NCBI GenBank assembly: GCA_964430265.1 | Contig: CAYSEI010000002.1 | Location: 141,209-205,208 of the forward strand | DNA from: an uncultured Pseudomonadales bacterium | GTDB lineage: Bacteria; Patescibacteriota; Microgenomatia; UBA1400; CAYXSR01 | Reading direction: 5' to 3' | DNA length: 64,000 nucleotides | Part shown: piece by piece, positions 1 to 64,000 of the stretch | Numbering within the stretch: position 1 is the stretch's first letter | Layout: every line of letters starts with the position of its first letter | Notes under the pieces: generated by a model | Databases searched by the model: none | What the model was told of the DNA's origin: nothing | The model's input: only the letters and a program-made list of their open reading frames with translations | Made by a program: the position numbers and the translations under genes

Positions 1-1316
1 ACTGTGGAACTTCTTTGCGCAACAAAGGAGTTCAACCATTGCTTGATGCTGTAGTTCAATTTCTCCCCTCACCTCTTGACATAGAGGCAATAACAGGCTA
101 TAATCCAAACACGGAGGAAGAAGAAAAACGTCCTCCAAAAAAAGATGTGCCGATGGCGGCACTGGCATTTAAAGTTCAAGCTGATCCCCATGTGGGACGT
201 TTGACTTATTTACGTGTTTATTCAGGCACCTTAACATCTGGAAGTTATGTATATAACGCAAACAAAGAAAAAAGAGAACGTATTGGACGTTTGCTTTTAA
301 TGCATGCAGATAAAAGGGAAGAAATTGAAAAAGCAGAAGCCGGAGAAATTGTGGCAGTAGTTGGTCTCAAAGACACTGCAACCGGTGAAACGCTCTCGAA
401 TGAAGAAAACCCAATTGTTTTGGAAAGAATAGAATTCCCCGAACCGGTAATTTCTTTGGCAATTGAACCAAAGACAAGATCTGATCAAGAAAAGTTAAGC
501 TATGCATTAAAAAAGCTTTCTCAGGAAGACCCGACATTCCAAATTAAAGTTGATCGTGAAACAGGTCAAACAATTATTAAAGGAATGGGTGAACTACACT
601 TGGAAATTTTGGTTGACAGAATGAAACGTGAGTTCAAAGTGGAAGCAAATACAGGCAAGCCGCAAGTAGCATACAGGGAAACAATAAATAATACAGTTGA
701 AGCGGAAGGAAAATATATTCGGCAGTCCGGAGGCAGAGGTCAATATGGACACTGTTTCCTAAGATTAGAACCAAGAGAAAGAGGAGAAGGATATGAGTTT
801 GTTGACGAGATTCGGGGAGGATCAATTCCAAGAGAATTTATTCCTGCAGTAGAAAAAGGGGTAAAAGAAGCAATGGAAAACGGTGTATTGGCTGGATACC
901 CTCTTGTAGATATGGAAGTGGCTGTTTTTGACGGATCATATCATGATGTTGATTCATCAGAGATTGCATTTAAGATTGCAGGATCAACAGCTTTGCAAAA
1001 AGGAGTTAAACAAGCTGGTCCGGTTTTATTGGAACCAATTATGAACGCCGAAGTTACTACTCCTCAGAAGTTTATGGGAGATGTAATTGGTGATTTGTCA
1101 AGCAGACGAGCAAAAATTTTGGGCACGGAAAGCCGGAAAAATATTCGTATTATTACTGCGCTTGTTCCTTTAGCAGAAATGTCCAGCTATGCAACCAGAT
1201 TGCGTTCAATGACTGAAGGAAGAGCCTCTTTCTATATGGAGCCAAGTCATTATGAAGAGGTCCCGCAGAACATAACTGAACAGATTATTGAAGAAAAGAA
1301 TTTAATAAATAAATAA
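1..1316 (+). CDS. fusA: Elongation factor G, C-terminal ~437 aa; the gene starts upstream of the window (5' partial)
   Basis: The reading frame is open back to base 1. The translation has EF-G domain II-V sequence ([31 protein letters not shown], the C-terminal [12 protein letters not shown]-type region). It is the usual str-operon neighbour upstream of tuf. Confidence 0.9.
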
Positions 1317-1342
1317 AGTTAAAAAAATAAGGAGGATTTAAA

Positions 1343-2539
1343 ATGGCAGATTTTGATAGAACAAAACCGCACCTTAATATTGGAACAATTGGTCACGTTG
1401 ACCATGGTAAGACTACTTTGACAAGTGCAATTACAAAAACTTTGCACTCAGCAGGCGTCTCACCTAAATATTACGCTTATGATGAAATTGACAAGGCTCC
1501 GGAAGAAAAAGAAAGAGGTCTTACAATTTCAATTTCACATATTGAATACGAGACAGAAAATAGGCACTATGCCCATATTGACTGTCCCGGACACAAAGAC
1601 TTTGTTAAAAACATGATTACCGGTGCTGCACAAATGGATGGTGCAATTTTGGTAGTTGCAGCTACTGACGGCCCAATGCCACAGACAAGAGAGCATATTC
1701 TTTTGGCACGCCAAGTTGATGTACCTGCAATTGTCGTGTTTTTGAACAAAACAGACATGGTAGAAGATGAAGAGCTTTTAGAATTAGTTGAAACAGAAGT
1801 CAGGGAGCTTTTGAATAAATACAAATTCCCTGGAGACGAGATTCCGATTATTCGTGGATCTGCTTTAAAAGCATTAGAATGTGAATGTGGTAAAGAAGAC
1901 TGTGATGCATGCGGTCCAATTTTGGAATTAATGAGCAAAGTAGACGAATATATTCCGGAACCGGAAAGAGATTTAGACAAACCGTTTTTGATGCCGATTG
2001 AGGATGTTTTCTCAATTAAAGGCAGAGGAACTGTTGTTACAGGAAGAATTGAAAGAGGAATTGTTAAAGTAGGAGATGAAATTGAAATAGTTGGACTAAA
2101 AGATACTCAGACAACTACGGTTACCGGTGTTGAAATGTTTAAAAAGAGTTTGGATCAAGGTCAGGCCGGAGACAATGTTGGTGTACTTTTAAGAGGACTT
2201 AAAAAAGAAGATGTTGAAAGAGGTCAAGTTTTGGCCAAGACGGGAACAATTACTCCGCATTCTGAATTTAAGTGTGAAGTATATATTCTTAGCAAAGAAG
2301 AAGGCGGAAGACGCACACCTTTCTTTTCCGGATACAAGCCTCAGTTCTATATTCGAACAACTGATGTTACCGGAGAAATTGAATTGGAAGAAGGCGTGGA
2401 AATGGTAATGCCGGGAGATAATGCTAACATGACTGTTAAGCTGATTAATCCGGTTGCTGTTGAAGATGGTTTGCGATTTGCTATAAGAGAAGGCGGAAAG
2501 ACTGTTGGAGCCGGAGTTGTTACTGAAATCGTAAAGTAA
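1343..2539 (+). CDS. tuf: Elongation factor Tu
   Basis: 398 aa with [10 protein letters not shown] (P-loop), DCPGH and NKTD GTPase motifs; an AGGAGG Shine-Dalgarno lies 8 nt upstream. It contains an unusual [13 protein letters not shown] insertion (see findings). Confidence 0.95.
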
Positions 2540-2572
2540 GTAAAAAAAATTACTAAAGTTTAAGAGTAATCA

Positions 2573-2619
2573 CTAACCAGGCTTGACGCAAGTTAGGCCT
2601 GGTTAGAATTATTCTTTTT
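2573..2619 (+). terminator. Hairpin (10-bp perfect stem CTAACCAGGC/GCCTGGTTAG with an inner CTTG/CAAG stem) followed by AATTATTCTTTTT; intrinsic terminator after tuf and/or S10-leader attenuator
   Basis: The inverted repeat was read directly from the sequence. A T-rich tract follows it, in the tuf-rpsJ intergenic region. Confidence 0.4.
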
Positions 2620-2632
2620 GAAAATTTAAATT

Positions 2633-2941
2633 ATGCCTAAAGAACAGATCAGAGTTAGACTAAAGGCTTTTGATCATCGAGTGATTGATGATTGTTGCCA
2701 AAAGATAATTGAGACAGCACTTTCAACCGGTGCAAAAGTATCCGGTCCAGTGCCGCTTCCAACGGAAAGGAAGCTGATTGCGGTTAAAGCAGATCCGCAT
2801 GTACACAAAAGTTCTGTTCAACATTATGAAGTTTTGACACACAAGCGTTTAATTGACATTATTGAGCCAACGAATAAGACAATTGATTCGTTGATGCATC
2901 TAGATCTGCCTGCGGGAGTAGGTATAGAAGTAAAAATGTAA
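2633..2941 (+). CDS. rpsJ: 30S ribosomal protein S10
   Basis: 102 aa. MPKEQIRVRLKAFDHRVID...GPVPLPT motif typical of S10; first gene of the S10 operon. Confidence 0.95.
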   Translation: MPKEQIRVRLKAFDHRVIDDCCQKIIETALSTGAKVSGPVPLPTERKLIAVKADPHVHKSSVQHYEVLTHKRLIDIIEPTNKTIDSLMHLDLPAGVGIEVKM

Positions 2942-2979
2942 AAAGCGCTTTTTAAGTGCTTTTCTTTTTGGAAAGAAAA

Positions 2980-3615
2980 ATGAAGTTTTTATATGGAATC
3001 AAAAAAGACCAGACACAGACATTTGATAAACAGGGCAACCGCCTGGTGGTTACCCGTATTAATACAGCACCTTTAAAAATTGTACAAATTAAAGAAGAAG
3101 AAAAAGACGGGTATTCTGCGATACAAGTAGGAGTTGGTGAAAAAAAATTGAAAAACATAAAAAAGCCGACTAGGGAAAAATTAAAAAAAGCAGGATATAA
3201 AAAGACAGGGCCCAAATATCTTAGGGAAATAAAACTTGAAAAAAAAGCAGAAAATAAAATTGGCGATGAAATTAAAATTGTAGATATTTTTGCAGAAGGC
3301 GACAAAGTTAGAGTAAGTGGAGTGACCAAGGGAAAAGGGTTTACAGGAGTAGTTAAGCGTTGGGGTTTTAGGGGAGGAAGAAGAACACACGGTTCTTCCA
3401 ATGAGAGGAGAATTGGATCAATAGGTCAAGGTACAGATCCGGGAAGAGTTTGGAAAGGAAAGAAAATGCCAGGAAGAATGGGAACTGCAAAAAAAACAAT
3501 TAAAGGATTAAAAATATATAAAATAAACGAAGAAAATAATGAGATTTGGGTGACCGGACTGCTACCCGGAGGAAGAAATAGTCTTTTAAAAATAGAAAAG
3601 GAAGACGACAAATAA
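2980..3615 (+). CDS. rplC: 50S ribosomal protein L3
   Basis: L3-like N-terminus (LYGIKKDQTQTF ~ LGKKVGMTQIF) and GKGFTGVVKRWGF motif. I chose ATG 2980 with a GGAAAG RBS over the GTG at 2956 used in the ORF track. Confidence 0.9.
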   Translation: MKFLYGIKKDQTQTFDKQGNRLVVTRINTAPLKIVQIKEEEKDGYSAIQVGVGEKKLKNIKKPTREKLKKAGYKKTGPKYLREIKLEKKAENKIGDEIKIVDIFAEGDKVRVSGVTKGKGFTGVVKRWGFRGGRRTHGSSNERRIGSIGQGTDPGRVWKGKKMPGRMGTAKKTIKGLKIYKINEENNEIWVTGLLPGGRNSLLKIEKEDDK

Positions 3616-3616
3616 G

Positions 3617-4282
3617 ATGGTGAAAATACAAGCATACACAACCAAAGGAGAAAAAAAAGACAAAATAACTGTTAATAAGGATATTTTTGACAGTAAAATA
3701 AATAAGCGTCTTGTTGCTCAAGCGGTTAGAGTGTATTTGTCCAATCAAAGACAAGCAGGAGCAAAAACAAAATCTAGAGGAGAGGTAATTGGTTCAAGAA
3801 AAAAGATTTGGCCGCAAAAAGGAACAGGAAGAGCAAGACACGGTGATCGTTATGCACCCATATTTGTAGGCGGAGGAATTGCTCACGGACCTAAAGGTGA
3901 TCAGAACTTTAAATTAAAAATGAATAAAAGTATGCGCAGGAAAGCTTTGTTTTCTGCTCTTTCAAGCAAAGTAAAGGCAGATGAGGTAATACTGGTTGAC
4001 AGTCTTGAGAAAGTTAAGCCAAAAACAAAAGAGATGGCAAAAATATTAAGTACGTTAATAAATAAAGTTAAAAAAAACAAAGAAAAAAAATTCACAGAAG
4101 TCAAAGTATCACTTGTTTTACCTGAAATTATGGAAAACATATTGCGTGCTGGGAGAAATATTCCCAATCTAAATATGATTCAGGCAAAGCAATTAAATAC
4201 TTATGAAGTTTTAAATTGTGATTATTTAATTATTGCAAAACCAAGCCTAAAAATTATTAAAGAACAATTTTTAAAAGAGTAA
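3617..4282 (+). CDS. rplD: 50S ribosomal protein L4
   Basis: 221 aa, GTGRARHG..PIFVGGG L4 signature, position in the S10 operon. Confidence 0.9.
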   Translation: MVKIQAYTTKGEKKDKITVNKDIFDSKINKRLVAQAVRVYLSNQRQAGAKTKSRGEVIGSRKKIWPQKGTGRARHGDRYAPIFVGGGIAHGPKGDQNFKLKMNKSMRRKALFSALSSKVKADEVILVDSLEKVKPKTKEMAKILSTLINKVKKNKEKKFTEVKVSLVLPEIMENILRAGRNIPNLNMIQAKQLNTYEVLNCDYLIIAKPSLKIIKEQFLKE

Positions 4283-4573
4283 ATGAAGAAAAAAGACATT
4301 TTGCATAAACCAATTATTACGGAAAAAAGCATGTTTTTGAGAGAAAAGGGCAAATATGTATTTAAAGTTGACAAAAGAGCAAATAAAAATCAGATTAAAG
4401 AAGCGATTGAAAACCTTTTTGATGTTGAAGTGGAAAAAATTGCAACTATGATTATGCCGGGTAAAACAAAAAGAGCAGGATCACGCAGAAGACAAGTTAG
4501 AGATGGGATTTGGAAAAAAGCAATTATTAAACTTAAAAAAGGTGACAAACTAGATATTTTTGAAGAAGGGTAA
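4283..4573 (+). CDS. rplW: 50S ribosomal protein L23
   Basis: 96 aa, L23-like (ITEKS...KYVFKV), operon position. Confidence 0.9.
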   Translation: MKKKDILHKPIITEKSMFLREKGKYVFKVDKRANKNQIKEAIENLFDVEVEKIATMIMPGKTKRAGSRRRQVRDGIWKKAIIKLKKGDKLDIFEEG

Positions 4574-4583
4574 AAAGTAAAAA

Positions 4584-5405
4584 ATGGTAAAGAAAAAGAA
4601 ACCGACATCACCAGGAACAAGGCATCAAACAAATATTGACAGGACACACTTAAAAGAAGGTCCTGAAAAAAGTTTGACTAAACCATTGAAATACAATGCG
4701 GGCAGAAATGCTTATGGTCGTGTTACGGTGCGTCATCAAGGTGGTCAGCAAAAAAGACGTTACAGAAAAATTGATTTTAAAAGGGATAAAAAAAATATAT
4801 CCGCAGAAGTGGTTAGAATTGAATATGATCCCAATCGTTCTGCTAATATAGCGCTTTTAAAATATGAAGATGGTGAAAAAAGATATATTTTGGCACCAAA
4901 GGATCTTGAAATAGGAGACAAGGTAATTGCCGGAAAAGATGTTGAGCTAGAACCTGGCAATGCATTACCTTTAAAAAACATTCCTGTAGGTATGCCAATT
5001 CACAATCTTGAATTTACTCCCGGAAAAGGTGGTCAGATTGTGCGTGGGGCAGGCAATGCTGCCTTGATTCAGGCAAAAGAAGATAAATGGGCTGTTGTTA
5101 AGTTACCGTCCGGAGAAATAAGAAAGTTTAATGTTGATTGTTTTGCTACCATTGGACAAATTGGGAACCAACAATGGAAAAACATTAAATGGGGAAAAGC
5201 AGGCAGAAAAAGATTACGCGGAATCAGGCCGTCTGTAAGAGGTGTTGCTCAACATGCAGCAGCTCACCCGCATGGTGGAGGACGAGGAAGGTCCGGAATA
5301 GGACAATCTTCACCAAAAACACCTTGGGGTAAAAAGACTAGGGGTAAAAAAACAAGAAAGAAAAAACAAAGTGATAAATATATAATTAAGAGGAAAAATG
5401 AATAA
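4584..5405 (+). CDS. rplB: 50S ribosomal protein L2 with a Lys-rich C-terminal tail
   Basis: [22 protein letters not shown] and HPHGGGRGR motifs of L2. Confidence 0.95.
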
Positions 5406-5414
5406 AGGAGGAAT

Positions 5415-5699
5415 ATGTCCAGATCAAGCAAAAAAGGACCATATGTTGATCCCAAATTAAGGGAAAAAGTAATAAAACAGACAAAGAAAGCAGAAAAAAA
5501 GCCAATTAAGACTTGGTCAAGAGACAGTCAAATTCCGCCTGAATTTGTTGGTCATACTTTTCTGGTGCACAATGGTCGTGACTTTAAAAGGGTTTTTGTA
5601 ACTGAATCAATGGTTGGACATAGATTGGGAGAATTTTCCCATACCCGAACATTTAGAGGACACGGACGTATGGTTAAGAGAGTTATTACTAAAACATAA
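5415..5699 (+). CDS. rpsS: 30S ribosomal protein S19
   Basis: 94 aa, [25 protein letters not shown]19 signature, GGAGG RBS. Confidence 0.95.
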
Positions 5700-5705
5700 A
5701 GAATA

Positions 5706-6059
5706 ATGGTTAAAAAAGCAAAAGCAGAAGCCAAGTTTATACGTATATCTCCGCAAAAAGTGCGGAAAGTTGTGGATGCAGTCAAAGATATGAATCCGCA
5801 AGAAGCTATATTAAACTTGGAATTTATAAATAAAAGAGCTTCAACACCTTTAAGAAAAGTAATTAAATCTGCAATCGCTAATGCAACACATAATTACGAG
5901 ATGGAAAAGGAAAATCTGAAATTTAAAGAAATACAAATTGGTGAAGGGCCTACATATAAAAGATGGCAGCCTGTTTCAAAAGGCAGAGCCCACCAAATAT
6001 TAAAAAGAACAAGTCATATAAAAGTAATTTTAGAGGAGAAAAATGGGACAGAAAGTTAA
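5706..6059 (+). CDS. rplV: 50S ribosomal protein L22
   Basis: 117 aa, AKAEAKFIRISPQKVRKVVDAV typical L22 start. Confidence 0.9.
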   Translation: MVKKAKAEAKFIRISPQKVRKVVDAVKDMNPQEAILNLEFINKRASTPLRKVIKSAIANATHNYEMEKENLKFKEIQIGEGPTYKRWQPVSKGRAHQILKRTSHIKVILEEKNGTES

Positions 6060-6684
6060 TGCACATTCATTCAGACTAGGAAATCTTTACGATTGGAAAT
6101 CACAATGGTATTCTGACGGAGATGATTACCAAAGGTATTTATTGGAAGACGTAAAATTAAGAAATCTTCTACAGGAAAAACTGCAAAGGGCTGGTTTAGT
6201 TAAAACAGAAATTGAACGTTCAATGAAAAAGTTAAGAATCATTGTTTATGTTTCGCGTCCCGGAGTAGTAATTGGAAGGGGAGGTTCCGGACTCAAAGCT
6301 TTGAAGAAAATTATTGCAGAAGAAATTGATATTGATGCAGAAAAGAATTTAAAAATTGATGTTAAAGAGGTTAAAAAACCAGATTTATCAGCAAAATTAA
6401 TTGCTGAAGAAATTTCCGGACGTTTAAAATCACGATACCCCCACCGTAGAGCAGTCAGCAAAGCTATGGAAAAAGTAATGCATGCAGGAGCAAAAGGTGT
6501 TAAAATAACACTTTCCGGTAGAATTGGTGGAACTGAAATTGGTAGAACAGAAAAATATTCAGAGGGAACAGTTCCTTTGCAAACTTTGAGAGCGGATATA
6601 GATTATGCATTAGTTCCATCTTTAACAAAATCTGGTTATGTAGGAGTTAAGGTTTGGATTTACAAAGAAGAAAAGGAATTATAA
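6043..6684 (+). CDS. rpsC: 30S ribosomal protein S3
   Basis: MGQKVNAHSFRLG..KH domain..GRIGG S3 motifs. Confidence 0.95.
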   Translation: MGQKVNAHSFRLGNLYDWKSQWYSDGDDYQRYLLEDVKLRNLLQEKLQRAGLVKTEIERSMKKLRIIVYVSRPGVVIGRGGSGLKALKKIIAEEIDIDAEKNLKIDVKEVKKPDLSAKLIAEEISGRLKSRYPHRRAVSKAMEKVMHAGAKGVKITLSGRIGGTEIGRTEKYSEGTVPLQTLRADIDYALVPSLTKSGYVGVKVWIYKEEKEL

Positions 6685-6685
6685 A

Positions 6686-7090
6686 ATGTTACAGCCTAAA
6701 AAACAGAAATACAGAAAACGATTTCGCGGTAAATTAAAAGGTAAAGCAAGCCGTGGATATGAAATATCTTTTGGAGATTTTGCTTTAAAAGCAAAACAAA
6801 GATGCTGGTTAAAAACAAGGCAAATTGAAGCGGCCAGAAAAGTAGTAACCAATTATACTAAAAGAACTGGAAAGCTTTGGATTCGGGTTTTCCCGGATAA
6901 ACCAATTTCCAGCAAGCCGTCTGGTGCAAAAATGGGCGGAGGAAAAGGGGATGTTGTTGATTATGCAGCACCAGTCAAGCCAGGAACAATAATTTTTGAG
7001 CTGGCAGGTGTAGAAGAAGATTTAGCAAGGGAAGCTTTTCGTAGAGCCGGAGCAAAACTTCCGGTTAAAACTAAATTTATAACAAAGTAA
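6686..7090 (+). CDS. rplP: 50S ribosomal protein L16
   Basis: MLQPKKQKYRKRFRGKLKG L16 N-terminus. Confidence 0.95.
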   Translation: MLQPKKQKYRKRFRGKLKGKASRGYEISFGDFALKAKQRCWLKTRQIEAARKVVTNYTKRTGKLWIRVFPDKPISSKPSGAKMGGGKGDVVDYAAPVKPGTIIFELAGVEEDLAREAFRRAGAKLPVKTKFITK

Positions 7091-7097
7091 AATAAAT

Positions 7098-7304
7098 ATG
7101 AAAAAAGAAAGAAAACAAGAACTAAAAAGCAAAACAATACGTGAGCTGAAACAATTTATAACCGAGTCAGAAAAAGAACTGGCAAGAATGAAGTTAGAAG
7201 CTGCAACCGGCAAAATTGAAGACAGGCATGCATTATATAAAAAAAGAAAAGAAATAGCAGTGGCAAAAACCATATTGACAGAACAAAAGAAGGAGGAAAA
7301 GTGA
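7098..7304 (+). CDS. rpmC: 50S ribosomal protein L29
   Basis: 68 aa helical protein (ELKSKTIRELKQFITESEKEL), L16-L29-S17 order. Confidence 0.85.
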   Translation: MKKERKQELKSKTIRELKQFITESEKELARMKLEAATGKIEDRHALYKKRKEIAVAKTILTEQKKEEK

Positions 7305-7528
7305 AAAAACGTTTTAAGGGTACTGTTGTAAGTGACAAAATGGACAAGTCAGCAATAGTTGAAGTTAAAAGAAGCTGGCGGCATCCTTTATACAAAAAGG
7401 TTATGAAGACCGGTAAAAGGTATTTAGTCGATAACCGGATGGATGCAAAAGAGGGAGACAAAGTCATTATTGAAGAATGCAGGCCATTAAGTAAAAGAAA
7501 ACATTTTAAGATTGTGGAAAAAATATGA
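7301..7528 (+). CDS. rpsQ: 30S ribosomal protein S17
   Basis: 75 aa, [25 protein letters not shown]17 signature. Confidence 0.9.
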
Positions 7529-7902
7529 TTCAATTACAAAGCACATTAGTACCAGCAGATAACTCAGGAGCAAGAAAACTTCGGGTTATTCATATACACG
7601 GACAATCCTATCGTCCTAAATTTGGCGGTATTGGAGATATTGTGACTTGTGCAGTTGATAAAGCTAGAGCAAATGGACAGGTTGAAGATGGACAAGTAGT
7701 AAAAGCAGTAGTGGTGCGTACAAAAAAAGAGCATCGTAGATCGGACGGGTCATATATCCGTTTTGGTGATAATGCTGCAGTTGTTATTGACGGACTTAAA
7801 AACCGATTGCCGGTTGGAACTCGGGTATTTGGACCAATTGCAAGAGAAATAAAAGAACTGGGTTACAATGATATTGTTTCTCAAGCCAAGGAGGTATTAT
7901 GA
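7525..7902 (+). CDS. rplN: 50S ribosomal protein L14
   Basis: [35 protein letters not shown]14 signature. Confidence 0.95.
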
Positions 7903-8204
7903 GAATTAAAAAAGGTGATAAAGTAAAGATTTTAAGGGGTAAAGATAAAGGTAGAACTGGAGAAGTGAAAAAAGTGTTTCCAAAGAAAAATAAAATTATT
8001 GTTAAAGATATTAATGTATATAAAAAACATGTTAAACCTAGAGGAGAGCAAGAGCCTGGTGGCATAGTTGATATTACTAAGCCGATTGATGCAAGTAAAG
8101 TTTCTTTGGTTTGTCCTAATTGTGGGGAAAAAACCCGTATCGGACGCAGAGTAACAAAATCAGGAAAAGAACGAATTTGTAAAAAATGTCAGGAAAATCT
8201 ATGA
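7899..8204 (+). CDS. rplX: 50S ribosomal protein L24 with a C-terminal CxxC..CxxC zinc-ribbon-like segment
   Basis: [26 protein letters not shown] motif; C-terminal [14 protein letters not shown]. Confidence 0.85.
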
Positions 8205-8755
8205 ATAATTCATTAAAAAAACAGTACCAGGAAGAAATTATACCCAAATTAAAAAAAGAATTGGGAATAGAAAATAAAATGGCGGTTCCTAAACTTAAAA
8301 AAGTAGTTGTGAATATGGGGATTGGAGACATTAGTAATAAAGAGGATTCAATTAAAAAAGTGCGCAGTGCTATAGCTGCTATAACAGGACAGCAGCCAGT
8401 AACCAGATCTGCCAAAAAATCAATTGCAGAATTTGGTGTTACGCAAGGGGATACGATTGGATTATCAGTAACTTTAAGAGGAAAAAAGATGTATCAGTTT
8501 TTAGAAAGACTGTTTCGTATTGTTTTGCCTAGGGTAAGGGATTTTAATGGTGTATCCAAAAAGTCTTTTGACGGACAAGGCAACTATACTTTAGGTCTGG
8601 AGGAACAGACCCTTTTTCCTGAAGTAGATTATGATAAAATTGATAAGGTCCGCGGATTTGAAATTACCATTGTTACTAATTCCAAAGACGATAAAAAATC
8701 ACTAATGTTATTAGATTTAATGGGAATGCCTTTTAAAAAGGAAGAAGGAGCTTAA
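8201..8755 (+). CDS. rplE: 50S ribosomal protein L5
   Basis: L5 motifs (PKLKKVVVNMGIGD..). I chose ATG 8201, which overlaps the rplX TGA as ATGA and has an AGGAAAA RBS, over the upstream ATG 8186. Confidence 0.9.
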   Translation: MNNSLKKQYQEEIIPKLKKELGIENKMAVPKLKKVVVNMGIGDISNKEDSIKKVRSAIAAITGQQPVTRSAKKSIAEFGVTQGDTIGLSVTLRGKKMYQFLERLFRIVLPRVRDFNGVSKKSFDGQGNYTLGLEEQTLFPEVDYDKIDKVRGFEITIVTNSKDDKKSLMLLDLMGMPFKKEEGA

Positions 8756-8758
8756 TTT

Positions 8759-8944
8759 ATGGCAAGTAAAAGTAAAGAAGTCAAACAAAATAAAGAGCCA
8801 AAATACAGTACAAGAAAAGTTAATCGTTGTAAACTTTGTTCCCGTCCTAGGGCTTATATGCGTAAATTCGGTTTATGCAGACTTTGTTTTAGGGAATTGG
8901 CACAGAAAGGAGAACTACCAGGAGTTACAAAAGCAAGCTGGTAG
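8759..8944 (+). CDS. rpsZ: 30S ribosomal protein S14 type Z (zinc-binding)
   Basis: 61 aa, CKLCSR..CRLC four-Cys motif, between L5 and S8. Confidence 0.9.
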
Positions 8945-8953
8945 AAAATAATT

Positions 8954-9346
8954 ATGTGGTCAGATACAATTGCAGATATGCTAGCAAGAATTAGAAACGC
9001 TTACCTGACAAACAAGAAAGCGGTAGATGTTCCCTACTCTAAAACAAAAAAGAAAATTGCCCAAGTTTTACAAGATTTAGAATATCTTTCTTCAATTAAG
9101 GTTCAAGAAGAAGGGGTGAAAAAGAAATTGGTAATTAAACTTAAATACAAAGATGATGAAGCGGCAATCAGGAATTTAGAAAGGGTGTCTAAACCGGGTT
9201 GCAGGATTTATGTAACTCATGATAAACTGCCGGTGGTCTTGTCCGGTTACGGACAGGCAATTGTATCAACAAGTAGAGGGATTATGACTGCAAACGAAGC
9301 TAGAAAAAAAGGTATAGGAGGCGAACTAATTTGTAAAGTTTGGTAA
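8954..9346 (+). CDS. rpsH: 30S ribosomal protein S8
   Basis: SDTIADMLARIRNA S8 N-terminus. Confidence 0.95.
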   Translation: MWSDTIADMLARIRNAYLTNKKAVDVPYSKTKKKIAQVLQDLEYLSSIKVQEEGVKKKLVIKLKYKDDEAAIRNLERVSKPGCRIYVTHDKLPVVLSGYGQAIVSTSRGIMTANEARKKGIGGELICKVW

Positions 9347-9351
9347 TAATT

Positions 9352-9906
9352 ATGAGTAAAGTAGGAGAAAAGATAATACTAATACCAGAAAATATAGAAA
9401 TAGATATCAAAAACAGCTTGGTTAAGGTTAAAGGACCAAAAGGAGAACTTGAATTAACTTTGCCAACTGGTATAAAAACTGAGCAAAAGGAAAATACTTT
9501 ATCAGTACAAAGGAAATCCGATTCAAAAAGGTTAAAGGCTTTGCACGGTACATATAGAACTTTGATTGCAAATATGATTTTGGGAGTTAATAAAGGCTAT
9601 AGTAAAATATTAGAATTACACGGAGTTGGATATCGAGCTCAGATCAAAGGAGAAAAATTAGTAATGAGATTGGGATTTTCTCACCCAGTTGAGGTTGATC
9701 CTAAACAGGGAATAAGTTTTACAGTTTCAGATAAAAAACAAATAAAAATTGAAGGAATTGACAAACAAAAGGTAAGTCAGACTGCAGCGGAAATAAGGGC
9801 TATTAGGAAACCAGAACCTTATAAAGGTAAAGGTATCCGCTATAAGGGAGAAGTTATTAAACTGAAACCAGGTAAGGCAGCTAAAGTAGGAGAAGGAGAA
9901 GTTTAA
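9352..9906 (+). CDS. rplF: 50S ribosomal protein L6
   Basis: [26 protein letters not shown]6 signature. ATG 9352 is preferred over the TTG at 9340 used in the ORF track. Confidence 0.9.
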
Positions 9907-9907
9907 A

Positions 9908-10255
9908 ATGCAAGTTATACATGATGCAAAAAAACGCAAACAAAGGCGCATCCGCGAAAAAATAAAAAGAATCAGTAAAAGATTACGTTTATCGGTTTTT
10001 CGTTCCAATAAACATATTTATGCGCAAATTATAGATGATCAAGAAGAAAAAACATTAGTTTCGGCTAGTGATTTTGATTTGAAAAATAAGGATTTGAAAA
10101 AAAAGGAAGAAGCATTTGAAGTGGGAAAACTTTTGGCGGAAAAAGCATTAGATAAAAAAATAAAAAAAGTAGTTTTTGATAAGGGAGCATATAAATATCA
10201 TGGAAGAGTTAAAAATTTAGCAGATGGAGCCAGAAAAGGAGGCTTAGAATTCTAA
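9908..10255 (+). CDS. rplR: 50S ribosomal protein L18
   Basis: [19 protein letters not shown]18 signature. Confidence 0.9.
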
Positions 10256-10782
10256 TGCCTGATAACAAAGGAAAAAGCCAGAATAAAAAACAAGCTAATA
10301 AAGGAAGAAAAACTTCCCAAAGAAAAGGTCGCAGAAGAAGGAATGAAAGAGAATACGATCAGAAAGTAATTGATATTAACAGAGTATCTCAAAAAACAAA
10401 AGGTGGAGATAAAATGGGGTTCAACGCTTTGGTTGCAGTTGGTGATCATCAAGGCAAGGTGGGAGTAGCTTTAGGTAAAGCGCCTAGTGTGCTGCCGGCA
10501 ATTAAAAAAGGAGCACGTTTAGCAAAAAAGAAAATGGTTAAAGTTCCCCTTACTGAAGAAGGGACAATTCCACATGTTATCAAGGTTAAAGAAGGAGCAG
10601 CAAAAATTCTTTTAAAACCAGCACCTGCTGGTACAGGAATTATTGCAGGAGGTCCGATTAGAATATTAGCTGATTTAGCCGGAGTCAAAAATATTGTTAC
10701 TAAAATAATGGGTAGCAGAAATAAGATTAATAATTCTTATGCAACTATTAAAGCGTTTCAAAGTTTTAAAAAGAAAAAATGA
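10255..10782 (+). CDS. rpsE: 30S ribosomal protein S5
   Basis: VIDINRVSQKTKGGDKMGFNALVAVGD..S5 motifs with a Lys/Arg-rich N-terminal extension. Confidence 0.95.
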   Translation: MPDNKGKSQNKKQANKGRKTSQRKGRRRRNEREYDQKVIDINRVSQKTKGGDKMGFNALVAVGDHQGKVGVALGKAPSVLPAIKKGARLAKKKMVKVPLTEEGTIPHVIKVKEGAAKILLKPAPAGTGIIAGGPIRILADLAGVKNIVTKIMGSRNKINNSYATIKAFQSFKKKK

Positions 10783-11225
10783 AATTACACGAATTACCTA
10801 AAATTACAGATAGAAAGAAGAAAAGAATTGGCCGCGGTTATGGCTCAGGAAAAGGAGGCCATACTGTTGGTAGAGGTGCCAAGGGTCTTAAAGCTAGAGG
10901 AAAAGTTCCTTTGCTTTTTACTGGTACTAAAATGCGTAAGTCTTTTGTTAGACGTATTCCCTTTTTAAGAGGTAAAGGTAGATTTAAGCCCCAAAGCCCC
11001 AAACCGGAGATTGTAAATGTTGAAGAATTAAACAATTTACGTAAAGGTTCAGTGGTAACATTAGATAGGTTAATTGAAGAAGGATTGGTTGACAAAAGCG
11101 CAAAGAAAATTGGAGTAAAAATATTAGGAAGAGGAAAATTGGAAAAGGAAATGAAAGTGGAAGTACCGGTTTCTAAAGGAGCAGAAGAAAAGATTAAAAA
11201 AGCCGGTGGAGAAATAGTTAAGTGA
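10779..11225 (+). CDS. rplO: 50S ribosomal protein L15. It overlaps rpsE by 4 nt, so there is no intervening L30 gene.
   Basis: [37 protein letters not shown]15 N-terminus. Confidence 0.9.
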
Positions 11226-12505
11226 AGCTTATTAACTCATTTATTAAAGCTTTTAGTGTACCAAAACTAAGAAATAAACTTTTATTTACCCTTGGAATTT
11301 TTGTAGCTTTCCGTTTTGTTGCCCATATACCGGTTTCCGGGGTTGATGCTCAGGCATTAGAGAGTCTTTTTAACCGCAGTCAGTTTTTAGGCTTACTTGA
11401 TCTTTTTTCCGGAGGAACATTAAGTAATTTTTCAATTATTGCTATTGGCTTAAATCCTTATATTAATGCTTCCATTGTTTTTCAACTTCTTTCTTTTGTT
11501 TTTCCAAGGTTGGAAGAGCTTTCCAAAGAAGGTGAATATGGCAGGGAAAAGATTAATCAATATACACGTTTTTTAACTATTCCTTTGGCAATTGTTCAGT
11601 CTTTGGGAATGATTGCAATTTTACGGAATCAAGGAATTATGCGGGGGATGAATGTTTTTAATATCGGAGTAACTGTGGTTACTATGACTGCAGGCTGTAT
11701 GCTTTTAATGTGGTTTGGTGAACTGATTACCCAGTATGGCATTGGCAACGGTATCTCAATTTTAATTTTTGGCGGAATTGTTGGAAGAATGCCGGTTTCA
11801 TTTGCACAAACATTCTCTGTTTTGCAAGGAATCAATTTTTTTAATGTAATGGTTTTTTTAGTAATGGGTGTGGGAGTAATTGCGGCGATTTGTTTTGTTA
11901 ATGAAGCACGCAGAAAAATTAAAGTTTCCTATGCCAAAAGAATAGTTGGTAGAAAAATGTATGGCGGGCAAGATACTCACATTCCTTTAAGAATTAATCA
12001 AGCAGGAGTAATTCCTATAATTTTTGCTGTTTCAATGGTTCTAATTCCCTCTATGATTGGTCGCTGGATGCAAACTTTGTCACAGGAGTTTTTAGCAAAT
12101 TTGGGATATTGGCTAACCAGATTATTTGATCCCAATAATATTTTTTATAATCTTCTTTATTTTGTTTTAATAATTGCATTTACATATTTTTATACTGCGG
12201 TTACTTTTAATCCGGAAAAAATAGCGGAAGAAATAAAAAAACAAGGCGGCTTTATTCCAGGAATCAGACCGGGAAAACCAACAGCAGAATATTTAAACAA
12301 AATATTAAACAGAATTACATTAGCAGGAGCAGTTTTTTTGGGAATGATTGCAATTCTTCCTTCAATTGCCCGCTCTTTGACAGGAATAACTACTATGATG
12401 ATTGGTGGAACAGGTATTTTAATTGTGGTTTCCGTTGTTTTGGAAACTGCAAAAACTTTGGAGTCACAACTGCTGATGCGTAGTTATGACGGATTTTTAG
12501 AATAA
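11222..12505 (+). CDS. secY: Preprotein translocase subunit SecY
   Basis: 427 aa with 10 predicted TM segments, SecY motifs ([19 protein letters not shown]..), GTG start overlapping the rplO stop. Confidence 0.95.
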
Positions 12506-12524
12506 AAAGTTTACAGGGAGGAAA

Positions 12525-13112
12525 ATGCACATTATATTTTATGGTCCAGAAGGATCAGGAAAGACAACTCAAGGGGAATTGTTGTCGGAAAAATTTAATA
12601 TTCCGCATATTGTCTCTGGAGATATTGTGCGTAAATATGCAAAAGAAGATCAAGGGATTATGGGTGATGTCTGTAGGAATGCTTTAGAAAAAGGACATTA
12701 TGTTGCGGATTCGGAGATGTTTGTTCTTTGGAAGCAAAGATTAAAAGAACCGGATGCCAAAAATGGATGGATTATTGACGGGTTTCCCCGTAATTTAGAC
12801 CAGGCATATTTTCTGGACGATAAGTTGGACAAATATGGACAAGCAATTGATGCAGTTTTCTATTTAGAAGTCAGTGTAGAAGAATCGATCCGGCGTTTGA
12901 AAAAAAGAGGTAGAAAAAGCCCTGACGGATCTTTACACGATTCACCAGAACTAATTAGAGAAAGACTAAGAAGATATAAAAAGGAAGAAAAAGATGTCTT
13001 GGATTTTTATCGCAAAAAAGGAGTTTTAAAAGTTATTAACGGTGAACTGTCAATTGAGAAAATTCACTATAATATAGTTGATATTGTAACAAGGATAAAT
13101 GGAGATCACTAA
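12525..13112 (+). CDS. adk: Adenylate kinase, short form (195 aa, no Cys4 lid)
   Basis: HIIFYGPEGSGKTTQ P-loop, GDIVR, GFPRNLDQA. Confidence 0.9.
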   Translation: MHIIFYGPEGSGKTTQGELLSEKFNIPHIVSGDIVRKYAKEDQGIMGDVCRNALEKGHYVADSEMFVLWKQRLKEPDAKNGWIIDGFPRNLDQAYFLDDKLDKYGQAIDAVFYLEVSVEESIRRLKKRGRKSPDGSLHDSPELIRERLRRYKKEEKDVLDFYRKKGVLKVINGELSIEKIHYNIVDIVTRINGDH

Positions 13113-13797
13113 AAAAATAAAAATTGCAATAGACGGGCCGGTGGCTTCGGGTAAAAGCACCGGCGCTTTTCTTTTGGCAAAAGAGCTTGATGTTCTTTAT
13201 GTCAATACCGGTGCTATGTATCGTGCGGTTGGATGGCTGGCAATTGAAAAGGAAGTTGATCTTCATGATGAAAAAAAAGTTGTTGAGATATTAAAAAATA
13301 CAGAAATCCGTTTGGAAAAACCAGAAAAATCAAAGCAGGTTTGTGATGTATATATAGATGGAAAAGAAATTGCGGACCAATTATTTAGTTCAAGCATTGA
13401 TTGTGCATCTTCAGTTATTGCAGTACATCCAAAGGTCAGAAAGTATTTAGTTAATTTACAGCAGAAAATAGCAGAAGGGCAAAGTGTTGTTATGGAAGGA
13501 AGAGATATTGGAACTGTTGTCTTACCAAATGCAGACTTTAAAATATATATGACTGCAGATCCAAAAGTAAGGGCAAAAAGAAAATGGCAGATGCTCAAAA
13601 AGAAAGGAGAGACTAAAAGTTTAGATGAGGTTTTAAAGGATGTAAAGGAGAGGGACAGGAGGGATAAAAACAAAGGAGGTTTGAAAAAAGCTAAGGATGC
13701 TTGGGTTTTGGATACCTCAAATTTAACTTTAGAAGAAGAAATAGAAATTATTATTAAAAGATTGAAAAAAATGGATTTGGTAAAGACAAATGGTTGA
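13099..13797 (+). CDS. cmk: Cytidylate kinase
   Basis: IAIDGPVASGKST..VNTGAMYRAV Cmk motifs; it sits between adk and map. Confidence 0.85.
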   Translation: MEITKKIKIAIDGPVASGKSTGAFLLAKELDVLYVNTGAMYRAVGWLAIEKEVDLHDEKKVVEILKNTEIRLEKPEKSKQVCDVYIDGKEIADQLFSSSIDCASSVIAVHPKVRKYLVNLQQKIAEGQSVVMEGRDIGTVVLPNADFKIYMTADPKVRAKRKWQMLKKKGETKSLDEVLKDVKERDRRDKNKGGLKKAKDAWVLDTSNLTLEEEIEIIIKRLKKMDLVKTNG

Positions 13798-14566
13798 ATT
13801 AAAAAATCAGGACCAATTAAATATTATGACTGAAGGCGGAAAAAAACTTTCTGAAATCATGAAGAAACTTATGAATTTATCTCAGCAGGGAGTAAATCTT
13901 TTAACCATTGAGAAAAAAGCTAATGAATTAATAAAAAAAGCTGGCGGAAAACCGGGTTTTAAAAAAGTTGCTAACTATGACTGGGCAACATGCTTAAATG
14001 TTAATAAGGGAATTGTTCATGGTATACCAAAGGACTATAACTTGAAAAAGGGAGATGTTTTTAGTTTGGATATTGGAATGATTTTTAAGGGTTTAAATAC
14101 AGACATGTGCAACACAAAAGTAGTGGGAAAGAATAAGGAAACAATGGATAAAGAAATTAAAAAATTTCTAGAAACGGGAAAAAGAGCTTTAGAAAAAGCA
14201 GTTGAATCTTCTAAGCCGGGAAACAGGGTAGGACACATTTCACAAACAATCCAAAATATAATTGAGACAGCAGGATATAATTGTGCCAGAAATCTAACCG
14301 GACATGGAATTGGAAAAAAACTGCATGAAGATCCAAACATTCCCTGTATACTAAAAGGTGAAATTGATAGTACACCAGAACTTAGAGTAGGAATGACATT
14401 AGCGATAGAGGTAATATATACAAAAGGAGACCCCAATTTTTATTTAGCAAAAGACGGTTGGACAATTGAATCCACAGATGGTAAAATAACATCTGTTTTC
14501 GAAGAAACAATAGCCTTAACAAGCAAAGGAGTTAAAATACTAACTCCGTTACCTTTTAGAAATTAG
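13790..14566 (+). CDS. map: Methionine aminopeptidase type I
   Basis: 258 aa, pita-bread fold motifs (VHGIP, DIGMIFKG.., HGIGKKLHEDP, EETIALT). Confidence 0.9.
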   Translation: MVELKNQDQLNIMTEGGKKLSEIMKKLMNLSQQGVNLLTIEKKANELIKKAGGKPGFKKVANYDWATCLNVNKGIVHGIPKDYNLKKGDVFSLDIGMIFKGLNTDMCNTKVVGKNKETMDKEIKKFLETGKRALEKAVESSKPGNRVGHISQTIQNIIETAGYNCARNLTGHGIGKKLHEDPNIPCILKGEIDSTPELRVGMTLAIEVIYTKGDPNFYLAKDGWTIESTDGKITSVFEETIALTSKGVKILTPLPFRN

Positions 14567-14610
14567 CCTTGTAATCTCAGTTATTGGGGTTGTTAACAGG
14601 CTAATTTTTT
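14561..14610 (+). terminator. Candidate intrinsic terminator after map: 9-bp stem AATTAGCCT/AGGCTAATT with a long loop, then TTTTG
   Basis: The inverted repeat was read from the sequence and overlaps the map stop codon. A T-run follows it, upstream of infA. Confidence 0.35.
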
Positions 14611-14647
14611 GTTAAAATTACTAGGTATATAAAAAGAATTTTATTAG

Positions 14648-14863
14648 ATGAATAAAAACGAAAAACAGGAAACCAAAGGTACAGTTACAAAAGCTTTACC
14701 AAACACTATGTTTCGAGTGGAAATAGAAGATGGTAAAGAGCTTTTGTGTACTTTATCAGGTAAAATGCGGATTAATCGTATTCGTGTTCTTCCTGGAGAC
14801 GAGGTTAAGGTCGAGTTAAATGAATATGATGAAGATAAAGGTAGAATAGTTTACCGTTTTTAA
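14648..14863 (+). CDS. infA: Translation initiation factor IF-1
   Basis: 71 aa S1-like OB fold ([31 protein letters not shown]..). Confidence 0.9.
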
Positions 14864-14872
14864 GGAGAATTT

Positions 14873-14986
14873 ATGAAAGTGAAATCGTCAGTAAAAAAAC
14901 GCTGTAAAAAATGTAAAATTGTTAGACGCAGAGGTCATGTTTATGTTGTCTGTGAAAATAAAAAGCACAAGCAAAGGCAGGGATAA
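14873..14986 (+). CDS. rpmJ: 50S ribosomal protein L36 (zinc form); 37 aa, below the ORF-track length cutoff
   Basis: I translated this by hand: [37 protein letters not shown]. It has a GGAG RBS 8 nt upstream and the classical infA-rpmJ-rpsM order. Confidence 0.85.
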
Positions 14987-14991
14987 ATAAT

Positions 14992-15420
14992 ATGGTGAGA
15001 ATAGTTGGTGTAGAAATACCAGATGAACGTAAAGTCCCTTTTGCACTTACCAAGATTCATGGGGTGGGTAAGCAGAGAGCTTATGACATACTTAGAGATG
15101 CTGGAATAGATTTTGATAAGCGTGTAAAAGATTTGACAGATCAAGATGTATTAAAAATTCAAAAACAAGTGGAATCTTTTCCTACGGAAGGTATCTTAAG
15201 AAAAAGAGTTCGGGAAAATATCCAAAGGTTAAAAAGAACCGGAACCTACAGGGGGGCTAGACATGCTGCTGGTTTACCTGTAAGAGGACAAAGAACTAGG
15301 ACAAATGCCCGAACTAAAAGAGGCAGACGGCAAACTGTAGGTGCATTTAAAAAAGATATGTTAACTAAGATGGGAAAAGAAAAAAAGAAAGCCCCAACTA
15401 AAACAGGAGAAAAGAAATAA
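14992..15420 (+). CDS. rpsM: 30S ribosomal protein S13
   Basis: MVRIVGVEIPDERKV..YRGARH S13 signature. Confidence 0.95.
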   Translation: MVRIVGVEIPDERKVPFALTKIHGVGKQRAYDILRDAGIDFDKRVKDLTDQDVLKIQKQVESFPTEGILRKRVRENIQRLKRTGTYRGARHAAGLPVRGQRTRTNARTKRGRRQTVGAFKKDMLTKMGKEKKKAPTKTGEKK

Positions 15421-15797
15421 TGGCAAAGAAAAAAAGAACGACAAGAAGAAAATTAACTGAGGGGAGAATTTATGTTACTGCTACATTTAATAATACTTTA
15501 ATTACAGTAACTGATAAAAACGGCAATGCAATTTGCTGGGGATCTTCAGGAAGGGCAGGGTTTAAAGGCTCACGTAAATCTACACCTTTTGCAGCGACAA
15601 CCGCAATTAAAAATGTATTAGGTAAAGCTAAAAGTTATGGATTGTCTAAAGCAAAAGTTTTTATTAAAGGTCCGGGACCCGGAAGAAGTGCAGCTTTGCG
15701 AGTTTTGCGTGGAAGTAATATTCAAATTAGTATGATTGCGGATGTAACACCGATCCCTCACAATGGATGCAGACCGCCGAAAAGAAGGAGAGTATAA
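15420..15797 (+). CDS. rpsK: 30S ribosomal protein S11
   Basis: ATFNNTLITVTDKNGNAICWGSSG S11 signature. Confidence 0.95.
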   Translation: MAKKKRTTRRKLTEGRIYVTATFNNTLITVTDKNGNAICWGSSGRAGFKGSRKSTPFAATTAIKNVLGKAKSYGLSKAKVFIKGPGPGRSAALRVLRGSNIQISMIADVTPIPHNGCRPPKRRRV

Positions 15798-15800
15798 ACA

Positions 15801-16424
15801 ATGGCTAGAAGAACAGGTCCCAAATGCAAGTTGTGTAGAAGAGAAGGAGAAAAGCTTTTCTTAAAAGGTAACCGTTGTTATTCATCAAAATGTCCGATTG
15901 AAAGAAAAGGGGGAAATCCTCCGGGACAGCATGGATACAAACAAAAACGCAGAAGACTTTCCGACTACGGAATTCATTTAAGAGAAAAGCAAAAAGTAAA
16001 AAGACTTTACAGTGTCAGAGAAAGTCAATTTAAAAAGTATTACGAAGATGCAATTCAAACAAAAGGTGATACCGGAGAAAATATGATGCAGCTTTTAGAA
16101 AGAAGGTTGGATAATGTAGTATTTAAAGGCGGTTTGGTGCCTTCAAGATCAGTTGCACATCAAATGATTGTTCATGGTAATTGCATTGTTAATGACCATC
16201 GTGTTGACAGACCAGGATATCTGGTTAAAGAAGGCGATGTAATAACTCTCAGTACAAAAGCTTTAGAAAGGGATATTGTTAAAAATACTTTGGAGGAAGA
16301 TAATCCGCCGGCTGTTTGGATTAAAAGAAAAGGAACGGTCATTAAAGTGGATAGACTTCCGAAGAAAGAAGATATTAAAGAGAATATTGATATCCAGTTA
16401 TTAATTGAATTTTATTCTCGTTAA
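15801..16424 (+). CDS. rpsD: 30S ribosomal protein S4
   Basis: MARRTGPKCKLCRREGEKLFLKGNRC (zinc-form N-terminus) plus an S4 RNA-binding domain. Confidence 0.95.
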   Translation: MARRTGPKCKLCRREGEKLFLKGNRCYSSKCPIERKGGNPPGQHGYKQKRRRLSDYGIHLREKQKVKRLYSVRESQFKKYYEDAIQTKGDTGENMMQLLERRLDNVVFKGGLVPSRSVAHQMIVHGNCIVNDHRVDRPGYLVKEGDVITLSTKALERDIVKNTLEEDNPPAVWIKRKGTVIKVDRLPKKEDIKENIDIQLLIEFYSR

Positions 16425-16445
16425 TTTAATCAAGGGAGGAACATA

Positions 16446-17381
16446 ATGATTAAGCCAACATTTAAAATAGATACTTTAGAAAACAAAAAAGACTATGCCA
16501 AGTTTGTTTTTGAACCACTGCAGCAGGGATTTGGACATACTGTAGGGAACGCTTTAAGAAGAACACTTTTGTCCAGTATAAGGGGAGCGGCTGTAGAAAG
16601 AGTTAAAATTGAAGGAGTAAAACATCCTTTTTCAACAATAGAAGGTGTTAAAGAAGATGTGGTCGAAATTCTTTTAAGAATTAAACAGTTAAAAGTTCTG
16701 TCTGAATTGGAAAGCGAAGAAGAAAAAGCAAAGCTGAGCTTTAATGTTAAAGGTAAAGGCAAATTTGCAGCAAAAGATATTGAAGTTCCTTCCGGAGTGG
16801 AGATTACTAATAAAGATTTAGTTTTAGCTAATCTAGCTAATAAGAAAACAGAATTTAAAGGAGAAATGTGGGTAGGAACAGGAACAGGTTATTCTCCTTC
16901 AGAAGAAAGAGAAAAGGAAACTATTGGAGAAATTGTATTAGATGCAATATATACACCAGTTATAAGGGTTAACTATAAAGTTGAAGCTACTCGTGTAGGA
17001 AGAAGAACAGACTTTGACAAACTGATTTTGGAAATCTGGACGGATGGAACTGTTAAGCCCGAACGAGCTTTAGAAAATGCAAGTGAAATTCTGCAAAGAT
17101 TTTTCAAGCAAGTATATGAACCTGTGTATCAAATTATGGAAGATGAGAAAACAGATGAAAGACCAGAAAACTATGAAACACTTGCTTTAACTGTTGAAGA
17201 ATTAAATTTACCTACCCGTATTGTCAATGCTTTAAGAAGAGGCGGGTACAAAACTGTTCAAGATTTAGTAGAAGCAGACATTGATGAAGTCAGAAAAGTA
17301 AAAAACATTGGTAAAAAGTCAATAAAGATTGTAGAAAATCGATTAGAAAAAAAAGGAGTGGAGTTTTCAGATGAGGCATAA
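16446..17381 (+). CDS. rpoA: DNA-directed RNA polymerase alpha subunit
   Basis: 311 aa with N-terminal dimerisation domain motifs (GFGHTVGNALRRTLLSSI) and a C-terminal alpha-CTD (LNLPTRIVNALRRGG). Confidence 0.95.
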   Translation: MIKPTFKIDTLENKKDYAKFVFEPLQQGFGHTVGNALRRTLLSSIRGAAVERVKIEGVKHPFSTIEGVKEDVVEILLRIKQLKVLSELESEEEKAKLSFNVKGKGKFAAKDIEVPSGVEITNKDLVLANLANKKTEFKGEMWVGTGTGYSPSEEREKETIGEIVLDAIYTPVIRVNYKVEATRVGRRTDFDKLILEIWTDGTVKPERALENASEILQRFFKQVYEPVYQIMEDEKTDERPENYETLALTVEELNLPTRIVNALRRGGYKTVQDLVEADIDEVRKVKNIGKKSIKIVENRLEKKGVEFSDEA

Positions 17382-17829
17382 ACGGAAGGGTAAAAAGCTT
17401 GGAAGAAATGCAAGCCAAAGAAAAGCACTATTTCGCGGACTGATTCAGAATTTAGTTGATCATGGAAAAGTAGAGACTACGGTAGCTAAGGCAAAAGCAA
17501 TTAAACCAATTGTAGATAAATTAGTAGATAAAGCAAAAAAAGGAACACTTAGTGCAAGAAGAGAAGTAATGTCTTTTTTGCCTTCTAAAAAGGCTGCTAA
17601 TAAATTAGTTGATGAAATAGCACCGCAGTTTAAAGGTAGAGTTGGTGGAGCAGTAAGGATTACTAGAACAGGAACAAGGCGAGGAGATAATGCAATGATG
17701 GCAAAACTTGAATGGACAAAGAATGAGATTAAAGAAAAGAAGTCTGAAAAATCCAAAAAGCAGGAAAAAAAAGAAAGCAAGAGTAAATCTAATAAGAAAA
17801 GTAAAAGTGAAAATAAAAAGAAAAAATGA
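17371..17829 (+). CDS. rplQ: 50S ribosomal protein L17 with a long Lys/Ser-rich C-terminal tail
   Basis: MRHKRKGKKLGRNASQRKAL L17 N-terminus; the tail is KEKKSEKSKKQEKKESKSKSNKKSKSENKKKK. Confidence 0.9.
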   Translation: MRHKRKGKKLGRNASQRKALFRGLIQNLVDHGKVETTVAKAKAIKPIVDKLVDKAKKGTLSARREVMSFLPSKKAANKLVDEIAPQFKGRVGGAVRITRTGTRRGDNAMMAKLEWTKNEIKEKKSEKSKKQEKKESKSKSNKKSKSENKKKK

Positions 17830-18272
17830 AGCAAAAAACTTATATGGCAAAGCCAAAAGAAATAAAAAGAGAATGGCATTTAATTGATGCCCGGGGAAAG
17901 ATATTAGGCCGGATGGCTAGTAATATTGCCCAAAAATTAATTGGCAAAGATAAGGTCAATTATACACCGCACCTTGATTGTGGAGATCATGTGGTAGTAA
18001 TTAATGCTAAAGATGTTAAAGTCAGCGGTAGAAAAGCAAAACAGAAAGAATATATCCGACATTCAGGATATCCTAGTGGATTAAAAAGAGTGACTTATCG
18101 GGAGCAAATGGAAAAGGACCCAACAAGAATTATTGAATGGGCAGTAAAAAATATGCTTCCTAAAAATAAATTGCGCAGTAAAATGATGAATCGTTTACGG
18201 GTTTTTACAGAAGAGAAACATAATTATAAAGACAAATTTAAGGTAGAAAATGGCAAAAAAGAAGAAAAATAA
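17826..18272 (+). CDS. rplM: 50S ribosomal protein L13 (the start may instead be ATG 17844)
   Basis: KREWHLIDARGKILGRMAS..L13 signature. Confidence 0.9.
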   Translation: MKQKTYMAKPKEIKREWHLIDARGKILGRMASNIAQKLIGKDKVNYTPHLDCGDHVVVINAKDVKVSGRKAKQKEYIRHSGYPSGLKRVTYREQMEKDPTRIIEWAVKNMLPKNKLRSKMMNRLRVFTEEKHNYKDKFKVENGKKEEK

Positions 18273-18672
18273 AAAACCAGAATATATACATTCAGTCGGC
18301 AGAAGAAAAACTGCTGCTGCTAGAATAAGGTTTTATCCTAATAAAAAGGGTGGAATAACAATAAATGAGGTATCTTCAGACGAATATTTTCCTGGTGAAG
18401 TTAAGAAAGAAAAACTTTTAGCTCCATTAAGAGTCTGTGATCAAGTAGGCAAACATAAAATAACTGTCAAAGTTGAAGGTTCCGGAGTTAAAGGGCAGCT
18501 GGGAGCAGTAATCCACGGTATTGCCAGAGCTTTGGATAAATTCAATACAGAAAAATTTCACACTCCGCTTAAGCAAAACGAGTTTTTAACCCGGGATCCA
18601 CGGATGAAAGAAAGACGTAAACCTGGAACCGGTGGAAAAGCTCGTGCTAAAAAACAATCTCCAAAGCGATAA
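18250..18672 (+). CDS. rpsI: 30S ribosomal protein S9
   Basis: SVGRRKTAAARI..C-terminal GGKARAKKQSPKR S9 signature. Confidence 0.9.
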   Translation: MAKKKKNKKPEYIHSVGRRKTAAARIRFYPNKKGGITINEVSSDEYFPGEVKKEKLLAPLRVCDQVGKHKITVKVEGSGVKGQLGAVIHGIARALDKFNTEKFHTPLKQNEFLTRDPRMKERRKPGTGGKARAKKQSPKR

Positions 18673-19012
18673 AAATTGTCGCGGTACTGGACGCGTTACA
18701 AACTAATTTCCCTGCTTGTTGATGATATTTTAGTGAACATTTGAGAGTTTCAATATAAAGGCGGGGTTGTTTGATTTCAATAAATTTAATTTAGATTATT
18801 TATAACGTCCTGCGTTTCACAGATTTTAGTGACAGAGTATGAATTCTAATTTTAACTTAATTAATGAGAGGTATTTAATCAAACGGGAGTTCTCCGCCGA
18901 ACGGTGGAAAAGTTTATTTAAACCAATCTCAGTTCCGATGAGTACATTATTGATTTGACAAAAATAAAATACTATGTAACAATGTTATATAGTTTAAATT
19001 ACAATATAAAGT

Positions 19013-19378
19013 ATGTGCAGTAAAAAATGCAAGTTTGGAAATCCTGAAAAAAGATGGCTTCAATTTCTCATACTCAGATTGGTATGTGAAAAACCAACTT
19101 ATGGATATGACTTAATTAGGTCAATTGAAGATCTTACCGAAGGCAGGTATGAAGTAAAGACCGGAACCATGTACACTACATTGAGACGCATGGAAGAGAA
19201 GAATCTCTTAAAATCTGATTGGAAAGAAAACTCAAGCGGACCGGATAATAGACAGTATGAGATCACACGAAAAGGTGAGAAATTTATTAAAGCTTGGCTT
19301 GAAATGATTATAGAAAGAAAGAAGATGATTGATAAAATGGCTGGTTTTTATATTAAAAAGTTTAAAGACAAAAAATGA
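19013..19378 (+). CDS. PadR-family transcriptional regulator
   Basis: Winged-HTH PadR signature (LRLVCEKPTYGYDLIRSIEDLTEG..GTMYTTLRRMEEKNLL). Confidence 0.8.
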   Translation: MCSKKCKFGNPEKRWLQFLILRLVCEKPTYGYDLIRSIEDLTEGRYEVKTGTMYTTLRRMEEKNLLKSDWKENSSGPDNRQYEITRKGEKFIKAWLEMIIERKKMIDKMAGFYIKKFKDKK

Positions 19379-19593
19379 AAATTAAACACTTATTAGAGAA
19401 AATGTGCATAGTGACATTTACAATAACAGCCATAACATCAATACCTTTACTATTGAATTATCTTAGACAAGTTTCGCCAAAATTCAAACTAATTGTTGAC
19501 CTACACGTGTGGTTTGGGTTGACGTTCATAATTTTGGTATTGGTAAGAATAGTAAAAAATAAAAATTTTATTCATGCCATAATTAAAAAGTAA
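19375..19593 (+). CDS. Small membrane protein, 2 predicted TM helices (hypothetical)
   Basis: ORF translationally coupled to the PadR gene; hydrophobic segments. No recognisable family. Confidence 0.4.
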   Translation: MKIKHLLEKMCIVTFTITAITSIPLLLNYLRQVSPKFKLIVDLHVWFGLTFIILVLVRIVKNKNFIHAIIKK

Positions 19594-19616
19594 ATAAGTT
19601 AGAAAAAATTAACAAT

Positions 19617-19922
19617 ATGTATATAAAAGATATAAAATCGAAAATAAACTTCTCATCTAAGAATCCTAGTAAACAGGATATTCTGAAATCCGATAAATTT
19701 AACATCGTAATTGTTAGCCTGGAAGAAGGTCAAAGTATAAAACCACATCCTGAGCCTTATGCAGTGTTCTTTTTTGTATTAGAGGGAAAGGGAATATTTA
19801 CTGATAAAAACGGAGAGAGTGAATTAGGCAAAGGAGACGCGATCTTTATGGAATTTGATGAAATAAGAGGAATTAAGTGTATTGATAAATTAACAATTTT
19901 AGGGGTACAAGATGGACACTAA
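19617..19922 (+). CDS. Cupin-domain protein
   Basis: 101 aa with cupin-2-like G(x)5HxH..E..G..pattern (PHPEPYAVFFFVLEGKG). Confidence 0.65.
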   Translation: MYIKDIKSKINFSSKNPSKQDILKSDKFNIVIVSLEEGQSIKPHPEPYAVFFFVLEGKGIFTDKNGESELGKGDAIFMEFDEIRGIKCIDKLTILGVQDGH

Positions 19923-20847
19923 AAATAACAAAATAATTAAAGCCGACTCTTTGGTAAAAAGATTTAACTCTTTCATTGCTGTAAATAATGTGAGCTTTGA
20001 AATCGAAAAAGGAGAGATATTTGGTCTACTTGGGCATAATGGTGCAGGAAAAACCACCACAATTAGAATGCTTACAGGCATATTCAAGCCCTCAGAAGGC
20101 AAAGTATATATAAATGATTATGATATGGAAAACGATTCTCTGAAAGCAAAACAGCTTATGGGCATTGTTCCTGAAATGGCTAATGCCTATATTGACTTAT
20201 CTGCTTACAAAAATATGGTTTTGATAGGAGAATTGTATGGACTGGACAAAAAGGAAATCAGAGAAAAAACAGAAGAATTATTGAAGATATTTGGATTGTA
20301 TAAAAGAATGCATGATAAAGTCAAAACGTTTTCAAAAGGCATGAAACAACGTTTAATTATAGCAATGGGTCTTATCAATACTCCCAAACTGTTATTTTTG
20401 GATGAGCCGACATCTGGCCTGGATGTAGATAGTGTTAGATTGATAAGAAAACTTATTAGAAAGTTTAACGATGAGGGAACAACAATAATTTTAACAACAC
20501 ATAACATTGAAGAGGCTGATGATCTTTGCGATAGAATTGCTATTATGAAACAGGGAAAGATTATAGCTTTAGATAGACCGGCAAAATTAAAGCATATTAT
20601 TCAAAGCTCTTCGTCGATTGAAGTTGCTTTTAAGAAAAAGGTAGATTTGCAAAAACTTAAATTTAAGGGAGTCGATAAAGTTAAGAAAAAAGGTGATAGA
20701 ATAAGAACTTACACAAAAACTCCTGAAAAAGTTCTTCCCCTATTATTCGAATATTCTCAATCCTCCAAAAACCAGATTCTATCGATTAATACCCTAGAAC
20801 CAAACCTTGAAGACATATTTGTAAATTTAACCAAAAAGGGAAAATGA
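19912..20847 (+). CDS. ABC transporter ATP-binding protein
   Basis: Walker A GHNGAGKTT, signature-like SKGMKQRL, Walker B LLFLDEPTSGLD, H-loop. Confidence 0.9.
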   Translation: MDTKNNKIIKADSLVKRFNSFIAVNNVSFEIEKGEIFGLLGHNGAGKTTTIRMLTGIFKPSEGKVYINDYDMENDSLKAKQLMGIVPEMANAYIDLSAYKNMVLIGELYGLDKKEIREKTEELLKIFGLYKRMHDKVKTFSKGMKQRLIIAMGLINTPKLLFLDEPTSGLDVDSVRLIRKLIRKFNDEGTTIILTTHNIEEADDLCDRIAIMKQGKIIALDRPAKLKHIIQSSSSIEVAFKKKVDLQKLKFKGVDKVKKKGDRIRTYTKTPEKVLPLLFEYSQSSKNQILSINTLEPNLEDIFVNLTKKGK

Positions 20848-21596
20848 ATATATCAGATTTTTTAGATCAAATAAAAAGATCGCTAGCCATAGTCAAAAAA
20901 GATTTATATATCTACTATGCAAAAGGACCTGTAGTTATTTTTGGTCTGCTTTTACCAGCATTTACTTTTATTTCTTTCTCGTTGGGGAAAGATTTTTCGG
21001 CAGAATTTTTATTTCCTGGATTATTGGCTATGTCACTTTTTTTTACATCAACTTCTATTGGTCCAGCTATAGCACCAACAGAAACAGCAACTAAAACTTT
21101 GGAAAGACTGGTTTCGGCACCGATAGCCGTGTGGGCAATTCTCTTTGGAGATATTTTTGCATCATTCCTTTTTGGGCTTTTTATTACATCATTTGTTCTA
21201 ATATTCGGATCTTTATTGCTGGGAATAGAAGTTATCACAGTAATCCTAATAGCCGCTACAGTTTTAGCTTCTTTCTGTTTTTCTGCATTTGGACTAGTGC
21301 TGTCTGCCCCTCCTACTGACAAGCCTTCTAATATAATGATGTTATCCTCTCTGATTAAATTTCCCCTGACCTTTATAAGTGGTGTGTTTGTTCCACTTAA
21401 TCAAATGCCCTTAAAAATTAGATTCATTTCATTCATTTCCCCTTTGACCTACTATACTGACATAGCAAGGTATTCGATTGAAGGGAATAGTTATTTTCCC
21501 CCTACTTTAAATCTTTTAGTGTTGTTTGGATATACACTGTTACTCTTTACCATAGCTATAATCTGGCAAAAAAAAAGTTTAACTAAAAGATTTTAA
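20844..21596 (+). CDS. ABC-2 type transporter permease
   Basis: 250 aa, 6 predicted TM helices, coupled to the preceding ATPase. Confidence 0.8.
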   Translation: MNISDFLDQIKRSLAIVKKDLYIYYAKGPVVIFGLLLPAFTFISFSLGKDFSAEFLFPGLLAMSLFFTSTSIGPAIAPTETATKTLERLVSAPIAVWAILFGDIFASFLFGLFITSFVLIFGSLLLGIEVITVILIAATVLASFCFSAFGLVLSAPPTDKPSNIMMLSSLIKFPLTFISGVFVPLNQMPLKIRFISFISPLTYYTDIARYSIEGNSYFPPTLNLLVLFGYTLLLFTIAIIWQKKSLTKRF

Positions 21597-21839
21597 AGAG
21601 TAGCGAATTCCCATCTTGTTATGAAGTTTGCAATAATGTGAATGGGATATTTTGACTTAAAGAATTTAGATTGGTTTGAGAGAAACTATACAGGACTTGA
21701 ACAAACATATACTTCAATATACCAACAATTTTAGTTCGATTATGAATTTTTTCTTGTTTTTAATTCTTTTTGCGAACAATGGATTTAATAGGCTATATAA
21801 GGTTTTAAAAAATGCTTAAGAAAAAACTGTTAAATATTG

Positions 21840-21913
21840 TCGGGGCGACTGGACTTGAACCAGCGACCTTGCGCACCCCATGCGCACGCGCTATCCATCT
21901 GCGCCACGCCCCG
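21840..21913 (-). tRNA. tRNA-Pro (anticodon GGG), no encoded CCA
   Basis: Folded by hand from the reverse complement. Acceptor CGGGGCG/CGCCCCG, D-stem GCGC/GCGC, anticodon stem TGCGC/GCGCA, loop AUGGGGU, T-arm GCTGG-TTCAAGT-CCAGT. Confidence 0.85.
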
Positions 21914-21986
21914 TGTATAACTTGTATTTTACCATATATTATGAGAGAATTTAAAAGTAGATATAGTTAAAAATACAGGAGGAAAA

Positions 21987-23051
21987 ATGGCAAAAAAGAA
22001 GAAATCTTCAAAAACGAAAGATCCCAAGCAAGAAGCAGTAAAAATGGCAATGGAGCAAATAAAAAAAGAATATGGTAAAGGTTCGATTATGAAACTGGGT
22101 GAAAAAACAGACATTGATGTTGATGCGATTTCTACCGGTTGTCTGCCTTTGGATATTGCTTTAGGAGTAGGTGGAATTCCCCGTTCAAGAATTTCAGAAA
22201 TTTATGGACCGGAAGCATCGGGCAAAACAACTTTAGCGCTTCACATAATTGCAGAAGCGCAAAAAGAGGGTGGTTCAGTTGCTTTTATTGACGCAGAGCA
22301 TGCGCTAGATCCGCGCAGGGCTGAAACTATTGGAGTTAACCTAGATGAACTCTTGGTTTCCCAACCGGATACCGGAGAACAAGCCTTAGAAATTGCGGAA
22401 ACTTTGATCCGTTCTAATGCTTTAGATATAGTTGTAATTGATTCTGTTGCAGCTTTAACTCCACGCGCAGAGATTGAGGGCGAAATGGGTGATGCACAAG
22501 TTGGTGTACAGGCTAGATTAATGAGCCAGGCAATGCGAAAACTTTCTGGGGCAATCTCCAAATCCAAAACAGCTATGATTTTTACCAACCAGATCAGAAT
22601 GAAGATTGGAATACTTTTTGGTAATCCGGAAACTACTCCAGGAGGAAAAGCACTCAAATTTTATTCATCAATAAGAATTGATATGCGTAAAAAAGGGAAT
22701 ATTAAAGATAACCAGGGAAAAGTTATTGGTTCCCACCACCGTGCAAAAGTAGTTAAAAATAAGGTTGCACCCCCTTTCAGAGAAGCTGAGTTTGATATTA
22801 TGAATGTTGGTGGAATTTCTCACAGTTCCGATGTTTTAACTGTCGGAGAAGAGTTGGAAATTATTGAAAGGGCAGGGTCCTATTACAGATACAAAGATGA
22901 AGTTATTGCACAGGGTAAAGATGCAGCACAGGAAGCTCTTGAAGAAGATTCAAAATTAATGAAGGAAATAGAGAAAAAAATCTGGAATAAAGTGGAAGAA
23001 GAAACAAAACCCAAGAAAAAGAAGAAAAAAAGTAAAAAGAAATCTTCCTGA
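21987..23051 (+). CDS. recA: Recombinase RecA with a Lys-rich C-terminal tail
   Basis: GPEASGKTT Walker [11 protein letters not shown]2 loop; AGGAGG RBS. Confidence 0.95.
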
Positions 23052-23064
23052 GGCAAAATAAAAG

Positions 23065-23535
23065 GTGAACTCGGAAGAATTTGATAAGTTTTTAAAAAAA
23101 GCTTCCCGATATTTATCATATCGTCCACGATCTGAAAATGAAGTTTTCTGGTATTTAAAGAAAAAAGGTTGTTCAGAGAATATAATTGAAAAGGTTATGC
23201 AAAAACTGAAGAAGAATGAACTTCTTGGAGACGAAGATTTTGCTGATTGGTGGATTGAACAGCGTTTAACATTTAAACCCCGAGGTAGAAGAGCGCTGAA
23301 AAATGAGCTTTACAAAAAAGGTTTATCCAGAAAACTGATTAATAAAAAAGTAGCAGAGATTAGTAAAAAAGAACTTAAAAAAGCAGCAGAAAAAGTGGTT
23401 GAAAAAAGAAACTATAAATGGAAAAAACTAAAAAAATTGGAACAGAAAAAAAAGATTTACGCTTATCTTTCCAGACGGGGTTTTAATTACTCAGTAATCA
23501 ATTCTATTATTGAAAAATATGTCCAAAGCGAGTAA
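23065..23535 (+). CDS. recX: Regulatory protein RecX
   Basis: 156 aa, three-repeat helical RecX-like sequence (YLSYRPRSENEV..), immediately downstream of recA. Confidence 0.8.
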   Translation: MNSEEFDKFLKKASRYLSYRPRSENEVFWYLKKKGCSENIIEKVMQKLKKNELLGDEDFADWWIEQRLTFKPRGRRALKNELYKKGLSRKLINKKVAEISKKELKKAAEKVVEKRNYKWKKLKKLEQKKKIYAYLSRRGFNYSVINSIIEKYVQSE

Positions 23536-23706
23536 AATGAATCTAGTGATAGTCAACATTGGATATATAAATTTTATTACGCAAATATCAAAAATACATA
23601 CCGAGGAAATACTCCGGTATGCTCAAAATTGTTGATACATCACTTCACTTAAGTTATAAATTTTGAGTAACAGTTATGGGTATAAACGTACTACAAGGAG
23701 GCATAT

Positions 23707-25218
23707 ATGTCGTTTTTTCAAGATTTACTAAATTTATTATCAGGTTCTGCCAAAGAAACTGATAAAAAAGAGAAGCAAACTCCCGAGCATAAAATTTTCC
23801 AAGAAGAAGTTGTCAAAAAAGCGCAGGAAAAATCAGAGAAGATAATCAATAATGCTAAAAAAGAGGCAGAGGAAATAAAGAACAAAAGTAAAAAAGAGGC
23901 CAAGGAAGAAGTTAAAGATATTAGGGTAGAGGTTGACGAAGAAAAAAAAAGATTGGATAAAAAGGAAGCAGAAATTGACCGTAAAATAGGAGCTTTAGAA
24001 GAAAGAGTAAAGCTGGCAAGAGAACAAGAAGAGAAAATAAAAAAGCAAAAAGACGAGATTCAGGAAATTAAAAAAAAGCAGCTTGAAAAACTAGAAAGAG
24101 CGGCAAATTTAAGCACAAATGAAGCCAGGGAATTAATTCTTCAAGCAACAGAAAAGAAACTTCAAGGAGAAATTATTAGAAGAATAAAAGAAGCAGAAGA
24201 GTCTGTAAAGGAAAAAGCTGATGAAAAAGCAAAAGAAATTTTAGTAAATGCGATGAGGCATGGTGCAACAGATTATGTTCCCGAATATACAGTTTCATCT
24301 ATTCAATTACCCAATGAAGATATGAAAGGAAGAATAATTGGTAAAGGAGGAAGAAATATTCGTGTTTTTGAGAAAGTCACAGGAGTGGATGTTGATTTGG
24401 ATGAAGAAGAAGTGATTATGATATCTTCTTTTGACTCAGTAAGAAGGGAAATTGCTAAAGTTGCATTGGAAAAATTAATTGCAGACGGAAGAATCCAACC
24501 TTCAAGAATTGAAGAAACTGTGCAAAAAACAAGAGAAGAAATTGAAAGAATAATGCATAAAGAGGGAGAAAAGCTTTGCCATCAGGTAAAGGTCTATAAT
24601 TTACCCAAAGCTGTGGTTGACAAATTGGGTTGTTTTAAGTATCGTTTTTCTTACGGACAAAATATGATTTCCCATACGTTAGAAGAAACTAAGATTGGTG
24701 TTGCGCTAGCGCATGAAGTAGGAGCAGATGTCAATATAGTCAGGATAGGTTGTTTATTGCATGATATTGGCAAAGTGATAACTGATAAGGAAGGCAGCCA
24801 TGTTGAATTGGGAGTAGAATTTTTAAAGAAATTTAACATACCAAAAGCAGTGATTGAATGTGTTGCAGAACATCATGAAGACAAACCTTTTTCTTCACTT
24901 GAATCAATGTTAGTATATATAGCGGATGCCATTTCTGGTTCAAGACCAGGGGCACGCTACGAAGATTATGAAGGATATGTAGAAAGATTAGAAGGTTTGG
25001 AAGAAGCAGCAAACAGTTTTGAAGGTGTAAAACAAGCTTTTGCAATACAAGCTGGCAGAGAAGTAAGAGTAATAGTTGATCCGGATAAATTAACAGATGA
25101 AGAAGCAGTTAAACTGTCACATTCCTTAAAAGAAAAAATTGAAAATGAATTGACTTATCCAGGACAAGTGAAAGTTAATGTAATAAGAGAGTTAAGAGCA
25201 ACGCAGACGGCGAAATAA
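23707..25218 (+). CDS. rny: Ribonuclease Y
   Basis: N-terminal TM/coiled coil, KH domain (IGKGGRNIR), HD domain (LLHDIGK..), GGAGG RBS; recA-rny neighbourhood as in Firmicutes. Confidence 0.9.
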   Translation: MSFFQDLLNLLSGSAKETDKKEKQTPEHKIFQEEVVKKAQEKSEKIINNAKKEAEEIKNKSKKEAKEEVKDIRVEVDEEKKRLDKKEAEIDRKIGALEERVKLAREQEEKIKKQKDEIQEIKKKQLEKLERAANLSTNEARELILQATEKKLQGEIIRRIKEAEESVKEKADEKAKEILVNAMRHGATDYVPEYTVSSIQLPNEDMKGRIIGKGGRNIRVFEKVTGVDVDLDEEEVIMISSFDSVRREIAKVALEKLIADGRIQPSRIEETVQKTREEIERIMHKEGEKLCHQVKVYNLPKAVVDKLGCFKYRFSYGQNMISHTLEETKIGVALAHEVGADVNIVRIGCLLHDIGKVITDKEGSHVELGVEFLKKFNIPKAVIECVAEHHEDKPFSSLESMLVYIADAISGSRPGARYEDYEGYVERLEGLEEAANSFEGVKQAFAIQAGREVRVIVDPDKLTDEEAVKLSHSLKEKIENELTYPGQVKVNVIRELRATQTAK

Positions 25219-25250
25219 AGTTGTTAGGAATGAAAGGAGGTGTGTAGAGA

Positions 25251-25526
25251 ATGAAAACATCGGAATTAGTAGATGTGGTTGCAAAAAAAGCCCATCTAAC
25301 CAAAAAAGCGTCTAAAGAGGCAATTGATGTAATATTTGATGAGATTGCCAGAGTGCTGAAAAGAGGTGAAAAGGTGAATATCTGGGGTTTTGGAACCTTT
25401 GAAGTTAAGAAGGTTAAAGCCAAAAAAGGCAGAAAAAGCCCGGAAGATCCAACACCTGTAATTCATCCGGCACACCGAGTGGTAAGGTTCAAAGTTTCCA
25501 AGAACTTGAAAGAAGACGTTAAATAA
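25251..25526 (+). CDS. hup: HU-family DNA-binding protein
   Basis: 91 aa, GFGTFEVKK and RVVRFK arm motifs. Confidence 0.85.
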   Translation: MKTSELVDVVAKKAHLTKKASKEAIDVIFDEIARVLKRGEKVNIWGFGTFEVKKVKAKKGRKSPEDPTPVIHPAHRVVRFKVSKNLKEDVK

Positions 25527-25548
25527 AAATTGGAACGGAAACCTTAAG

Positions 25549-26532
25549 ATGAATACAGTTACAGTTTCTAATTTAAAACGCTATTATCGCGTTCATAAAA
25601 AGGAAGCTGGCTTGTTAAATTCTATTAAATCCTTAATTAAAAGGGATTATAAAACAGTGGAAGCTGTTGATGATATTTCTTTCTCAATTAAGGAAGGAGA
25701 GCTAGTAGGGTTTATTGGCCCTAACGGTGCTGGTAAAACAACAACATTAAAGTGCTTGTCAGGGCTTTTATACCCTACTAGCGGAGAAGTTAATGTTCTT
25801 AATTATGACCCCTGGAATAGAAAAGATGCGTTTCTTAAGCAAATTGCATTAGTAATGGGACAGAAAAATCAGCTTTGGTGGGATCTTCCTCCAACAGAAA
25901 CTTTTTTATTGAATAAGGAAATATATGAAATATCCGATGAAGAATACAAAAAATCTTTAGATGAGTTGGTGAAATTATTGGATGTTAAAGATATTTTGGA
26001 TGTTCAAGTAAGAAAAATGTCTCTAGGACAACGGATGAAATGTGAACTGATTGCTGCTCTACTTCATTCACCTAAAGTTCTATTTCTTGATGAACCAACG
26101 ATTGGATTAGATGTTGTAATGCAAAAAAAAGTCAGGGAGTTTATTAAAATTTACAATAAGCGGCACAAAGCAACTATCTTGTTAACGTCTCATTACATGA
26201 GTGATGTTAAAGAACTTTGTGATCGTGTGATTATAATTGATAAAGGAAATATTGTTTTTGACGGAAAGCTGACTGAAATAGTACAAAGATATGCTGATCA
26301 CAAATTAATAAAAATAAACCTGAGTGAGCAAGTTGAAGAAGAAAAGCTTGCAAAAATTGCAGAGATAAAAGAGTATGATTATCCCACAGTTATCTTAAAA
26401 GTTAAAAGAAGTGTTAGCTCTTTAGCTGCTGCGGAGCTTTTAAAGAATTTTCCAATTGCAGACTTAAACATTGAAGAAGTAGCTATTGAAGACATCATCA
26501 GAGAAGTCTTTACCGGTGAAGATGAAGCTTAA
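25549..26532 (+). CDS. ABC transporter ATP-binding protein (with C-terminal extension)
   Basis: Walker A GPNGAGKTT, LSLGQRMK signature, LFLDEPTIGLD Walker B. Confidence 0.85.
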   Translation: MNTVTVSNLKRYYRVHKKEAGLLNSIKSLIKRDYKTVEAVDDISFSIKEGELVGFIGPNGAGKTTTLKCLSGLLYPTSGEVNVLNYDPWNRKDAFLKQIALVMGQKNQLWWDLPPTETFLLNKEIYEISDEEYKKSLDELVKLLDVKDILDVQVRKMSLGQRMKCELIAALLHSPKVLFLDEPTIGLDVVMQKKVREFIKIYNKRHKATILLTSHYMSDVKELCDRVIIIDKGNIVFDGKLTEIVQRYADHKLIKINLSEQVEEEKLAKIAEIKEYDYPTVILKVKRSVSSLAAAELLKNFPIADLNIEEVAIEDIIREVFTGEDEA

Positions 26533-27340
26533 AAAAAAGAATTTTAGTAAATATCTCCAGATATTTAAGATTACTTGGCAGAATATTTTTGTTTACCGCA
26601 TTAATTTTTTTGTTTGGCGACTGCGTTCCCTTATTACATTTCTGGGTATCTATTTTTTTTGGGAGGCGATATATTTTTATAATGATTCTATTGGACCATA
26701 TAAAAGCCGAGAAATGTTAACATATATCCTACTGAGTTCTTTATTACAAAGTTTAGTACTTTCTTCAAGGACTCCCCAAATGGGGAGTGATATAAGCAGG
26801 GGAACTCTGAGCAAACACTTAATGCAGCCTTTTAAATATTTAAGAAAACTATTTTTTATTGATGTTGCTGACAAGGCAGCTAATGTTTTCTTTTTGATTT
26901 TTGAATTAAGCGGAATTTTTCTAATTTTAAAACCACCTTTTATAGTACAAAATAATATCTTAAATTTATTAAGCTTTTTTGTAGCTATGTTTTTAAGCCT
27001 TTTGCTTTTCTATTATATGAGTTTAGTAATTGGTTTATTAACTTTCTGGTATCCGGAAAATCATGGTTGGCCGATGCGATTTCTTTTTAATGTCAGTAAC
27101 CGATTTTTGTCCGGTAGTTATGTGCCTTTAAATGTACTTCCTTCTTTTCTAGGGTTTTTACAATTTTTTCCCTCTGCATTTTTAATTTATTTCCCTTTAC
27201 AAGTATATCTAGGAAAGTTATCACAAGCAGAAATATTTGCAGGATTGGGATTAATGCTGATTTGGATTTTATTACTAAAGTTTTTTAGCAGATATATGTG
27301 GAATAAAGGACTTAAAAATTATACGGCGGCAGGAATATGA
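26522..27340 (+). CDS. ABC-2 family permease (first of two)
   Basis: Polytopic membrane protein coupled to the upstream ATPase; ATG 26522 is chosen inside the longer ORF beginning at 26486. Confidence 0.6.
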   Translation: MKLKKKNFSKYLQIFKITWQNIFVYRINFFVWRLRSLITFLGIYFFWEAIYFYNDSIGPYKSREMLTYILLSSLLQSLVLSSRTPQMGSDISRGTLSKHLMQPFKYLRKLFFIDVADKAANVFFLIFELSGIFLILKPPFIVQNNILNLLSFFVAMFLSLLLFYYMSLVIGLLTFWYPENHGWPMRFLFNVSNRFLSGSYVPLNVLPSFLGFLQFFPSAFLIYFPLQVYLGKLSQAEIFAGLGLMLIWILLLKFFSRYMWNKGLKNYTAAGI

Positions 27341-28110
27341 AAAAATATATTAAAGTTTGGCTAAAAACAGCTTTGCTTTCTTTACAAAACAGTTTGGTAA
27401 GCCCAGGGGCTTCTTTGATGTTTATTCTGGGGAAATTTGTCCGTTTCTTTTTTTATATTATTGCTTTAACAGCAGTTTTTGGAGAAAAAAAGACAGTTGG
27501 AGGATATGATTTGAACACCATAATAAACTTTTATTTAATATACAACTTATTGGATTCTTTTGGACAAATATTTTTCCGAGGTATTTATTGGTTTCGTAAT
27601 AAAGTGGTGTCTGGAAGATTTGACTTGGACTTGGTTAAGCCTGTAAATCCCTTGTTTCAAGCGTTAACGCATCATACAGACATTTTGGATATTCCTTTGT
27701 TTTTTGTAGTAATTGGGATGTTGATGTGGAGAAACTGGGGAATTTCTATTGCAAGTTTTTTTGTTTTTATACTAACAACGATTTTAGGGTTTTTAATTAT
27801 TACAGCGATTCATATTTTAGTTGCATCTTTGGGTGTTTTGACTACTGAAGTTGACCATGCAATTTGGGTATATCGTGATCTCTCAACATTAGCAAGGGTG
27901 CCGGTGGATATTTATAACTCAAAGGTGCGTTTTGTACTGACATATATTCTACCAATTGCAGTAATTTTTACTTTTCCTGCCAAGAGCTTGATGGGAATTT
28001 TGCAACCCCGATATATTATAATAAGTACAATAATTAGTTTTTTATTTTTTACAGGTTCATTAGTTATCTGGAAAAAGTCACTTAGAAGTTATTCAAGTGC
28101 ATCTAGTTAA
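27337..28110 (+). CDS. ABC-2 family permease (second of two)
   Basis: 257 aa polytopic membrane protein, start overlaps the previous stop. Confidence 0.6.
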   Translation: MKKYIKVWLKTALLSLQNSLVSPGASLMFILGKFVRFFFYIIALTAVFGEKKTVGGYDLNTIINFYLIYNLLDSFGQIFFRGIYWFRNKVVSGRFDLDLVKPVNPLFQALTHHTDILDIPLFFVVIGMLMWRNWGISIASFFVFILTTILGFLIITAIHILVASLGVLTTEVDHAIWVYRDLSTLARVPVDIYNSKVRFVLTYILPIAVIFTFPAKSLMGILQPRYIIISTIISFLFFTGSLVIWKKSLRSYSSASS

Positions 28111-28154
28111 AAAAGCTTGAAATTTTTTTAAAAATTTTGTAATTTAAAATATGT

Positions 28155-28853
28155 ATGATCGAATTTAAAAACGTAAGTAAAAACTTTGGTAAAGTAAAAG
28201 CCTTAAAAAAAATTGACTTGCAAATTAAAAAAGGTCAAATTGTTGGACTTCTTGGTCCAAACGGTGCAGGAAAAACAACTGCTATGCGGATCCTTATGGG
28301 TATTCTTAAACCCAGTAAAGGTCAAGTATTTATTAATGGGAAGCTTGTTCAAGAAAACTTAGTGGAAGTTAAGAAAAAAATTGGCTATTTACCCGAAGAC
28401 AATCCGCTTTATAAAGATTTTAAGATTTATGAGTATCTTTTTTTTATTGCACAAGCTAAAGGAATTAATAAGATTGAAGAACAAATAAATAAGGTGGCTA
28501 AAGAAACAAGCATAAGCAGTGAAATTTCACGAAAAATTGATCATCTGTCTAAAGGATATAGACAAAGAGTAGGTCTGGCAGCTGCTTTACTAGGAAATCC
28601 GGAAGTTTTAGTATTGGATGAACCAACAGTGGGATTGGATCCAAACCAAATAGCGGAAATAAGAAATCTTATTAAAGACTTGGCTAAAAAAAAGACTGTG
28701 ATTTTTTCAAGCCATATACTTTCTGAAGTAAAACAAACATGTGAAGAAGTTGTAATTATTCATCAAGGTGAAATTGTTAAATCGGGTAATTTAAAGAAAA
28801 TAACCCAAGAAAGAAGTCTAGAAGAAATTTTTCAATCATTAACAAAATCATGA
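28155..28853 (+). CDS. ABC transporter ATP-binding protein, GldA-like
   Basis: Walker A GPNGAGKTT, LSKGYRQRV signature, VLVLDEPTVGLD. Confidence 0.85.
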   Translation: MIEFKNVSKNFGKVKALKKIDLQIKKGQIVGLLGPNGAGKTTAMRILMGILKPSKGQVFINGKLVQENLVEVKKKIGYLPEDNPLYKDFKIYEYLFFIAQAKGINKIEEQINKVAKETSISSEISRKIDHLSKGYRQRVGLAAALLGNPEVLVLDEPTVGLDPNQIAEIRNLIKDLAKKKTVIFSSHILSEVKQTCEEVVIIHQGEIVKSGNLKKITQERSLEEIFQSLTKS

Positions 28854-29560
28854 AAAAATTTAAAGCATTAGTTCAAAAAGAACTTTATCATTTATTTCAT
28901 TCACCGGTTGCGTGGATATTTGCAGTATTATTTTTACTTTTAAATAATTTCTTTTATTTTAACAATGTTTTTTTAATTGGACAGGCAACAATGCGTCCGT
29001 ATTTTACTAATCTTTCACTAATTCTCTTGTTTTTTGTTGCAGCAGCAGAGATGAGTGCTTTCAGCGAAGAAAAAAAGAGTAAAACTTTAGAAATTCTTTT
29101 AAGCTTGCCTGTTAAAAAATGGCAGATTGCAATATCTAAACTACTTTCTTTTATTATCTTTTTTACTGCTGTTTTATTTTTTACTTTGTCTATCCCCGTA
29201 ACTTTGTTTTTAATTGGTAATCCAGATATTGGACCAATAATATCAGGATATTTAGGAACACTGCTTTTAGCAGGTTTTTATGCGAGTGTTGGAATATACA
29301 TCTCGACTTTTTTCAAAGAACAAGTAATTACTGCATTAATAACCGGTCTGGTTTTATTTACACTTCATATATTGGGTCAGAATTTTATCTTAGAAAGAGT
29401 TTCTTTCCAATTACAATATATACTTTCATTTATAAGTCCCAACACGCACTTTCTTAATTTTGCAAAAGGAGTTATTGATATTGGAGATCTGGTATATTTT
29501 CTTTCCGCCAAGGCAATCCTTGTCTGGCTGACTATTAAAAATATTGGATTTAATAAATAA
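28850..29560 (+). CDS. ABC-2 permease, GldF-like
   Basis: 236 aa, 6 TM, coupled. Confidence 0.7.
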   Translation: MKKFKALVQKELYHLFHSPVAWIFAVLFLLLNNFFYFNNVFLIGQATMRPYFTNLSLILLFFVAAAEMSAFSEEKKSKTLEILLSLPVKKWQIAISKLLSFIIFFTAVLFFTLSIPVTLFLIGNPDIGPIISGYLGTLLLAGFYASVGIYISTFFKEQVITALITGLVLFTLHILGQNFILERVSFQLQYILSFISPNTHFLNFAKGVIDIGDLVYFLSAKAILVWLTIKNIGFNK

Positions 29561-31138
29561 ATGGAAATAAAACAAAAAATAGTTGAATTTATAAAAGAAT
29601 ATAAAACATACTTAATTATTGCAGTTCTGTTTGTAATCAACTTTTTATTGTATAACTATACTTTAAAAATAGATTTAACAGCTAAAGATACATATACGCT
29701 TTCTGCAGTAAGTAAAGAAAAGCTTAAAGAACTAGATGATATTGTTAATATAAAAGTGTATGCTTCAGAAGATCTTCCGGCACAATACTTACAAGTAAAG
29801 CAATATCTGAGAGACGTTTTAAGAGATTATCAATTTATTTCGCAAGGAAAAGTAAGAGTTCAATGGATTAATCCGGGAGAAGACGAAGAATTAATTCAGG
29901 AGGCACAAAGGCTTGGCATCCCCCAATTGCAATTTCAAGATATTCAGCAAGATCAGTTACAGGTAACTAAAGGATTTTTGGGTGTAGCAATTGTTTATGA
30001 AGACCAAGCAGAGGTGATTCCTTTAGTTGAATCTACCCGCGACTTGGAATACCAATTGACTTCTAAAATATATAAACTTACGCGTGATAAAGATCCACGG
30101 ATTGCCTTTACCACAGGACATGGAGAAAGAACAATTAATCCAGTATCTGTTCAAGGAGAACTTGCCACAGAAGAAATACTAGCAAAAAAAGTTTTAGGTG
30201 AGGAATTTGAAGTAAGTGATTTCTCAATTTCCACTGAATCAGCTCAACTTGTTCCGGATAATTATTCCAGTCTAGTTGTGATGGGGCCCACAAAGAAATT
30301 TGATAATAATAGCAAATATGTTCTTGACCAGTTTTTAATGCAAGGTAAACCAATTGCGTTTTTACTTGATTCTTATGAAGTAACTAATAATCTGATACCA
30401 ACAGAAACAAATCACAATCTAAATGAAATGTTAAAAAATTATGGAATCGAAGTCAAAAACAGTTTGGTTTTAGATCAAAGCAATGAAATTGCCAATTTCA
30501 ATAATGGTCAGACAATGACGCTTTCCCCATATCCTTACTGGGTAAAATCAGTAAAACAAAATATGAATGAAGAGTTTCCGGTTACACAGGGGCTGCAAAA
30601 AATTGTTTTTCCCTGGGTTTCTCCTTTAGAATACGATGAGCAAAATCAGGACATTAAAGGATTGGTTTTTTCCTCAAAAAATTCATGGAAAAAAACTGGG
30701 AATATTGATCTTAATCCTTTTCAAAGCTTTATTCCAAAATCAGAAGGAAGTAAACCGTTGGCTGCAGTGCTCGAAGGCAATCTGACCAGTTTTTTTGCAG
30801 ATAAAGATAAGCCGGAAGTTTTTGAGGCGGAAAAAGTAAATTCAACGGAAAACGGTAAAATGGCAGTTGTTGGAGATTCTGATTTTATTAGGGAAGGAAT
30901 TGTTCAGAGGTCTCCACAAAATTTACACTTTTTTGTTAATTTAATTGAGTATTTGACTCTGGGTGAGGGTTTATCAAAAATCAGGGTAAAATCAGAAGAC
31001 ATCCGTCCCTTAATTGAATTATCAAGTCAAAAAAGGCAAGTTTATAAATATGTAAATATGTTAGGAATGCCAATTTTAATAGGCTTGCTGGGGTTTGCTT
31101 ATCTTTACTATCAAAACAAAAAAGAATATAAATTATGA
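29561..31138 (+). CDS. GldG-like ABC-transporter-associated protein (N-terminal and C-terminal TM anchors, large extracytoplasmic domain)
   Basis: 525 aa; architecture and position after GldA/F-like genes. Family assignment is by recollection of GldG-type proteins, not by search. Confidence 0.6.
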   Translation: MEIKQKIVEFIKEYKTYLIIAVLFVINFLLYNYTLKIDLTAKDTYTLSAVSKEKLKELDDIVNIKVYASEDLPAQYLQVKQYLRDVLRDYQFISQGKVRVQWINPGEDEELIQEAQRLGIPQLQFQDIQQDQLQVTKGFLGVAIVYEDQAEVIPLVESTRDLEYQLTSKIYKLTRDKDPRIAFTTGHGERTINPVSVQGELATEEILAKKVLGEEFEVSDFSISTESAQLVPDNYSSLVVMGPTKKFDNNSKYVLDQFLMQGKPIAFLLDSYEVTNNLIPTETNHNLNEMLKNYGIEVKNSLVLDQSNEIANFNNGQTMTLSPYPYWVKSVKQNMNEEFPVTQGLQKIVFPWVSPLEYDEQNQDIKGLVFSSKNSWKKTGNIDLNPFQSFIPKSEGSKPLAAVLEGNLTSFFADKDKPEVFEAEKVNSTENGKMAVVGDSDFIREGIVQRSPQNLHFFVNLIEYLTLGEGLSKIRVKSEDIRPLIELSSQKRQVYKYVNMLGMPILIGLLGFAYLYYQNKKEYKL

Positions 31139-31713
31139 ATAAAAACACAAAAATTCTTCTGATAATTTTAATCATGGTAATCAGCGGGCTTTTTATTTTT
31201 AAAAGAGGATTAGTCCCAAAAGATGTAAATCCCTTAAATCAAGAGAAAGAACTTTTATTTTCTGGTTTAGATATTGATAAAATTGATCAGATTATTATAA
31301 AACAAAATAATGAAGAAACAGTTTTACAAAAAAAAGCAGATGAATGGCAAAGAAAGGAAGCAACCAAATCAGCTGAGAAAAATAAAATAGAGACCCTTTT
31401 ACAAATCGTAAAAGACATGGAAAAACAAGAGCTTGCATCTCAAAATTCAGATAAAAGAGATGTTTATCAGGTAACTGAAAATGCAATACAAGTCATTTTG
31501 AAATCAGGAGACCAAGAAGCAGTAAATTTTTATATTGGCAAAAGAGGTCCGGATTTTCTTTCCACATATGTACGTAAAAAAGATTCTGATAATGTCTGGT
31601 TAATTAAAAAAGCGCTTGAACCTATTTTTGAGCCAGATACTTGGGAGTCAGAAACTTCTTTAGAAAAGCTGGAAGAAAGTACTCCAGCTGCAGAATTGGT
31701 TCCCAACAATTAA
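31135..31713 (+). CDS. Hypothetical membrane-anchored protein (DUF4340-like; commonly follows gldG-like genes)
   Basis: N-terminal TM helix, position; weak family recall. Confidence 0.4.
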   Translation: MNKNTKILLIILIMVISGLFIFKRGLVPKDVNPLNQEKELLFSGLDIDKIDQIIIKQNNEETVLQKKADEWQRKEATKSAEKNKIETLLQIVKDMEKQELASQNSDKRDVYQVTENAIQVILKSGDQEAVNFYIGKRGPDFLSTYVRKKDSDNVWLIKKALEPIFEPDTWESETSLEKLEESTPAAELVPNN

Positions 31714-31746
31714 TAATAGAGGGGAAAATTAAAGAAAGCTCCCTTA

Positions 31747-31776
31747 TTTATATACCCGGAAAATATTGGTATAATA
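31747..31776 (+). promoter_or_regulatory. Candidate sigma70 promoter for the tRNA: TTTATA -35-like, then an extended -10 TGgTATAAT ending 11 nt before the tRNA 5' end
   Basis: TATAAT at 31770-31775 with TG at 31767-31768, read directly. Confidence 0.4.
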
Positions 31777-31786
31777 TTAATGTTTT

Positions 31787-31858
31787 GGGCTAGTAGCTCA
31801 GGGGTAGAGCGCTATTCTTATAAAATAGTGGTCGATAGTTCGAATCTATCCTAGCCCA
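31787..31858 (+). tRNA. tRNA-Ile with anticodon UAU (reads AUA), no encoded CCA
   Basis: Hand fold. Acceptor GGGCTAG/CTAGCCC, D-stem GCTC/GAGC, anticodon stem CTATT/AATAG, loop CUUAUAA (anticodon UAU), T-arm GATAG-TTCGAAT-CTATC, discriminator A. Confidence 0.8.
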
Positions 31859-31906
31859 CAAGAATAATTTATAATCAATTAAAAATTATAAAAATAAAGG
31901 ATTAAA

Positions 31907-32116
31907 ATGCCCAAATATTGTTATCAGTGCAATAAATGCGGAAAAACGTTTAAAATAGAAGCTTCCATTGAAGACAAAGAAAGCTTGGAAGTTTTCTGTC
32001 CTGAATGTGAAAGTACGGAAGTTAGGCAGAAATTTGGCACTTTTTTTAGTTCCGGAAATACGGGGGGATGTGTTTCAGGAAATTGCTCTTCTTGTTCAGG
32101 CTGCGGAGGACACTAA
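31907..32116 (+). CDS. FmdB-family zinc-ribbon protein with a Cys-rich tail
   Basis: 69 aa; CYQCNKCGK..CPECES zinc ribbon and a GGCVSGNCSSCSGCGGH tail. Confidence 0.7.
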   Translation: MPKYCYQCNKCGKTFKIEASIEDKESLEVFCPECESTEVRQKFGTFFSSGNTGGCVSGNCSSCSGCGGH

Positions 32117-32913
32117 TGGTTAAGGTTATAAAAGCTGACGGTACAAAAGAGACATTTTCTAAGGAAAAACTTAATCAATCTATGATAAGGGCCGGAATTG
32201 GTAAAACTATAAGGGGAAAAGTAATTGCAGAAGTTAAAGATAAACTTTATGAAGGAATTTCCACCAAAGAAATCTATGATTTGGTTTCCGAAGAGCTTGA
32301 TCGGCAGGAAAAATACCTTGCTTCAAAATATAGTTTAAAAAAAGCAATTATGCGACTTGGACCAACAGGCTATCCATTTGAAAAATTTATTGCGGGTCTT
32401 TTACAAAAAAAAGGATATAAAACAGAGACAGCGCAAGAATTAATGGGTAAGTGTGTTAGTCATGAAGTTGACGTGATTGCCCAAAAAGATAATAAAAAGT
32501 TTGCTGTTGAATGTAAATACCACAATAAAAGGGGAACAAAAACAGATATTCAAAATGCTTTATACATCTATGCTCGTTATTTAGATTTAAAAGAAGCTCA
32601 GCAGTTAGATGAAATGTGGCTGGTTACCAACACGAAAATGACTTCCAAAGCAGTTGAATACTCAGAGTGCGTAGGATTAAAAGTAATTAGCTGGAATTAC
32701 AGTGGTGAATGGAGTTTGAGTGAACTAGTTGAAAACAGTGATTTGTATCCTATAACTTGTTTGGAAACATTGACGCGTCCAGAAGAAAAAGAACTCTTAA
32801 ATGAAGGAATTGTTTTTTGCCGTGATCTGAAACAGTCACCCAAATCCAAATACTTGCTTCCGAAAAGCAAAAAAGAAGAAGTTTTAAAAGAAATTGAGTT
32901 TCTTACTGAATAA
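32116..32913 (+). CDS. ATP-cone domain protein fused to an Mrr-like PD-(D/E)xK restriction-endonuclease-fold domain
   Basis: N-terminus VKVIKADGTKETFSKEKLNQSMIRAG resembles the NrdR/RNR ATP-cone. The central HEVDVIAQKDNKKFAVECKYH fits the D..E-x-K nuclease core. ATG 32116 overlaps the upstream stop (TAATG); the longer 32068 start in the ORF track is rejected. Confidence 0.6.
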   Translation: MVKVIKADGTKETFSKEKLNQSMIRAGIGKTIRGKVIAEVKDKLYEGISTKEIYDLVSEELDRQEKYLASKYSLKKAIMRLGPTGYPFEKFIAGLLQKKGYKTETAQELMGKCVSHEVDVIAQKDNKKFAVECKYHNKRGTKTDIQNALYIYARYLDLKEAQQLDEMWLVTNTKMTSKAVEYSECVGLKVISWNYSGEWSLSELVENSDLYPITCLETLTRPEEKELLNEGIVFCRDLKQSPKSKYLLPKSKKEEVLKEIEFLTE

Positions 32914-32997
32914 AAACCCGCTTGCATACAAAGATGAGAGTATTATAATAATTTTGTAGAAAAAATTTAGCAAAAAATTCAATAAGAGGAGGTTAAA

Positions 32998-33270
32998 ATG
33001 AAAGTAATTAAAATTGGTGCTGAGTGGTGTCCAGGTTGTCTAGTTATGAAGCCCCGCTGGAAAAAGATTGAAGAAGAGCTGGAATGGTTGGAAACAGAAT
33101 ATCTTGATTATGATCACGATAGGGAAGAAGTTGAAGAATACGGGCTCAAAGAAGGTAAGCTTCCGGTTTTCATCTTTCTAAATAAAGATGGTGAAGAATT
33201 TATGCGTCTCCAAGGAGAACATCCTAAGGATGAATTAATTGAACTGTGTGAAGAAAACAAAGACAAATGA
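32998..33270 (+). CDS. Thioredoxin-family protein (WCPGC active site), cytoplasmic
   Basis: 90 aa, CPGC motif, GGAGG RBS. Confidence 0.8.
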   Translation: MKVIKIGAEWCPGCLVMKPRWKKIEEELEWLETEYLDYDHDREEVEEYGLKEGKLPVFIFLNKDGEEFMRLQGEHPKDELIELCEENKDK

Positions 33271-34427
33271 ATTTAAGGAAATTAGGTCTTTTTGTACTAT
33301 CTATTTTATTGTTATTATTCTCTTTTGTTCCTGTTCTTAATGCTCAAGAACACAAGTGTGAAGATGTTGAAGTGCATTTTTTTTGGGCAAAAGGATGTCC
33401 CCATTGTGCTGAGGAAAAGAAATTTCTAGACAAACTTGAGAAAAAATATCCTGAATTGGATGTTCAAAGATACGAAGTTTCCGGAAATAGGGAAAATCAA
33501 GAGCATATGCAGAAACTGGCAGAAAAAGTGGACGCAAATGTAAGAGGTGTTCCGTTTACAGTAATTGAAGACCAATATTTTATTGGTTTTTATGATGAAG
33601 AAACAACAGGCAAAGAAATTGAAGAAGCAGTCAAATGCCTTTTGCCTCAGGAAAAGCAAGATAAATCAGTAATTCCTAATTCAGTTAGTGTACCCCTTTT
33701 AGGGAAAATTCAGACAAAAGAACTTTCCCTTCCTTTATTCAGTATTGTCTTAGGATTTTTGGACGGGTTTAATCCGTGTGCAATGTGGGTGCTTTTGTTT
33801 CTAATTAGTCTTTTATTGGGAATTGAGAACAAACGTAGACGTTGGATCCTTGGTAGCGTATTTATTGTTGCTTCTTCTTTTGTGTATTTTCTTTTTATGG
33901 TTGCATGGCTGAACTTCTTTTTGTTTTTGGGCTATGTAGTTTGGGTAAGGTATTTGATTGGTGCTTTGGCAGTAGGTGTGGGAATATATAATTTTTATGA
34001 TTTTTATAAAAACAAAGACGGCGGCTGCAAAGTTACAGGGGATGAAAAAAGACGTAAAATATTTTATAAAATTAAAAATATTGTTAAGAAAAATAGTTTA
34101 TTTATAGCAATAATTGGAATAATTCTTCTTGCTTTTGCAGTTAATATGGTAGAGCTTGTTTGTTCCGCAGGTCTTCCGGCAATATTTACCAAGGTTTTAA
34201 CATTAAGCAAACTTCCAATGTGGGAGTATTATTCTTATTTACTTTTATATATTCTATTTTTTATGATTGATGATTTGATCATTTTTTTTACGGCTATGAT
34301 TACCCTCCATACAGTAGGAATTGAATCTAAGTATGCAAGATATTCCAATATTATTGGAGGCCTTTTAATGCTGATTATTGGAATTTTAATGCTCTTTAAG
34401 CCAGAAGTTTTAATGTTTAGTGGTTAA
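33267..34427 (+). CDS. Signal-peptide thioredoxin domain (CPHC) fused to a CcdA/DsbD-beta-like 6-TM thiol-disulfide transporter domain
   Basis: N-terminal signal peptide and WAKGCPHCAEEKKFL thioredoxin motif. The TM domain has one Cys in each of two helices (GFNPCAMWVL, ELVCSAGLPA), as in CcdA/DsbD. Confidence 0.6.
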   Translation: MNLRKLGLFVLSILLLLFSFVPVLNAQEHKCEDVEVHFFWAKGCPHCAEEKKFLDKLEKKYPELDVQRYEVSGNRENQEHMQKLAEKVDANVRGVPFTVIEDQYFIGFYDEETTGKEIEEAVKCLLPQEKQDKSVIPNSVSVPLLGKIQTKELSLPLFSIVLGFLDGFNPCAMWVLLFLISLLLGIENKRRRWILGSVFIVASSFVYFLFMVAWLNFFLFLGYVVWVRYLIGALAVGVGIYNFYDFYKNKDGGCKVTGDEKRRKIFYKIKNIVKKNSLFIAIIGIILLAFAVNMVELVCSAGLPAIFTKVLTLSKLPMWEYYSYLLLYILFFMIDDLIIFFTAMITLHTVGIESKYARYSNIIGGLLMLIIGILMLFKPEVLMFSG

Positions 34428-35520
34428 AATTAAGGCTGGGCCTGCGTTCTAAAGAATAAATATCTTTTACAAATTCTTTTCTTTTGTATTTATAATAAGC
34501 AGCAATTCCAATCATAGCTGCATTATCTCCCAGTAAACGATCAGAATAAGGAATAGTAACTGGCATAGAGTATTTCTTTGCAGTTTGTCTTATCTTGTTT
34601 CTAACGTATAAGTTATTAATAACACCGCCTCCTAGAAGAAGTTTATTAACAGGATATTTATCCATTGCTTTTTCCAGTTTGTTAGTGATTGATTTAGTTA
34701 AAACTTTTTGAAATGAAGCAGAAAAGTCTTTGTAAAATTGTGCATTTTTAGTTTTTTCATCAAATTCTTTTATTTTATACATGCAAGCTGTTTTTAATCC
34801 GGAAAAGGAAAAATTTAGAGACTTATGTTTGCGCATGGGAACAGGAAGCTCAAATCTGTCAGCATTTCCTTCTTCTGCAAGCTTTTCAATTATTGGTCCT
34901 CCAGGATAGCCTAAATCAAGCATTTTAGCAACCTTATCAAAAGCTTCACCAGCTGCATCATCAAGTGTTTCTCCTAATAATTCATATTTTCCGAATTTTT
35001 TCATTAATACAAGCTGTGTATGTCCTCCAGATATTAAAAGGCCAAGAAAAGGAAAGTCATGTTCTTCTGATGAAAGGGGTCCTTTTCCTTTTGAATTCAA
35101 AGCAAAAGAAGAAAGTAGATGCGCTTCCATATGGTTGATTGCTGTTAAAGGCTTTTTTAAATCACAAGAAAGTTGTTTTGCTTTTTCTATTCCAACTTCT
35201 AGTGAAGGAGCAAGTCCGGGTCCACGGGTAACAGCAACAGCATCCAGCTTTTTATATTTAATTTTATCAATGGGCAGATTAAAATGCTTTCTAACGCGGT
35301 TAGCTCTTTTAAGTGCTGTTTCAATAACATCACCTATATGTTCTTTATGCTCTCTTTTTGCAAGGTTAGGAACAACCCCTCCCCATTCTTTATGTACTTC
35401 AATTTGTGAATGAATAATATTGCTTAAAACTCTTCGTGCAAAAGTAATTGCTGCAGCTGTTTCATCGCATGATGTTTCAATAGATAAAATAATAGGATTA
35501 TTATTCATGACTGACCTCAA
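34417..35520 (-). CDS. tsaD: tRNA N6-adenosine threonylcarbamoyltransferase TsaD
   Basis: SIETSCDETAAAI, HMEAHL, GGVINN Kae1/TsaD motifs. Confidence 0.9.
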   Translation of the reverse strand: MRSVMNNNPIILSIETSCDETAAAITFARRVLSNIIHSQIEVHKEWGGVVPNLAKREHKEHIGDVIETALKRANRVRKHFNLPIDKIKYKKLDAVAVTRGPGLAPSLEVGIEKAKQLSCDLKKPLTAINHMEAHLLSSFALNSKGKGPLSSEEHDFPFLGLLISGGHTQLVLMKKFGKYELLGETLDDAAGEAFDKVAKMLDLGYPGGPIIEKLAEEGNADRFELPVPMRKHKSLNFSFSGLKTACMYKIKEFDEKTKNAQFYKDFSASFQKVLTKSITNKLEKAMDKYPVNKLLLGGGVINNLYVRNKIRQTAKKYSMPVTIPYSDRLLGDNAAMIGIAAYYKYKRKEFVKDIYSLERRPSLNFNH

Positions 35521-36595
35521 TTCGTCTATTTTTTTTGTTGTCAGTATATTTTATTGATACCCAAATTATTTTAATATTGGGATTTGATTTATACTGATCA
35601 ACAAGATATTTGGCTTTTTCAATCCATTCAACTGCAATTACATTTCCTGGCTTAAGCATTCTTTTAAAACCGAGGTTTTCCAGTTCTTGAGGGTTTTCCA
35701 TACGCCAAGTGTCTATGTGAAAAAACATTCCACTTTTTTTATTTAAAGAGTAATTGTATTCACGGACTAGTACATAGCTGGGTGACTTGATAGTACTTTT
35801 TATATTTAAAGCTTTGGCAATTCCTTTACAAAACTCGGTTTTTCCTGTGCCCAGCTTTCCTTGCAAAGCAAAAATTAAACATTTATCTTCATTTAAATAT
35901 TTAAAGTGGTCAGTTGTCAGGGAAATAGCAAGATTTTGAGTTTCTTGATTAGACCTACTTGTTGAAATTCTTGAATTTAAATCACTAAAGTTTATTTTCC
36001 CTTCTCTAATAATCTCTAGATTTTCTTTTGTTGTGCTTACGACTGTAGACGGTTTTCTTTTTGGCAGTTCCCCCGCGTCAATAATAAGGTCAATTAATTT
36101 CTTTTTTTCTTGACTTAGACATACTAAAATATCCTTAATTTTATATGGTGTTTTTTTATTGGAGATATTTGCAGAAGTTGCTGTTATTGGCTTCCCAAAT
36201 TTTCTTATTATTTTTCTTGTTAATTCATAATCTGGAATTCTTATTCCTAATGTGCCTTTTTCTGATTCAAGTTTAGAATCAACTTTATGTTTACCCATTG
36301 AAATTACTGTAATAGGACCCGGAAGAAAATTATCATAAAGATTTTCTGCAGTTTTATTAAATTCAACATAATTCTTGGCCATTTTCTTATCCGAAACAGC
36401 AATAGAAATTGGTTTACCCTTGCGAAACCCTTTGTAATTGAGTAATTTTTGTACTGCTTTCGGGTTAGTGGCGTCCACGCCAATTCCATAACAAGTTTCG
36501 GTTGGGTATATAATAACTCCATCTTTATTAAGGACAGCAGCAACTTTTTTTATAATTTCTTTTTCTGGTATTTGCTTAAGTTTTATTGTTTTCAT
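35501..36595 (-). CDS. Fusion of threonylcarbamoyl-AMP synthase TsaC (Sua5/YrdC domain) with P-loop ATPase TsaE (YjeE)
   Basis: N-terminal YrdC fold (IYPTETCYGIGVDA, SIAVSD, LPGPITVIS). The C-terminal part has a GKLGTGKT Walker A and a TsaE-like tail (SPSYVLVREY..FHIDTWR). Confidence 0.75.
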   Translation of the reverse strand: MKTIKLKQIPEKEIIKKVAAVLNKDGVIIYPTETCYGIGVDATNPKAVQKLLNYKGFRKGKPISIAVSDKKMAKNYVEFNKTAENLYDNFLPGPITVISMGKHKVDSKLESEKGTLGIRIPDYELTRKIIRKFGKPITATSANISNKKTPYKIKDILVCLSQEKKKLIDLIIDAGELPKRKPSTVVSTTKENLEIIREGKINFSDLNSRISTSRSNQETQNLAISLTTDHFKYLNEDKCLIFALQGKLGTGKTEFCKGIAKALNIKSTIKSPSYVLVREYNYSLNKKSGMFFHIDTWRMENPQELENLGFKRMLKPGNVIAVEWIEKAKYLVDQYKSNPNIKIIWVSIKYTDNKKNRRIEVSHE

Positions 36596-36645
36596 TCAAT
36601 CATATATTTTATCATTTACTTATGTCAGTGTATAATTGTGAATGT

Positions 36646-37707
36646 ATGTTTAAGAAATTAATTATCAGCTTATTATTTATACTATATTTAGCTAATCCTG
36701 CAATGGCGCAGAAAAATGCTACTTATCAAGGTGTAATAACTAATGTGATTAGTGAAGAAAAGCAAGGAATGACAAATCTTCAAAAAGTTGAAGTTAAAAT
36801 TACAAATGATAAAGCAAATATAGATAAAGTTGAAGCACTGGTACAGATGTCAGGAGCTGTAAAACAGAGAAAGGCAAAAAAAGGGGACGAAGTAATTTTG
36901 GAATCCGGTACAAACTTGGAAGGCAATGTTCAGTATTATGTTGTGGATTTTGTTAGGACTAGCGGTCTTTTTTGGTTGTTTTTGATATTTGTGGCTCTTG
37001 TTTTATCAGTTGCCAGATTTAAAGGATTGACTTCACTGATTGGAATGGCTTTTTCATTTGTAGTCATATTTATGTTAATACTGCCTCTCATAAACCAAGG
37101 AAAAGATCCAGTTTTGGTTTCATTATTAAGTTCACTTTTGATTATCCCAGCCACATTTTACATGTCTCATGGATTTGAAAAAAAGACAACGGTTGCTGTG
37201 ATTGGTACATTAATTTCTTTGGGTATTACCGGGTTACTAGCACAAGTTTTTGTTCAAGCTACAAGGTTGAGTGGTTTTGTTTCGGAAGAAGCAGGCTTTT
37301 TACAGCAAATGAAAGGTGGAGAAATTAATGTAAGAGGACTTTTATTGGCAGGAATAATAATTGGAACCTTGGGAATTTTGGATGACGTATCAATATCTCA
37401 AGCGGGAATAATAGATCAACTCAAGAAAGCAAACAAAAAAATAAAAGACAAAGAACTTTTTAACAGGGCAATGGAAATCGGTCGTGACCACATTGCTTCT
37501 ATGGTTAATACTTTAGTGTTGGTTTATACAGGAGCAGCTTTACCTTTGTTGCTTTTATTTATTAATAATCCGCATCCGTTTATGGAAATAGTTAATTATG
37601 AAATTATTGCCGAGGAAATTGTCAGAACTTTAGTCGGTAGCATTGGTTTAATAACAGCGGTTCCAATTACTACTATACTGGCAATAAAAATGCAAAATGA
37701 AAAATAA
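36646..37707 (+). CDS. YibE/F-family membrane protein
   Basis: Signal peptide, then polytopic membrane protein with the YibE/F-like motif GILDDVSISQAG; start chosen at ATG 36646 (the signal-peptide Met). Confidence 0.65.
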   Translation: MFKKLIISLLFILYLANPAMAQKNATYQGVITNVISEEKQGMTNLQKVEVKITNDKANIDKVEALVQMSGAVKQRKAKKGDEVILESGTNLEGNVQYYVVDFVRTSGLFWLFLIFVALVLSVARFKGLTSLIGMAFSFVVIFMLILPLINQGKDPVLVSLLSSLLIIPATFYMSHGFEKKTTVAVIGTLISLGITGLLAQVFVQATRLSGFVSEEAGFLQQMKGGEINVRGLLLAGIIIGTLGILDDVSISQAGIIDQLKKANKKIKDKELFNRAMEIGRDHIASMVNTLVLVYTGAALPLLLLFINNPHPFMEIVNYEIIAEEIVRTLVGSIGLITAVPITTILAIKMQNEK

Positions 37708-38791
37708 AACATATTATATTGCCACTTTCGGCTGTCAAATAAATGAGGTAAATTCAGAGAAAATTGCCGCATTAATGGAAAAAAGAGGCTATAAACCGGC
37801 AATAGATCCTAATAAAGCAGAACTTGTGATAATAAATACCTGTTCTGTTAGAGAATCTGCAGAAAACCGGGTTTTTGGTTTAGTGAATAACCTTTCCAAA
37901 AACAAAAAAGAACAAAAAATAATTCTTACCGGCTGTATGCTTTATCATGGTAAAAAATGGCTTAAGAGAAAACTACCCGAGGTGAATTCATTTATTGAAA
38001 CTCCTGAATTTTTGGACAAAAAGGTTTTGCCCAAAAGAAAAAAGAAGAAACACGCTTGGGTTCCAATAATGTCGGGATGTAATAATTTTTGCAGTTATTG
38101 TGTAGTTCCTTATGCAAGAGGGAGAGAAAAAAGCAGAAATCTAACTGAAATTTATTGTGAAATAGAAAAATTAGCAGAAACTGATTACACAAAAATTACT
38201 CTTTTAGGGCAAAATGTAAATTCATACGGATTAGATTTTGAAAAAAAAGAGTGGGAAAGCCAAATAAGAGAATTAGAAAAGCGAGTAAAATTTAACTGCA
38301 AAAAAGTAAAGTGTAAATATTCTACTCCTTTTGGCTTTTTATTGGCAGTAATTCATCAAATAAAAAGCATAAAAAGTATTGCGTTTCTTACCAGCAATCC
38401 CTGGGATCTCACTGACGATATATTACGGGCTATGAAACTTCCTAAAATTGAAAAACACCTGCATTTGCCTGTTCAGTCAGGGGATGATCAAATCCTGAAA
38501 AAAATGAACAGAGACTATACAGCAGAAGAATATTTAAAACTGATAAATAAAGCAAAAAAAACTATTCCGGACTTAACTATTGGTACTGATATTATTGTTG
38601 GTTTTCCCGGAGAAACCAAAAAGCAATTTCAAAATACAGTAAAACTTTGTAAAAAAGTAAATTTCTCTAAAGCATATGTTGCCAGGTACTCACCACGTCC
38701 GGGAACAGTAGCTGCAAAATATAAAGATGATGTACCTCACAAAGAGAAAAAGCGGCGCTGGAGAATTTTAAATAAAATGATAAATGAATAA
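37697..38791 (+). CDS. Radical SAM methylthiotransferase of the MiaB/RimO/MtaB family, apparently lacking the C-terminal TRAM domain
   Basis: N-terminal MTTase Cys triad (FGCQ, NTCSV, TGCM), radical SAM CNNFCSYC; only 364 aa. Confidence 0.8.
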   Translation: MKNKTYYIATFGCQINEVNSEKIAALMEKRGYKPAIDPNKAELVIINTCSVRESAENRVFGLVNNLSKNKKEQKIILTGCMLYHGKKWLKRKLPEVNSFIETPEFLDKKVLPKRKKKKHAWVPIMSGCNNFCSYCVVPYARGREKSRNLTEIYCEIEKLAETDYTKITLLGQNVNSYGLDFEKKEWESQIRELEKRVKFNCKKVKCKYSTPFGFLLAVIHQIKSIKSIAFLTSNPWDLTDDILRAMKLPKIEKHLHLPVQSGDDQILKKMNRDYTAEEYLKLINKAKKTIPDLTIGTDIIVGFPGETKKQFQNTVKLCKKVNFSKAYVARYSPRPGTVAAKYKDDVPHKEKKRRWRILNKMINE

Positions 38792-38835
38792 TTGACTAAA
38801 GGATATTTATTTTGGTATCTTAAATTAAGGAGAAT

Positions 38836-39828
38836 ATGACAGTAAAAAAAATTGAAATAACTTCACGAACGATTATAAGAACAATTGTTCTTTTAATACT
38901 TGCCTGGGTGCTTTACTTAATCAGGGATTTTATTTTACTTTTGTTTATTGGAATTATATCTGCTTCCGCTCTTGCTCCTGTAGTGAGAAAATTAGAAAAA
39001 TTTAAAGTACCGCGCTTTCTTTCTATTCTGGTTTTTTATCTGATATTTATTGGACTCCTTGCAGGAGCAATTGCATCTATTATTCCTATTGTTGTTGAAC
39101 AAGTTACAACATTTATTAATAATCTGCCAATGATGTTTGAGCAGATTGAATTTTTAAATATGGATTTCCGGATTGGTGATTATATTAGTGAAATAAGTAG
39201 AATCCCGGGAAACATCTTCAAAATTATAAACCTTGCAGTATCCAATATTTTAAGAATAGCTGCGTTGGTGGTAATAATTTTTTATCTTCTAGTTGAAAGA
39301 AAGGGAATGGAAAACCATTTAAAATATTTTTTTGATGATGGAGATGAAGATAAGGCAATAAGAATAGTACAAAAATTTGAAAACCGTTTAGGCGGCTGGG
39401 TAAGAGGACAAATTACTCTTATGTTTATTGTTGGTCTTTTAGTATGGATAGGCTTAAAACTTTTGGCTATTGAGTTTGCCCTTCCTTTGGCAATAATTGC
39501 CGGAATTTTAGAAATTGTACCAAATATTGGTCCAACTCTTTCTATGCTCCCGGCGTTATTAGTAGCTGCTTCATATTCCCCTCCAATGGTATTGGCTGTT
39601 TTTGCTTTGTATTTTTTGGTCCAACAATTAGAGAATAATATAATTGTTCCTTTTATTATGAAAAAGGTCATTGGCTTCCATCCTTTAGTAACACTTATTG
39701 CTTTAATGGTTGGTTTTAAGCTTGGAGGTATAGGAGGAACATTGCTTTCTCTTCCAATTCTTTTGACAGGGCAAATAATTGCTGAAGAATTTCATCCTCA
39801 TCTTTTTTCAGACGACGACGAAGAATAA
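38836..39828 (+). CDS. AI-2E family transporter (PerM/UPF0118)
   Basis: 330 aa, 8 TM profile typical of UPF0118, acidic C-terminal tail. Confidence 0.75.
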   Translation: MTVKKIEITSRTIIRTIVLLILAWVLYLIRDFILLLFIGIISASALAPVVRKLEKFKVPRFLSILVFYLIFIGLLAGAIASIIPIVVEQVTTFINNLPMMFEQIEFLNMDFRIGDYISEISRIPGNIFKIINLAVSNILRIAALVVIIFYLLVERKGMENHLKYFFDDGDEDKAIRIVQKFENRLGGWVRGQITLMFIVGLLVWIGLKLLAIEFALPLAIIAGILEIVPNIGPTLSMLPALLVAASYSPPMVLAVFALYFLVQQLENNIIVPFIMKKVIGFHPLVTLIALMVGFKLGGIGGTLLSLPILLTGQIIAEEFHPHLFSDDDEE

Positions 39829-39830
39829 AT

Positions 39831-40118
39831 ACTCGGGAAGCCCGTAAGCCAGATTCTGTTTTAAAGTGACATTTGTCTATGCCCTCAAACTCGTTCGATT
39901 CGCGGAGGCATGCTCAGACGAACGCACGGAGGTTGCAGCAGGGGGAATTACCTCTTTTCACCCTCTATCCTTGAAACCAAGGCGAGTTGTTGTCTCTGTG
40001 GCTTATACCGTTTCTACAACAAAGTTGTAAACCACTGCCTTACGGCAGTCACCCTGCCTCCAGCTGTCTGGACTTTCCTCTCTGAACTAAATCAGAGCGT
40101 CACTTCAGCTTCCCGAGT
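39831..40118 (-). ncRNA. rnpB: RNase P RNA, bacterial type A-like, reduced (~290 nt)
   Basis: The reverse complement reads 5' CUCGGGAAGC (P1), a P3 hairpin GCUCUGA/UCAGAG, GGAAAGUCCAGACAGC (P4 5' strand), AGGGUGAAAAGAGGUAA, ACAGAAUCUGGCUUAC (P4 3' strand, with CCAG/CUGG compensatory pairs), GGGCUUCCCGAG (P1 3'). The region is also locally GC-rich. Confidence 0.8.
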
Positions 40119-40221
40119 AATTAATTTTAACATATTTCATAGTAAAACACTAGGAAATAAACAGCTTTATTTTTTGTATAATTTTGTTATACAATTAGAT
40201 GTTAGAAAGGAGGTGGAATAA

Positions 40222-40920
40222 ATGAATGGATTATCACAAAATTGGCAGGAGAGCTTTTTTATGGCTCTAAACACAGTTATCACTAACGTTGTTTCATATT
40301 TTCCTACAATTTTAGCTGCAATTGTAGTTTTTATTGTGGGAATATTTTTGGCAGGCTGGGCAAAGAAACTAGTTGTTAAGTTGTTAAAAGCAGTCAAATT
40401 ACCGGGATTATTCAAAAAAAGCGGGTTAAAAGAATTGTTTGACAAATCAGATATTGTTTTGAAAATTGAGGAAGTGATTGGAGAAATTGTCAGATGGTTA
40501 ATTTTATTGCTTTTTTCAGTAACAGCAATAAACATCTTGGGATTGACAACTGTTTCACAGGTATTAAATAGAATTTTAGGCTATATACCTAGAGCAATTT
40601 CGGCTGTATTTATTCTAGCAATTGCTGTTTTAGCAGCAGGTTTAGTTGAAAATGTTATTAAAGGATCTTTAGCTCAGGTGAATATTAAAACTGCACGCTT
40701 GCTTTCAAAAGTGGGCAGTTATTTAGTAGTAATTTTTGGTGTTTTAGCAGCAATCAACGAGTTAGGAATTGCACAAACATTTGTTAATGCAATCTTTATT
40801 GGTTTGATAGCAGCTTTATCTTTAGGTTTTGGTTTGGCTTTAGGACTTGGAGGAAAAGATCTTGTTAAGAATTTGCTAGAGGAATGGCATAAAGACCTAA
40901 AAAAGAGTTCTAAAAAATAA
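40222..40920 (+). CDS. Membrane protein with repeated conserved-TM-helix motifs (MscS N-terminal-like), hypothetical
   Basis: 232 aa, 4-5 TM, GGAGG RBS. Confidence 0.45.
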   Translation: MNGLSQNWQESFFMALNTVITNVVSYFPTILAAIVVFIVGIFLAGWAKKLVVKLLKAVKLPGLFKKSGLKELFDKSDIVLKIEEVIGEIVRWLILLLFSVTAINILGLTTVSQVLNRILGYIPRAISAVFILAIAVLAAGLVENVIKGSLAQVNIKTARLLSKVGSYLVVIFGVLAAINELGIAQTFVNAIFIGLIAALSLGFGLALGLGGKDLVKNLLEEWHKDLKKSSKK

Positions 40921-41703
40921 ATGAGTTTGCAGATAGCAGTTTTATTAGGCCTTATTCAAGGTCTTACTGAATTTTTGCCTATTTCTTCATCTGGACACTT
41001 AGTTGTGAGCCAAAACTTGTTAGGATTTGATGAGCCACCAATTTTTTTTGATATATTAATACATTTAGGCACTTTAACAGCAGTTATTATCTTTTTTAGG
41101 GAAAAATTATTAAAATTAACACACTTTTTTTTAAAAACACTTAAGACTAAGAAGAGACTTACAAATTATTGTAATAAAGTTATGTTTGCTGTAATTCCTG
41201 TTTTTATATTGGGATTAATATTAAAACCTTTTTTTGGCTTTATTTTTTCTTCTAATACTATAGTAGGAATTTCTCTTTTAATTACCGGAATGATGTTAAT
41301 CTCTAATAGGCTGGTGAAAAATAACAAAGAAGAAATTAAAGATTTAAATATTAAAAAAGCAATATTTATCGGTATAGCTCAAGGACTGGCTATATTGCCT
41401 GGAATATCCCGTTCAGGAGCTACAACTACAGCCAGTGTATGGGCAGGTTTAAAAAAAGAAGAAGCTTTCGAATTTTCTTTTATACTTTTAATACCTACTA
41501 TTATTGGAGCTTTTATTTTTGAAGCAGTTAATATGCAAAATCTTAATTTTAATATAATTAATGGAGCTGTTGGATTTATTACTTCTTTTTTATCAGGATT
41601 TTTTGCTTTAAAAATATTTAAAAAAGTATTTTTGAAAAACAAAATATACTATTTTTCTTTTTACTGCTTTTTATTAGGTTTTTTTGTACTTTTTTTACTC
41701 TGA
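40921..41703 (+). CDS. uppP: Undecaprenyl-diphosphatase
   Basis: GLTEFLPISSSGHL and PGISRSG BacA motifs. Confidence 0.9.
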   Translation: MSLQIAVLLGLIQGLTEFLPISSSGHLVVSQNLLGFDEPPIFFDILIHLGTLTAVIIFFREKLLKLTHFFLKTLKTKKRLTNYCNKVMFAVIPVFILGLILKPFFGFIFSSNTIVGISLLITGMMLISNRLVKNNKEEIKDLNIKKAIFIGIAQGLAILPGISRSGATTTASVWAGLKKEEAFEFSFILLIPTIIGAFIFEAVNMQNLNFNIINGAVGFITSFLSGFFALKIFKKVFLKNKIYYFSFYCFLLGFFVLFLL

Positions 41704-42083
41704 TAATTTTGAATGGCTTTTTCCAATGCATCGGCTGCCAGGTTTGAGCAGTGCATTTTGGCAGGAGGAAGACCTTCTAAGGCATCTGCAATTGTCTGAT
41801 TAGTAATTTCTTGTGCTTCCTGCAAGCTTTTTCCCTTAACTAACTCTGTTGCCATAGAAGAGGTGGCGATTGCTGCTCCACAACCTAAGGTTTGGAATTT
41901 AATATCCTTTATAAACTCTTTATCATTTTTTTTGCCGATTTTAATATACATCTTCATAACATCTCCACAAACAGGGTTACCTATAGTGGCTACGCCATCG
42001 GGATTTTCCATTTCACCCAAATTTTTGGGACTACGAAAATGCTCTAAAACTTTTTCTGAATATAACTGTTTTATATTGTTCAT
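41661..42083 (-). CDS. iscU: Fe-S cluster assembly scaffold IscU/NifU-like, with a Lys-rich tail
   Basis: PVCGDVMK, GCGAAIA, HCSNLAADAL scaffold Cys/His motifs. Confidence 0.85.
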   Translation of the reverse strand: MNNIKQLYSEKVLEHFRSPKNLGEMENPDGVATIGNPVCGDVMKMYIKIGKKNDKEFIKDIKFQTLGCGAAIATSSMATELVKGKSLQEAQEITNQTIADALEGLPPAKMHCSNLAADALEKAIQNYQSKKSTKKPNKKQ

Positions 42084-43228
42084 AGAGGCGACATCTTTCT
42101 TAACTTTTTAACAATAGGGGGAAGGGTTTGAATTAAATAATCAACGTGTTTTTCAGTATTGTATTTGCCCAAAGAAATTCTTAAAGATCCGTGCGCAATT
42201 TCAGGTTTTATCCCCATAGCTGTCAATACATGCGAAGGTTTTAGAGAACCAGAGGTACATGCTGATCCTGAAGAAGCAGCAATCCCTTTGTCATCCAGCA
42301 TTAAAAGCATTGATTCTCCTTCAATCCCCGGAATAGTAAAGCTGACAATATGCGGAGCTCTTTTAGTTTTGTGTCCGGTTAATTCAATATTAGGGATATT
42401 TTCTGTTAATCCCTTAATTATTTTATCGGCTAAATTCTGTGTTTTACTTTTTGTATCTTCTTTATTTTTGTCCACTAATTCCATTGCTTTTGCCATTCCA
42501 ACAATACCGGCTACATTTTCTGTTCCTGCTCTTTTATTCTTTTCCTGTCTGCCTCCTGTTATTTGTGGAGCTATAGGTGTGCCGGAACGAATATACAAAA
42601 GTCCGCTACCTTTAGGTCCATAAAATTTATGAGCTGATAAAGACAAAAGATCAATTCCAAGTCGTTTAACATCACAATCCAGATATTGAACAGCTTGTAC
42701 AGCATCAGTATGAAAATATATCTTCTGATCAATTGATTTAACATAATTGACCAATTTTTCTATTGGCTGAATAGTTCCTACTTCATTATTGACATACATA
42801 ACTGAAACCAAAACAGTATTTGGTTGTATTGCCTTTTTTAATTTTTCAACACTAGTTCTGCAATTTTTATCCACTGGTAGCCAGGTTAACTCAACATTAT
42901 TTTTCTGCAGAAATTTTGCAGTATCCAAGACAGAATGATGTTCAACACTGGAAACAACAATATGCTTTCCTTGCAATTTTTCTATTAAACCTCTTTGTGC
43001 CAAGTTGTTTGCTTCTGTTGCTCCGCTGGTAAAAATAATTTCTTCAGGACTGCTGTTTAAAAAATTACTTATCTTTTTTCTTGAATCCTCAACTGCCAAA
43101 GCAGCTTCTTGTCCACATTGATGTATAGAGGAAGGGTTACCGAACTTATCAGTGAAATAAGGTTTCATGGCCTTAAAAACTTGCGGATCAACAGGAGTAG
43201 TTGCAGAATGATCTAAATATACTTGCAT
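42080..43228 (-). CDS. iscS: Cysteine desulfurase (class V aminotransferase fold)
   Basis: SAHKFYGPKG PLP-lysine motif, SSGSACTS active-site Cys loop. Confidence 0.9.
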   Translation of the reverse strand: MQVYLDHSATTPVDPQVFKAMKPYFTDKFGNPSSIHQCGQEAALAVEDSRKKISNFLNSSPEEIIFTSGATEANNLAQRGLIEKLQGKHIVVSSVEHHSVLDTAKFLQKNNVELTWLPVDKNCRTSVEKLKKAIQPNTVLVSVMYVNNEVGTIQPIEKLVNYVKSIDQKIYFHTDAVQAVQYLDCDVKRLGIDLLSLSAHKFYGPKGSGLLYIRSGTPIAPQITGGRQEKNKRAGTENVAGIVGMAKAMELVDKNKEDTKSKTQNLADKIIKGLTENIPNIELTGHKTKRAPHIVSFTIPGIEGESMLLMLDDKGIAASSGSACTSGSLKPSHVLTAMGIKPEIAHGSLRISLGKYNTEKHVDYLIQTLPPIVKKLRKMSPL

Positions 43229-43232
43229 AAAC

Positions 43233-43622
43233 TTAAATTAAATCTTTTAAAGTTAAATTATTTAAAGTCTTGGAAATAGCATCATTAACCTTATTCCATA
43301 CCAATTTGGCTTTACATCCATATTCCTTGTCACATTTACCGTTAGTGCAAGCAACCTCAACAAGAGGCTCTTCCAATGCAGCTACAATCTTTTTTACCGG
43401 AATTTTTTTCGGAGTATTGGCTAAGCGGTATCCACCGGACGCACCGCGAACGCTTTTGACAAGTTTACTCTTTTTTAAGTCTGCAAAAATTTGCTGCAGA
43501 TAAGAAAAAGAAATTCCTTCTTCTTTAGCAATCTGGGACAAGGATTTAGGCTTGTCATCTTCAGTCCTTGCCAGATTTATAACTGCTCGTAATCCGTATT
43601 GGGTTTTTGTAGTTATATTCAT
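43233..43622 (-). CDS. Rrf2-family transcriptional regulator (IscR-like, with Cys ligands)
   Basis: MNITTKTQYGLRAVINLA Rrf2 HTH; C..C..C cluster (CTNGKCDKEYGC). Start chosen at the internal Met (plus-strand CAT at 43620-43622). Confidence 0.8.
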   Translation of the reverse strand: MNITTKTQYGLRAVINLARTEDDKPKSLSQIAKEEGISFSYLQQIFADLKKSKLVKSVRGASGGYRLANTPKKIPVKKIVAALEEPLVEVACTNGKCDKEYGCKAKLVWNKVNDAISKTLNNLTLKDLI

Positions 43623-43709
43623 TTTAATTAATAGTAAATTAGTATGAATTAATTTTAGCACTGAATAAGGTTTTTGTCAAAACAAGCTTAAATTTAGTAA
43701 AATACACAT

Positions 43710-44225
43710 ATGTTATTAAACGATCCAAGCTTTTTATTAGCAATAACTGGCATGTTGTTTTTGCTGATTGCCTTTTTTCAAAAATTTCTGCCATATATTC
43801 CTACTGATAAAAAAACAGTAAAAGACATTCAAAAACTAGCAAACAAAAATAAAAACAAACAAAAAGCAGTAGATCTGGGTTCTGGTGACGGTAGGATAGT
43901 TATTGCATTGGCTAAAGCAGGTTATGAAGCACACGGATATGAAATTAATCCGCTTTTAATTCTTCGTTCAAGAAGAAAAATCAAAAAACTAGGCTTGGAG
44001 AATAAAGCATATATACATTGGGGTAATTTCTGGGAAAAAGACTTAGCGTCATTTGATCTTGTTGTGGTTTACGGTATTACTTATGTTATGCAAGATTTAA
44101 AAAACAAATTTTTAAAAGAGCTTAAAAAAAATGCAATCTTTATATGCAATACCTATACTTTTAAAGATTGGAACTATGTTAAGCAAAGTGGAAAAGCGTA
44201 TCTATACAAAATTAGTGATATATAA
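43710..44225 (+). CDS. Class I SAM-dependent methyltransferase-like protein
   Basis: VDLGSGDGRIV motif I, N-terminal TM. Confidence 0.55.
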   Translation: MLLNDPSFLLAITGMLFLLIAFFQKFLPYIPTDKKTVKDIQKLANKNKNKQKAVDLGSGDGRIVIALAKAGYEAHGYEINPLLILRSRRKIKKLGLENKAYIHWGNFWEKDLASFDLVVVYGITYVMQDLKNKFLKELKKNAIFICNTYTFKDWNYVKQSGKAYLYKISDI

Positions 44226-44403
44226 ATATATGTATTAATATAATAAAAACATATATTAATATATTATTTATTACATTGATTAGTATTTTGAGATATTTAA
44301 TATTATATTTGAATTTTTTTATTTTTTTCTGCTTTAAAAAAAATAAAAATAATTAAGTAAAGAATGGCTTTAAAACGCAATTTTTAAAAAGTATAATAAG
44401 ATA

Positions 44404-45006
44404 ATGAAATTTATAATTTTTTCCGATATTCACAAAGATTGGGAAGCCTTAAAAAAAGTCTTAAATAAAAAAGCCGATATTTATATATGTTTGGGTGATT
44501 TTACTCAAGTAGGATCGGGTTTAAATAGTGCCGGTAAAATCTTTTCCCAAAAAAAGAAAAATCTTTGGCTTATCCACGGGAATAGTGAAACACCTCAACA
44601 AATCAAACAGATGGAAAATAAATTCGCAATAAAAAATTTTCATAATCAGCTGTTTAAAAAAGGAAAATATAATTTTGCAGGAATGGGCGGATCCAATTTA
44701 ACACCTTTTAATACACCCGGGGATGTTGAGGAAGAACAACTGAAAAAGTGGCTGGAAAATTTTAAAAAGGTTAAGAACCTTCTCTTGTTTACCCATGTAC
44801 CTTCTAAAAATACAAGCTTGGACAAGATTTCAGAAAATATGCATATAGGAAGCAGTGCTGTTAGAGATTTTATTGAAAGGAATCAGCCTTTGTATCATTT
44901 TTCCGGACATGTACACGAAAATGCAGGTAAAAAGGATAGAATCGGCAAAACAAAATGTATCTTGGTAGGAAAAGAAGGGTTTGAACTTGAGTTGTCTGAT
45001 AAATGA
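44404..45006 (+). CDS. Metallophosphoesterase (calcineurin-like)
   Basis: FSDIH, GDF, GNSE, GHVH motifs. Confidence 0.7.
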   Translation: MKFIIFSDIHKDWEALKKVLNKKADIYICLGDFTQVGSGLNSAGKIFSQKKKNLWLIHGNSETPQQIKQMENKFAIKNFHNQLFKKGKYNFAGMGGSNLTPFNTPGDVEEEQLKKWLENFKKVKNLLLFTHVPSKNTSLDKISENMHIGSSAVRDFIERNQPLYHFSGHVHENAGKKDRIGKTKCILVGKEGFELELSDK

Positions 45007-46532
45007 AAAAGACAAGCAGAACATTTTTCTCCTTAATTATTTTAATATTAATAGCTGTTCTGTTTAGTGGTTGTCAAAATGAACAAGAAGACCTAAAATT
45101 AAAACTAAATTCATTGGAAAAAGAAATGGTAAGAAAATCTGCTGTATCAGGAACATTTTATTCTACAAACAAAACCGAGCTAAGTAATCAACTGGATGAT
45201 TTTCTAGCCGGAGCGGAAAAAAATGTTGATCATCCGCAATTAATTATTGTTCCCCATGCAGGATATCTTTATTCAGGTTCAACAGCTGCTGCTGGATTTA
45301 AGCAACTTCAAGACGAGGAAATTTCACGAATAGTTTTAATAGGATTAAGCCACAAACAATTTTTTGATGGATATGCAATTGATGGAAATGATTTTTGGGA
45401 AACTCCCCTTGGCAAAGTTCAGATTGATAAAGAATTTGCCAATAAACTAGTGAACAAAAAATTAGGATTTAAGTTTTCCTCTAAAGCACATGCTGAAGAA
45501 CACTCTTTAGAGGTTCAGTTGCCATTTTTACAAAAAGTCATTGAGGAATTTAAACTTGTTCCAATTCTTTTCGGAGAAACAAAGGAAAAAGACTATTCAG
45601 AAATAGCAGACTTAATAAATAAACTAGCGTATGAAAGAACAGTGATTGTTATTAGCAGTGATTTATCACATTATCCGGACTATAAGACTGCTAAAAAAGT
45701 AGATAAAAAAACTATTGATGCCATCTTAACTGGCAAGCAGGAAATATTTAAAGATACAATAAAAAGACTGGAAAGAGAAAATAAAAATGTTGATACCTGC
45801 GCTTGTAGTAAAGAACCCATAAAATTAGGAATGCAGATTGTTAAAGAAACTGAAGGTGTTTGGAATTTAATAAAATATACAAATTCTGGTGATGTAACAA
45901 ATGAGAAAAACAAGGTTGTGGGATATGCTGCAATTACTTTTTCTCCTAAAGAATTCGGGATTAAAACTAAAAAAAAAGCGGAAGAAATATTGGATTCTAA
46001 AAGTAAAAAAACCTTGTTACAAATTGCCAGACAAACAATTGAAAAATACCTCAAAGATAAAAAGATTCCTGAATATAAGATTAATAATCCGCAATTGGAA
46101 ATTAAAAGAGGAGTATTTGTTACTCTGAAAAGAGGAGAGCAGCTAAGAGGTTGTATTGGAGAATTTAATCCGGAAAAAGAACTTTGGAGACTTGTTCAGA
46201 AAAAGGCAATTGATGCGGCTTTACATGATCCACGATTTGATCCTGTAAGACTTGAAGAACTCAATGATCTGAATTTGGAAATATCAGTTCTTTCACTTCC
46301 TAAAAAAGTTCAAAATTGGCAAGAAGTTGAGGTCGGGAAGCACGGGGTCTTAATTAAAAAAGGATTGCGCGGAGGAACATTCTTACCTCAAGTTGCTGTT
46401 GATGAAGGTTGGGATAAGGAAACATTTTTATCTAATCTTTGTGCTCACAAAGCCGGACTGCCTCCTGAATGCTATAAAGATCCGGAAGTTGAAATTTTTA
46501 CTTACACTGCGGAGGTGTTTAAAGAGGAATGA
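45003..46532 (+). CDS. Fusion of Memo-like (AmmeMemoRadiSam system protein B) and AMMECR1 (protein A) domains behind a lipoprotein-type signal peptide
   Basis: N-terminal hydrophobic segment ending LFSGC. Memo motifs (IVPHAGYLYSG, LSH, HSLE). C-terminal AMMECR1 motifs (RGVFVTL, LRGCIGEF). Confidence 0.75.
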   Translation: MKKTSRTFFSLIILILIAVLFSGCQNEQEDLKLKLNSLEKEMVRKSAVSGTFYSTNKTELSNQLDDFLAGAEKNVDHPQLIIVPHAGYLYSGSTAAAGFKQLQDEEISRIVLIGLSHKQFFDGYAIDGNDFWETPLGKVQIDKEFANKLVNKKLGFKFSSKAHAEEHSLEVQLPFLQKVIEEFKLVPILFGETKEKDYSEIADLINKLAYERTVIVISSDLSHYPDYKTAKKVDKKTIDAILTGKQEIFKDTIKRLERENKNVDTCACSKEPIKLGMQIVKETEGVWNLIKYTNSGDVTNEKNKVVGYAAITFSPKEFGIKTKKKAEEILDSKSKKTLLQIARQTIEKYLKDKKIPEYKINNPQLEIKRGVFVTLKRGEQLRGCIGEFNPEKELWRLVQKKAIDAALHDPRFDPVRLEELNDLNLEISVLSLPKKVQNWQEVEVGKHGVLIKKGLRGGTFLPQVAVDEGWDKETFLSNLCAHKAGLPPECYKDPEVEIFTYTAEVFKEE

Positions 46533-47137
46533 AACAATTACTAGTGGCAACAACCAATCCGGGAAAACAAAAAGAGATTCGATTTTTTCTACAGAACCTT
46601 AATATTGAGCAGGTATTTTTACAAGAAAACAATTTTTTAAAAGATTTAATAGATAAAGAGCCGGAGGAATCAGGAAAAGATTTAAAAGAAAATGCAATAA
46701 TTAAAGCTATGTTTTATGCAGAAAAAACAAACAAGTTAACACTTGCAGACGACACAGGTTTAATAGTGGATGTTTTTCCAGACAAGCTGGGTGTTAGGAC
46801 GCATAGGTATGCCAAGGAAACAGAATTAAAAGGATATGAGCGACTCTTAAAAGAGATGAAAGATATTGGACCCCAAAAAAGAACAGCTAGTTTTATTACT
46901 GTTGTAGCTTTATATGATCCTATAGAGAAAAAGACCTATTCTGCTAAAGGGGAAAGTAAAGGAATAATTGCTACAAAACCAGCTGGCAAAAAAGGTTTTG
47001 GATATGACCCGGTTTTTATACCCCTGGGCAAGGAAAAAAGTTTTGCTCAATTGTCAAAGCCAGAGAAACTTAAATTAAGTTCAAGGGGAAAAGCCTTGCA
47101 GAAAATTAAAAAAAATTTAGAAAAATATGAAAGTTAA
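46529..47137 (+). CDS. rdgB: Non-canonical purine NTP pyrophosphatase (RdgB/Ham1)
   Basis: LLVATTNPGKQKE, DDTGL, FGYDPVF motifs. Confidence 0.85.
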   Translation: MKQLLVATTNPGKQKEIRFFLQNLNIEQVFLQENNFLKDLIDKEPEESGKDLKENAIIKAMFYAEKTNKLTLADDTGLIVDVFPDKLGVRTHRYAKETELKGYERLLKEMKDIGPQKRTASFITVVALYDPIEKKTYSAKGESKGIIATKPAGKKGFGYDPVFIPLGKEKSFAQLSKPEKLKLSSRGKALQKIKKNLEKYES

Positions 47138-48125
47138 ACATGCAATTTTTCTTTTTTTTACCGGTATATTAATTGGAATCGGGATCCAATCTTTTTCAAA
47201 AATATCCTTTAAAAAAGCTTTAATTTCTCCAATTACAGAATCTTATGCAAGCAAAAACAAAATAACTTCACCATTGGTAGAGTCAAGTAAAGATGGTAAA
47301 GTTTTGGGAGAGAAGGATTTATCTAAAGAAAAAATAAAGTTTATAAAATCTTCTTTTAAGCCTCAATCAAAATTAAAAAGAAAACACTTTTCCGTAAATG
47401 AAAAAGAAATATCAGAAAAAAATAAGAAGAAAGAAAAAGAAGATATAAAAATATCAGATTACAAAGGTAAAATAAAGATTGCTGTTTTTGGCGATTCCAT
47501 GACCGATTTGATGGGAACAGATTTACCTTATTTAAGAAAAGAACTGGAAAAATATTATTCAGAGGCAGAATTAGAGCTTTTCAACTATGGAATTGGAGCG
47601 GAAAATATTGAAAAAGGTTTAGAAAGATTAGATAAGGCATATAACTATCAAGAAAGAAAATATCAATCAATTTTAGAACAAAATCCCGATATTATTATTC
47701 TTGATCCTTTTGTATATAATCCTTTTTCCAATAGCGAGGCAGAAATGAACAGACATTGGACAGCAATGGTAAAAATTGTAGATAAAATAAAAAGCAGTAC
47801 TGAATCGCAGATCATGTTTTTGGCCACAATTGCGCCTAATAAAAAAGAATTTGGTAAAGGCCCTGCCGGGATAAATTGGCCAGAAGATACTGCCTGGCAG
47901 CATTCTGAAAGGATACATAAGTATATAAAAAATACTATTAAATTTAGTGAGGCAGCAAATCTTCCCTTAATCAATGTTTACGAGAAAACATTAAATAACA
48001 ACAAAGAAGGAAAACTTAAGTATATAAATCCGGGAGACCACATACATCAGAATGTAGCAGGAAATGAATTAATAGCAAAAATAATGGCAGATAAGATCAT
48101 AAAACTGGGATTATATAAAAGGTAA
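47127..48125 (+). CDS. SGNH/GDSL-family hydrolase with an N-terminal membrane anchor
   Basis: IAVFGDSMTD block I, GIGA block, DHIH block V-like. Confidence 0.7.
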   Translation: MKVKHAIFLFFTGILIGIGIQSFSKISFKKALISPITESYASKNKITSPLVESSKDGKVLGEKDLSKEKIKFIKSSFKPQSKLKRKHFSVNEKEISEKNKKKEKEDIKISDYKGKIKIAVFGDSMTDLMGTDLPYLRKELEKYYSEAELELFNYGIGAENIEKGLERLDKAYNYQERKYQSILEQNPDIIILDPFVYNPFSNSEAEMNRHWTAMVKIVDKIKSSTESQIMFLATIAPNKKEFGKGPAGINWPEDTAWQHSERIHKYIKNTIKFSEAANLPLINVYEKTLNNNKEGKLKYINPGDHIHQNVAGNELIAKIMADKIIKLGLYKR

Positions 48126-48341
48126 TTTTTTTGGTAAATTTTGCAGATTACCTTGGGTAAAGAACCATAAAGCAAAAATTATAATAAAAAAGATCAGACT
48201 TATAATTCCTGTTTTGAACAAATCCTTTTTTATTAAGTGTGCGGGAGCAAAAAGAATAGATTCATCTTTATTTTTTTTCTTCATTTGTGATAATCTTATC
48301 ATATTGACAAAGTTTGCAAAAGGCCATTAAAATAGGAGAAG

Positions 48342-48830
48342 ATGAACTGGGAAATTATATTTGACAAATATTTTATATTAGGAATTGAAGGTATTTTACT
48401 TGTTTGGTTGGCTGTTTTAACCTTTCTAATAGTAAAAACAAACAAGCATTATACGCGTCTGACAGAGGGAATTACAAAAAAGAATTTAAAAACAGTTCTT
48501 GACAGTATTCTCAATGAAATCAGAAGCATTAATCAAAAAAGTAATAAAATAAACAAGCGCTGTAAAAGCTTGGAATTAGAAAAACAAAAACATTTACAAA
48601 AAGTTGGCTTTGTACGTTTTAATCCTTTTTCTGATACGGGTGGAGATCAAAGCTTTTGCTTGGTATTATTGGATGAGAATGAAAATGGAATAATACTTAG
48701 CTCTTTGCATACCAGAGGAACAACAAGAATCTATGCAAAAGAAGTGGAGCAAGGAAAAGGAAAATCACTTCCTTTGTCCAATGAGGAAAAGGAAGCAATA
48801 AAGAAAGCCAAAAGAGGAGGAAAAAAATGA
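48342..48830 (+). CDS. DUF4446-like protein (N-terminal TM)
   Basis: VGFVRFNPFSDTGGDQSF..YAKE resembles DUF4446; family recall only. Confidence 0.45.
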   Translation: MNWEIIFDKYFILGIEGILLVWLAVLTFLIVKTNKHYTRLTEGITKKNLKTVLDSILNEIRSINQKSNKINKRCKSLELEKQKHLQKVGFVRFNPFSDTGGDQSFCLVLLDENENGIILSSLHTRGTTRIYAKEVEQGKGKSLPLSNEEKEAIKKAKRGGKK

Positions 48831-50035
48831 AAAAAAGAAAATTTTTAACCGTTTTAGGTTTTTTGGGTCTATATATACTTTCAACCGGTATTTCCTGGGC
48901 AGCATTTAACTATTTTAACAATAATTCCGGAAGTAAAGGAAAAACAGAAATTTCTTCACCATTACCGGATGAAAAAGATGGAGATACACTAATTGATACT
49001 TCTGCTCCTAAAACAGAAGTTTGTATGTTAAACGGAGAAAAGTTTACTAAAGCAGCAAAAGAGCGTTGGCTGGAAAGAAGACCACTTACCGTAATGATAG
49101 AAAATCATGAAGAATCTCGTCCGCAATCTGGATTATCTTCTGCTGATATTGTTTATGAAGCGGTTGCAGAAGGAGGAGTTACCCGTTTTATGGGAGTATT
49201 TTACTGCCGTGCACAAGCTAAAGAAACAATTCTTGGGCCTGTACGCAGTGCCAGAACATACTTTTTGGACTGGGCGTCTGAGTACGGAGGAAATCCTCTT
49301 TATACTCATGTTGGTGGTGCTCACTGTGATCCAGAAACCGGTCACGGATGTTTAAATGGAGCTAAAGCAGATGCATTAGGACAAATCGTTGATTACGGAT
49401 GGTCTGGAGAAAATGATCTTAATCAATTTTCAATTGGTTATCCCACTTTTTGGAGAGACTATGAGAGATTAGGAAGGACAGTGGCAACAGAACATACAAT
49501 GTATTCAACCACAGAGCGGTTGTGGGCAGAAGCTAAAAATAGAGAATGGAATTACCAGAATCCTGAAGGTGAAGCATGGGAAAACTATTTTGTTCCTTGG
49601 AAATTTACCGATTCCACAATAGGTGAAGAAGAAGCAAATTTAATAGAATTTCCTTTTTGGGAAGGATATCAAGAATACTCAGTTAAGTGGGAATATGAAC
49701 CTGAGAGCGGTTTGTACAAAAGGTTTAATGGTGGAGAGCCGCACATGGATAAAAACACTGATCAACAGCTTAAAACAAAAAATATTGCAGTTTTATTTAT
49801 GAGAGAGTCAAGTGCAAATGATGGTTATCCCAACAATGTACACTTATTATATGATAATATAGGAGATGGAGAAGCTTTAGTATTTCAAGAAGGAAAAGTG
49901 ATTGAAGGAGAATGGCAAAAGGACTCACGTTTGGACAGAACTAAGATATTCAATTCTAGCGGTGAAGAAATAGAATTTGTACCAGGCCAAATCTGGCTTG
50001 AAATCCTGCCCCTGGGAACAGAAGTCTCTTATTAA
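48827..50035 (+). CDS. DUF3048 (YerB-like) secreted/lipoprotein
   Basis: Signal peptide; RPLTVMIENHEESRPQSGL..DIVYEA typical of DUF3048. Confidence 0.6.
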   Translation: MKKRKFLTVLGFLGLYILSTGISWAAFNYFNNNSGSKGKTEISSPLPDEKDGDTLIDTSAPKTEVCMLNGEKFTKAAKERWLERRPLTVMIENHEESRPQSGLSSADIVYEAVAEGGVTRFMGVFYCRAQAKETILGPVRSARTYFLDWASEYGGNPLYTHVGGAHCDPETGHGCLNGAKADALGQIVDYGWSGENDLNQFSIGYPTFWRDYERLGRTVATEHTMYSTTERLWAEAKNREWNYQNPEGEAWENYFVPWKFTDSTIGEEEANLIEFPFWEGYQEYSVKWEYEPESGLYKRFNGGEPHMDKNTDQQLKTKNIAVLFMRESSANDGYPNNVHLLYDNIGDGEALVFQEGKVIEGEWQKDSRLDRTKIFNSSGEEIEFVPGQIWLEILPLGTEVSY

Positions 50036-50049
50036 TTTAAATAAATTAA

Positions 50050-50631
50050 ATGGCAAAATTAAAAGACTTTATGATTTCCCGAGTGAGGGTAAAGGTCTTA
50101 CAAGCATTTTTATCCAACCCCGGTGAAATGTATTATGTACGCCAGTTGGTAAGGAAAACCAAAGAAGAAATCAATGCTGTCAGAAGAGAGCTTAAACGCA
50201 TGGAGAAAAGAGGCATGGCTAAAAGAGAAGATAGAGCTAACCGCGCATATTATACTTTCAACACCAATTATCAGTTTTATCCGGAATTGGTACATTTAGT
50301 TGCTAAAACAACAGGTCTTGGAAAAGCAATAATTGAGAACCAAAATAAGATGGGTAGAATCAAATATGCAATGCTGAGCGGACATTTTGTCAAAAGAAAA
50401 CCCCACAAACAAACAGAAGTAGATATGCTAATTGTTGGAGACATTGTTCTCCCACAAGTTGCATTGGTGGTTAAAAATGCTGAATCTGAAATAGAAAGAG
50501 AAATTAATTATACTGCAATGGAAGAAGAGGAATTTGAGTTTAGGAAAAGGAGAAAAGATCCCTTTATACAAAGGGTGCTTTTTTCAAGCAGGGTTATGTT
50601 GATTGGTGATGAAGAGAAAATGTTAGAATAA
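50050..50631 (+). CDS. Hypothetical protein with an N-terminal winged-helix-like region
   Basis: 193 aa, no confident family. Confidence 0.4.
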   Translation: MAKLKDFMISRVRVKVLQAFLSNPGEMYYVRQLVRKTKEEINAVRRELKRMEKRGMAKREDRANRAYYTFNTNYQFYPELVHLVAKTTGLGKAIIENQNKMGRIKYAMLSGHFVKRKPHKQTEVDMLIVGDIVLPQVALVVKNAESEIEREINYTAMEEEEFEFRKRRKDPFIQRVLFSSRVMLIGDEEKMLE

Positions 50632-50635
50632 ATAC

Positions 50636-50833
50636 ATGAAACAGAAAGTAATAAAAGTCGGGAACAGTATCGGAGTTACTGTGCCTTCAAGTTTTGTTAA
50701 AGGCGTTGGGATTAAGGTGGGAGATTCTGTGGATGTAAGGACAAAAGTAGTTACTGGAGAAATTATCTACAAATTTTCCGGTGCTCAACAATTACCATTG
50801 TCCTCAGAACTGAAGGAAAAAGAAACGGCTTAA
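50636..50833 (+). CDS. AbrB/MazE/SpoVT-type swapped-hairpin DNA-binding domain protein
   Basis: 65 aa, KVGNSIGVTVPSSFVK..GIKVGDSVDV. Confidence 0.55.
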   Translation: MKQKVIKVGNSIGVTVPSSFVKGVGIKVGDSVDVRTKVVTGEIIYKFSGAQQLPLSSELKEKETA

Positions 50834-50839
50834 TAAATA

Positions 50840-52204
50840 ATGAGACAAAAAAGATCAAGAAAAATACTATTACTGGTTGTTTTTTTACTGGGACTGACAA
50901 TTTTAATAGACTTGCCTAAGAACTTACAGATTAAAATAAACAAAGGACCAATAAAAATAGACACCAAAATCTCCTCCCCGGAAATTAATTTTCAGTTAGG
51001 TGATTTCAAATTCCAAAGAGATTTAACAGTAAAAAAAGGTTTGGACTTACAAGGTGGAACCCATTTAGTTTTGGAAGCGGACATGAATAATATAAGCGAA
51101 GAAAACCGTGAACAAGCTTTAGCTTCGGCAAGAGATGTTATTAACAGAAGGGTAGATTTATGGGGAGTGTCAGAAGCAAATATTCAAACAGCTAAGACAG
51201 AAGATAAATACAGGATAATTGTTGAGATGCCGGGAATAGAAAATGTTGACCAAGCAATTGACTTGATAGGTAAAACTGCTCAACTGCAGTTTAAGAAACC
51301 ACCGGAAGAAGACAAAGAGTCAACTGCTTCAGCAGCTGCACAAATATTTAATTTTCAGGAAACTCAACTGACTGGATCAGATTTAAAAAAAGCTGAAGTG
51401 CAATTCAACCCACAGACGGGTGAACCAGTAGTTGGTTTATCTTTTAATTCAGAAGGAACCAAAGAATTTGCCGAATTAACAAAAAACCACCAAGGAGAAA
51501 GAATAGCAATTTTTCTTGACCAAGCTCCTTTGATGGCGCCGGTAGTTAATGAACCCATCTTGGATGGGAAAGCAATGATATCCGGAAATTTTGATGTTAA
51601 ACAAGCAAAGCAATTGGCAATCCAACTTAATGCAGGAGCTCTTCCGGTTCCTTTGGAAGTTATACAGCAAAAAACAATTGGAGCTACATTGGGTGACCAG
51701 GCAGTGCAAAGAAGTGTATATGCAGGAATCCTAGGGTTGGCAATTGTTGGTCTATTTATGATTTCTTTATATGGACTACCCGGGTTTCTTGCAGATATCG
51801 GTTTAATAATTTATGGACTGATAAGCCTGGCTATATACAAATTAGTACCAATTACCCTTACTTTACCCGGAATTACAGGGTTTATTTTATCAGTGGGGAT
51901 GGCGGTAGACTCCAACATCCTAATTTTTGAAAGAATGAAGGAAGAATTAAGAATGGGTAAACCTTTTAATACTGGATTGGAATTAGGTTTTGGCCGTGCT
52001 TGGGATTCTATAAAAGACGCAAATGTATGTACATTAATTACCTGCTTTGTACTTTTAAACCCCTTTAATTGGACTTTTTTAAATACTTCAGGGGTAGTCA
52101 GAGGATTTGCAGTTACTTTGGGATTAGGGTTATTTATTAGTTTATTTACAGGAATAGTAGTGACCAGAACATTGTTAAGGGTTTTTTATAAGGAGAAAAA
52201 ATGA
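50840..52204 (+). CDS. secD: Protein translocase subunit SecD
   Basis: 454 aa, N-terminal TM, periplasmic domain, C-terminal 5-TM bundle (GFILSVGMAVDSNILIFERMKEE). Confidence 0.9.
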   Translation: MRQKRSRKILLLVVFLLGLTILIDLPKNLQIKINKGPIKIDTKISSPEINFQLGDFKFQRDLTVKKGLDLQGGTHLVLEADMNNISEENREQALASARDVINRRVDLWGVSEANIQTAKTEDKYRIIVEMPGIENVDQAIDLIGKTAQLQFKKPPEEDKESTASAAAQIFNFQETQLTGSDLKKAEVQFNPQTGEPVVGLSFNSEGTKEFAELTKNHQGERIAIFLDQAPLMAPVVNEPILDGKAMISGNFDVKQAKQLAIQLNAGALPVPLEVIQQKTIGATLGDQAVQRSVYAGILGLAIVGLFMISLYGLPGFLADIGLIIYGLISLAIYKLVPITLTLPGITGFILSVGMAVDSNILIFERMKEELRMGKPFNTGLELGFGRAWDSIKDANVCTLITCFVLLNPFNWTFLNTSGVVRGFAVTLGLGLFISLFTGIVVTRTLLRVFYKEKK

Positions 52205-53079
52205 ATTTTGTAAAGTTTAGATGGCTATATTTTGCAATTTCACTGATTTTGCTGGTTTCCAGCATTTTCTCTCTTGCAAACTGGGGTTTAAAACCGGCAA
52301 TTGATTTTACTGGCGGCAGTATTTTGGAAATCAAATTTGAAAAACAAAATGTCCAAGAAAAAGTAAGAGAAATAGTCCAAGAAAATCAGGACATTGAACT
52401 AGACTCTTTACAAAAATCAGATGACAACACTTATTTGCTTCGAATGAAAACAATTAACAAAGATAAGAAAAATACACTTATAAAAAGTTTTGAAGAACAA
52501 ATTGGTCAAAATGAGGAAGTTCGCTTTATTACGGTTGGTCCTAGTATAGGTAGGGAATTAATCAGAAAAACAATTTTTGCAGTAATCTTGGCGGCCGGAT
52601 TTATTATGCTTTATGTTGCACTGCGTTTTAAAGACAAAAAATTCGGAGTATGTGCAATTCTGGCAATGTTTCACGACTCCCTGATTTTAATAGGAACGTT
52701 TGCATTTATGGGAGGTTTTTTTGGAGTTGAGGTAGATACATTGTTTGTTACCGCAGTCTTAACAACTCTTTCCTTATCAGTCCATGATACTGTTGTTGTT
52801 TATGATCGCGTCAGGGAGGCAAAAAAGCTTTTTGCTAGAGCAAGTTTAAAAGAACTGGTAAATAAAGCAATTGCTGAAACATTAAACCGCTCAATTATTA
52901 ACTCTTTAACCATTATCTTTATGCTGCTTTCTCTTTGGCTTTTTGGTGGTGAAACAATTCAGTGGTTTGTGTTTGCCCTTTTAGTGGGAACAATCCTGGG
53001 AACGTATTCTTCTACCTTTATAGCAGCGCCATTGCTTGTTTTGTGGGAAAATATAAAAAACAAAAAAAATAACAATTAA
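52201..53079 (+). CDS. secF: Protein translocase subunit SecF
   Basis: DFTGGS motif, 6 TM; coupled to secD. Confidence 0.9.
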   Translation: MNFVKFRWLYFAISLILLVSSIFSLANWGLKPAIDFTGGSILEIKFEKQNVQEKVREIVQENQDIELDSLQKSDDNTYLLRMKTINKDKKNTLIKSFEEQIGQNEEVRFITVGPSIGRELIRKTIFAVILAAGFIMLYVALRFKDKKFGVCAILAMFHDSLILIGTFAFMGGFFGVEVDTLFVTAVLTTLSLSVHDTVVVYDRVREAKKLFARASLKELVNKAIAETLNRSIINSLTIIFMLLSLWLFGGETIQWFVFALLVGTILGTYSSTFIAAPLLVLWENIKNKKNNN

Positions 53080-54479
53080 TCTTTTTTTAATTCTTTTGCA
53101 ATTTCCTTTATTCTGTTAACCAGATCTTTACGATTGTTTTTTGAAGCATCCTCCATTACCTCTTTAAAAAGCTTTTCCAAAACTTTACCAACAATAGGTC
53201 CGGGATCAATATCCAGAATTTCTGCAACATCATTACCATCTACTTTAAGGTCTTTAATCTCCATAGGAGTATACATTAACTTACCCACTCTTTCTTGTAG
53301 TTCTCTAAGCCTCCAGGAGGTTGCTTTACTACCTCCTCCGCGTCGGTCACCAATACGAAGCATCATCATCTTATTAATATTTTCTTTTCCGACTCGTTTG
53401 ATAAAGCGTCTTATGGCAGCGTCTGTCATTTCTGGATTATAGGAAAACATATGAAAGCGGACCAATTTATATAAAAGCTCTTTTTGTTCATTACTCAGTT
53501 TGAAACGCTCAGCAATTTTTTTGGCAATTCTTCCTCCAACTACCTCATGATTATAAAAGGTTATTTCTTCACCTATTTTTCTAAATGTCGGCGGTTTACC
53601 GACATCATGTAAAAGTGTAGCAAATAAAACAATCGGATCATTTGAAGGACAGCCGTCTAGTCCGTCCAATGTGTGATTCCAAACGTCTTTAGTATGGTGT
53701 CCGCTCTGCTCAACTCCTTTCATTGCCAAAAGTTCAGGCAGAAAATGACTTAAGAGATTAGCAGAATGCAATAAACGGATTCCGTCACCCGGGTAATCGG
53801 ATTTTAATATTTTAAAAAATTCATCCCTGATTCTTTCCATGCTGATTTTATTAATCAAATCAGCGTTATTTTTTATTGCATCTAAGGTTTCTTCTTCAAT
53901 TGTAAAGCCAAGCTCTGCTGCAATGCGGATTGCACGCATCATTCTTAAAGCATCTTCGGAAAAACGCTTGTCAGGATCTCCGACTGCACGGATTAACCTT
54001 TTTTCCAGATCTTCTTGTCCGTTAAAAGGATCAACAATTTCTGTTTTTTTATTAGATTTTAATGCCATAGCATTAATAGTAAAATCTCGTCTTTTTAAAT
54101 CCTCTTCTAAAGTTTTACCCCACTTAACGTTATCCGGTCTTCTAAAATCGGAATACTCAGATTCGCTTCTGAATGTGGTTATTTCAAAAACATCCTCTGG
54201 GTTAATACCTTCTTCTTTCCAATTGTATTTTTCAATACCAAACTGTTCAGTCAATTCTTCACCAGTAATTCCTACGGTGCCAAATTGATTAGTGTAAAAA
54301 CTTTCAGGGAACAACTTTTGAATTTCTTCAGGTATCGCATCAGTTGTAAAATCCCAGTCATAAGTAGGTTTGCCAAGTAAAATATCCCTGATTGCACCAC
54401 CGACAACATATGCCTCAAAACCGGCTTCTTCAAGTGTTTGCAAAACATTATTAACTAGTGTTGGGATTTTAAGTTTCAT
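53076..54479 (-). CDS. cca: CCA-adding tRNA nucleotidyltransferase with HD domain
   Basis: GGAIRD..DWDF head domain, RRDFTINA, HD domain LHDVGK. Confidence 0.85.
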   Translation of the reverse strand: MKLKIPTLVNNVLQTLEEAGFEAYVVGGAIRDILLGKPTYDWDFTTDAIPEEIQKLFPESFYTNQFGTVGITGEELTEQFGIEKYNWKEEGINPEDVFEITTFRSESEYSDFRRPDNVKWGKTLEEDLKRRDFTINAMALKSNKKTEIVDPFNGQEDLEKRLIRAVGDPDKRFSEDALRMMRAIRIAAELGFTIEEETLDAIKNNADLINKISMERIRDEFFKILKSDYPGDGIRLLHSANLLSHFLPELLAMKGVEQSGHHTKDVWNHTLDGLDGCPSNDPIVLFATLLHDVGKPPTFRKIGEEITFYNHEVVGGRIAKKIAERFKLSNEQKELLYKLVRFHMFSYNPEMTDAAIRRFIKRVGKENINKMMMLRIGDRRGGGSKATSWRLRELQERVGKLMYTPMEIKDLKVDGNDVAEILDIDPGPIVGKVLEKLFKEVMEDASKNNRKDLVNRIKEIAKELKKD

Positions 54480-54525
54480 AGTGTAAGATAGTTAAATGTA
54501 AACAACATTATAATTATATCAGAAC

Positions 54526-56235
54526 ATGAAAAAATATTGGGAAATTAAACACAAAATAGCAGAAGAAATTCAAGATCCGGAAAAAAGAATAGAAAAAATT
54601 ATTCAAAACCTTCTTAAAAGTAGGGGGTTAAAAAAAGAGGAAAAAGAAAAATTCTTTAAGCCTCAGCATCCTCAGGATATTGATCTTAATGAGCTTAAAA
54701 TTCTTAAGAAAGAAGTAAAAAAAGCGATCAAAAGAATAAAAAAAGCAATTAAAAACAAAGAAAAAATTCTTGTATACGGAGATTATGATGCAGACGGTAT
54801 CTGTGCTTCAGCAATTCTTTGGGAAACCTTGGATGTTTTAGGAGCAGATGCTTTGCCTTTTATGCCTTTAAGGGAAGAGCATGGATATGGAATAAACCAA
54901 AAAGGGATTAAAGACCTTTTAAAAAAACATCCCCGATGTAAACTGATTATTACAGTTGATAATGGTATTGTTGCTCACGAAGGAATAGAGTTTGCTAAGA
55001 AAAAAGGTATTGATGTAATTATTACCGACCACCACCAAAAAGAAGAAAAACTGCCTGAGGCAGAGGCAATTGTTTGGTCAGACGAGATAGCTGGTGCTGG
55101 GGTTGCTTGGTTTTTTGTCAGGGAAATAATAAAAGAATTAAAAAAAGAAGAAATAAAAGAGAAATTAAACTCCGAATTGCTGGCGTTTTCGGCAATCGGG
55201 ACTATAACCGATATGATGCCGCTTGTAGGCATCAACCGCTCTTTTGTAAAGTACGGTCTAAAGCAATTGAGTAAAATAGACAAAGAAGGACTTCAAGCTC
55301 TATATGAAGAAGCAGGAATTAGAGAAAAAGAAATTAGCACCTATGAAGTCGGCTTCATTATTGGACCCCGGATGAATGCAATGGGCAGACTTGATGATGC
55401 TTTGGAAGCGCTCAGGCTTTTATGTACTAAAGACTGCAAAAGAGCAAGAAATCTTGCTAATATTTTGGGAAAAACCAATCGTGAAAGGCAGGATTTAACA
55501 CAGCAAACATATATTCATGCTCAAAGCATGGCAGGAGAAGTTAAACAAGAAAAAATTCTTTTAATCGGTGATGCTTCTTATGATCCGGGAATTATTGGTT
55601 TAGTTGCCAGCAAGCTTTCCCGCAGATTTTACAAACCATCCTTGGTTTACAGTAGAGGAGAGGAGCTTACCCGAATTTCTGCACGTTCAGTAAAAGGATT
55701 TAATATTATTGAATCTCTTAGAGGGTTCTCTGACTTGTTTGAAGATTTAGGTGGTCATCCGATGGCAGCGGGAATGGCAATTAAAACAGAGAATCTAGGT
55801 AAATTAGAACAAGAACTGAAAAAACTAGCTGAAGAAAAAATTACAAAAGAAATGCTTAAGCCGATTTTAGAAATAGAATGTGAAATCAAATTAAGTGATA
55901 TTTCTTGGAATTTTTATAATGAATTGGAACAGTTTTCGCCTTTTGGGTACGGCAATCCCAATCCCGTGTTTATGATACCTAATTTAAGAATTTTGGAAAT
56001 CCGTAAAGTTGGTAGCAACGGTAATCATTTAAAAATAAAATTTGACGATCCAAAAACTCCAGAAATTGAAGATACGGTTGGTTGGATTGATGCAATCGGA
56101 TTTAATCAAGGCTTCTGGGATGAAAAAGTAAACGCAGGAGACAATGTAGATGTTGCTTTTCAATTGGATAAAAATACTTGGAACGGAAATACTTCTTTAC
56201 AAATGAAAATTAAGGAGATAAGGATTCCTGCTTGA
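54526..56235 (+). CDS. recJ: Single-stranded-DNA-specific exonuclease RecJ
   Basis: DHH motifs (YGDYDADGI, ITDHH), DHHA1 region (GGHPMAAG), C-terminal OB. Confidence 0.9.
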   Translation: MKKYWEIKHKIAEEIQDPEKRIEKIIQNLLKSRGLKKEEKEKFFKPQHPQDIDLNELKILKKEVKKAIKRIKKAIKNKEKILVYGDYDADGICASAILWETLDVLGADALPFMPLREEHGYGINQKGIKDLLKKHPRCKLIITVDNGIVAHEGIEFAKKKGIDVIITDHHQKEEKLPEAEAIVWSDEIAGAGVAWFFVREIIKELKKEEIKEKLNSELLAFSAIGTITDMMPLVGINRSFVKYGLKQLSKIDKEGLQALYEEAGIREKEISTYEVGFIIGPRMNAMGRLDDALEALRLLCTKDCKRARNLANILGKTNRERQDLTQQTYIHAQSMAGEVKQEKILLIGDASYDPGIIGLVASKLSRRFYKPSLVYSRGEELTRISARSVKGFNIIESLRGFSDLFEDLGGHPMAAGMAIKTENLGKLEQELKKLAEEKITKEMLKPILEIECEIKLSDISWNFYNELEQFSPFGYGNPNPVFMIPNLRILEIRKVGSNGNHLKIKFDDPKTPEIEDTVGWIDAIGFNQGFWDEKVNAGDNVDVAFQLDKNTWNGNTSLQMKIKEIRIPA

Positions 56236-56716
56236 GGCTAGCTATTTGCAGGATTGGAGGAAGATTTTTGCCAAAATTTTTGGTTACCCTCATTTGATTG
56301 GGAGCATCTGGAAAAGTAATTCCAAAATCATCAATCTTTATTGAATCTTCACCATTGATAATTTTTTTAGCTGAATCAAGAAAGGCATCAACACTAGAAA
56401 AATCATAGTCAGCACTTAATAAACTTTCTGCAACTTCAGAAGAAACCCCTAGTATATTATAGTTATCTTTGACTCGCTTTATTTGATTTTCAATCTCTTT
56501 TTTTTCAGTTTTTAAAGCACTTCTCAAAATTTGTTCAGTAACATCTTCAGAGGATATATCCAAACAAGAATAAAAAATCCCTGCCCAGACAAGTGCATTA
56601 GGATGTAGTTGTCTGGTTTTTTCAGCAATTTCTGCTCTTTCTAAATCAATTAGATCAAGATCTTTTTTTGGTGTTCTTGGAGGCATTCTTTCAATTAAAA
56701 CCATTCTGTCCTTCAA
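56210..56716 (-). CDS. Hypothetical protein (168 aa)
   Basis: Long ORF, no recognisable family. Confidence 0.4.
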   Translation of the reverse strand: MKDRMVLIERMPPRTPKKDLDLIDLERAEIAEKTRQLHPNALVWAGIFYSCLDISSEDVTEQILRSALKTEKKEIENQIKRVKDNYNILGVSSEVAESLLSADYDFSSVDAFLDSAKKIINGEDSIKIDDFGITFPDAPNQMRVTKNFGKNLPPILQIASLKQESLSP

Positions 56717-56751
56717 ATTTAAAAACCACCCTGTCCGGATGGTTTATTAAT

Positions 56752-56777
56752 ATTAGCTATGCATATACATAGCTAAT
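56752..56777. repeat. Perfect 10-bp inverted repeat ATTAGCTATG-CATATA-CATAGCTAAT between two minus-strand hypothetical genes
   Basis: Read directly. No T-tract follows it on either strand, so it is more likely an operator or RNA structure than a terminator. Confidence 0.3.
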
Positions 56778-56840
56778 AAGTATAATAGCATACAGGTATT
56801 TAAAATGTCAAGATATGCTTTGTATATTTAAAGTAATAAT

Positions 56841-57380
56841 TTAGGTTAATAATGGATGGCCGTCGCCACTTATTGGCAGTACGTTATGAACCAATAACGT
56901 TTGGCAGACTGCTTGTTTTTTGGGATCCAGTTTTAATAAACTAATTTCACCGGAAAAACAATCTATTAGTGCAAAAGCAATAGGTCTGGAAGGACTGGTA
57001 GCTAAATGCCCGGACATAACATGTTTATCAGAATCCCAATAAATTTTTGATACCCTCCGCATATCAGCATGTAAAGTTTTTCTTCCATCCTCGTTTTCGG
57101 TTCCAATATCTATTTGTAGTTCATTTCTTGATTCATCCAAAATAAAAAATGACGATAAAACTATATCCAAGCGCGGTCTTCTTTTTTCTATGGCAGTATT
57201 TTTGTTCATGTAGAAACTTAAAAATTCTCTGCTTCTTTGATCATTTTGCAGTTTATTTTGCCACAGCCGGATAATAGGATTTAATTTTGGTGACTGCCAT
57301 ACCAGAGGAAGGCGGTATGAAACTATTTCAGGCTGTTCTATTGTTGGTTCAAGATTTAATTTTTTTAGTTGTTCTTTCAT
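56841..57380 (-). CDS. Hypothetical protein (179 aa)
   Basis: Long ORF, no recognisable family. Confidence 0.4.
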   Translation of the reverse strand: MKEQLKKLNLEPTIEQPEIVSYRLPLVWQSPKLNPIIRLWQNKLQNDQRSREFLSFYMNKNTAIEKRRPRLDIVLSSFFILDESRNELQIDIGTENEDGRKTLHADMRRVSKIYWDSDKHVMSGHLATSPSRPIAFALIDCFSGEISLLKLDPKKQAVCQTLLVHNVLPISGDGHPLLT

Positions 57381-57430
57381 TATTTTAAATTAAAAAGCTG
57401 TTTATAAAATCTAAATCAATAAATTTTTAA

Positions 57431-57459
57431 ATAAAAAAACCTCCCGTTTTGGGAGGTTT
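57431..57459 (-). terminator. Intrinsic terminator oriented on the minus strand: 9-bp stem AAACCUCCC/GGGAGGUUU, loop, then UUUUUUU
   Basis: Read directly. On the minus strand a 7-T run follows the hairpin. No annotated gene ends here (see findings). Confidence 0.5.
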
Positions 57460-57678
57460 AAATTCTTTAAATATTTATAAGCTCTTACTTTTTAACAACC
57501 TCCCCTTCAGAGCTTAGGCTCCAAATAAGAAAGTTGTTAATAAAAATAAATTGGTTGTAAGAACTTTTATGTTGCATAACTAATACATAAAATACCAATA
57601 GTCAGTTCTCCTTGTCAAGAGGAAATATAAATAATAAAATAGGGAATTAGACTTACTTATTAATTTAAAAAGGTATCT

Positions 57679-59049
57679 ATGTCTCGCACGCTTGCAGCTG
57701 AAACTCCTGAAAAAGTAGGCAAAGAAGTAGTTTTAAAAGGCTGGGTGGATACGAGAAGGGACCATGGAAAAATTGTTTTTATTGATCTTCGTGACAGAAC
57801 CGGCAAAGTTCAGATAGTTACGGATAAAGTACCGCAGGGACTAGGCAACGAGTTTGTAGTACAAGTAAAAGGGATTATCAAAAAAAGACCGGGAAACATG
57901 ATAAATCCGGATCTTAAAAGCGGGACGGTTGAAGTTAAAGCAAGTGAAATTAAAATATTGGCAAAATCCAAAGAACTGCCTTTTCCTATTAATACGGATG
58001 GATACAAGATTGATGAAAAACTGCGTTTAAAATACCGTTATCTTGACTTAAGAAGGCCTCGGTTAACACACAATTTACGTTTGCGTGATAAAGTAATCAG
58101 CTATATTCGTCAGTACTTGCATGAAAAGGATTTTATGGAAATAGAAACCCCTTATTTATCCAAATCCACACCCGAGGGAGCACGGGATTTTATTGTCCCA
58201 TCACGTTTACAGCCGGGTAAAGTTTATGCTCTTCCGCAAAGCCCGCAGCAATATAAACAATTGTTGATGGTGGCCGGGTTTGAAAAATATTTTCAAATTG
58301 TGCGCTGTTTTAGAGATGAGGATCCAAGAGCTGATCGTGCTTATGGTGGATTTGCCCAGCTTGATTTGGAAATGTCTTTTACTACACAGGATGAGATACT
58401 TGATTTAACTGAACAACTGATGATTGAACTGACGGAAAAAGTGGTAGGTAAAAAGGTGTATAAAAAGCCTTTTCCGCGGATTACATATAAAGAGGCAATG
58501 AAAAAATACGGAGCTGATAAATTTGATATGAGAGAAAAAAAAGATCCTAATGTTTTAGCTTTTGCCTGGGTTATTGATTGGCCTTTGTTTGAGAAAACTG
58601 AAAACCGGGAAATCTCTCCGGCACACCATCCTTTTACTGCACCTAAAGACGAAGATATTCATTTGTTAGACAGCAATCCGATGAAAGTGCGTTCTTGGCA
58701 GCATGACTTGGTCTGCAATGGTTTGGAAGTCGGGGGTGGTAGTATCAGGATAACAGACCCTGAAATTCAGACTAAAATATTTGAAATATTAGGACACAGC
58801 AAAAAAGAAATCAAGCAAAAATTTGGCCATCTTTTGCAGGCATTTGAATACGGTGTTCCTCCGCATGGAGGGATTGCACCCGGAATTGAAAGGTTAATGA
58901 TGGTATTTGCTAATGAACAAAATATTCGGGAAACTGTTGCAATGCCTATAACTTCTTCCGGAAACACGGCAGTAATGGATGCACCTTCAAAAATAAAAGA
59001 GGAGCAGTTAAAAGAATTAGGGCTTAAATTAGCTGATGAAGATAACTGA
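57679..59049 (+). CDS. aspS: Aspartyl-tRNA synthetase, short form (456 aa, no GAD insertion domain)
   Basis: N-terminal OB anticodon-binding domain, motif 2 FYQIVRCFRDEDPRADR with bacterial-type QSPQQYKQLLMVAGF, motif 3 GGIAPGIERL. Confidence 0.85.
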   Translation: MSRTLAAETPEKVGKEVVLKGWVDTRRDHGKIVFIDLRDRTGKVQIVTDKVPQGLGNEFVVQVKGIIKKRPGNMINPDLKSGTVEVKASEIKILAKSKELPFPINTDGYKIDEKLRLKYRYLDLRRPRLTHNLRLRDKVISYIRQYLHEKDFMEIETPYLSKSTPEGARDFIVPSRLQPGKVYALPQSPQQYKQLLMVAGFEKYFQIVRCFRDEDPRADRAYGGFAQLDLEMSFTTQDEILDLTEQLMIELTEKVVGKKVYKKPFPRITYKEAMKKYGADKFDMREKKDPNVLAFAWVIDWPLFEKTENREISPAHHPFTAPKDEDIHLLDSNPMKVRSWQHDLVCNGLEVGGGSIRITDPEIQTKIFEILGHSKKEIKQKFGHLLQAFEYGVPPHGGIAPGIERLMMVFANEQNIRETVAMPITSSGNTAVMDAPSKIKEEQLKELGLKLADEDN

Positions 59050-60034
59050 GAAAATATTTGATAAAAAAAAGTTCTTGCAGTTTTGGCAATGGTTGAATAA
59101 ACAAAAAAGGTTAAAAATTAACTTTTTCCTGCTTTTGGGTTTAATCAGTCTTACCCCAACGCAAAACTATTATTCAAAGCTTGAAATCCAGCCCGGCCGA
59201 CCGGTTCTTAGACAAACGGATTTAGAGGTAGAAAAAATTTCTGACTACCCGGTTAATGTAACCAATAAGAATGCCCCCAGAATTTCTGCTTCATCAGTCT
59301 TAATAGTTGATAAGGATTCCAAAGCAATTATCTTTCAAAAAAATCCGGATTTACAACTTTTCCCAGCGTCAATTACCAAAATTATGACAGCACTTGTTGT
59401 TTTGGATAACTACCAACTGGATAAAGAAATTACAGTAGAAGAATCATACAAAGTAGGAATGATAATGGGGCTGGAAAAGGGAGAAATAGTAACAGTTAGA
59501 AGTCTTTTAAAAGGAATGCTGATTGGATCTGCAAATGATGCAGCAATAACTCTTGCCAGACAAGACGCTAATGGAATAATTGGGTTTGTTGAAAAAATGA
59601 ACCAAAAAGCAGAAGAACTTAATTTAGAAAATACCCATTTTACCAATCCGATTGGTTTGGACGAACAAGGCCATAAAACAACAGTACACGATTTAATGGT
59701 TTTAACTGATATTGCCTTGGACAATGAACTTTTTAAACAATTAGTGGGGATAAAAAGAGTGATAATAAAAAGTAATGGAATTGGAGACACAGAAAAGCAA
59801 TATAATCTGGAGAATATTAACCAATTATTAGGAAATATAAAAGGACTTAAAGGAGTTAAAACCGGCTGGACGCAATATGCAGGAGAATGCCTTGTTTCTT
59901 GGACAGAAAGAGATGCTCACGGTATTTTAGTTGTGGTTTTAGGAAGTGCTGACCGGTTTGGAGAAACACAATTATTAACTGAATGGGTATTTGAAAACTT
60001 TGAATGGGAAGCTATTGATACCACTCTTCAGTAA
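59036..60034 (+). CDS. D-alanyl-D-alanine carboxypeptidase (peptidase S11, PBP5/6-like)
   Basis: SxxK (ASITK), SxN (GSAND), KTG (VKTGWT) motifs; N-terminal TM. Confidence 0.8.
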   Translation: MKITEKIFDKKKFLQFWQWLNKQKRLKINFFLLLGLISLTPTQNYYSKLEIQPGRPVLRQTDLEVEKISDYPVNVTNKNAPRISASSVLIVDKDSKAIIFQKNPDLQLFPASITKIMTALVVLDNYQLDKEITVEESYKVGMIMGLEKGEIVTVRSLLKGMLIGSANDAAITLARQDANGIIGFVEKMNQKAEELNLENTHFTNPIGLDEQGHKTTVHDLMVLTDIALDNELFKQLVGIKRVIIKSNGIGDTEKQYNLENINQLLGNIKGLKGVKTGWTQYAGECLVSWTERDAHGILVVVLGSADRFGETQLLTEWVFENFEWEAIDTTLQ

Positions 60035-61061
60035 TTATTGGTAGGTAAGCAAGAAACTCATTATCACCTTCAAAAACTAAAACCGGTTGCATGAATCTTT
60101 GTGGTTCAAAAGAATCATAGTATGCAATATAAACCCTTCTGATTGATACTTGTTTATTCTCACCTTTCCAGCTTGCAATATATCCTTCGCCTTGCTGTAG
60201 TTGTTTCCAGGCTTGATCAGCTGTTTTGATTGGATAAGTAGTTTCTGAATCATAATTAACCGGATAATAATTGTATTCTGCTTCCACAATTTTCATTTTT
60301 GCATTTGCATAATCGGTAAATATGATTGAAAAAATACCGTGTTCTTTAGTAGGTGTTAAAACAGGAAATTCATTAATATCATTACGATACATTTCAACAC
60401 GGACAAAGTCTGCTTCCGAAAGGCTTACAGCAGGAACAATCTCATTAGTCATTGCTTTTTCATAAAAAACTTCAGCTATATCAGTCGGAAGATCATCTGT
60501 ATCTAAGCCTGACTGGGCAAGAAATTTCTTTGCTTCAATTTTTGCTTGTTCTTTTCCCGGAAGGCTGATATTCAAAAAAATATTTTGATCGTTTTGCCAA
60601 TCGTATTTAATAGTAAAAGAACCATCAACAATATTCATTTCCAAGGTGGAAGTAGCATTAGTTCTTTTCCTCCAGCGGTAAACTTCTGAACTTACAGCCT
60701 GAGGCTCACCGGTATATCCCATTTGGGTTGCTTCGGTTTTAGCTCTTTCCAATGCCAGAAGATTAGGCCGTTGATAAGGCATAAAATATACTTTTGCCCG
60801 ATCAGATAATGTAGGCAGTTCTCCTGAAGGAGTTTGTAAAGAATATTTTAAATCAGTGGGATAATTACTCCTTGGGAATTTTAGTCTGTCCAGTTTACCA
60901 AAATCCACTGTTGGAGGCGGTGGTGGAGGCGGGTTTAATTTTTTGTAAATGGAGATAGCAGTGCTGATAGTAATTCTTAAAGTAAAAAAGGCAGCCAGCC
61001 CAATTCCTGCATATTTTAAACCTTTACGGGTATAATGTGCAGTTTCGGTTAAGTTTGTCAT
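60012..61061 (-). CDS. Hypothetical membrane-anchored extracytoplasmic protein with a poly-Pro linker
   Basis: N-terminal TM, then PPPPPPPT, then a ~300-aa domain of unknown family. Confidence 0.4.
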   Translation of the reverse strand: MTNLTETAHYTRKGLKYAGIGLAAFFTLRITISTAISIYKKLNPPPPPPPTVDFGKLDRLKFPRSNYPTDLKYSLQTPSGELPTLSDRAKVYFMPYQRPNLLALERAKTEATQMGYTGEPQAVSSEVYRWRKRTNATSTLEMNIVDGSFTIKYDWQNDQNIFLNISLPGKEQAKIEAKKFLAQSGLDTDDLPTDIAEVFYEKAMTNEIVPAVSLSEADFVRVEMYRNDINEFPVLTPTKEHGIFSIIFTDYANAKMKIVEAEYNYYPVNYDSETTYPIKTADQAWKQLQQGEGYIASWKGENKQVSIRRVYIAYYDSFEPQRFMQPVLVFEGDNEFLAYLPIITEEWYQ

Positions 61062-61105
61062 TATCTTGAGTATAATAGAAGCATCTGCTAAAATTCAAGA
61101 TACAT

Positions 61106-62530
61106 ATGAAAAATATTAGAGTAAGAATCGCACCTTCACCAACAGGTATGCCGCATGTGGGAACGATGTGGCAGGCACTTTTTGTCCGTTCCTTTGCTAA
61201 ACACTTTAAAGGAAAATTTATAGTTCGGATTGAAGATACTGATCAAGACAGAATAGTTAAAGGTGCGGAACAAGCCTTGTATGATGCGCTGGAATGGCTA
61301 GGTCTTGAAGAAGATGAAAGCCCAAGAAAAGGCGGTAAATATGGGCCGTATAAGCAGTCAGAAAGGTTGGAGACATACAGAAAATATGCTGAAAAGCTTT
61401 TAGAAAAAGGCCATGCCTATTACTGCTTTTGTTCAGAAGAGCAATTAAAAAAACTACGCGAAGAACAGAAAAAACAGAATCAAATACCTAAATATGACGG
61501 CCATTGCAGAACTCTTTCTCAACAAGATGTAAAAAAGAAACTACAGAATAATGAAAAATATGTAGTCAGAATGAAGATTCCGGACAGCAAAAAAATTATT
61601 GTTAATGATCTTTTAAGAGGTGAAGTTAAGTTTGATAGTAATATCTTGGACGAGCAAATAATTTTAAAATCAGACGGTTTTCCCACTTACCATTTAGCAG
61701 TTGTAGTTGATGACCATTTAATGAAAATCAGCCATGTTGTTAGGGGAGAAGAATGGCTTTCTTCTGCACCTAAACATGTTCTTTTGTACAAATATTTAGG
61801 CTGGGAAATTCCCACTTTGGTACATACACCAATATTGAGAAATCCAGACAAAACTAAACTTTCAAAAAGACAAGGCCATACAAATGTGATGTGGTTTAAA
61901 AAACAGGGATTTTTGCCTAAAGCGTTGCTTAACTTTTTAGCTCTTTTAGGTTGGTCCCATCCCCAGGGAAAAGAAATTTTCTCTATAGAGGAATTTATCA
62001 AGCACGTGCATTTAAAAGACTTGTCTGTTATTGGACCGGTTTTTAATATGGAAAAACTGGACTGGATGAATGGGAAATACATTCGCAACCTGTCGGAAAA
62101 AGAATTATTTGAATATGTTAAAAAATATTCACGCTTTCCTATAGAAGAAATTGATTATAAATTAATTCTGCCGCTTTTACAGGAAAGAATTAAGAGGCTG
62201 GGTAATGTAGATCAATGGCTCGGATTTATATTTGAAGAAGTGGAATTTGATAAAGAAGAACTTTATAAAAAGGGTGGGAACCAAGAACTAATTAAAGAAC
62301 AGTTTGAAACAATAGCAAACAAACTGAAAGATATTGAAGAGTGGGAAACAGAAGAAATAGGGGAAACGCTTAAACAAATAGTGATTAATCGTGATCAGTG
62401 GAAAACAGGCCAATATTTTATGGCATTAAGAGTGGCAATTACCGGATCTTCAATCTCTTTGCCTCTTTTTGAATCAATTGAATTATTGGGAAAAGAAAAA
62501 ACACTTAAACGCCTCAAAACTGCTTTATAA
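61106..62530 (+). CDS. gltX: Glutamyl-tRNA synthetase
   Basis: HIGH motif (PSPTGMPHVGT), KMSKS motif (KLSKR), 474 aa. Confidence 0.9.
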   Translation: MKNIRVRIAPSPTGMPHVGTMWQALFVRSFAKHFKGKFIVRIEDTDQDRIVKGAEQALYDALEWLGLEEDESPRKGGKYGPYKQSERLETYRKYAEKLLEKGHAYYCFCSEEQLKKLREEQKKQNQIPKYDGHCRTLSQQDVKKKLQNNEKYVVRMKIPDSKKIIVNDLLRGEVKFDSNILDEQIILKSDGFPTYHLAVVVDDHLMKISHVVRGEEWLSSAPKHVLLYKYLGWEIPTLVHTPILRNPDKTKLSKRQGHTNVMWFKKQGFLPKALLNFLALLGWSHPQGKEIFSIEEFIKHVHLKDLSVIGPVFNMEKLDWMNGKYIRNLSEKELFEYVKKYSRFPIEEIDYKLILPLLQERIKRLGNVDQWLGFIFEEVEFDKEELYKKGGNQELIKEQFETIANKLKDIEEWETEEIGETLKQIVINRDQWKTGQYFMALRVAITGSSISLPLFESIELLGKEKTLKRLKTAL

Positions 62531-62537
62531 ATTCCGG

Positions 62538-62560
62538 ATTTCAAATCTGAAATCTGTTTA
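62538..62560 (+). terminator. Weak hairpin GATTTCA-AATC-TGAAATC followed by TGTTT, right after the gltX stop
   Basis: Read directly; 7-bp AT-rich stem. Confidence 0.25.
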
Positions 62561-62614
62561 AAAATGCTGAATATTTGAATTTAGAAAATGGTTTTTATAT
62601 AATGAAGATTAATT

Positions 62615-63655
62615 ATGAAATTTTTTAAGACTCTTCGTTGGATAATTTCCCTTCCTTTATGTCTGTTGTTATTTATAATGATAATTATTGGCTTAAATAG
62701 CGTTTCTATTTCAAGTAATTTAAGCAACCCAGAGACCTTAAAAAAAAGTTTGGATAAAGGCGGAGTTTATAAAGATCTTCCACGAATAGTTACAACCCTT
62801 ATTAAATCTAATCAAAAAGGAAGCGAACTTAGTCAATTACCTTTAGGCGAAAAACAGATGGAATCTTTAATAGGAGGTGTTTTTGAACCAAATTGGGTGA
62901 AGAAAAATGTTGAAAAAGTAATTGATTCAGGATATCTATTTTTAGAAGGAAAAACCAATATTCCTCGTTTTACAATTGATATAACAGACAGAAAGACAAT
63001 TTTGATTACAGAGTTAAACACACAAATTCAAAATACAATTGAAGAGTTGCCAGTATGCAGTCCTATGCAGGAAGCACAAATTATTAACAACAAAGTTAAT
63101 CCGGTTGAAATTGGTTGCTGGCCAAGTTCAATAGATAAATCAAAAGCTAACCAAATGGGTGCACAAATGGGAAAACAAATAGAAGGACAGTTAAATAACA
63201 ATGAGATGTTAAAAGACGGCTCTTTTAAATCAAAAGATTTTATAAAAATTAAGAGAACAGAAGCTGCAAAAATTCAACAGGCATATTTACACTTTAAAAA
63301 AGTACCACTATACATTTTGTCATTAATTTTTGTATTATCCTTGATTATATTTGTAATAGTGCCCAATATGACAAATAAACTTAAAACAATTGGATTTATT
63401 TGGATAATATCTAATTTAATTTTATTGGGTTTGCAGATGTTTATTAGGACTCAGTTATTCAACCTGTTGGCTCAAGAATTCAAAAAACAAGCTGAATTTA
63501 AAAGTCCGGAGAGATTGTTGCAGCTAGTCAATAAACCAATTAACTTAGCTTTACAAAGTATTTCAAACCAGGTTATTATTTACAGTTTAATAATGCTGAT
63601 TTTGGGTATAGTTATGATTATTCTTGGTAGTAAGACAAAATCCTCTCAAAATTAA
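62615..63655 (+). CDS. Hypothetical membrane protein (N-terminal TM, C-terminal 2-3 TM helices)
   Basis: 346 aa ORF; no recognisable family. It is flanked by duplicated gltX 3' ends. Confidence 0.4.
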   Translation: MKFFKTLRWIISLPLCLLLFIMIIIGLNSVSISSNLSNPETLKKSLDKGGVYKDLPRIVTTLIKSNQKGSELSQLPLGEKQMESLIGGVFEPNWVKKNVEKVIDSGYLFLEGKTNIPRFTIDITDRKTILITELNTQIQNTIEELPVCSPMQEAQIINNKVNPVEIGCWPSSIDKSKANQMGAQMGKQIEGQLNNNEMLKDGSFKSKDFIKIKRTEAAKIQQAYLHFKKVPLYILSLIFVLSLIIFVIVPNMTNKLKTIGFIWIISNLILLGLQMFIRTQLFNLLAQEFKKQAEFKSPERLLQLVNKPINLALQSISNQVIIYSLIMLILGIVMIILGSKTKSSQN

Positions 63656-63698
63656 AATATAATTTGTTTTAATTTTAGTTATTTGGACAAAGACATAT

Positions 63699-63760
63699 CT
63701 CTCTTTGAATCAATTGAAGTTTTGGAAAAAAAAACACTTAAACGCCTTCAGAAAAAAGTT
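63699..63760 (+). pseudogene. Diverged duplicate of the last ~60 nt of gltX (translates to SLFESIEVLEKKTLKRLQKKV* versus the gltX tail LFESIELLGKEKTLKRLKTAL*)
   Basis: Direct comparison with 62464-62530: shared blocks TTGAATCAATTGAA and CACTTAAACGCC in the same order. Confidence 0.5.
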
Positions 63761-63825
63761 TAATTTTCCTAGAGTTTAAATTTTTTGACTTCGCGGGAAA
63801 ATTAAGATATTGTTAAACAATAGCT

Positions 63826-64000
63826 ATGAACAAAAAAACCTCAAAAATCTTTATTATATTTCTATTAACTCTTCTGATTTCAGCTTTAGCATATTACTTT
63901 TTTCTAAAGCCGGAAAAAAAATATACCGGTAAAATGGAAAAAGTACGTCTGGCACTTTCCCAGTTGGAAGCAACTTCTTTAATTCGGGTGGCTTTAGACA
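63826..64000 (+). CDS. Hypothetical protein with an N-terminal signal/TM segment; 3' partial at the window end
   Basis: ATG 63826, open frame to the end of the window; MNKKTSKIFIIFLLTLLISALAYYFF. Confidence 0.4.
   Translation, partial: MNKKTSKIFIIFLLTLLISALAYYFFLKPEKKYTGKMEKVRLALSQLEATSLIRVALD

Follow-up and report, generated by a model that had tools for sequence, protein, structure and literature searches.

The window analysed here, by which we mean the whole 64-kb stretch of DNA, has a G+C content of ~33% and includes the S10-spc-alpha ribosomal-protein cluster. Two tRNA genes, those for tRNA-Pro(GGG) and tRNA-Ile(UAU), were called in it by ARAGORN. The former (21839-21913, minus strand) is solitary, lies upstream of recA and has a G+C content of 69% in a 33% G+C genome. 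The latter is likewise solitary, being flanked on one side by a GldG/DUF4340 ABC-transporter module and on the other by a Zn-ribbon gene. This FmdB zinc-ribbon gene (31907-32116, plus strand) is overlapped by 49 nt by an ATP-cone/Mrr-like ORF (32068-32913, plus strand), the true start of which is probably the ATG at 32116 (MVKVIK...). Elsewhere in the window, a single 509-aa protein (45003-46532, plus strand) carries a Memo-like domain fused to an AMMECR1 domain. The features that bear on tRNA-Ile(UAU) are collected in Table 1.

Searches with the SecY sequence retrieved one match of 98% identity on a short Logan contig, another of 86% on a second Logan contig and many below ~74%. The named matches in the last group were assigned to Woesebacteria, Shapirobacteria, the 'Microgenomates group' and the 'Patescibacteria group'. 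Judged by these sequence relationships, the host is an ultra-small bacterium from the Microgenomates group of the CPR. As read from the translations, the S5 gene of the window is followed by that for L15 with a 4-nt overlap and no L30 gene between them (10255-11225, plus strand). A missing L30 at this place is a known trait of CPR bacteria. Of the 84 genes, 23 end with TGA as the stop codon; therefore, the standard code 11 applies.

Table 1. Position of the tRNA-Ile(UAU) gene, its predicted promoter elements and the genes for tRNA maturation in the window
Feature	Position	Strand	Source
-35-like hexamer TTTATA, 4/6 matches to TTGACA, 17 nt before the -10 element	31747-31752	+	promoter scan
Extended -10 element TGGTATAAT, ending 11 nt before the tRNA 5' end	31767-31775	+	sequence, promoter scan
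tRNA-Ile(UAU) gene, 72 nt, discriminator A73, no encoded CCA	31787-31858	+	ARAGORN, Rfam
Anticodon TAT (UAU), loop CUUAUAA with A37 and A38	31819-31821	+	ARAGORN (tRNA position 33), sequence
tsaD	34417-35520	-	NCBIfam TIGR03723
tsaC/sua5-tsaE fusion, 364 aa, overlapping tsaD	35501-36595	-	TIGR00057, TIGR00150
RNase P RNA, class A, shortened	39829-40116	-	Rfam RF00010
CCA-adding enzyme	53076-54479	-	Pfam PF01743, PF12627, PF13735

In the scan of the 64-kb window, ARAGORN identified a tRNA-Ile with the anticodon tat at 31787-31859 on the plus strand, and the Rfam model RF00005 spans 31787-31858 over model positions 1-71 of 71 with a score of 71.2 bits (gathering score 29; E = 1.5e-13). There are no non-canonical pairs in the fold given by Rfam, and the 7-nt anticodon loop, CUUAUAA, has U33 and A37 around a genome-encoded UAU. 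The anticodon stem is AT-rich, with G-C in one of its five pairs, the MFE z-score of the tRNA is -2.8, and the gene is directly followed by CAAG, not by CCA. To assess covariation, 16 related tRNA(UAU) genes from the genome and metagenome scans, all with the same architecture, were aligned. The metagenome scan, for which a lineage-specific tRNA pattern was used, had yielded nine loci, none of them syntenic with the window. In the alignment 98.8% of the cloverleaf cells are paired, and for 15 of 21 pairs both partners have changed; as the search pattern had set the D stem and anticodon loop, these two are uninformative in this count. None of 500 shuffles reached as high a value, and slid registers fell to ~40% pairing or below. 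The tRNA-Ile(UAU) gene is real and correctly identified, and the UAU anticodon read in the preliminary description from a fold made by hand is the one on which ARAGORN, the check named there, and Rfam concur.

The sequence upstream of the gene, TTGGTATAAT, contains TGGTATAAT. On both strands of the 64-kb window, the motif TGNTATAAT occurs three times, compared with 4.0 occurrences expected by chance. One copy is that at the tRNA-Ile(UAU) gene and another lies 34 nt upstream of the gene for the CCA-adding enzyme. Because the motif is found just three times in the window, a correctly oriented copy immediately 5' of the tRNA is unlikely to be there by chance. A generic promoter scan showed no enrichment over shuffles in this AT-rich DNA.

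Several genes for the maturation of the tRNA are close at hand. The t6A machinery is located 2.6 kb from tRNA-Ile(UAU), and genes for tRNA-Ile(UAU) are also found near sua5 and tsaD in loci L001 and L130, with the TsaC/Sua5-TsaE fusion called again in L130. Since A37 follows U36, this machinery is expected to act on position 37 of the present, ANN-reading tRNA. The RNase P RNA is 288 nt long against the 367 positions of the class A model, from which it differs by large deletions, and scores 105.4 bits (gathering score 100); it is expected to remove the short 5' leader of tRNA-Ile(UAU). The CCA-adding enzyme is needed because the tRNA gene has no encoded CCA. The window also holds a gene for a MiaB/RimO-family radical-SAM methylthiotransferase of 364 aa (37697-38791, plus strand), which scores just below the MiaB equivalog cut-off and appears to be without a C-terminal TRAM domain, its match ending at about profile position 360 of 429. 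No ileS gene was found in the 64-kb window. An IleRS capable of recognizing U34 would be expected to have Arg or Lys in place of Trp in its Zn-binding domain, or else to be of type 2. Large class I synthetases encoded beside tRNA-Ile(UAU) genes of CPR bacteria were considered as candidates for IleRS and rejected, as they turned out to be ValRS or LeuRS.

AUA codons, TilS and the spread of tRNA-Ile(UAU)

AUA is a common codon in the window. In the 84 genes (20,085 codons), ATA is used 25.9 times per 1000 codons, compared with 50.9 for ATT, 8.3 for ATC and 19.0 for ATG, so that AUA is commoner than AUG. The 520 ATA codons amount to 30% of all isoleucine codons and are distributed over 79 of the 84 genes. 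In the block of ribosomal proteins and translation factors the frequency is 20.5 per 1000, and the earlier statement that AUA is very frequent, the ribosomal proteins included, holds by count. A recent study of TilS placed genomes with more than 10 AUA codons per 1000 in the class of high AUA usage, into which the value of 25.9 falls.

Neither component of the TilS-dependent system was seen in the window: tilS was not found among the Pfam-scanned ORFs or by a search for ORFs with an SGGxDS PP-loop, and ARAGORN called no CAU tRNA in the 64 kb. The PP-loop motif was also lacking from the ORFs of the 133 fetched loci, which at ~8 kb or less are uninformative on absence. For the lineage as a whole we turned to Supplementary Data 1 of Meheust et al. 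2019, which gives genome counts for 921 widespread protein families in 2321 CPR and 1198 non-CPR bacterial genomes. In these counts, which concern draft MAGs and one protein family and would overlook any divergent CPR TilS assigned to a different family, TilS (K04075, PF01171) is depleted, being present in 123 of 2321 CPR against 866 of 1198 non-CPR genomes, i.e. in about 5% of CPR compared with 72% of other bacteria. The same table lists MnmG (K03495; 5 CPR versus 897 non-CPR genomes) and TadA (K11991; 158 versus 873) as depleted, whereas MnmA (K00566; 1495 versus 948), TsaD (1942 versus 995), MiaA (1878 versus 987), S10 (2138 versus 1054) and EF-Ts (1983 versus 1046) are equally distributed. 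Because of these family counts, the enzymes of position 34 can be said to be mostly missing from CPR bacteria, with those of position 37 being kept. Lysidine is not discussed in the main text of that paper. In addition, Shulgina and Eddy noted that CPR bacteria appear to be without tRNA-Arg(ACG).

In order to see how widely tRNA-Ile(UAU) genes are distributed, one genome per GTDB species was scanned with a pattern that combined a standard T arm with the loop CTTATAA and a D stem of the form GCUC/GAGC. The scan produced at least 120 tRNA(UAU) loci, and ARAGORN calls all of the 120 listed tRNA-Ile(tat). At least 57 among the 120 matches listed carry CPR labels, from at least 14 named candidate phyla; the labels among these matches are Parcubacteria/Paceibacterota, Saccharibacteria, Dojkabacteria/WS6, Peri-/Peregrinibacteria, Microgenomates, Minisyncoccia and Woese-, Levy-, Magasanik-, Kuenen-, Falkow-, Moran-, Nealson- and Buchananbacteria. 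A further 24 of the matches listed are either unclassified or lie on small MAG contigs labelled 'Gammaproteobacteria', and several of these 24 display CPR-type synteny. The remaining matches listed belong to Planctomycetota (13), Ignavibacteria/Bacteroidota (6), archaea, mostly Micrarchaeota (6), and other scattered groups (14). In published surveys of complete genomes, the count was nine species in 2013; a TAT gene was listed for 19 species in 2014, and a survey of 2021 gave 17 genomes. The rarity attributed to genomic tRNA-Ile(UAU) in the preliminary description therefore stands for cultured organisms and complete genomes (the nine species and 17 genomes) but not for uncultivated CPR bacteria, with their loci numbering at least 57.

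Outside the CPR, in six Planctomycetota loci (L013, L018, L021, L045, L047 and L076), tRNA-Ile(UAU) is part of very dense arrays of 17-35 tRNAs within 8 kb, which also hold tRNA-Ile(GAU) as well as odd predictions with 4-base anticodons or long variable regions; these arrays may be tRNA-array islands. In five Ignavibacteria/Bacteroidota loci (L009, L016, L099, L114 and L118) tRNA(UAU) is found beside fusA and tuf where the ribosomal-protein cluster begins, which suggests that this is another lineage with a conserved UAU tRNA.

In CPR loci, tRNA(UAU) often follows ftsH and precedes tRNA-Val(GAC); in other CPR loci it is clustered with two CAU tRNAs. The ftsH gene is present within a few kb of tRNA-Ile(UAU) in 17 CPR loci (L026, L031, L036, L042, L046, L055, L057, L061, L066, L067, L068, L073, L090, L100, L107, L115 and L119), many of them with the order ftsH, tRNA-Ile(UAU), tRNA-Val(GAC). 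Linkage of ftsH with tilS, in the order tilS-hpt-ftsH, is found in many other bacteria. In the eight of the 17 CPR loci subjected to a Pfam scan, TilS was not among the products of the ORFs flanking ftsH, these being S1-domain proteins, ArgRS, TrpRS/TyrRS, an EamA transporter or unknown, a result that speaks weakly against the presence of tilS. As to the CAU tRNAs beside tRNA-Ile(UAU) in CPR loci, one is initiator-like and one elongator-like, and neither is a close paralogue of tRNA-Ile(UAU). In L001, L012 and L061, the initiator-like tRNA has U1 paired with A72 (TGCGGGG...CCCCGCA-A) and an unusual D arm, and the elongator-like tRNA has U32 (loop UUCAUAA) and a G1-U72 pair.

The tRNA-Ile2(CAU)/TilS system is missing from most of the CPR radiation, and we infer that tilS and tRNA-Ile2(CAU) are absent from the present genome as well, a conclusion that is strong at the level of the lineage. 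An alternative is that tRNA-Ile(UAU) is a redundant minor isoacceptor, with tilS and tRNA-Ile2(CAU) encoded elsewhere in the genome and both tRNAs decoding AUA. Bacteria with both systems do exist (Lactobacillus casei/plantarum, Cyanothece and Ferrimonas), 123 CPR genomes have a member of the TilS family, and most of the genome lies outside of the 64-kb window. However, the 5% share of TilS carriers among CPR bacteria compares with 72% among other bacteria in the same table, AUA usage is high, the tRNA is retained across relatives and has a promoter that is both strong and conserved (see below), and tilS was seen neither in the window nor beside ftsH in those CPR loci that were examined. Taken together, these observations make redundancy unlikely, if still the most plausible of the alternatives. 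That tRNA-Ile(UAU) acts as the sole decoder of AUA is well supported for the lineage and likely for this genome.

Conservation of the locus and meaning of AUA

Contigs syntenic with the window were reached by a protein search with the GldG-like gene located upstream of the tRNA. GldG of contig L133 is 70% identical to that of the window, and those of L130, L131 and L132 are 53% identical; in all four contigs a tRNA-Ile(tat) gene occupies the same gap. The gene order of L130 is as in the window: recA-recX-rny-hup-ABC transporters-gldG-DUF4340-[gap]-Zn-ribbon-ATP-cone/Mrr...thioredoxin...tsaD-sua5/tsaE-yibE. The tRNA of L133 is 100% identical to that of the window and the tRNA of L130 differs from it by one compensatory pair in the T stem and one base in the variable loop.

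The predicted promoter is conserved along with the gene. TGnTATAAT is found exactly 11 nt 5' of the tRNA in both L133 and L130, the -10 element being retained as TGTTATAAT or TGGTATAAT at the same distance, whereas the surrounding spacer has diverged and is unalignable. An extended -10 ending 11 nt upstream of the tRNA, as had been proposed for the window, is therefore confirmed in the sequence and keeps its distance in two diverged relatives. The -35-like hexamer TTTATA is weakly conserved (TTAATA and TTAACC in the relatives) and is probably dispensable given the extended -10. From these comparisons, tRNA-Ile(UAU) is predicted to have its own conserved sigma-70 promoter of the extended -10 type.

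Delivery of the tRNA by a phage or another mobile element, as opposed to its being a core gene, might be suspected from the fact that some tRNA(UAU) genes elsewhere, e.g. in Planctomycetota, are located inside very large and possibly mobile tRNA arrays. The present gene, in contrast, is solitary between housekeeping genes, its gene order is kept in a relative with GldG merely 53% identical, and no integrase or repeat signature was seen; we consider a mobile origin very improbable.

What AUA stands for was examined by aligning the window proteins with homologues from the fetched loci. At 179 aligned positions, the residues opposite ATA are isoleucine (45%), valine (21%), leucine (16%) and methionine (4%). 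Opposite ATT they are isoleucine (52%), valine (18%), leucine (11%) and methionine (4%), and opposite ATG the residue is methionine in 53%. Because the spectrum of ATA matches that of ATT and differs from that of ATG, AUA is read as isoleucine, and its reassignment to methionine is effectively excluded. In Escherichia coli, the identity elements recognized by IleRS are A73, C4-G69, U12-A23, C29-G41, A37 and A38. The present tRNA-Ile(UAU) has A73, C4-G69, U12-A23, A37 and A38, but A-U in place of C-G at 29-41; the E. coli rules may not transfer to CPR bacteria. Furthermore, the acceptor, D and T arms of tRNA(UAU) genes from CPR bacteria are similar to those of the co-resident tRNA-Ile(GAU). Reassignment of the codon, with the UAU tRNA charged with methionine or another amino acid and AUA not read as isoleucine, as in many mitochondria, could be entertained in view of the code changes for which CPR bacteria are known (e.g. 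UGA=Gly and CGA/CGG=Trp in Absconditabacteria). Nevertheless, with isoleucine, valine and leucine making up 82% and methionine 4% of residues opposite ATA, as for ATT and unlike ATG, and with an isoleucine-type tRNA body, such a reassignment has an even smaller chance of being correct than a mobile origin. Finally, the idea that the gene is a chance tRNA-like sequence or a pseudogene, for which nothing but the AT-rich anticodon stem speaks, has a negligible probability in view of the 71-bit Rfam score with no non-canonical pairs, the covarying stems and a tRNA perfectly conserved in L133 between diverged flanks.

Decoding of AUA and its implications

We consider it likely that the gene encodes a functional tRNA-Ile(UAU), very probably bearing t6A at position 37, which would most likely be the main or only decoder of AUA and would replace the tRNA-Ile2(CAU)/TilS system. 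Transcription would proceed from its own extended -10 promoter, beginning some 4-5 nt ahead of the mature 5' end. The leader would be trimmed by RNase P, the 3' end completed by the CCA-adding enzyme, and t6A very probably placed on A37. After charging, presumably by IleRS, the UAU anticodon would pair directly with AUA, and AUG would be left to tRNA-Met. Misreading of AUG might be avoided through weak U:G pairing of an unmodified U34 on the ribosome together with competition by tRNA-Met, by analogy with Mycoplasma mobile and a Bacillus subtilis suppressor. The tRNA-Ile(UAU) of M. mobile and the suppressor tRNA1-Ile(UAU) of B. subtilis both have an unmodified U34 and bind well to AUA but poorly to AUG on the ribosomes of their own species (PMC3575796, PMC3919564). 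The earlier suggestion that an anticodon modification would be required to keep the tRNA from reading AUG is not supported, given that unmodified U34 reads AUG weakly in these two cases and that MnmG is nearly absent from CPR bacteria.

The frame in which the preliminary description had placed the gene, namely TilS with tRNA-Ile2(CAU) on the one hand and tRNA-Ile(UAU) on the other, with M. mobile as the classic case, agrees with the published literature. TilS-independent decoding of AUA is already known from M. mobile, and the tRNA is less exceptional than was assumed. The tRNA-Ile2(UAU) of M. mobile (Taniguchi et al. 2013, PMC3575796) shares with that of the window a genomic UAU, A37, an AT-rich reduced genome and AUA as an isoleucine codon. 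In addition, M. mobile belongs to a lineage without tilS and the CPR lineage is mostly without it. However, the loss in M. mobile is a recent one inside Tenericutes, relatives of which keep tilS, whereas the CPR trait appears to be radiation-wide. Moreover, unmodified U34, an adaptation of IleRS at Arg865 and discrimination by the ribosome were shown for M. mobile, while the CPR tRNA is known from its sequence.

The suppressor of a tilS deletion in B. subtilis, tRNA1-Ile(G34U) (Kohrer et al. 2014, PMC3919564), demonstrates that a U34 free of modification lets an isoleucine tRNA body read AUA strongly, with weak reading of AUG. It is comparable to the CPR tRNA(UAU) in having such a body, the latter resembling tRNA-Ile(GAU), but it is a laboratory mutation in a TilS-dependent genome, whereas the CPR gene is natural and conserved. 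Bifidobacterium and Neorickettsia also are without tilS and carry a tRNA-Ile(TAT) gene; these bacteria have a horizontally acquired eukaryote-type (type-2) IleRS, for which the window offers no ileS to compare. Lactobacillus casei/plantarum, Cyanothece and Ferrimonas have the tRNA-Ile(TAT) gene too but keep tilS, and their decoding is redundant, which is the less likely state here. A parallel is found in reduced or episymbiotic archaea: Nanoarchaeum equitans and Korarchaeum cryptofilum have a UAU tRNA in place of the system based on a modified C34 (agmatidine), although these belong to another domain and the enzyme lost is TiaS, not TilS. Genes for tRNA(UAU) of Micrarchaeota (DPANN) were present among the scan matches listed.

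In a wider perspective, we lean towards the view that most CPR/Patescibacteria, and in parallel DPANN archaea, read AUA with a genomic tRNA-Ile(UAU) and without TilS, TadA and MnmG. This state might be ancestral, in line with the LUCA model proposed by Taniguchi et al., or reflect an early loss that was offset by adaptations of IleRS and the ribosome or by an unknown modification of U34. We found no paper on the CPR-wide pattern in the searchable literature (CPR or Patescibacteria combined with tilS, lysidine or AUA), and it is the use of tRNA-Ile(UAU) together with the loss of TilS, TadA and MnmG across the CPR that we did not find described there.

TilS is generally presented as an essential enzyme that about 98% of annotated bacterial genomes conserve, and genomic tRNA-Ile(UAU) has been treated in the literature as a curiosity of a few species. 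The window presents the alternative decoding in a genome where AUA outnumbers AUG, and the evidence suggests that such decoding is the rule in a radiation that comprises a large share of bacterial diversity. If this is true, the CPR would be a large bacterial group with an anticodon set poor in wobble modifications. As a consequence, tilS and tRNA-Ile2(CAU) would be unsuitable as expected markers in the annotation of CPR genomes and in metrics of their completeness, and the finding would also have a bearing on antibiotic ideas aimed at TilS. Finally, CPR bacteria would provide natural test cases for the accurate reading of an all-A:U codon-anticodon pair (AUA:UAU) without wobble modification.

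Follow-up and report, generated by a model that had tools for sequence, protein, structure and literature searches.

Our analyses show that ORF B, the second gene of an overlapping pair in the 64-kb stretch of DNA studied here (called the window below), is by its sequence an ordinary member of an already known, widespread and database-annotated family of proteins in which an ATP-cone is fused to a PD-(D/E)xK nuclease. The zinc-ribbon gene that precedes it, ORF A, is, from the comparison of homologous loci, a local neighbour of the nuclease gene and not its conserved partner. Invariant catalytic residues together with conserved putative nucleotide-contact residues make “candidate nucleotide-sensing nuclease”, the label given to the ORF B protein in an earlier sequence-only reading, a fair one, and the prediction that this protein is a nucleotide-gated nuclease is well supported. 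In our judgement it is rather probable that the two are independent neighbour genes in one CPR/Patescibacteria lineage, gene B coding for a nucleotide-gated housekeeping nuclease of which the product of gene A is not a subunit. The features on which this analysis is based are collected in Table 1.

Table 1. Features of the gene pair and of the adjacent tRNA gene, with positions in the window
Feature	Position	Strand	Basis
tRNA-Ile (anticodon UAU)	31787..31859	+	ARAGORN; Rfam tRNA 71.2 bits
ORF A, FmdB-family zinc-ribbon protein	31907..32116	+	69 aa; PF09723 and TIGR02605 above cut-off
Junction GGAGG / TAA / ATG	32105..32118	+	read directly from the sequence
ATP-cone, aa 3-74 of the 265-aa ORF B protein	32122..32337	+	PF03477; AF2 superposition; NrdR alignment
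AF1548/Mrr-type PD-(D/E)xK core, aa ~85-195	32368..32700	+	PF04471; PDB 1Y88 by sequence and Foldseek
C-terminal helical domain (AF1548-like_C), aa ~196-265 plus stop codon	32701..32913	+	weak PF22357; 1Y88

An ATP-cone attached to an AF1548-type nuclease

The program-made open reading frame for ORF B opens at position 32068, but the real gene occupies positions 32116-32913 of the forward strand and codes for 265 amino acids, the ATG at 32116 being its true start because the homologues of the protein all begin with M-[VI]-x-V-[IV]-K. The clear ATP-cone that had been recognized at the start of this protein is borne out by a Pfam match to PF03477 (aa 3-74; E 2.1e-10, 41.4 bits against a cut-off of 25.8) and by an AF2 model (pLDDT 91) that displays the characteristic beta-hairpin and four-helix fold, with strands at residues 3-5 and 11-13 and helices at 16-25, 30-42, 50-64, and 68-79. 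The modelled cone superposes on the ATP-cone of Escherichia coli NrdR over 81 residues, with an rmsd of 2.1 Å and 26% identity. Its residues V4, K6, E12, and K18 align to V51, K53, E59, and K65 of the E. coli protein, the mutation of which lowers nucleotide binding (PMC12176259), and are thus putative nucleotide-contact residues. Among 231 diverse homologues, K6 is kept in 228, K18 in 226, and E12 in 175. Position 7 is occupied by Ala (150/231) in place of the Arg of the “K-R” pair common in ATP-cones, an Arg that E. coli NrdR likewise lacks (K-S). Given this Ala, the ligand of the ORF B cone could differ from ATP/dATP.

The cone is followed by a nuclease core in which the sequence-only reading had seen an Mrr-like restriction-endonuclease fold with a D..ExK motif. 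The motif is indeed present (D119 and E132-x-K134) and the Mrr_cat family PF04471 matches aa 85-185 above its cut-off (E 3.8e-10, 40.3 bits against 21). The PD-(D/E)xK fold therefore stands, and the “Mrr-like” class can be refined to specifically AF1548-type, the protein of PDB entry 1Y88 matching aa 91-246 by sequence (phmmer E 6.7e-34) and the AF2 model by structure (Foldseek E 1.5e-15, TM 0.83, rmsd 2.7 Å, 34% identity), with the alpha/beta organization typical of restriction endonucleases. The motif codons lie at positions 32380-32382 (E89), 32470-32472 (D119), and 32509-32517 (E132-C-K134); E117, R154, D157, and the TNTK of aa 171-174 complete the motif residues of the core. The catalytic D/E/K positions, whose lack of conservation would have spoken against a nuclease, behave in the opposite way: E89, E117, D119, E132, K134, R154, and D157 are invariant in 231 of the 231 diverse homologues, and E89, D119, and E132-x-K134 also in an alignment of 28 sequences. 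The invariant motif is that of a Mg-dependent nuclease. C113, H116, H136, and C185 are conserved too and might together make up a metal or redox site. Weak Pfam matches to the inactive REase family NA-iREase1 (E 0.05) and to Hjc accompany that of Mrr_cat. The C-terminal helices are predicted at high pLDDT in the AF2 model; this domain matches AF1548-like_C (PF22357) only weakly (aa 211-239), lies within the sequence and structure matches to 1Y88 out to aa 246, contains a P212 that is invariant among the 231 homologues, and is presumed to bind nucleic acid. In all, the HMM searches and structure prediction proposed at the outset for the gene pair returned three Pfam matches above curated cut-offs and a model of the ORF B protein that fits both 1Y88 and the NrdR cone.

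Extent of the family and its genomic neighbourhoods

This architecture is not unusual: it belongs to a large and uniform family, covered by Pfam annotation and by the names that homologues carry in their sources (“ATP cone domain-containing protein”, “restriction endonuclease”). It comprises at least 4008 clusters at 90% identity, and among the 120 clusters listed most have both PF03477 and PF04471, and each at least one of them, according to precomputed annotation. At 50% identity and E<=1e-30 there are 444 clusters, of which the best 150 keep the cone in 149 cases and have a median length of 279 aa. Carriers amount to at least 599 species genomes, including CPR bacteria, Bacteroidota, Nitrospinaceae, Chlorobiota, and Thermoproteota, and the family clusters span CPR, Bacteroidota, Chlamydiota, and archaea, the members keeping one architecture and, between phyla, 40-50% identity. 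At the level of the sequences, purifying selection is acting on both the cone and the nuclease domains. In the literature searched we found neither a functional study of the ATP-cone::nuclease fusion, nor biochemical data for any family member, nor studies of ATP-cones outside ribonucleotide reductases and NrdR. Because no characterizing paper was found, the fusion does not appear to be a long-characterized family with a known non-nuclease role.

In the window, the pair lies right after a tRNA gene and adjoins a redox cluster, as had been noticed. The tRNA-Ile(UAU), also found upstream in the syntenic relative L081, ends 47 nt before the zinc-ribbon gene and is itself just preceded by a promoter-like TTTATA-17-TATAAT (31747-31775); a scan for promoter and terminator consensus around the pair yielded no more sites than shuffled sequence. 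A thioredoxin and a glutaredoxin-like membrane protein are encoded downstream. According to Pfam, the ten flanking ORFs (27337-37707) code for an ABC-2 transporter, for Trx and Grx-like proteins, for TsaD and Sua5-TsaE of t6A synthesis, and for DUF4340 and YibE/F proteins, and neither a methyltransferase nor an RNR domain was found among them. Since NrdR, or a second ATP-cone protein, was likewise undetectable in the 64 kb of the window, the initial observation that the pair is not beside nrd genes holds. We also considered a horizontally acquired island beside the tRNA gene and rejected it, as the region has no GC or composition anomaly.

Elsewhere in the family, gene surroundings vary from one lineage to another, and any given association may simply reflect lineage synteny. 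In Bacteroidota, Pontibacter, and Criblamydia, the ATP-cone nuclease is the first gene of a salvage-type cassette, followed by genes for an MBL/beta-CASP/RMMBL hydrolase, a thymidine-phosphorylase family protein, and a ribose-phosphate pyrophosphokinase, these last three being microoxia-induced in Bradyrhizobium (PMC6515984). Neither the partners of this cassette nor DinB were found in the window. A cross-phylum “CopA” link was discarded as partly an artefact of single-linkage clustering, the neighbours concerned being heavy-metal P1B ATPases in CPR and P2-type cation ATPases in Bacteroidota.

Some of these neighbourhoods suggest a DNA-repair endonuclease that would act in base-excision incision or on stalled or recombination intermediates, its cone licensing the cut only when dNTPs are available for resynthesis. 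In L081 a 3-methyladenine glycosylase gene (Pur_DNA_glyco) of the same orientation overlaps the nuclease gene, and a UDG lies nearby; the start of the nuclease gene of L088 is overlapped by a ComM-like gene; and a DinB-type polymerase gene occurs near the nuclease gene in 23 of 80 loci, adjacent in 14 and sometimes with LexA. NucS/EndoMS (PDB 2VLD) is a structural neighbour, to which the weak Hjc match can be added. However, most of the DinB genes lie on the other strand, and they are restricted to a single syntenic CPR block carrying a DUF2079 membrane-protein gene (Levybacteria-type); the glycosylase and the ComM-like gene were each seen at one locus; the surroundings in Bacteroidota and Chlamydiota speak instead for nucleotide salvage and energy stress; and the window flanks have no repair gene of such kind. 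We consequently hold a dedicated repair function to be unlikely.

An anti-phage or restriction nuclease is a still less convincing candidate, either as an Mrr/type IV-like enzyme or as an abortive-infection effector whose cone would sense the (d)NTP disturbance caused by infection. The catalytic domain shares the PD-(D/E)xK family PF04471 with Mrr and type IV Mrr_cat restriction endonucleases, homologues bear the name “restriction endonuclease”, and PADLOC returned fold-level matches to CARF-PD-(D/E)xK effectors (CARF_PDDEXK) and to the nuclease domain of ZorD (E 8e-10). Moreover, the ligand-gated CARF-nucleases Can2, Card1, and Cdn1, distant Foldseek neighbours (E ~6e-4 to 2e-2), follow the same logic of a ligand sensor joined to a PD-(D/E)xK nuclease. 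Nevertheless, the PADLOC matches are limited to the generic nuclease fold and so is the likeness to the CARF-nucleases, the sensor of ORF B being an ATP-cone and not a CARF domain, with no CRISPR or cyclase context. In contrast with Mrr and type IV enzymes, ORF B has neither an N-terminal DNA-recognition domain nor a defence-island or methyltransferase context, and belongs to a chromosomal, cross-phylum family. No other defence gene accompanies it in the window flanks, and mobility is equally lacking: no full-length family match was found among 50,697 phage records, and 2 were found among 72,556 plasmids. The cross-phylum identity, uniform architecture, and invariant motifs are unlike those of fast-diversifying defence genes, and the stable synteny with housekeeping genes, in a region of normal composition, also argues against such a role.

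The zinc-ribbon gene and its junction with the nuclease gene

The identification of ORF A as an FmdB-type zinc ribbon proved correct, with matches above curated cut-offs to both Pfam Zn_ribbon_8 (PF09723; E 5.6e-10, 39.5 bits against 34.4) and the NCBIfam FmdB-family model TIGR02605 (E 7.8e-11, 41.9 against 31.3). The protein contains CxxC at aa 5-8 (and 8-11) and CxxC at aa 31-34, followed by a C-terminal Cys-rich tail (C55, C60, C63, C66, and H69). Three orthologues all have C8, C11, C31, and C34, and those at 96% and 56% identity retain these ribbon cysteines and the tail, C5 being replaced by Ser in the latter. A homologue search with this 69-aa query, too short for the word index, returned the identical protein alone. 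The tail had been regarded as an extra element, but a Cys/Gly/Ser-rich tail is a usual trait of the FmdB family, whose model TIGR02605 is named CxxC_CxxC_SSSS. With its two CxxC pairs and its low-complexity Cys/Gly/Ser tail, ORF A is a member of that family with no distinguishing trait.

Re-reading of the sequence gave exactly the coordinates and the TAATG overlap reported before: the TAA of ORF A (32114-32116) shares its last A with the ATG of ORF B (32116-32118), a 1-nt overlap, and a Shine-Dalgarno-like GGAGG (32105-32109) lies inside ORF A, 6 nt upstream of that ATG. The two genes are probably co-transcribed and translationally coupled in the window. The relative L084, at 95% identity, has the identical 1-nt stop/start overlap. 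L081, at 58%, has in its place a spacer of 26 nt that contains TGTTATAAT, a -10-like element. Given the overlap, the Shine-Dalgarno sequence within gene A, and a pair still present at 58% identity, the two genes might be functionally linked in this lineage.

The sequence-only reading had compared the pair with NrdR, whose zinc ribbon and ATP-cone would here be distributed over two polypeptides. An FmdB-like ORF within about 4 kb was, however, absent from all 80 homologous loci of other species, searched by phmmer (E<=10), tblastn, and a CxxC...CxxC regular expression; none of the four relatives at 52-54% identity has a ribbon adjoining the nuclease gene, and none of the best 150 cluster representatives has a fused one. 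The expected conservation of the pair across relatives was thus not found, and we reject a split-NrdR pairing as a feature of the family on the strength of these loci and of the evidence from the relatives. The ribbon is kept only in the two syntenic relatives L084 (95%) and L081 (58%), six closer relatives having been checked individually, and its adjacency is explained by synteny because both share their entire gene neighbourhood with the window.

That the FmdB ribbon serves the ATP-cone nuclease of this lineage as a subunit for regulation or for targeting to DNA, reproducing the NrdR architecture in trans, is very improbable. The overlap with its internal Shine-Dalgarno sequence, the same arrangement in L084, and the adjacency kept in L081, where ribbon (56%) and nuclease (58%) have diverged to a similar degree, would favour it. 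Against it stand the negative loci, relatives, and cluster representatives, the synteny of both positive cases, the replacement of the overlap in L081, and the fact that the NrdR model (TIGR00244) does not match the ribbon at E<=1, with NrdR, a second ATP-cone, and RNR domains undetected nearby within the scopes given above. Recruitment of the ribbon in this lineage as a trans-acting nuclease subunit therefore has at best a slim chance. Finally, a catalytically dead nuclease fold serving as a nucleotide-responsive, NrdR-like DNA-binding regulator can practically be dismissed, although the closest characterized partner of the cone is the repressor NrdR and NA-iREase1 matches weakly, since the invariance of all seven core residues would be unexpected in an inactivated fold.

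Proposed mechanism and relation to known systems

We favour a nucleotide-gated housekeeping nuclease, the operation of which can be sketched as follows. Adenine nucleotides (ATP, dATP, or their di- or monophosphates) would bind the cone of the gene B protein. This binding would shift its oligomeric state or domain packing, as happens in ribonucleotide reductases and NrdR, and the change would in turn switch the nuclease on or off. The direction of this regulation and the nature of the substrate, DNA or RNA, are pure conjecture; as a low-confidence guess, the enzyme might be restrained in nucleotide-replete cells and become active upon depletion or a changed dATP/ATP ratio. Through such a chromosomal nuclease, the turnover of nucleic acids, salvage, or incision during repair would be linked to the nucleotide pool, and gene A would be an FmdB zinc-ribbon protein that provides neither a subunit nor an NrdR-like ribbon. 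For the family as a whole we tentatively suggest an ATP/dATP-gated endonuclease, acting as a nucleotide-pool checkpoint through which adenylate/dNTP status might be coupled to nucleic-acid breakdown, to salvage, or to incision in repair.

Among characterized proteins, NrdR shares with the ORF B protein the ATP-cone fold and the nucleotide-contact residues, an alignment that makes NrdR-like, nucleotide-driven switching likely by analogy. By contrast, NrdR carries a fused ribbon that the ORF B protein lacks, the neighbouring ribbon being a separate polypeptide of FmdB type, and its output is a DNA-binding ribbon whereas that of ORF B is a nuclease. The NrdR model gives ORF B a score of 19.4, through the cone alone, far from its cut-off of 124.65, which places the protein outside NrdR, and neither an NrdR in the 64 kb nor an RNR domain in the ten flanking ORFs was found that would point to the association with nrd operons seen for NrdR. 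The cones of ribonucleotide reductases (NrdA, NrdD, and the NrdB of Leeuwenhoekiella) constitute the same small allosteric N-terminal domain, but the enzyme attached to it is a nuclease in ORF B, where Ala takes the place of the usual Arg at position 7. AF1548 of Archaeoglobus fulgidus has in common with ORF B the nuclease core, the C-terminal helical domain, and the D...ExK motif, but it is a protein of 199 aa without ATP-cone in which a Gln replaces H116 of ORF B. Its structure comes from structural genomics, where it is listed as a protein of unknown function, and so it supplies the fold and not the function.

The locus in the window thus adds one more member to a family in which an ATP-cone sensor with intact contact residues is attached to an invariant nuclease site in thousands of bacterial and archaeal genomes, including the tiny ones of CPR, and its eye-catching ribbon coupling is local synteny. 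If our proposal is true, the family would provide the first demonstrated case of ATP-cone control in an enzyme outside ribonucleotide reduction. A nucleotide checkpoint would matter above all for CPR bacteria, which rely on scavenged nucleotides, and for Bacteroidota and Chlamydiota with their energy-stress cassette. Should gating be demonstrated, ATP-cone allostery would extend to nucleic-acid cleavage, and a way would open to study how cells short of energy or nucleotides control their self-directed nucleases.

Domain architecture and placement of the nuclease gene

Our analyses show that ORF B, the protein at the centre of this locus, is a member of both the AF1548/Mrr_cat nuclease family and the ATP-cone family. 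Its Pfam matches to ATP-cone (PF03477; aa 3-74, E 2.1e-10) and to Mrr_cat (PF04471; aa 85-185, E 3.8e-10) lie above the curated cut-offs and are accompanied by a weak match to AF1548-like_C; the sole solved relative by sequence is Archaeoglobus fulgidus AF1548 (PDB 1Y88; E 6.7e-34 across aa 91-246), described in its PDB entry as a protein of unknown function. An AlphaFold2 model built with 28 homologues (mean pLDDT 91.1, pTM 0.86) retrieved 1Y88 as the top Foldseek hit in the PDB (E 1.5e-15, target TM 0.83), followed by the ligand-gated PD-(D/E)xK nucleases Can2, Card1 and Cdn1, and also NucS and AspBHI. The model likewise matched the ATP-cones of E. coli NrdR (81 residues, rmsd 2.1 Å, 26% identity), NrdB, NrdA and NrdD. 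The Pfam, 1Y88 and structural matches bear out the sequence-only reading of an ATP-cone joined to a PD-(D/E)xK nuclease, more exactly one of AF1548 type with an additional C-terminal helical domain. The coordinates in that reading, for the whole of ORF A (an FmdB-type zinc ribbon) and the end of ORF B, were exact. A mechanical ORF list opens ORF B at 32068; because all homologues begin with M-[VI]-x-V-[IV]-K and a 95%-identical database protein has 265 aa, we set the start at the ATG that overlaps the ORF A stop codon TAA by one nucleotide (TAATG).

Coordinates of the features discussed (in the window unless a homologous locus is named)
Feature	Coordinates	Strand	Basis or remark
tRNA-Ile(UAU)	31787-31859	+	ARAGORN, Rfam; 47 nt before ORF A
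ORF A, zinc ribbon, 69 aa	31907-32116	+	ORF reading
Ribbon tail, aa 55-69 (C55, C60, C63, C66, H69)	32068-32116		
GGAGG, 6 nt before ORF B start	32105-32109	+	read from sequence
ORF B, ATP-cone nuclease, 265 aa	32116-32913	+	start set by homologues
Codons of C113, H116, H136, C185 of ORF B	32452-32454, 32461-32463, 32521-32523, 32668-32670		
90-aa thioredoxin, then 386-aa protein (4-nt overlap)	32998-34427	+	
TsaD	34417-35520	-	
Sua5/YrdC (TsaC-like)-TsaE fusion, single ORF	35501-36595	-	
RNase P RNA, bacterial class A	39829-40116	-	score 105.4, just above the gathering score of 100
tRNA-Ile(UAU) in L081, 58% syntenic relative	4261-4333		
Nuclease and 3-methyladenine DNA glycosylase genes, L081	5001-6222		overlapping
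ComM-like Mg-chelatase/MCM ATPase and nuclease genes, L088 (a 52-54% relative)	181-2498		ATPase stop overlaps nuclease start
Cassette, Pontibacter plasmid NZ_CP021236 (L091)	1972-6597		
Cassette, Criblamydia plasmid NZ_LK031773 (L092)	6001-10608		
Cassette, also in L037, L051, L053, L060, L071, L072, L075, L077			

The zinc ribbon as a neighbour

ORF A is a real gene, with matches to Pfam Zn_ribbon_8 (E 5.6e-10) and to the FmdB family NCBIfam TIGR02605 (E 7.8e-11), both above curated cut-offs. Its L081 orthologue (56% identity) keeps C8, C11, C31 and C34 and replaces C5 with Ser. The C-x4-C-x2-C-x2-C-x2-H tail is also kept there, which suggests a putative second metal-binding cluster and not mere low complexity.

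The initial reading of ribbon and nuclease as an NrdR-like pair did not hold from the nuclease side. Across 80 loci with homologues at 40-53% identity, each taken with some 4 kb on either side, phmmer at E<=10 found zero FmdB-like ORFs, tblastn with the ribbon returned only noise (E>4), and no small same-strand CxxC...CxxC ORF lay upstream of the nuclease. The upstream neighbours in four 52-54% relatives are a Y1 transposase, a ComM-like Mg-chelatase ATPase or unannotated ORFs, with no ribbon. Among the relatives checked, only the 95% relative (L084) and L081 retain it, and in both the whole surrounding gene set is shared with the window, running from ABC-2 transporter genes through ABC_transp_aux, DUF4340, tRNA-Ile(UAU), the ribbon and the nuclease to thioredoxin and a glutaredoxin-like membrane protein. 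In L081 the overlap gives way to a 26-nt spacer with TGTTATAAT directly ahead of the nuclease ATG; therefore translational coupling is not conserved either. Of the two proteins, only the nuclease matches the NrdR model, through its cone, and the 64-kb window contains neither NrdR nor another ATP-cone protein. Unlike NrdR, ORF B has no fused ribbon, scores below the equivalog cut-off and has no nrd context, so it is not NrdR. We conclude that the pair reflects local synteny and that the coupling that drew attention is incidental; a lineage-specific functional link is unlikely. The overlaps in L088 and L081 show that the nuclease gene is commonly coupled tightly to a neighbour, the partner being variable.

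The surroundings offer other observations. The t6A tRNA-modification genes are clustered and partly fused, and the RNase P RNA, with 288 nt against a 367-position model, is reduced. The 386-aa protein begins with a glutaredoxin/thioredoxin-like domain and ends in a hydrophobic, apparently multi-pass region; in L081 and L084, too, it follows the thioredoxin. The tRNA-Ile(UAU) keeps its position in L081; this tRNA is uncommon in bacteria, where AUA is usually decoded by a lysidine-modified CAU tRNA.

Conserved residues and spread of the fusion

When the window protein is aligned with 150 cluster representatives (50% identity) and the proteins of 80 species loci, 231 sequences in all, E89, E117, D119, E132, K134, R154 and D157 are invariant. 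In the cone, K6 (228/231), K18 (226/231) and E12 (175/231) are conserved, with V or I at position 4; V4, K6, E12 and K18 of ORF B align with V51, K53, E59 and K65 of E. coli NrdR, and substitution of the matching residues in Streptomyces NrdR lowered nucleotide binding and changed oligomerisation (PMC12176259). Position 7 is Ala where many ATP-cones have Arg, which is not disqualifying since E. coli NrdR also lacks the Arg (Ser). Both halves are thus under strong purifying selection, which argues for an active nuclease whose nucleotide sensor works and makes a dead fold less likely.

C113, H116, H136 and C185 are each kept in 214-225 of the 231 members, and AF1548 has equivalents of C113, H136 and C185; together they might make up a metal-binding or redox site close to the active centre. 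A thioredoxin gene lies directly downstream of the nuclease gene in the window lineage.

The fusion is abundant. A 90%-identity cluster search gave at least 4008 matches; among the 120 matches listed, whose precomputed annotation we inspected, most carry PF03477 and PF04471 together, all carry at least one of the two, and a few also have PF22357, with source names, where given, such as 'restriction endonuclease', 'ATP-cone domain protein' and 'HJR/Mrr/RecB family endonuclease'. An exhaustive representative search returned 444 clusters at E<=1e-30; the best 150 of these keep the cone in 149 cases, have a median length of 279 aa and never exceed 28 residues ahead of the cone; none of them has a fused ribbon. 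At least 599 confirmed stretches from a one-genome-per-species scan include CPR/Patescibacteria (Levy-, Microgenomates, Saccharibacteria and others), Bacteroidota, Nitrospinaceae, Chlorobiota and Thermoproteota archaea. The Pontibacter and Criblamydia plasmid copies are named 'ATP cone domain-containing protein' at NCBI. Given these many annotated copies, and since our literature search found no paper on the fusion, the architecture is recorded in databases though functionally uncharacterised.

Genomic contexts and possible function

The neighbourhood of the nuclease differs by lineage. Levybacteria-type CPR loci have a DUF2079 membrane protein, the nuclease and then a DinB, mostly convergent and at times accompanied by LexA; elsewhere in CPR the nuclease adjoins a heavy-metal P-type ATPase, MnmA or a histidine kinase, and a UDG lies near the glycosylase gene in L081. 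The most striking pattern is a tight co-directional cassette, found in Bacteroidota, Kapaibacteria and the plasmids of Pontibacter and Criblamydia (Chlamydiota), in which the nuclease comes first and is followed by an MBL/beta-CASP/RMMBL hydrolase, a thymidine-phosphorylase-family protein of about 500 aa and a ribose-phosphate pyrophosphokinase. Stop/start overlaps are frequent across cassette loci (1-4 nt in Criblamydia), and the flanks encode universal stress proteins, D-2-hydroxyacid dehydrogenase, P2-type ATPase, phosphoketolase, glycogen phosphorylase and acetate kinase. The three genes that follow the nuclease in the cassette correspond to Bradyrhizobium diazoefficiens bll3115-3117, which are induced by microoxia (PMC6515984). 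These cassette and repair-gene contexts suggest a part in repair, or in the turnover of nucleic acids and nucleotides when energy is limiting; none of these partners occurs within this window, so such a role for the CPR gene would be transferred from the other lineages.

We favour, with some reserve, independent neighbour genes and a nucleotide-gated housekeeping nuclease. Adenine nucleotides would bind the cone and control cleavage by shifting the assembly or the packing of the cone against the nuclease; as a guess, the nuclease might be restrained when nucleotides are replete. This gating is proposed because nucleotide binding to the ATP-cones of RNRs and NrdR drives oligomer or interface changes (PMC9110341, PMC12176259); the sensor side would work alike, and Can2/Card1 are similar in design, coupling a small-ligand sensor to a PD-(D/E)xK nuclease. 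A nuclease dedicated to repair and licensed by dNTPs is rather unlikely.

A defence nuclease is less plausible still. PADLOC matches to a ZorD nuclease domain and CARF_PDDEXK span the generic fold alone; Pfam places the 10 flanking ORFs scanned (27337-37707) in transport, redox and t6A synthesis and finds neither a methyltransferase nor a defence gene there, and GC at this locus (0.34-0.355 against 0.339 for the whole window) shows no anomaly. A search of 50,697 phage records gave no full-length match and one of 72,556 plasmids just two, and the family keeps a uniform architecture at 40-50% identity across phyla. ORF B is not a restriction-modification component. A two-component system of ribbon and nuclease is improbable given the loci that lack the ribbon, and a catalytically dead regulator, which the invariant catalytic residues argue against, is very improbable indeed.

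The fusion being abundant and already annotated, this locus adds one more member of a known, uncharacterised kind, and the nuclease family merits biochemistry.

Follow-up and report, generated by a model that had tools for sequence, protein, structure and literature searches.

Organization of the gltX locus

The window (the whole 64-kb stretch of DNA analyzed here) belongs to a Microgenomates-type CPR bacterium and holds an intact gltX gene (61106..62530), a single membrane-protein gene downstream of it and, beyond that gene, a second, partial copy of the gltX 3' end. All features described below lie on the + strand, with the exception of one gene upstream of gltX. The gltX product is a full-length, 474-aa class I glutamyl-tRNA synthetase (GluRS), in which the catalytic and anticodon domains are both present (Pfam tRNA-synt_1c, 3.5e-108; Anticodon_2, 9.1e-27) and the profile is covered to its last position. 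Upstream, a 349-aa gene on the - strand (60012-61061) forms a divergent pair with gltX, and this pair is kept in all Microgenomates-type loci examined. Close to the gltX 3' end, positions 62463..62514 encode LFESIELLGKEKTLKRL, which is the best-conserved block at the GluRS C-terminus and whose motif is kept across 37 CPR GluRS C-termini. The functional tail of the gene follows, KTAL and a TAA (62515..62530, stop codon at 62528-62530).

Immediately 3' of the gltX stop, a weak 7-bp AT-rich hairpin can be read from the sequence (GATTTCA-AATC-TGAAATC, 62537..62554); it recurs in the closest relative, L082, with one pair changed to G-U, and was not called as a terminator in terminator scoring. The 84-nt spacer between gltX and the membrane gene differs from that of L082 at 7 positions and holds a promoter-like TTGAAT-N17-TATAAT (62575..62603), recognized by its consensus match alone (10/12). 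The 346-aa membrane-protein gene (62615..63655) is separated by a 43-nt spacer (63656..63698), which has no match in the window or the compared loci and is absent from L082, from the second copy of the gltX end. This copy consists of a core encoding LFESIEVLEKKTLKRL, with one codon deleted (63699..63747), and a tail, QKKV and a TAA (63748..63763), that has diverged from the tail of gltX. The gltX stop, hairpin and 346-aa ORF thus lie between the copies as first described. A promoter-like TTGACT-N17-TATTGT (63785..63813) then precedes the start, at 63826, of an SsuA/NMT1-type substrate-binding-protein (SBP) gene that extends beyond the end of the window, 240 nt past the second copy; its family assignment comes from Pfam NMT1/NMT1_2 and TIGR01728 matches of the L082 orthologue. 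The TTGACTTC block and the start of the SBP gene are kept in L082.

The membrane protein between the copies

The 346-aa protein has an N-terminal TM helix, a ~200-aa helical extracytoplasmic cap with two conserved cysteines, and three C-terminal TM helices. It had been described as a protein of unknown family, which holds in that it has no Pfam or NCBIfam match, but not at the cluster level, where it matches 1262 protein clusters; the protein is not an orphan. In a 51-sequence alignment of the family, R8, K43, Y52, D104, Y107, G112, F119, C148, C168 and P170 are near-invariant, and no histidine is invariant or near-invariant. The family carries no toxin or immunity annotation, and a Foldseek search of the protein against the PDB returned nothing under E = 0.2.

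In general architecture the protein resembles the lipoprotein intramolecular transacylase Lit (PDB 7b0o), which likewise has four TM helices and an extracellular cap, but the two share 7% sequence identity and no profile link, and the protein described here is 130 residues longer. The catalytic pair of B. cereus Lit, His85/His153 (PMC8275575), has no counterpart in the family, so that we describe it as having a Lit-like four-helix fold without the Lit catalytic histidines.

The original prediction had regarded this gene as a candidate for horizontally acquired cargo. Its composition did not bear out a foreign source: GC3 is 0.248 as compared with a window mean of 0.246, the low GC1 is typical of membrane genes here, and a composition and codon test gave no signal of foreign origin.

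A second, truncated copy of the gltX 3' end

The end of gltX had been reported to recur downstream with its blocks in the same order, and pairwise alignment confirmed that this repeat is genuine. Copy 1, inside the gltX end (62463-62514), and copy 2 (63699-63747) are identical at 45/49 aligned bases (92%), with one 3-nt gap. A repeat search splits this core into segments of 36 nt at 86% and 22 nt at 95%, offset by 3 nt, and blastn-short, run against the window and 86 loci, joins them into a single match with one gap (52 nt, 86.5%; E = 8.5e-6). The local alignment score of 71 is ~16 sd above that of 300 shuffles (25.3 +/- 2.8, maximum 35), and the matching blocks, TTTGAATCAATTGAA and ACACTTAAACGCCT, are complex sequence, colinear and in the GluRS frame, so the similarity goes beyond A-rich low-complexity matching. 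The repeat is the best short-range direct repeat of the entire 64-kb window, and its copies lie on either side of the insert, with copy 1 belonging to the 3' end of gltX itself. The estimate that the copies are roughly three-quarters identical applies to a forced 150-nt alignment (74%), but not to the true core. The regions flanking this core show no significant similarity between the copies (tails, P = 0.26), and no other gltX-like sequence was found within 62531-63698.

Copy 2 lies in a frame that is open from 63656 to a TAA at 63761-63763 and reads ...DISLFESIEVLEKKTLKRLQKKV, as compared with ...SISLPLFESIELLGKEKTLKRLKTAL in GluRS. It therefore still translates to a GluRS C-terminal peptide and stop, as had been proposed, although the proposed end of the copy, 63760, falls 3 nt before the stop codon. 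The sole indel between the copies is one whole codon, missing from copy 2, and copy 2 is also without the conserved Gly of the LGK motif. Copy 2 (63699-63763) is a genuine remnant of a gltX 3' end, truncated on its 5' side and dead.

Distribution of the membrane gene and of copy 2 among relatives

Among the loci examined, just two, those of the window genome and of its 89% relative, L082, have the membrane gene after gltX. The relatives at 70% (L083) and 61% (L085-L087) keep the upstream synteny, lack the membrane gene and carry unrelated genes downstream; across all relatives, the upstream order aspS, peptidase, 349-aa gene, gltX is kept and the downstream genes vary. A 305-aa gene located after gltX in L085/L086 was considered as a homologue of the membrane protein and ruled out, also by HMM search. 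Searching about 90 other gltX loci with an HMM of the membrane family revealed no member near gltX, and the nearest other homologue in our searches (P0002, 36% identity) has a different context. Of two metagenome scans, that with the membrane-protein alignment gave 600 pattern matches and 0 relatives, and that with the conserved 349-aa neighbour gave only 5 distant loci (40-53% identity), all of which lack the insert. An empty site, in which gltX is followed directly by the SBP gene, was found in no relative, each having different genes after gltX, so that the boundaries of the insert are putative; in one locus (L092), an SBP homologue lies 5.5 kb from gltX, inverted.

In L082, the membrane gene is kept, the flanking genes are colinear with those of the window, and the spacer downstream of the membrane gene is 79 nt shorter. 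The genes that follow encode the SBP, a DUF7790 protein, a 5'-nucleotidase and a 71-aa ORF. Neither the insert nor, in L082, the 3.7 kb beyond it yielded an integrase, transposase or other mobility gene, in agreement with the earlier observation that no integrase remains, and no tRNA was found near the insert. The L082 spacer shows no significant local alignment with copy 2 or with gltX ends (P = 0.09-0.32). In a right-anchored global test (P = 0.014-0.017), it fits the window spacer minus its left ~75 nt (z = 2.3, P = 0.017): the right 56 nt of the window spacer, which include half of copy 2, align with it (P = 0.017), whereas taking copy 2 out of the window spacer leaves no significant alignment (P = 0.27-0.42). 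These alignments hint that some 75 nt of the relic may have been deleted in L082, rather than inserted later in the window lineage. L082 thus keeps the membrane gene with no recognizable second copy, literally the combination that the original prediction had counted against itself, but we do not take this as a refutation, as its spacer fits a deletion of the relic better than a later insertion in the window.

Mosaic similarity within the gltX end

The divergence between the two copies is strongly heterogeneous, with 4/49 mismatches in the core and 10/15 in the last five codons (Fisher, 1.4e-5). Among GluRS proteins, the tail after KRL is variable, and the similarity between the copies stops where the conserved core meets this variable tail. 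The tail of copy 1, KTAL, is common to the window and L082 and differs from that of copy 2; together with the sequence after it, it is nearly identical to the corresponding stretch of L082 (local score 74, shuffle mean 15.3). A simple duplicate is expected to decay evenly and the heterogeneity thus favors recombination between two separately evolved coding ends, joined at the conserved block; the mosaic would fit such an origin better than it fits uniform decay. We also considered that the tail of copy 2, with one base restored, matches the VFNF-type long tail of L086/L087, which would make copy 2 the ancestral end, and dropped this argument, the resemblance being suggestive but not significant (P = 0.06-0.07).

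A second case was found on an unrelated CPR contig, L003, where a gltX-tail duplication has a 96-nt identical core followed by 13/28 mismatches, with the stop codon aligned (Fisher, 2.7e-10); 8 of the 13 mismatches fall at third codon positions. The topology is that of the window, namely an intact gltX, an insert and a 5'-truncated orphan 3' end in the same orientation, and here too the similarity ends at the junction of conserved core and variable tail. L003 is an independent, fresher gltX-tail duplication with the same mosaic. Its insert carries the housekeeping GTPase gene typA/bipA, so that it, too, is not a classical mobile element.

Between the window and L082, synonymous divergence has a change point at ~62300 (support interval 62087-62456; rates 0.305 and 0.138; permutation P = 0.001), which suggests that a recombination breakpoint is visible in the 3' part of gltX. 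The low-divergence block extends past copy 2 into the SBP gene (8/48), and the change point is therefore not specific to the insert; we rejected its reading as the left edge of the insert in favor of a general recombination mosaic.

Proposed origin of the second gltX end

Combining these results, we consider it somewhat more probable than all else (about 0.55) that an insertion into the gltX tail displaced the old gltX end, leaving copy 2 behind. In the ancestor shared by the window genome and L082, a ~1.2-kb DNA segment would have entered gltX by recombination within the conserved final ~70 nt of the gene. The segment would have brought its own gltX 3' end, a short promoter-bearing spacer and a single membrane-protein gene. 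As the incoming DNA supplied a usable 3' end, gltX would have been kept intact (copy 1 and the KTAL tail), and the other gltX end would have been pushed 1.2 kb downstream, directly before the SBP gene. Having no function there, the displaced end would have decayed, losing one codon in the window genome and most of its length by deletion in L082. Of this history, the repeat, its reading frame and mosaic similarity, the restriction of the membrane gene at this site to one clade and the independent parallel in L003 are shown; that the repeat and the membrane gene arrived in one event, which of the two gltX ends is native and which enzyme was involved are inferred.

As for the route, we lean towards homology-anchored recombination rather than a site-specific integrase that has since been lost, because no recombinase lies nearby and the insert, native in composition, holds just one gene. 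A circular fragment might have entered by a Campbell-type single crossover, or DNA taken up from a related cell by homology-facilitated illegitimate recombination. The reading with which this analysis began, integration of an element into the 3' end of gltX, is partly supported: the relic, the clade-restricted gene, the mosaic and the L003 case agree with such a footprint, but the lack of an integrase and of foreign composition does not.

A possible though clearly less probable alternative is that the membrane gene was placed without any duplication, or had been there from the outset in this clade, and that ~50-80 nt of the gltX end were copied into the next spacer afterwards, in the window lineage only, either by replication template switching or by tandem duplication of the gltX end together with the membrane gene and subsequent loss of the second membrane gene. 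The shorter spacer of L082 and its lack of a recognizable copy 2 would follow directly from such a history, and the core of copy 2 is indeed nearest to the window's own gltX (45/49) and next to that of L082 (43/49), its divergence of 8% being not above the synonymous divergence between the two genomes (0.14-0.30). Outgroup-polarized three-way site patterns in the core give one informative site each way on the age of copy 2. One core site (AAA vs GAA) groups copy 2 with copy 1 of the window, and, within the 52-nt core, the copy 2 branch is no longer than that of L082, so that the relic could be younger than the arrival of the membrane gene. Conversely, the G-to-T change that is specific to the window in the E(L/V)L codon is not shared by copy 2, which still has the ancestral G. 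A later copy is also difficult to reconcile with the contrast between a 92% core and an about random tail, and with the failure of the L082 spacer to align once copy 2 is taken out of the window spacer; it further requires an additional rare event beyond the arrival of the gene. A simple segmental or tandem duplication, which should diverge evenly and double everything between its units, does not fit a locus with heterogeneous divergence and only one membrane gene.

Less plausible still, and a special case of the displacement that we favor, is a remnant of a site-specific integrative element (phage or island) whose attP carried a gltX 3' end. The repeats would then be attL and attR, and deletion would since have removed the integrase together with most of the cargo. 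Direct repeats with a ~50-nt core, one of which overlaps the 3' end of the target gene, are what such an element would leave, and a 49-bp att core is reported for a phage beside gltX in Aggregatibacter actinomycetemcomitans, a loose parallel since that site is intergenic. The 1.2-kb insert is, however, filled by one intact gene with its own promoter-like site, with no recombinase gene or pseudogene in it and none in the 3.7 kb downstream in L082. Its native composition and the housekeeping GTPase gene in the parallel insert of L003 speak against an element as well, and none of 5 GluRS-encoding viral contigs carries a gltX-end fragment elsewhere on the contig.

It is very improbable that selection keeps copy 2 for a function, whether as a small ORF of 26 codons that starts with the TTG at 63683 or as an element, regulatory or RNA, serving the transporter gene downstream. 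An open frame of 35 codons in 28% GC DNA has a chance of ~0.05 by a rough estimate from base composition, and the indel is a whole codon, but the copy is absent from L082, where the promoter block and the genes on either side have stayed in place, it has neither a stable RNA fold (z = 0.08) nor an Rfam match, and the conserved Gly is gone. Chance similarity or a metagenome assembly artefact, which AT-rich sequence, a match that is partly an A-run and an uncultured source might suggest, can be dismissed almost entirely given the shuffle scores, the 4 substitutions and one indel between the copies, which leave no collapsed or duplicated k-mer path, and flanking genes that are colinear with the independent assembly L082.

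Comparison with known systems

Elements that integrate into the 3' ends of tRNA or protein genes leave a textbook footprint of direct repeats, one of which overlaps the target 3' end, and themselves supply the replacement for that end. The gltX locus shares with phage, ICE and genomic-island integrations at tRNA, tmRNA and protein-gene 3' ends an intact target, a 5'-truncated copy of its 3' end beyond the insert, direct orientation and a core of tens of nucleotides. It differs from them in its lack of a mobility gene and in a single-gene insert of native composition; neither an excised form nor an empty site is known for it. In the literature we found no description of gltX as a 3'-end integration target, the sole match being the site of A. 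actinomycetemcomitans phage S1249, whose 49-bp att core lies in the intergenic region between csp and gltX (PMC10087258). The topology of intact gene, insert and truncated copy in direct orientation is also that of a Campbell-type single crossover, such as a suicide-plasmid insertion, but here a natural circular donor is hypothetical, and the diverged tails require a donor from a related but different lineage.

The mechanism has a precedent in C-terminal displacement and homology-facilitated illegitimate recombination, through which an intact gene comes to be followed by orphan 3' ends (PMC5361080); for the displacement in rhs/CDI/T6SS effector loci, such recombination was proposed by Jackson 2009, as cited in Kirchberger 2017 (PMC5361080). 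In these loci, and by our reading at gltX, the DNA that enters is held by a conserved stretch of the gene and brings a new 3' end and a downstream gene, the old 3' end is shifted downstream as an orphan, no integrase is needed, and the similarity ends at the junction of conserved core and variable tail. The target here is an essential housekeeping aminoacyl-tRNA synthetase (aaRS) rather than a polymorphic toxin, however, the displaced piece spans ~20 codons, the 4-residue tail has no toxin domain, the co-inserted gene encodes a four-TM membrane protein rather than an immunity protein, and there is a single orphan instead of an array. The likeness is one of mechanism only, and the gltX locus is not a member of this group.

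The locus represents a known kind of footprint at a new site, small and decaying, which changes no current view. If our reading is right, the relic timestamps and localizes one gene gain in a reduced, uncultured CPR genome, and an essential aaRS gene can act as an undamaged insertion site. Together with L003, it suggests that simply scanning the DNA downstream of intact genes for gene ends truncated on the 5' side would detect integrase-free gene acquisition where compositional methods fail, as they do in such lineages because donor and recipient are alike. More speculatively, and on balance doubtfully, the conserved last ~20 codons of gltX might be a recurrent, integrase-independent landing pad in CPR (Patescibacteria), at which single genes, a four-TM envelope protein gene here and typA/bipA in L003, are captured from related cells by recombination anchored in this block, each event swapping the C-terminal tail of GluRS and orphaning the old one. 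Were this the case, such sites would allow gene gain to be traced in organisms believed to rely on taking up DNA, and would constitute a housekeeping-gene version of C-terminal displacement, so far described for polymorphic toxin loci.

A diverged copy of the gltX end follows the membrane-protein gene

In the window, gltX (61106-62530; 474 aa; Pfam tRNA-synt_1c, 3.5e-108, and Anticodon_2, 9.1e-27) is followed by an open reading frame for a 346-aa membrane protein (62615-63655), and the spacer 3' of this frame contains a second, 5'-truncated copy of the gltX end, whose core at 63699-63747 repeats 62463-62514. A repeat search resolved the two cores into 36 nt at 86% and 22 nt at 95% identity with a 3-nt offset, and blastn-short aligned them as one 52-nt match (86.5%, one gap, E = 8.5e-6, about 1 Mb searched). 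The local score between the copies was 71, against 25.3 +/- 2.8 for shuffles; the pair is the best short-range direct repeat across the 64-kb window, and a DNA search of these 64 kb found no further copy of the gltX end. The cores differ by 4 substitutions and one codon lost within an A-run, and the GluRS frame stays open through the second copy, from 63656 to a TAA at 63761-63763, encoding DISLFESIEVLEKKTLKRLQKKV and a stop where gltX has SISLPLFESIELLGKEKTLKRLKTAL and a stop. With this score, E-value and preserved frame, the gltX 3'-end duplication around the membrane gene described in the original prediction is real. Beyond the core, similarity was not significant (copy tails, P 0.26), and the second copy showed neither predicted RNA structure (z 0.08) nor an Rfam match.

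Synteny breaks at the gltX 3' end

The best species-level genome match to the GluRS was a Candidatus Roizmanbacteria (54%), the neighbouring matches being Microgenomates/Patescibacteria MAGs, and closer relatives were taken from the protein database by GluRS identity (contigs L082, 89%; L083 and L084, 70%; L085, L086 and L087, 61%). The upstream order aspS, S11 peptidase, 349/350-aa gene (other strand), gltX is kept in L082-L087, and the divergent pair of the 349/350-aa gene and gltX was found across many Microgenomates loci. Downstream of gltX, gene content differs: the membrane gene recurs in L082 (89% identity), where an SsuA/NMT1-type substrate-binding-protein (SBP) gene comes next, whereas L083 has a convergent RibD_C gene that overlaps the stop of gltX, and L085-L087 have a 305-aa gene unrelated to the membrane gene. 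In L083 (4948-4951), L085 (9430-9437) and the more distant contig L003 (7388-7391), the next gene overlaps the gltX stop by 4-8 nt, yet is a different gene each time; genes are thus tightly packed at the gltX 3' end, which in this group of relatives is also the point at which synteny breaks. The members of the membrane-protein family that a profile HMM recovered were confined to the window, L082 and, in an unrelated context, contig L081 (36%); about 90 other gltX loci had none close to gltX. Being absent near gltX in all other loci searched, the membrane gene in this position is specific to the window/L082 clade.

On the upstream side, the window's 349-aa protein (60012-61061, minus strand), the product of gltX's conserved divergent partner in every Microgenomates-type locus examined, has an N-terminal membrane helix, a PPPPPPP run and no Pfam family. 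Its identity is 31-68% over about 20 complete loci and 97% for the 138 residues that the L082 contig contains, and its long invariant motifs include MPYQRPNLLALE, YDWQND, SLSEADFV and VFEGDN.

Comparing window positions 61106-63999 with L082 positions 460-3274, we found that synonymous differences per comparable codon drop at about 62300, within gltX, from 0.305 to 0.138 and keep the lower level to the end of the membrane gene (change point support interval 62087-62456, permutation P 0.001), with 0.208 in the upstream 349-aa gene. We take this step for a recombination breakpoint within the 3' portion of gltX; the low divergence runs on into the SBP gene (8/48), which makes the breakpoint part of a larger mosaic and not the edge of the insert. 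The membrane gene matches gltX in amino-acid divergence at about half the synonymous divergence, suggesting that it may be under relaxed or diversifying selection.

A core/tail mosaic and the age of the second copy

Mismatches between the two copies in the window number 4/49 in the core and 10/15 in the next five codons to the stop (Fisher 1.4e-5), and GluRS residues after KRL are freely variable. Such a step should not arise in a copy decaying neutrally in place, and should be expected if two separately evolved gltX coding ends were joined at the conserved LFES..LGKEKTLKRL block. Outgroup polarisation of the core, where variable sites are few, gave an ancestral G in the second copy against a derived T in gltX, and an A common to both copies at a site with G in L082 and L083. 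The second copy's tail seemed to resemble the longer VFNF tail of L086/L087, but this likeness was not significant (P 0.06-0.07) and was dropped as evidence.

In L082, the spacer between the membrane gene and the SBP gene spans 48-51 nt, compared with 127 nt in the window, and holds no recognisable second copy (local alignments to that copy or to either gltX end, P 0.09-0.32). This relative thus retains the membrane gene and lacks the second copy, the pattern that the original prediction had named as counting against it, and a later local duplication in the window lineage is a serious rival, albeit one we consider unlikely. Two spacer models bear on it. If the L082 spacer derives from a spacer like the window's by loss of the left ~75 nt, it should align with what remains, and a global alignment to the final 56 nt of the window's spacer, a stretch that takes in the right half of the second copy, bore this out (z 2.3, P 0.017; 0.014 in a separate run). 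If the window instead has an L082-like spacer with the copy inserted, its spacer minus the copy should align with that of L082, and it did not (P 0.27 and 0.42). The comparison mildly favours the view that the common ancestor already carried the relic and that L082 has since lost most of it.

A second gltX-end duplication in a distant contig

We searched all 91 gltX loci for a further copy of the gltX end belonging to the same locus. The DNA-level scan was positive only for the window and for L003, a Saccharibacteria-labelled MAG contig (CAZQCZ010000014.1; GluRS 50% identical to the window's); the protein-level scan returned L003 only, missing the window's shorter relic. In L003, the intact gltX (5898-7391) is followed by a convergent typA/bipA (7388-9193) with overlapping stop codons, and a 5'-truncated gltX fragment (Anticodon_2, 1.7e-13) lies about 330 nt past typA/bipA and ends at 9673. 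The copies share an identical 96-nt core (7265-7360 and 9547-9642), and their last 28 nt carry 13 mismatches, 8 at third codon positions, with the stop aligned (Fisher 2.7e-10; tail peptides RRVERAISIF and RRINRAASIL, each with a stop). Directly beyond the fragment, GC drops from about 0.52 to about 0.40. L003 has no recombinase, its insert is a housekeeping gene, and a search for its close relatives found none. It is an independent case that repeats the window's topology and core/tail mosaic in a much younger state, and it indicates that recombination within the conserved gltX end, duplicating that end, has occurred more than once in CPR bacteria.

The insert and its protein

The insert is one intact gene with its own promoter-like sequence match, TTGAAT-N17-TATAAT. 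Neither the insert nor the 3.7 kb downstream in L082 contains an integrase or transposase domain, no tRNA gene lies within 14 kb, and no empty site was found in the relatives; contig L092 has an SBP homologue 5.5 kb from gltX in the opposite orientation. The suggestion that the membrane gene is foreign found no echo in its composition (GC3 0.248; window mean 0.246 +/- 0.033), and its low GC1 is common to other membrane genes in the window. Separately, three very AT-rich IMG/VR contigs (L096, L097 and L098; GC 0.22-0.24), probably large phages or viruses with their own aaRS, carry genes for full-length GluRS homologues (37-38% identity) that are extended at the C terminus by a long stretch of about 80-90 residues.

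The 346-aa protein has no Pfam or NCBIfam family. Exhaustive phmmer retrieved 1262 cluster representatives at E <= 1e-3, of which 422 reach <= 1e-10; most are full length (330-450 aa), and the near-invariant residues include two extracytoplasmic cysteines. The same architecture is seen in Lit, an enzyme with four TM helices, an extracellular cap and a pair of catalytic histidines (PMC8275575); however, the family of the 346-aa protein lacks a conserved histidine and any sequence link to Lit, which rules out that identity. An envelope function at the membrane's outer face is our guess.

Model and comparison with known systems

The most economical account would be a single insertion in the ancestor of the window and L082, in which incoming DNA recombined inside the conserved gltX end and supplied a 3' end that kept gltX whole, while the other gltX end was left orphaned just ahead of the SBP gene. 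The predicted insertion with a replacement end is supported in part: the mosaic and the L003 parallel speak for it, the missing integrase and native composition against.

Site-specific integration would leave this topology, with the copies as attL/attR, and Campbell-type or homology-facilitated illegitimate recombination matches it equally well. We favour the integrase-free version because no recombinase was found, each insert is a single gene with native composition, and L003 offers a parallel case of this type. Homology-facilitated illegitimate recombination is the mechanism proposed for the 'C-terminal displacement' seen at rhs and T6SS loci (PMC5361080). The footprint is thus of a known kind, and the window adds a new example at a new site in a little-studied phylum, the significance of which would rise if a survey found the gltX end to be a recurrent landing site.
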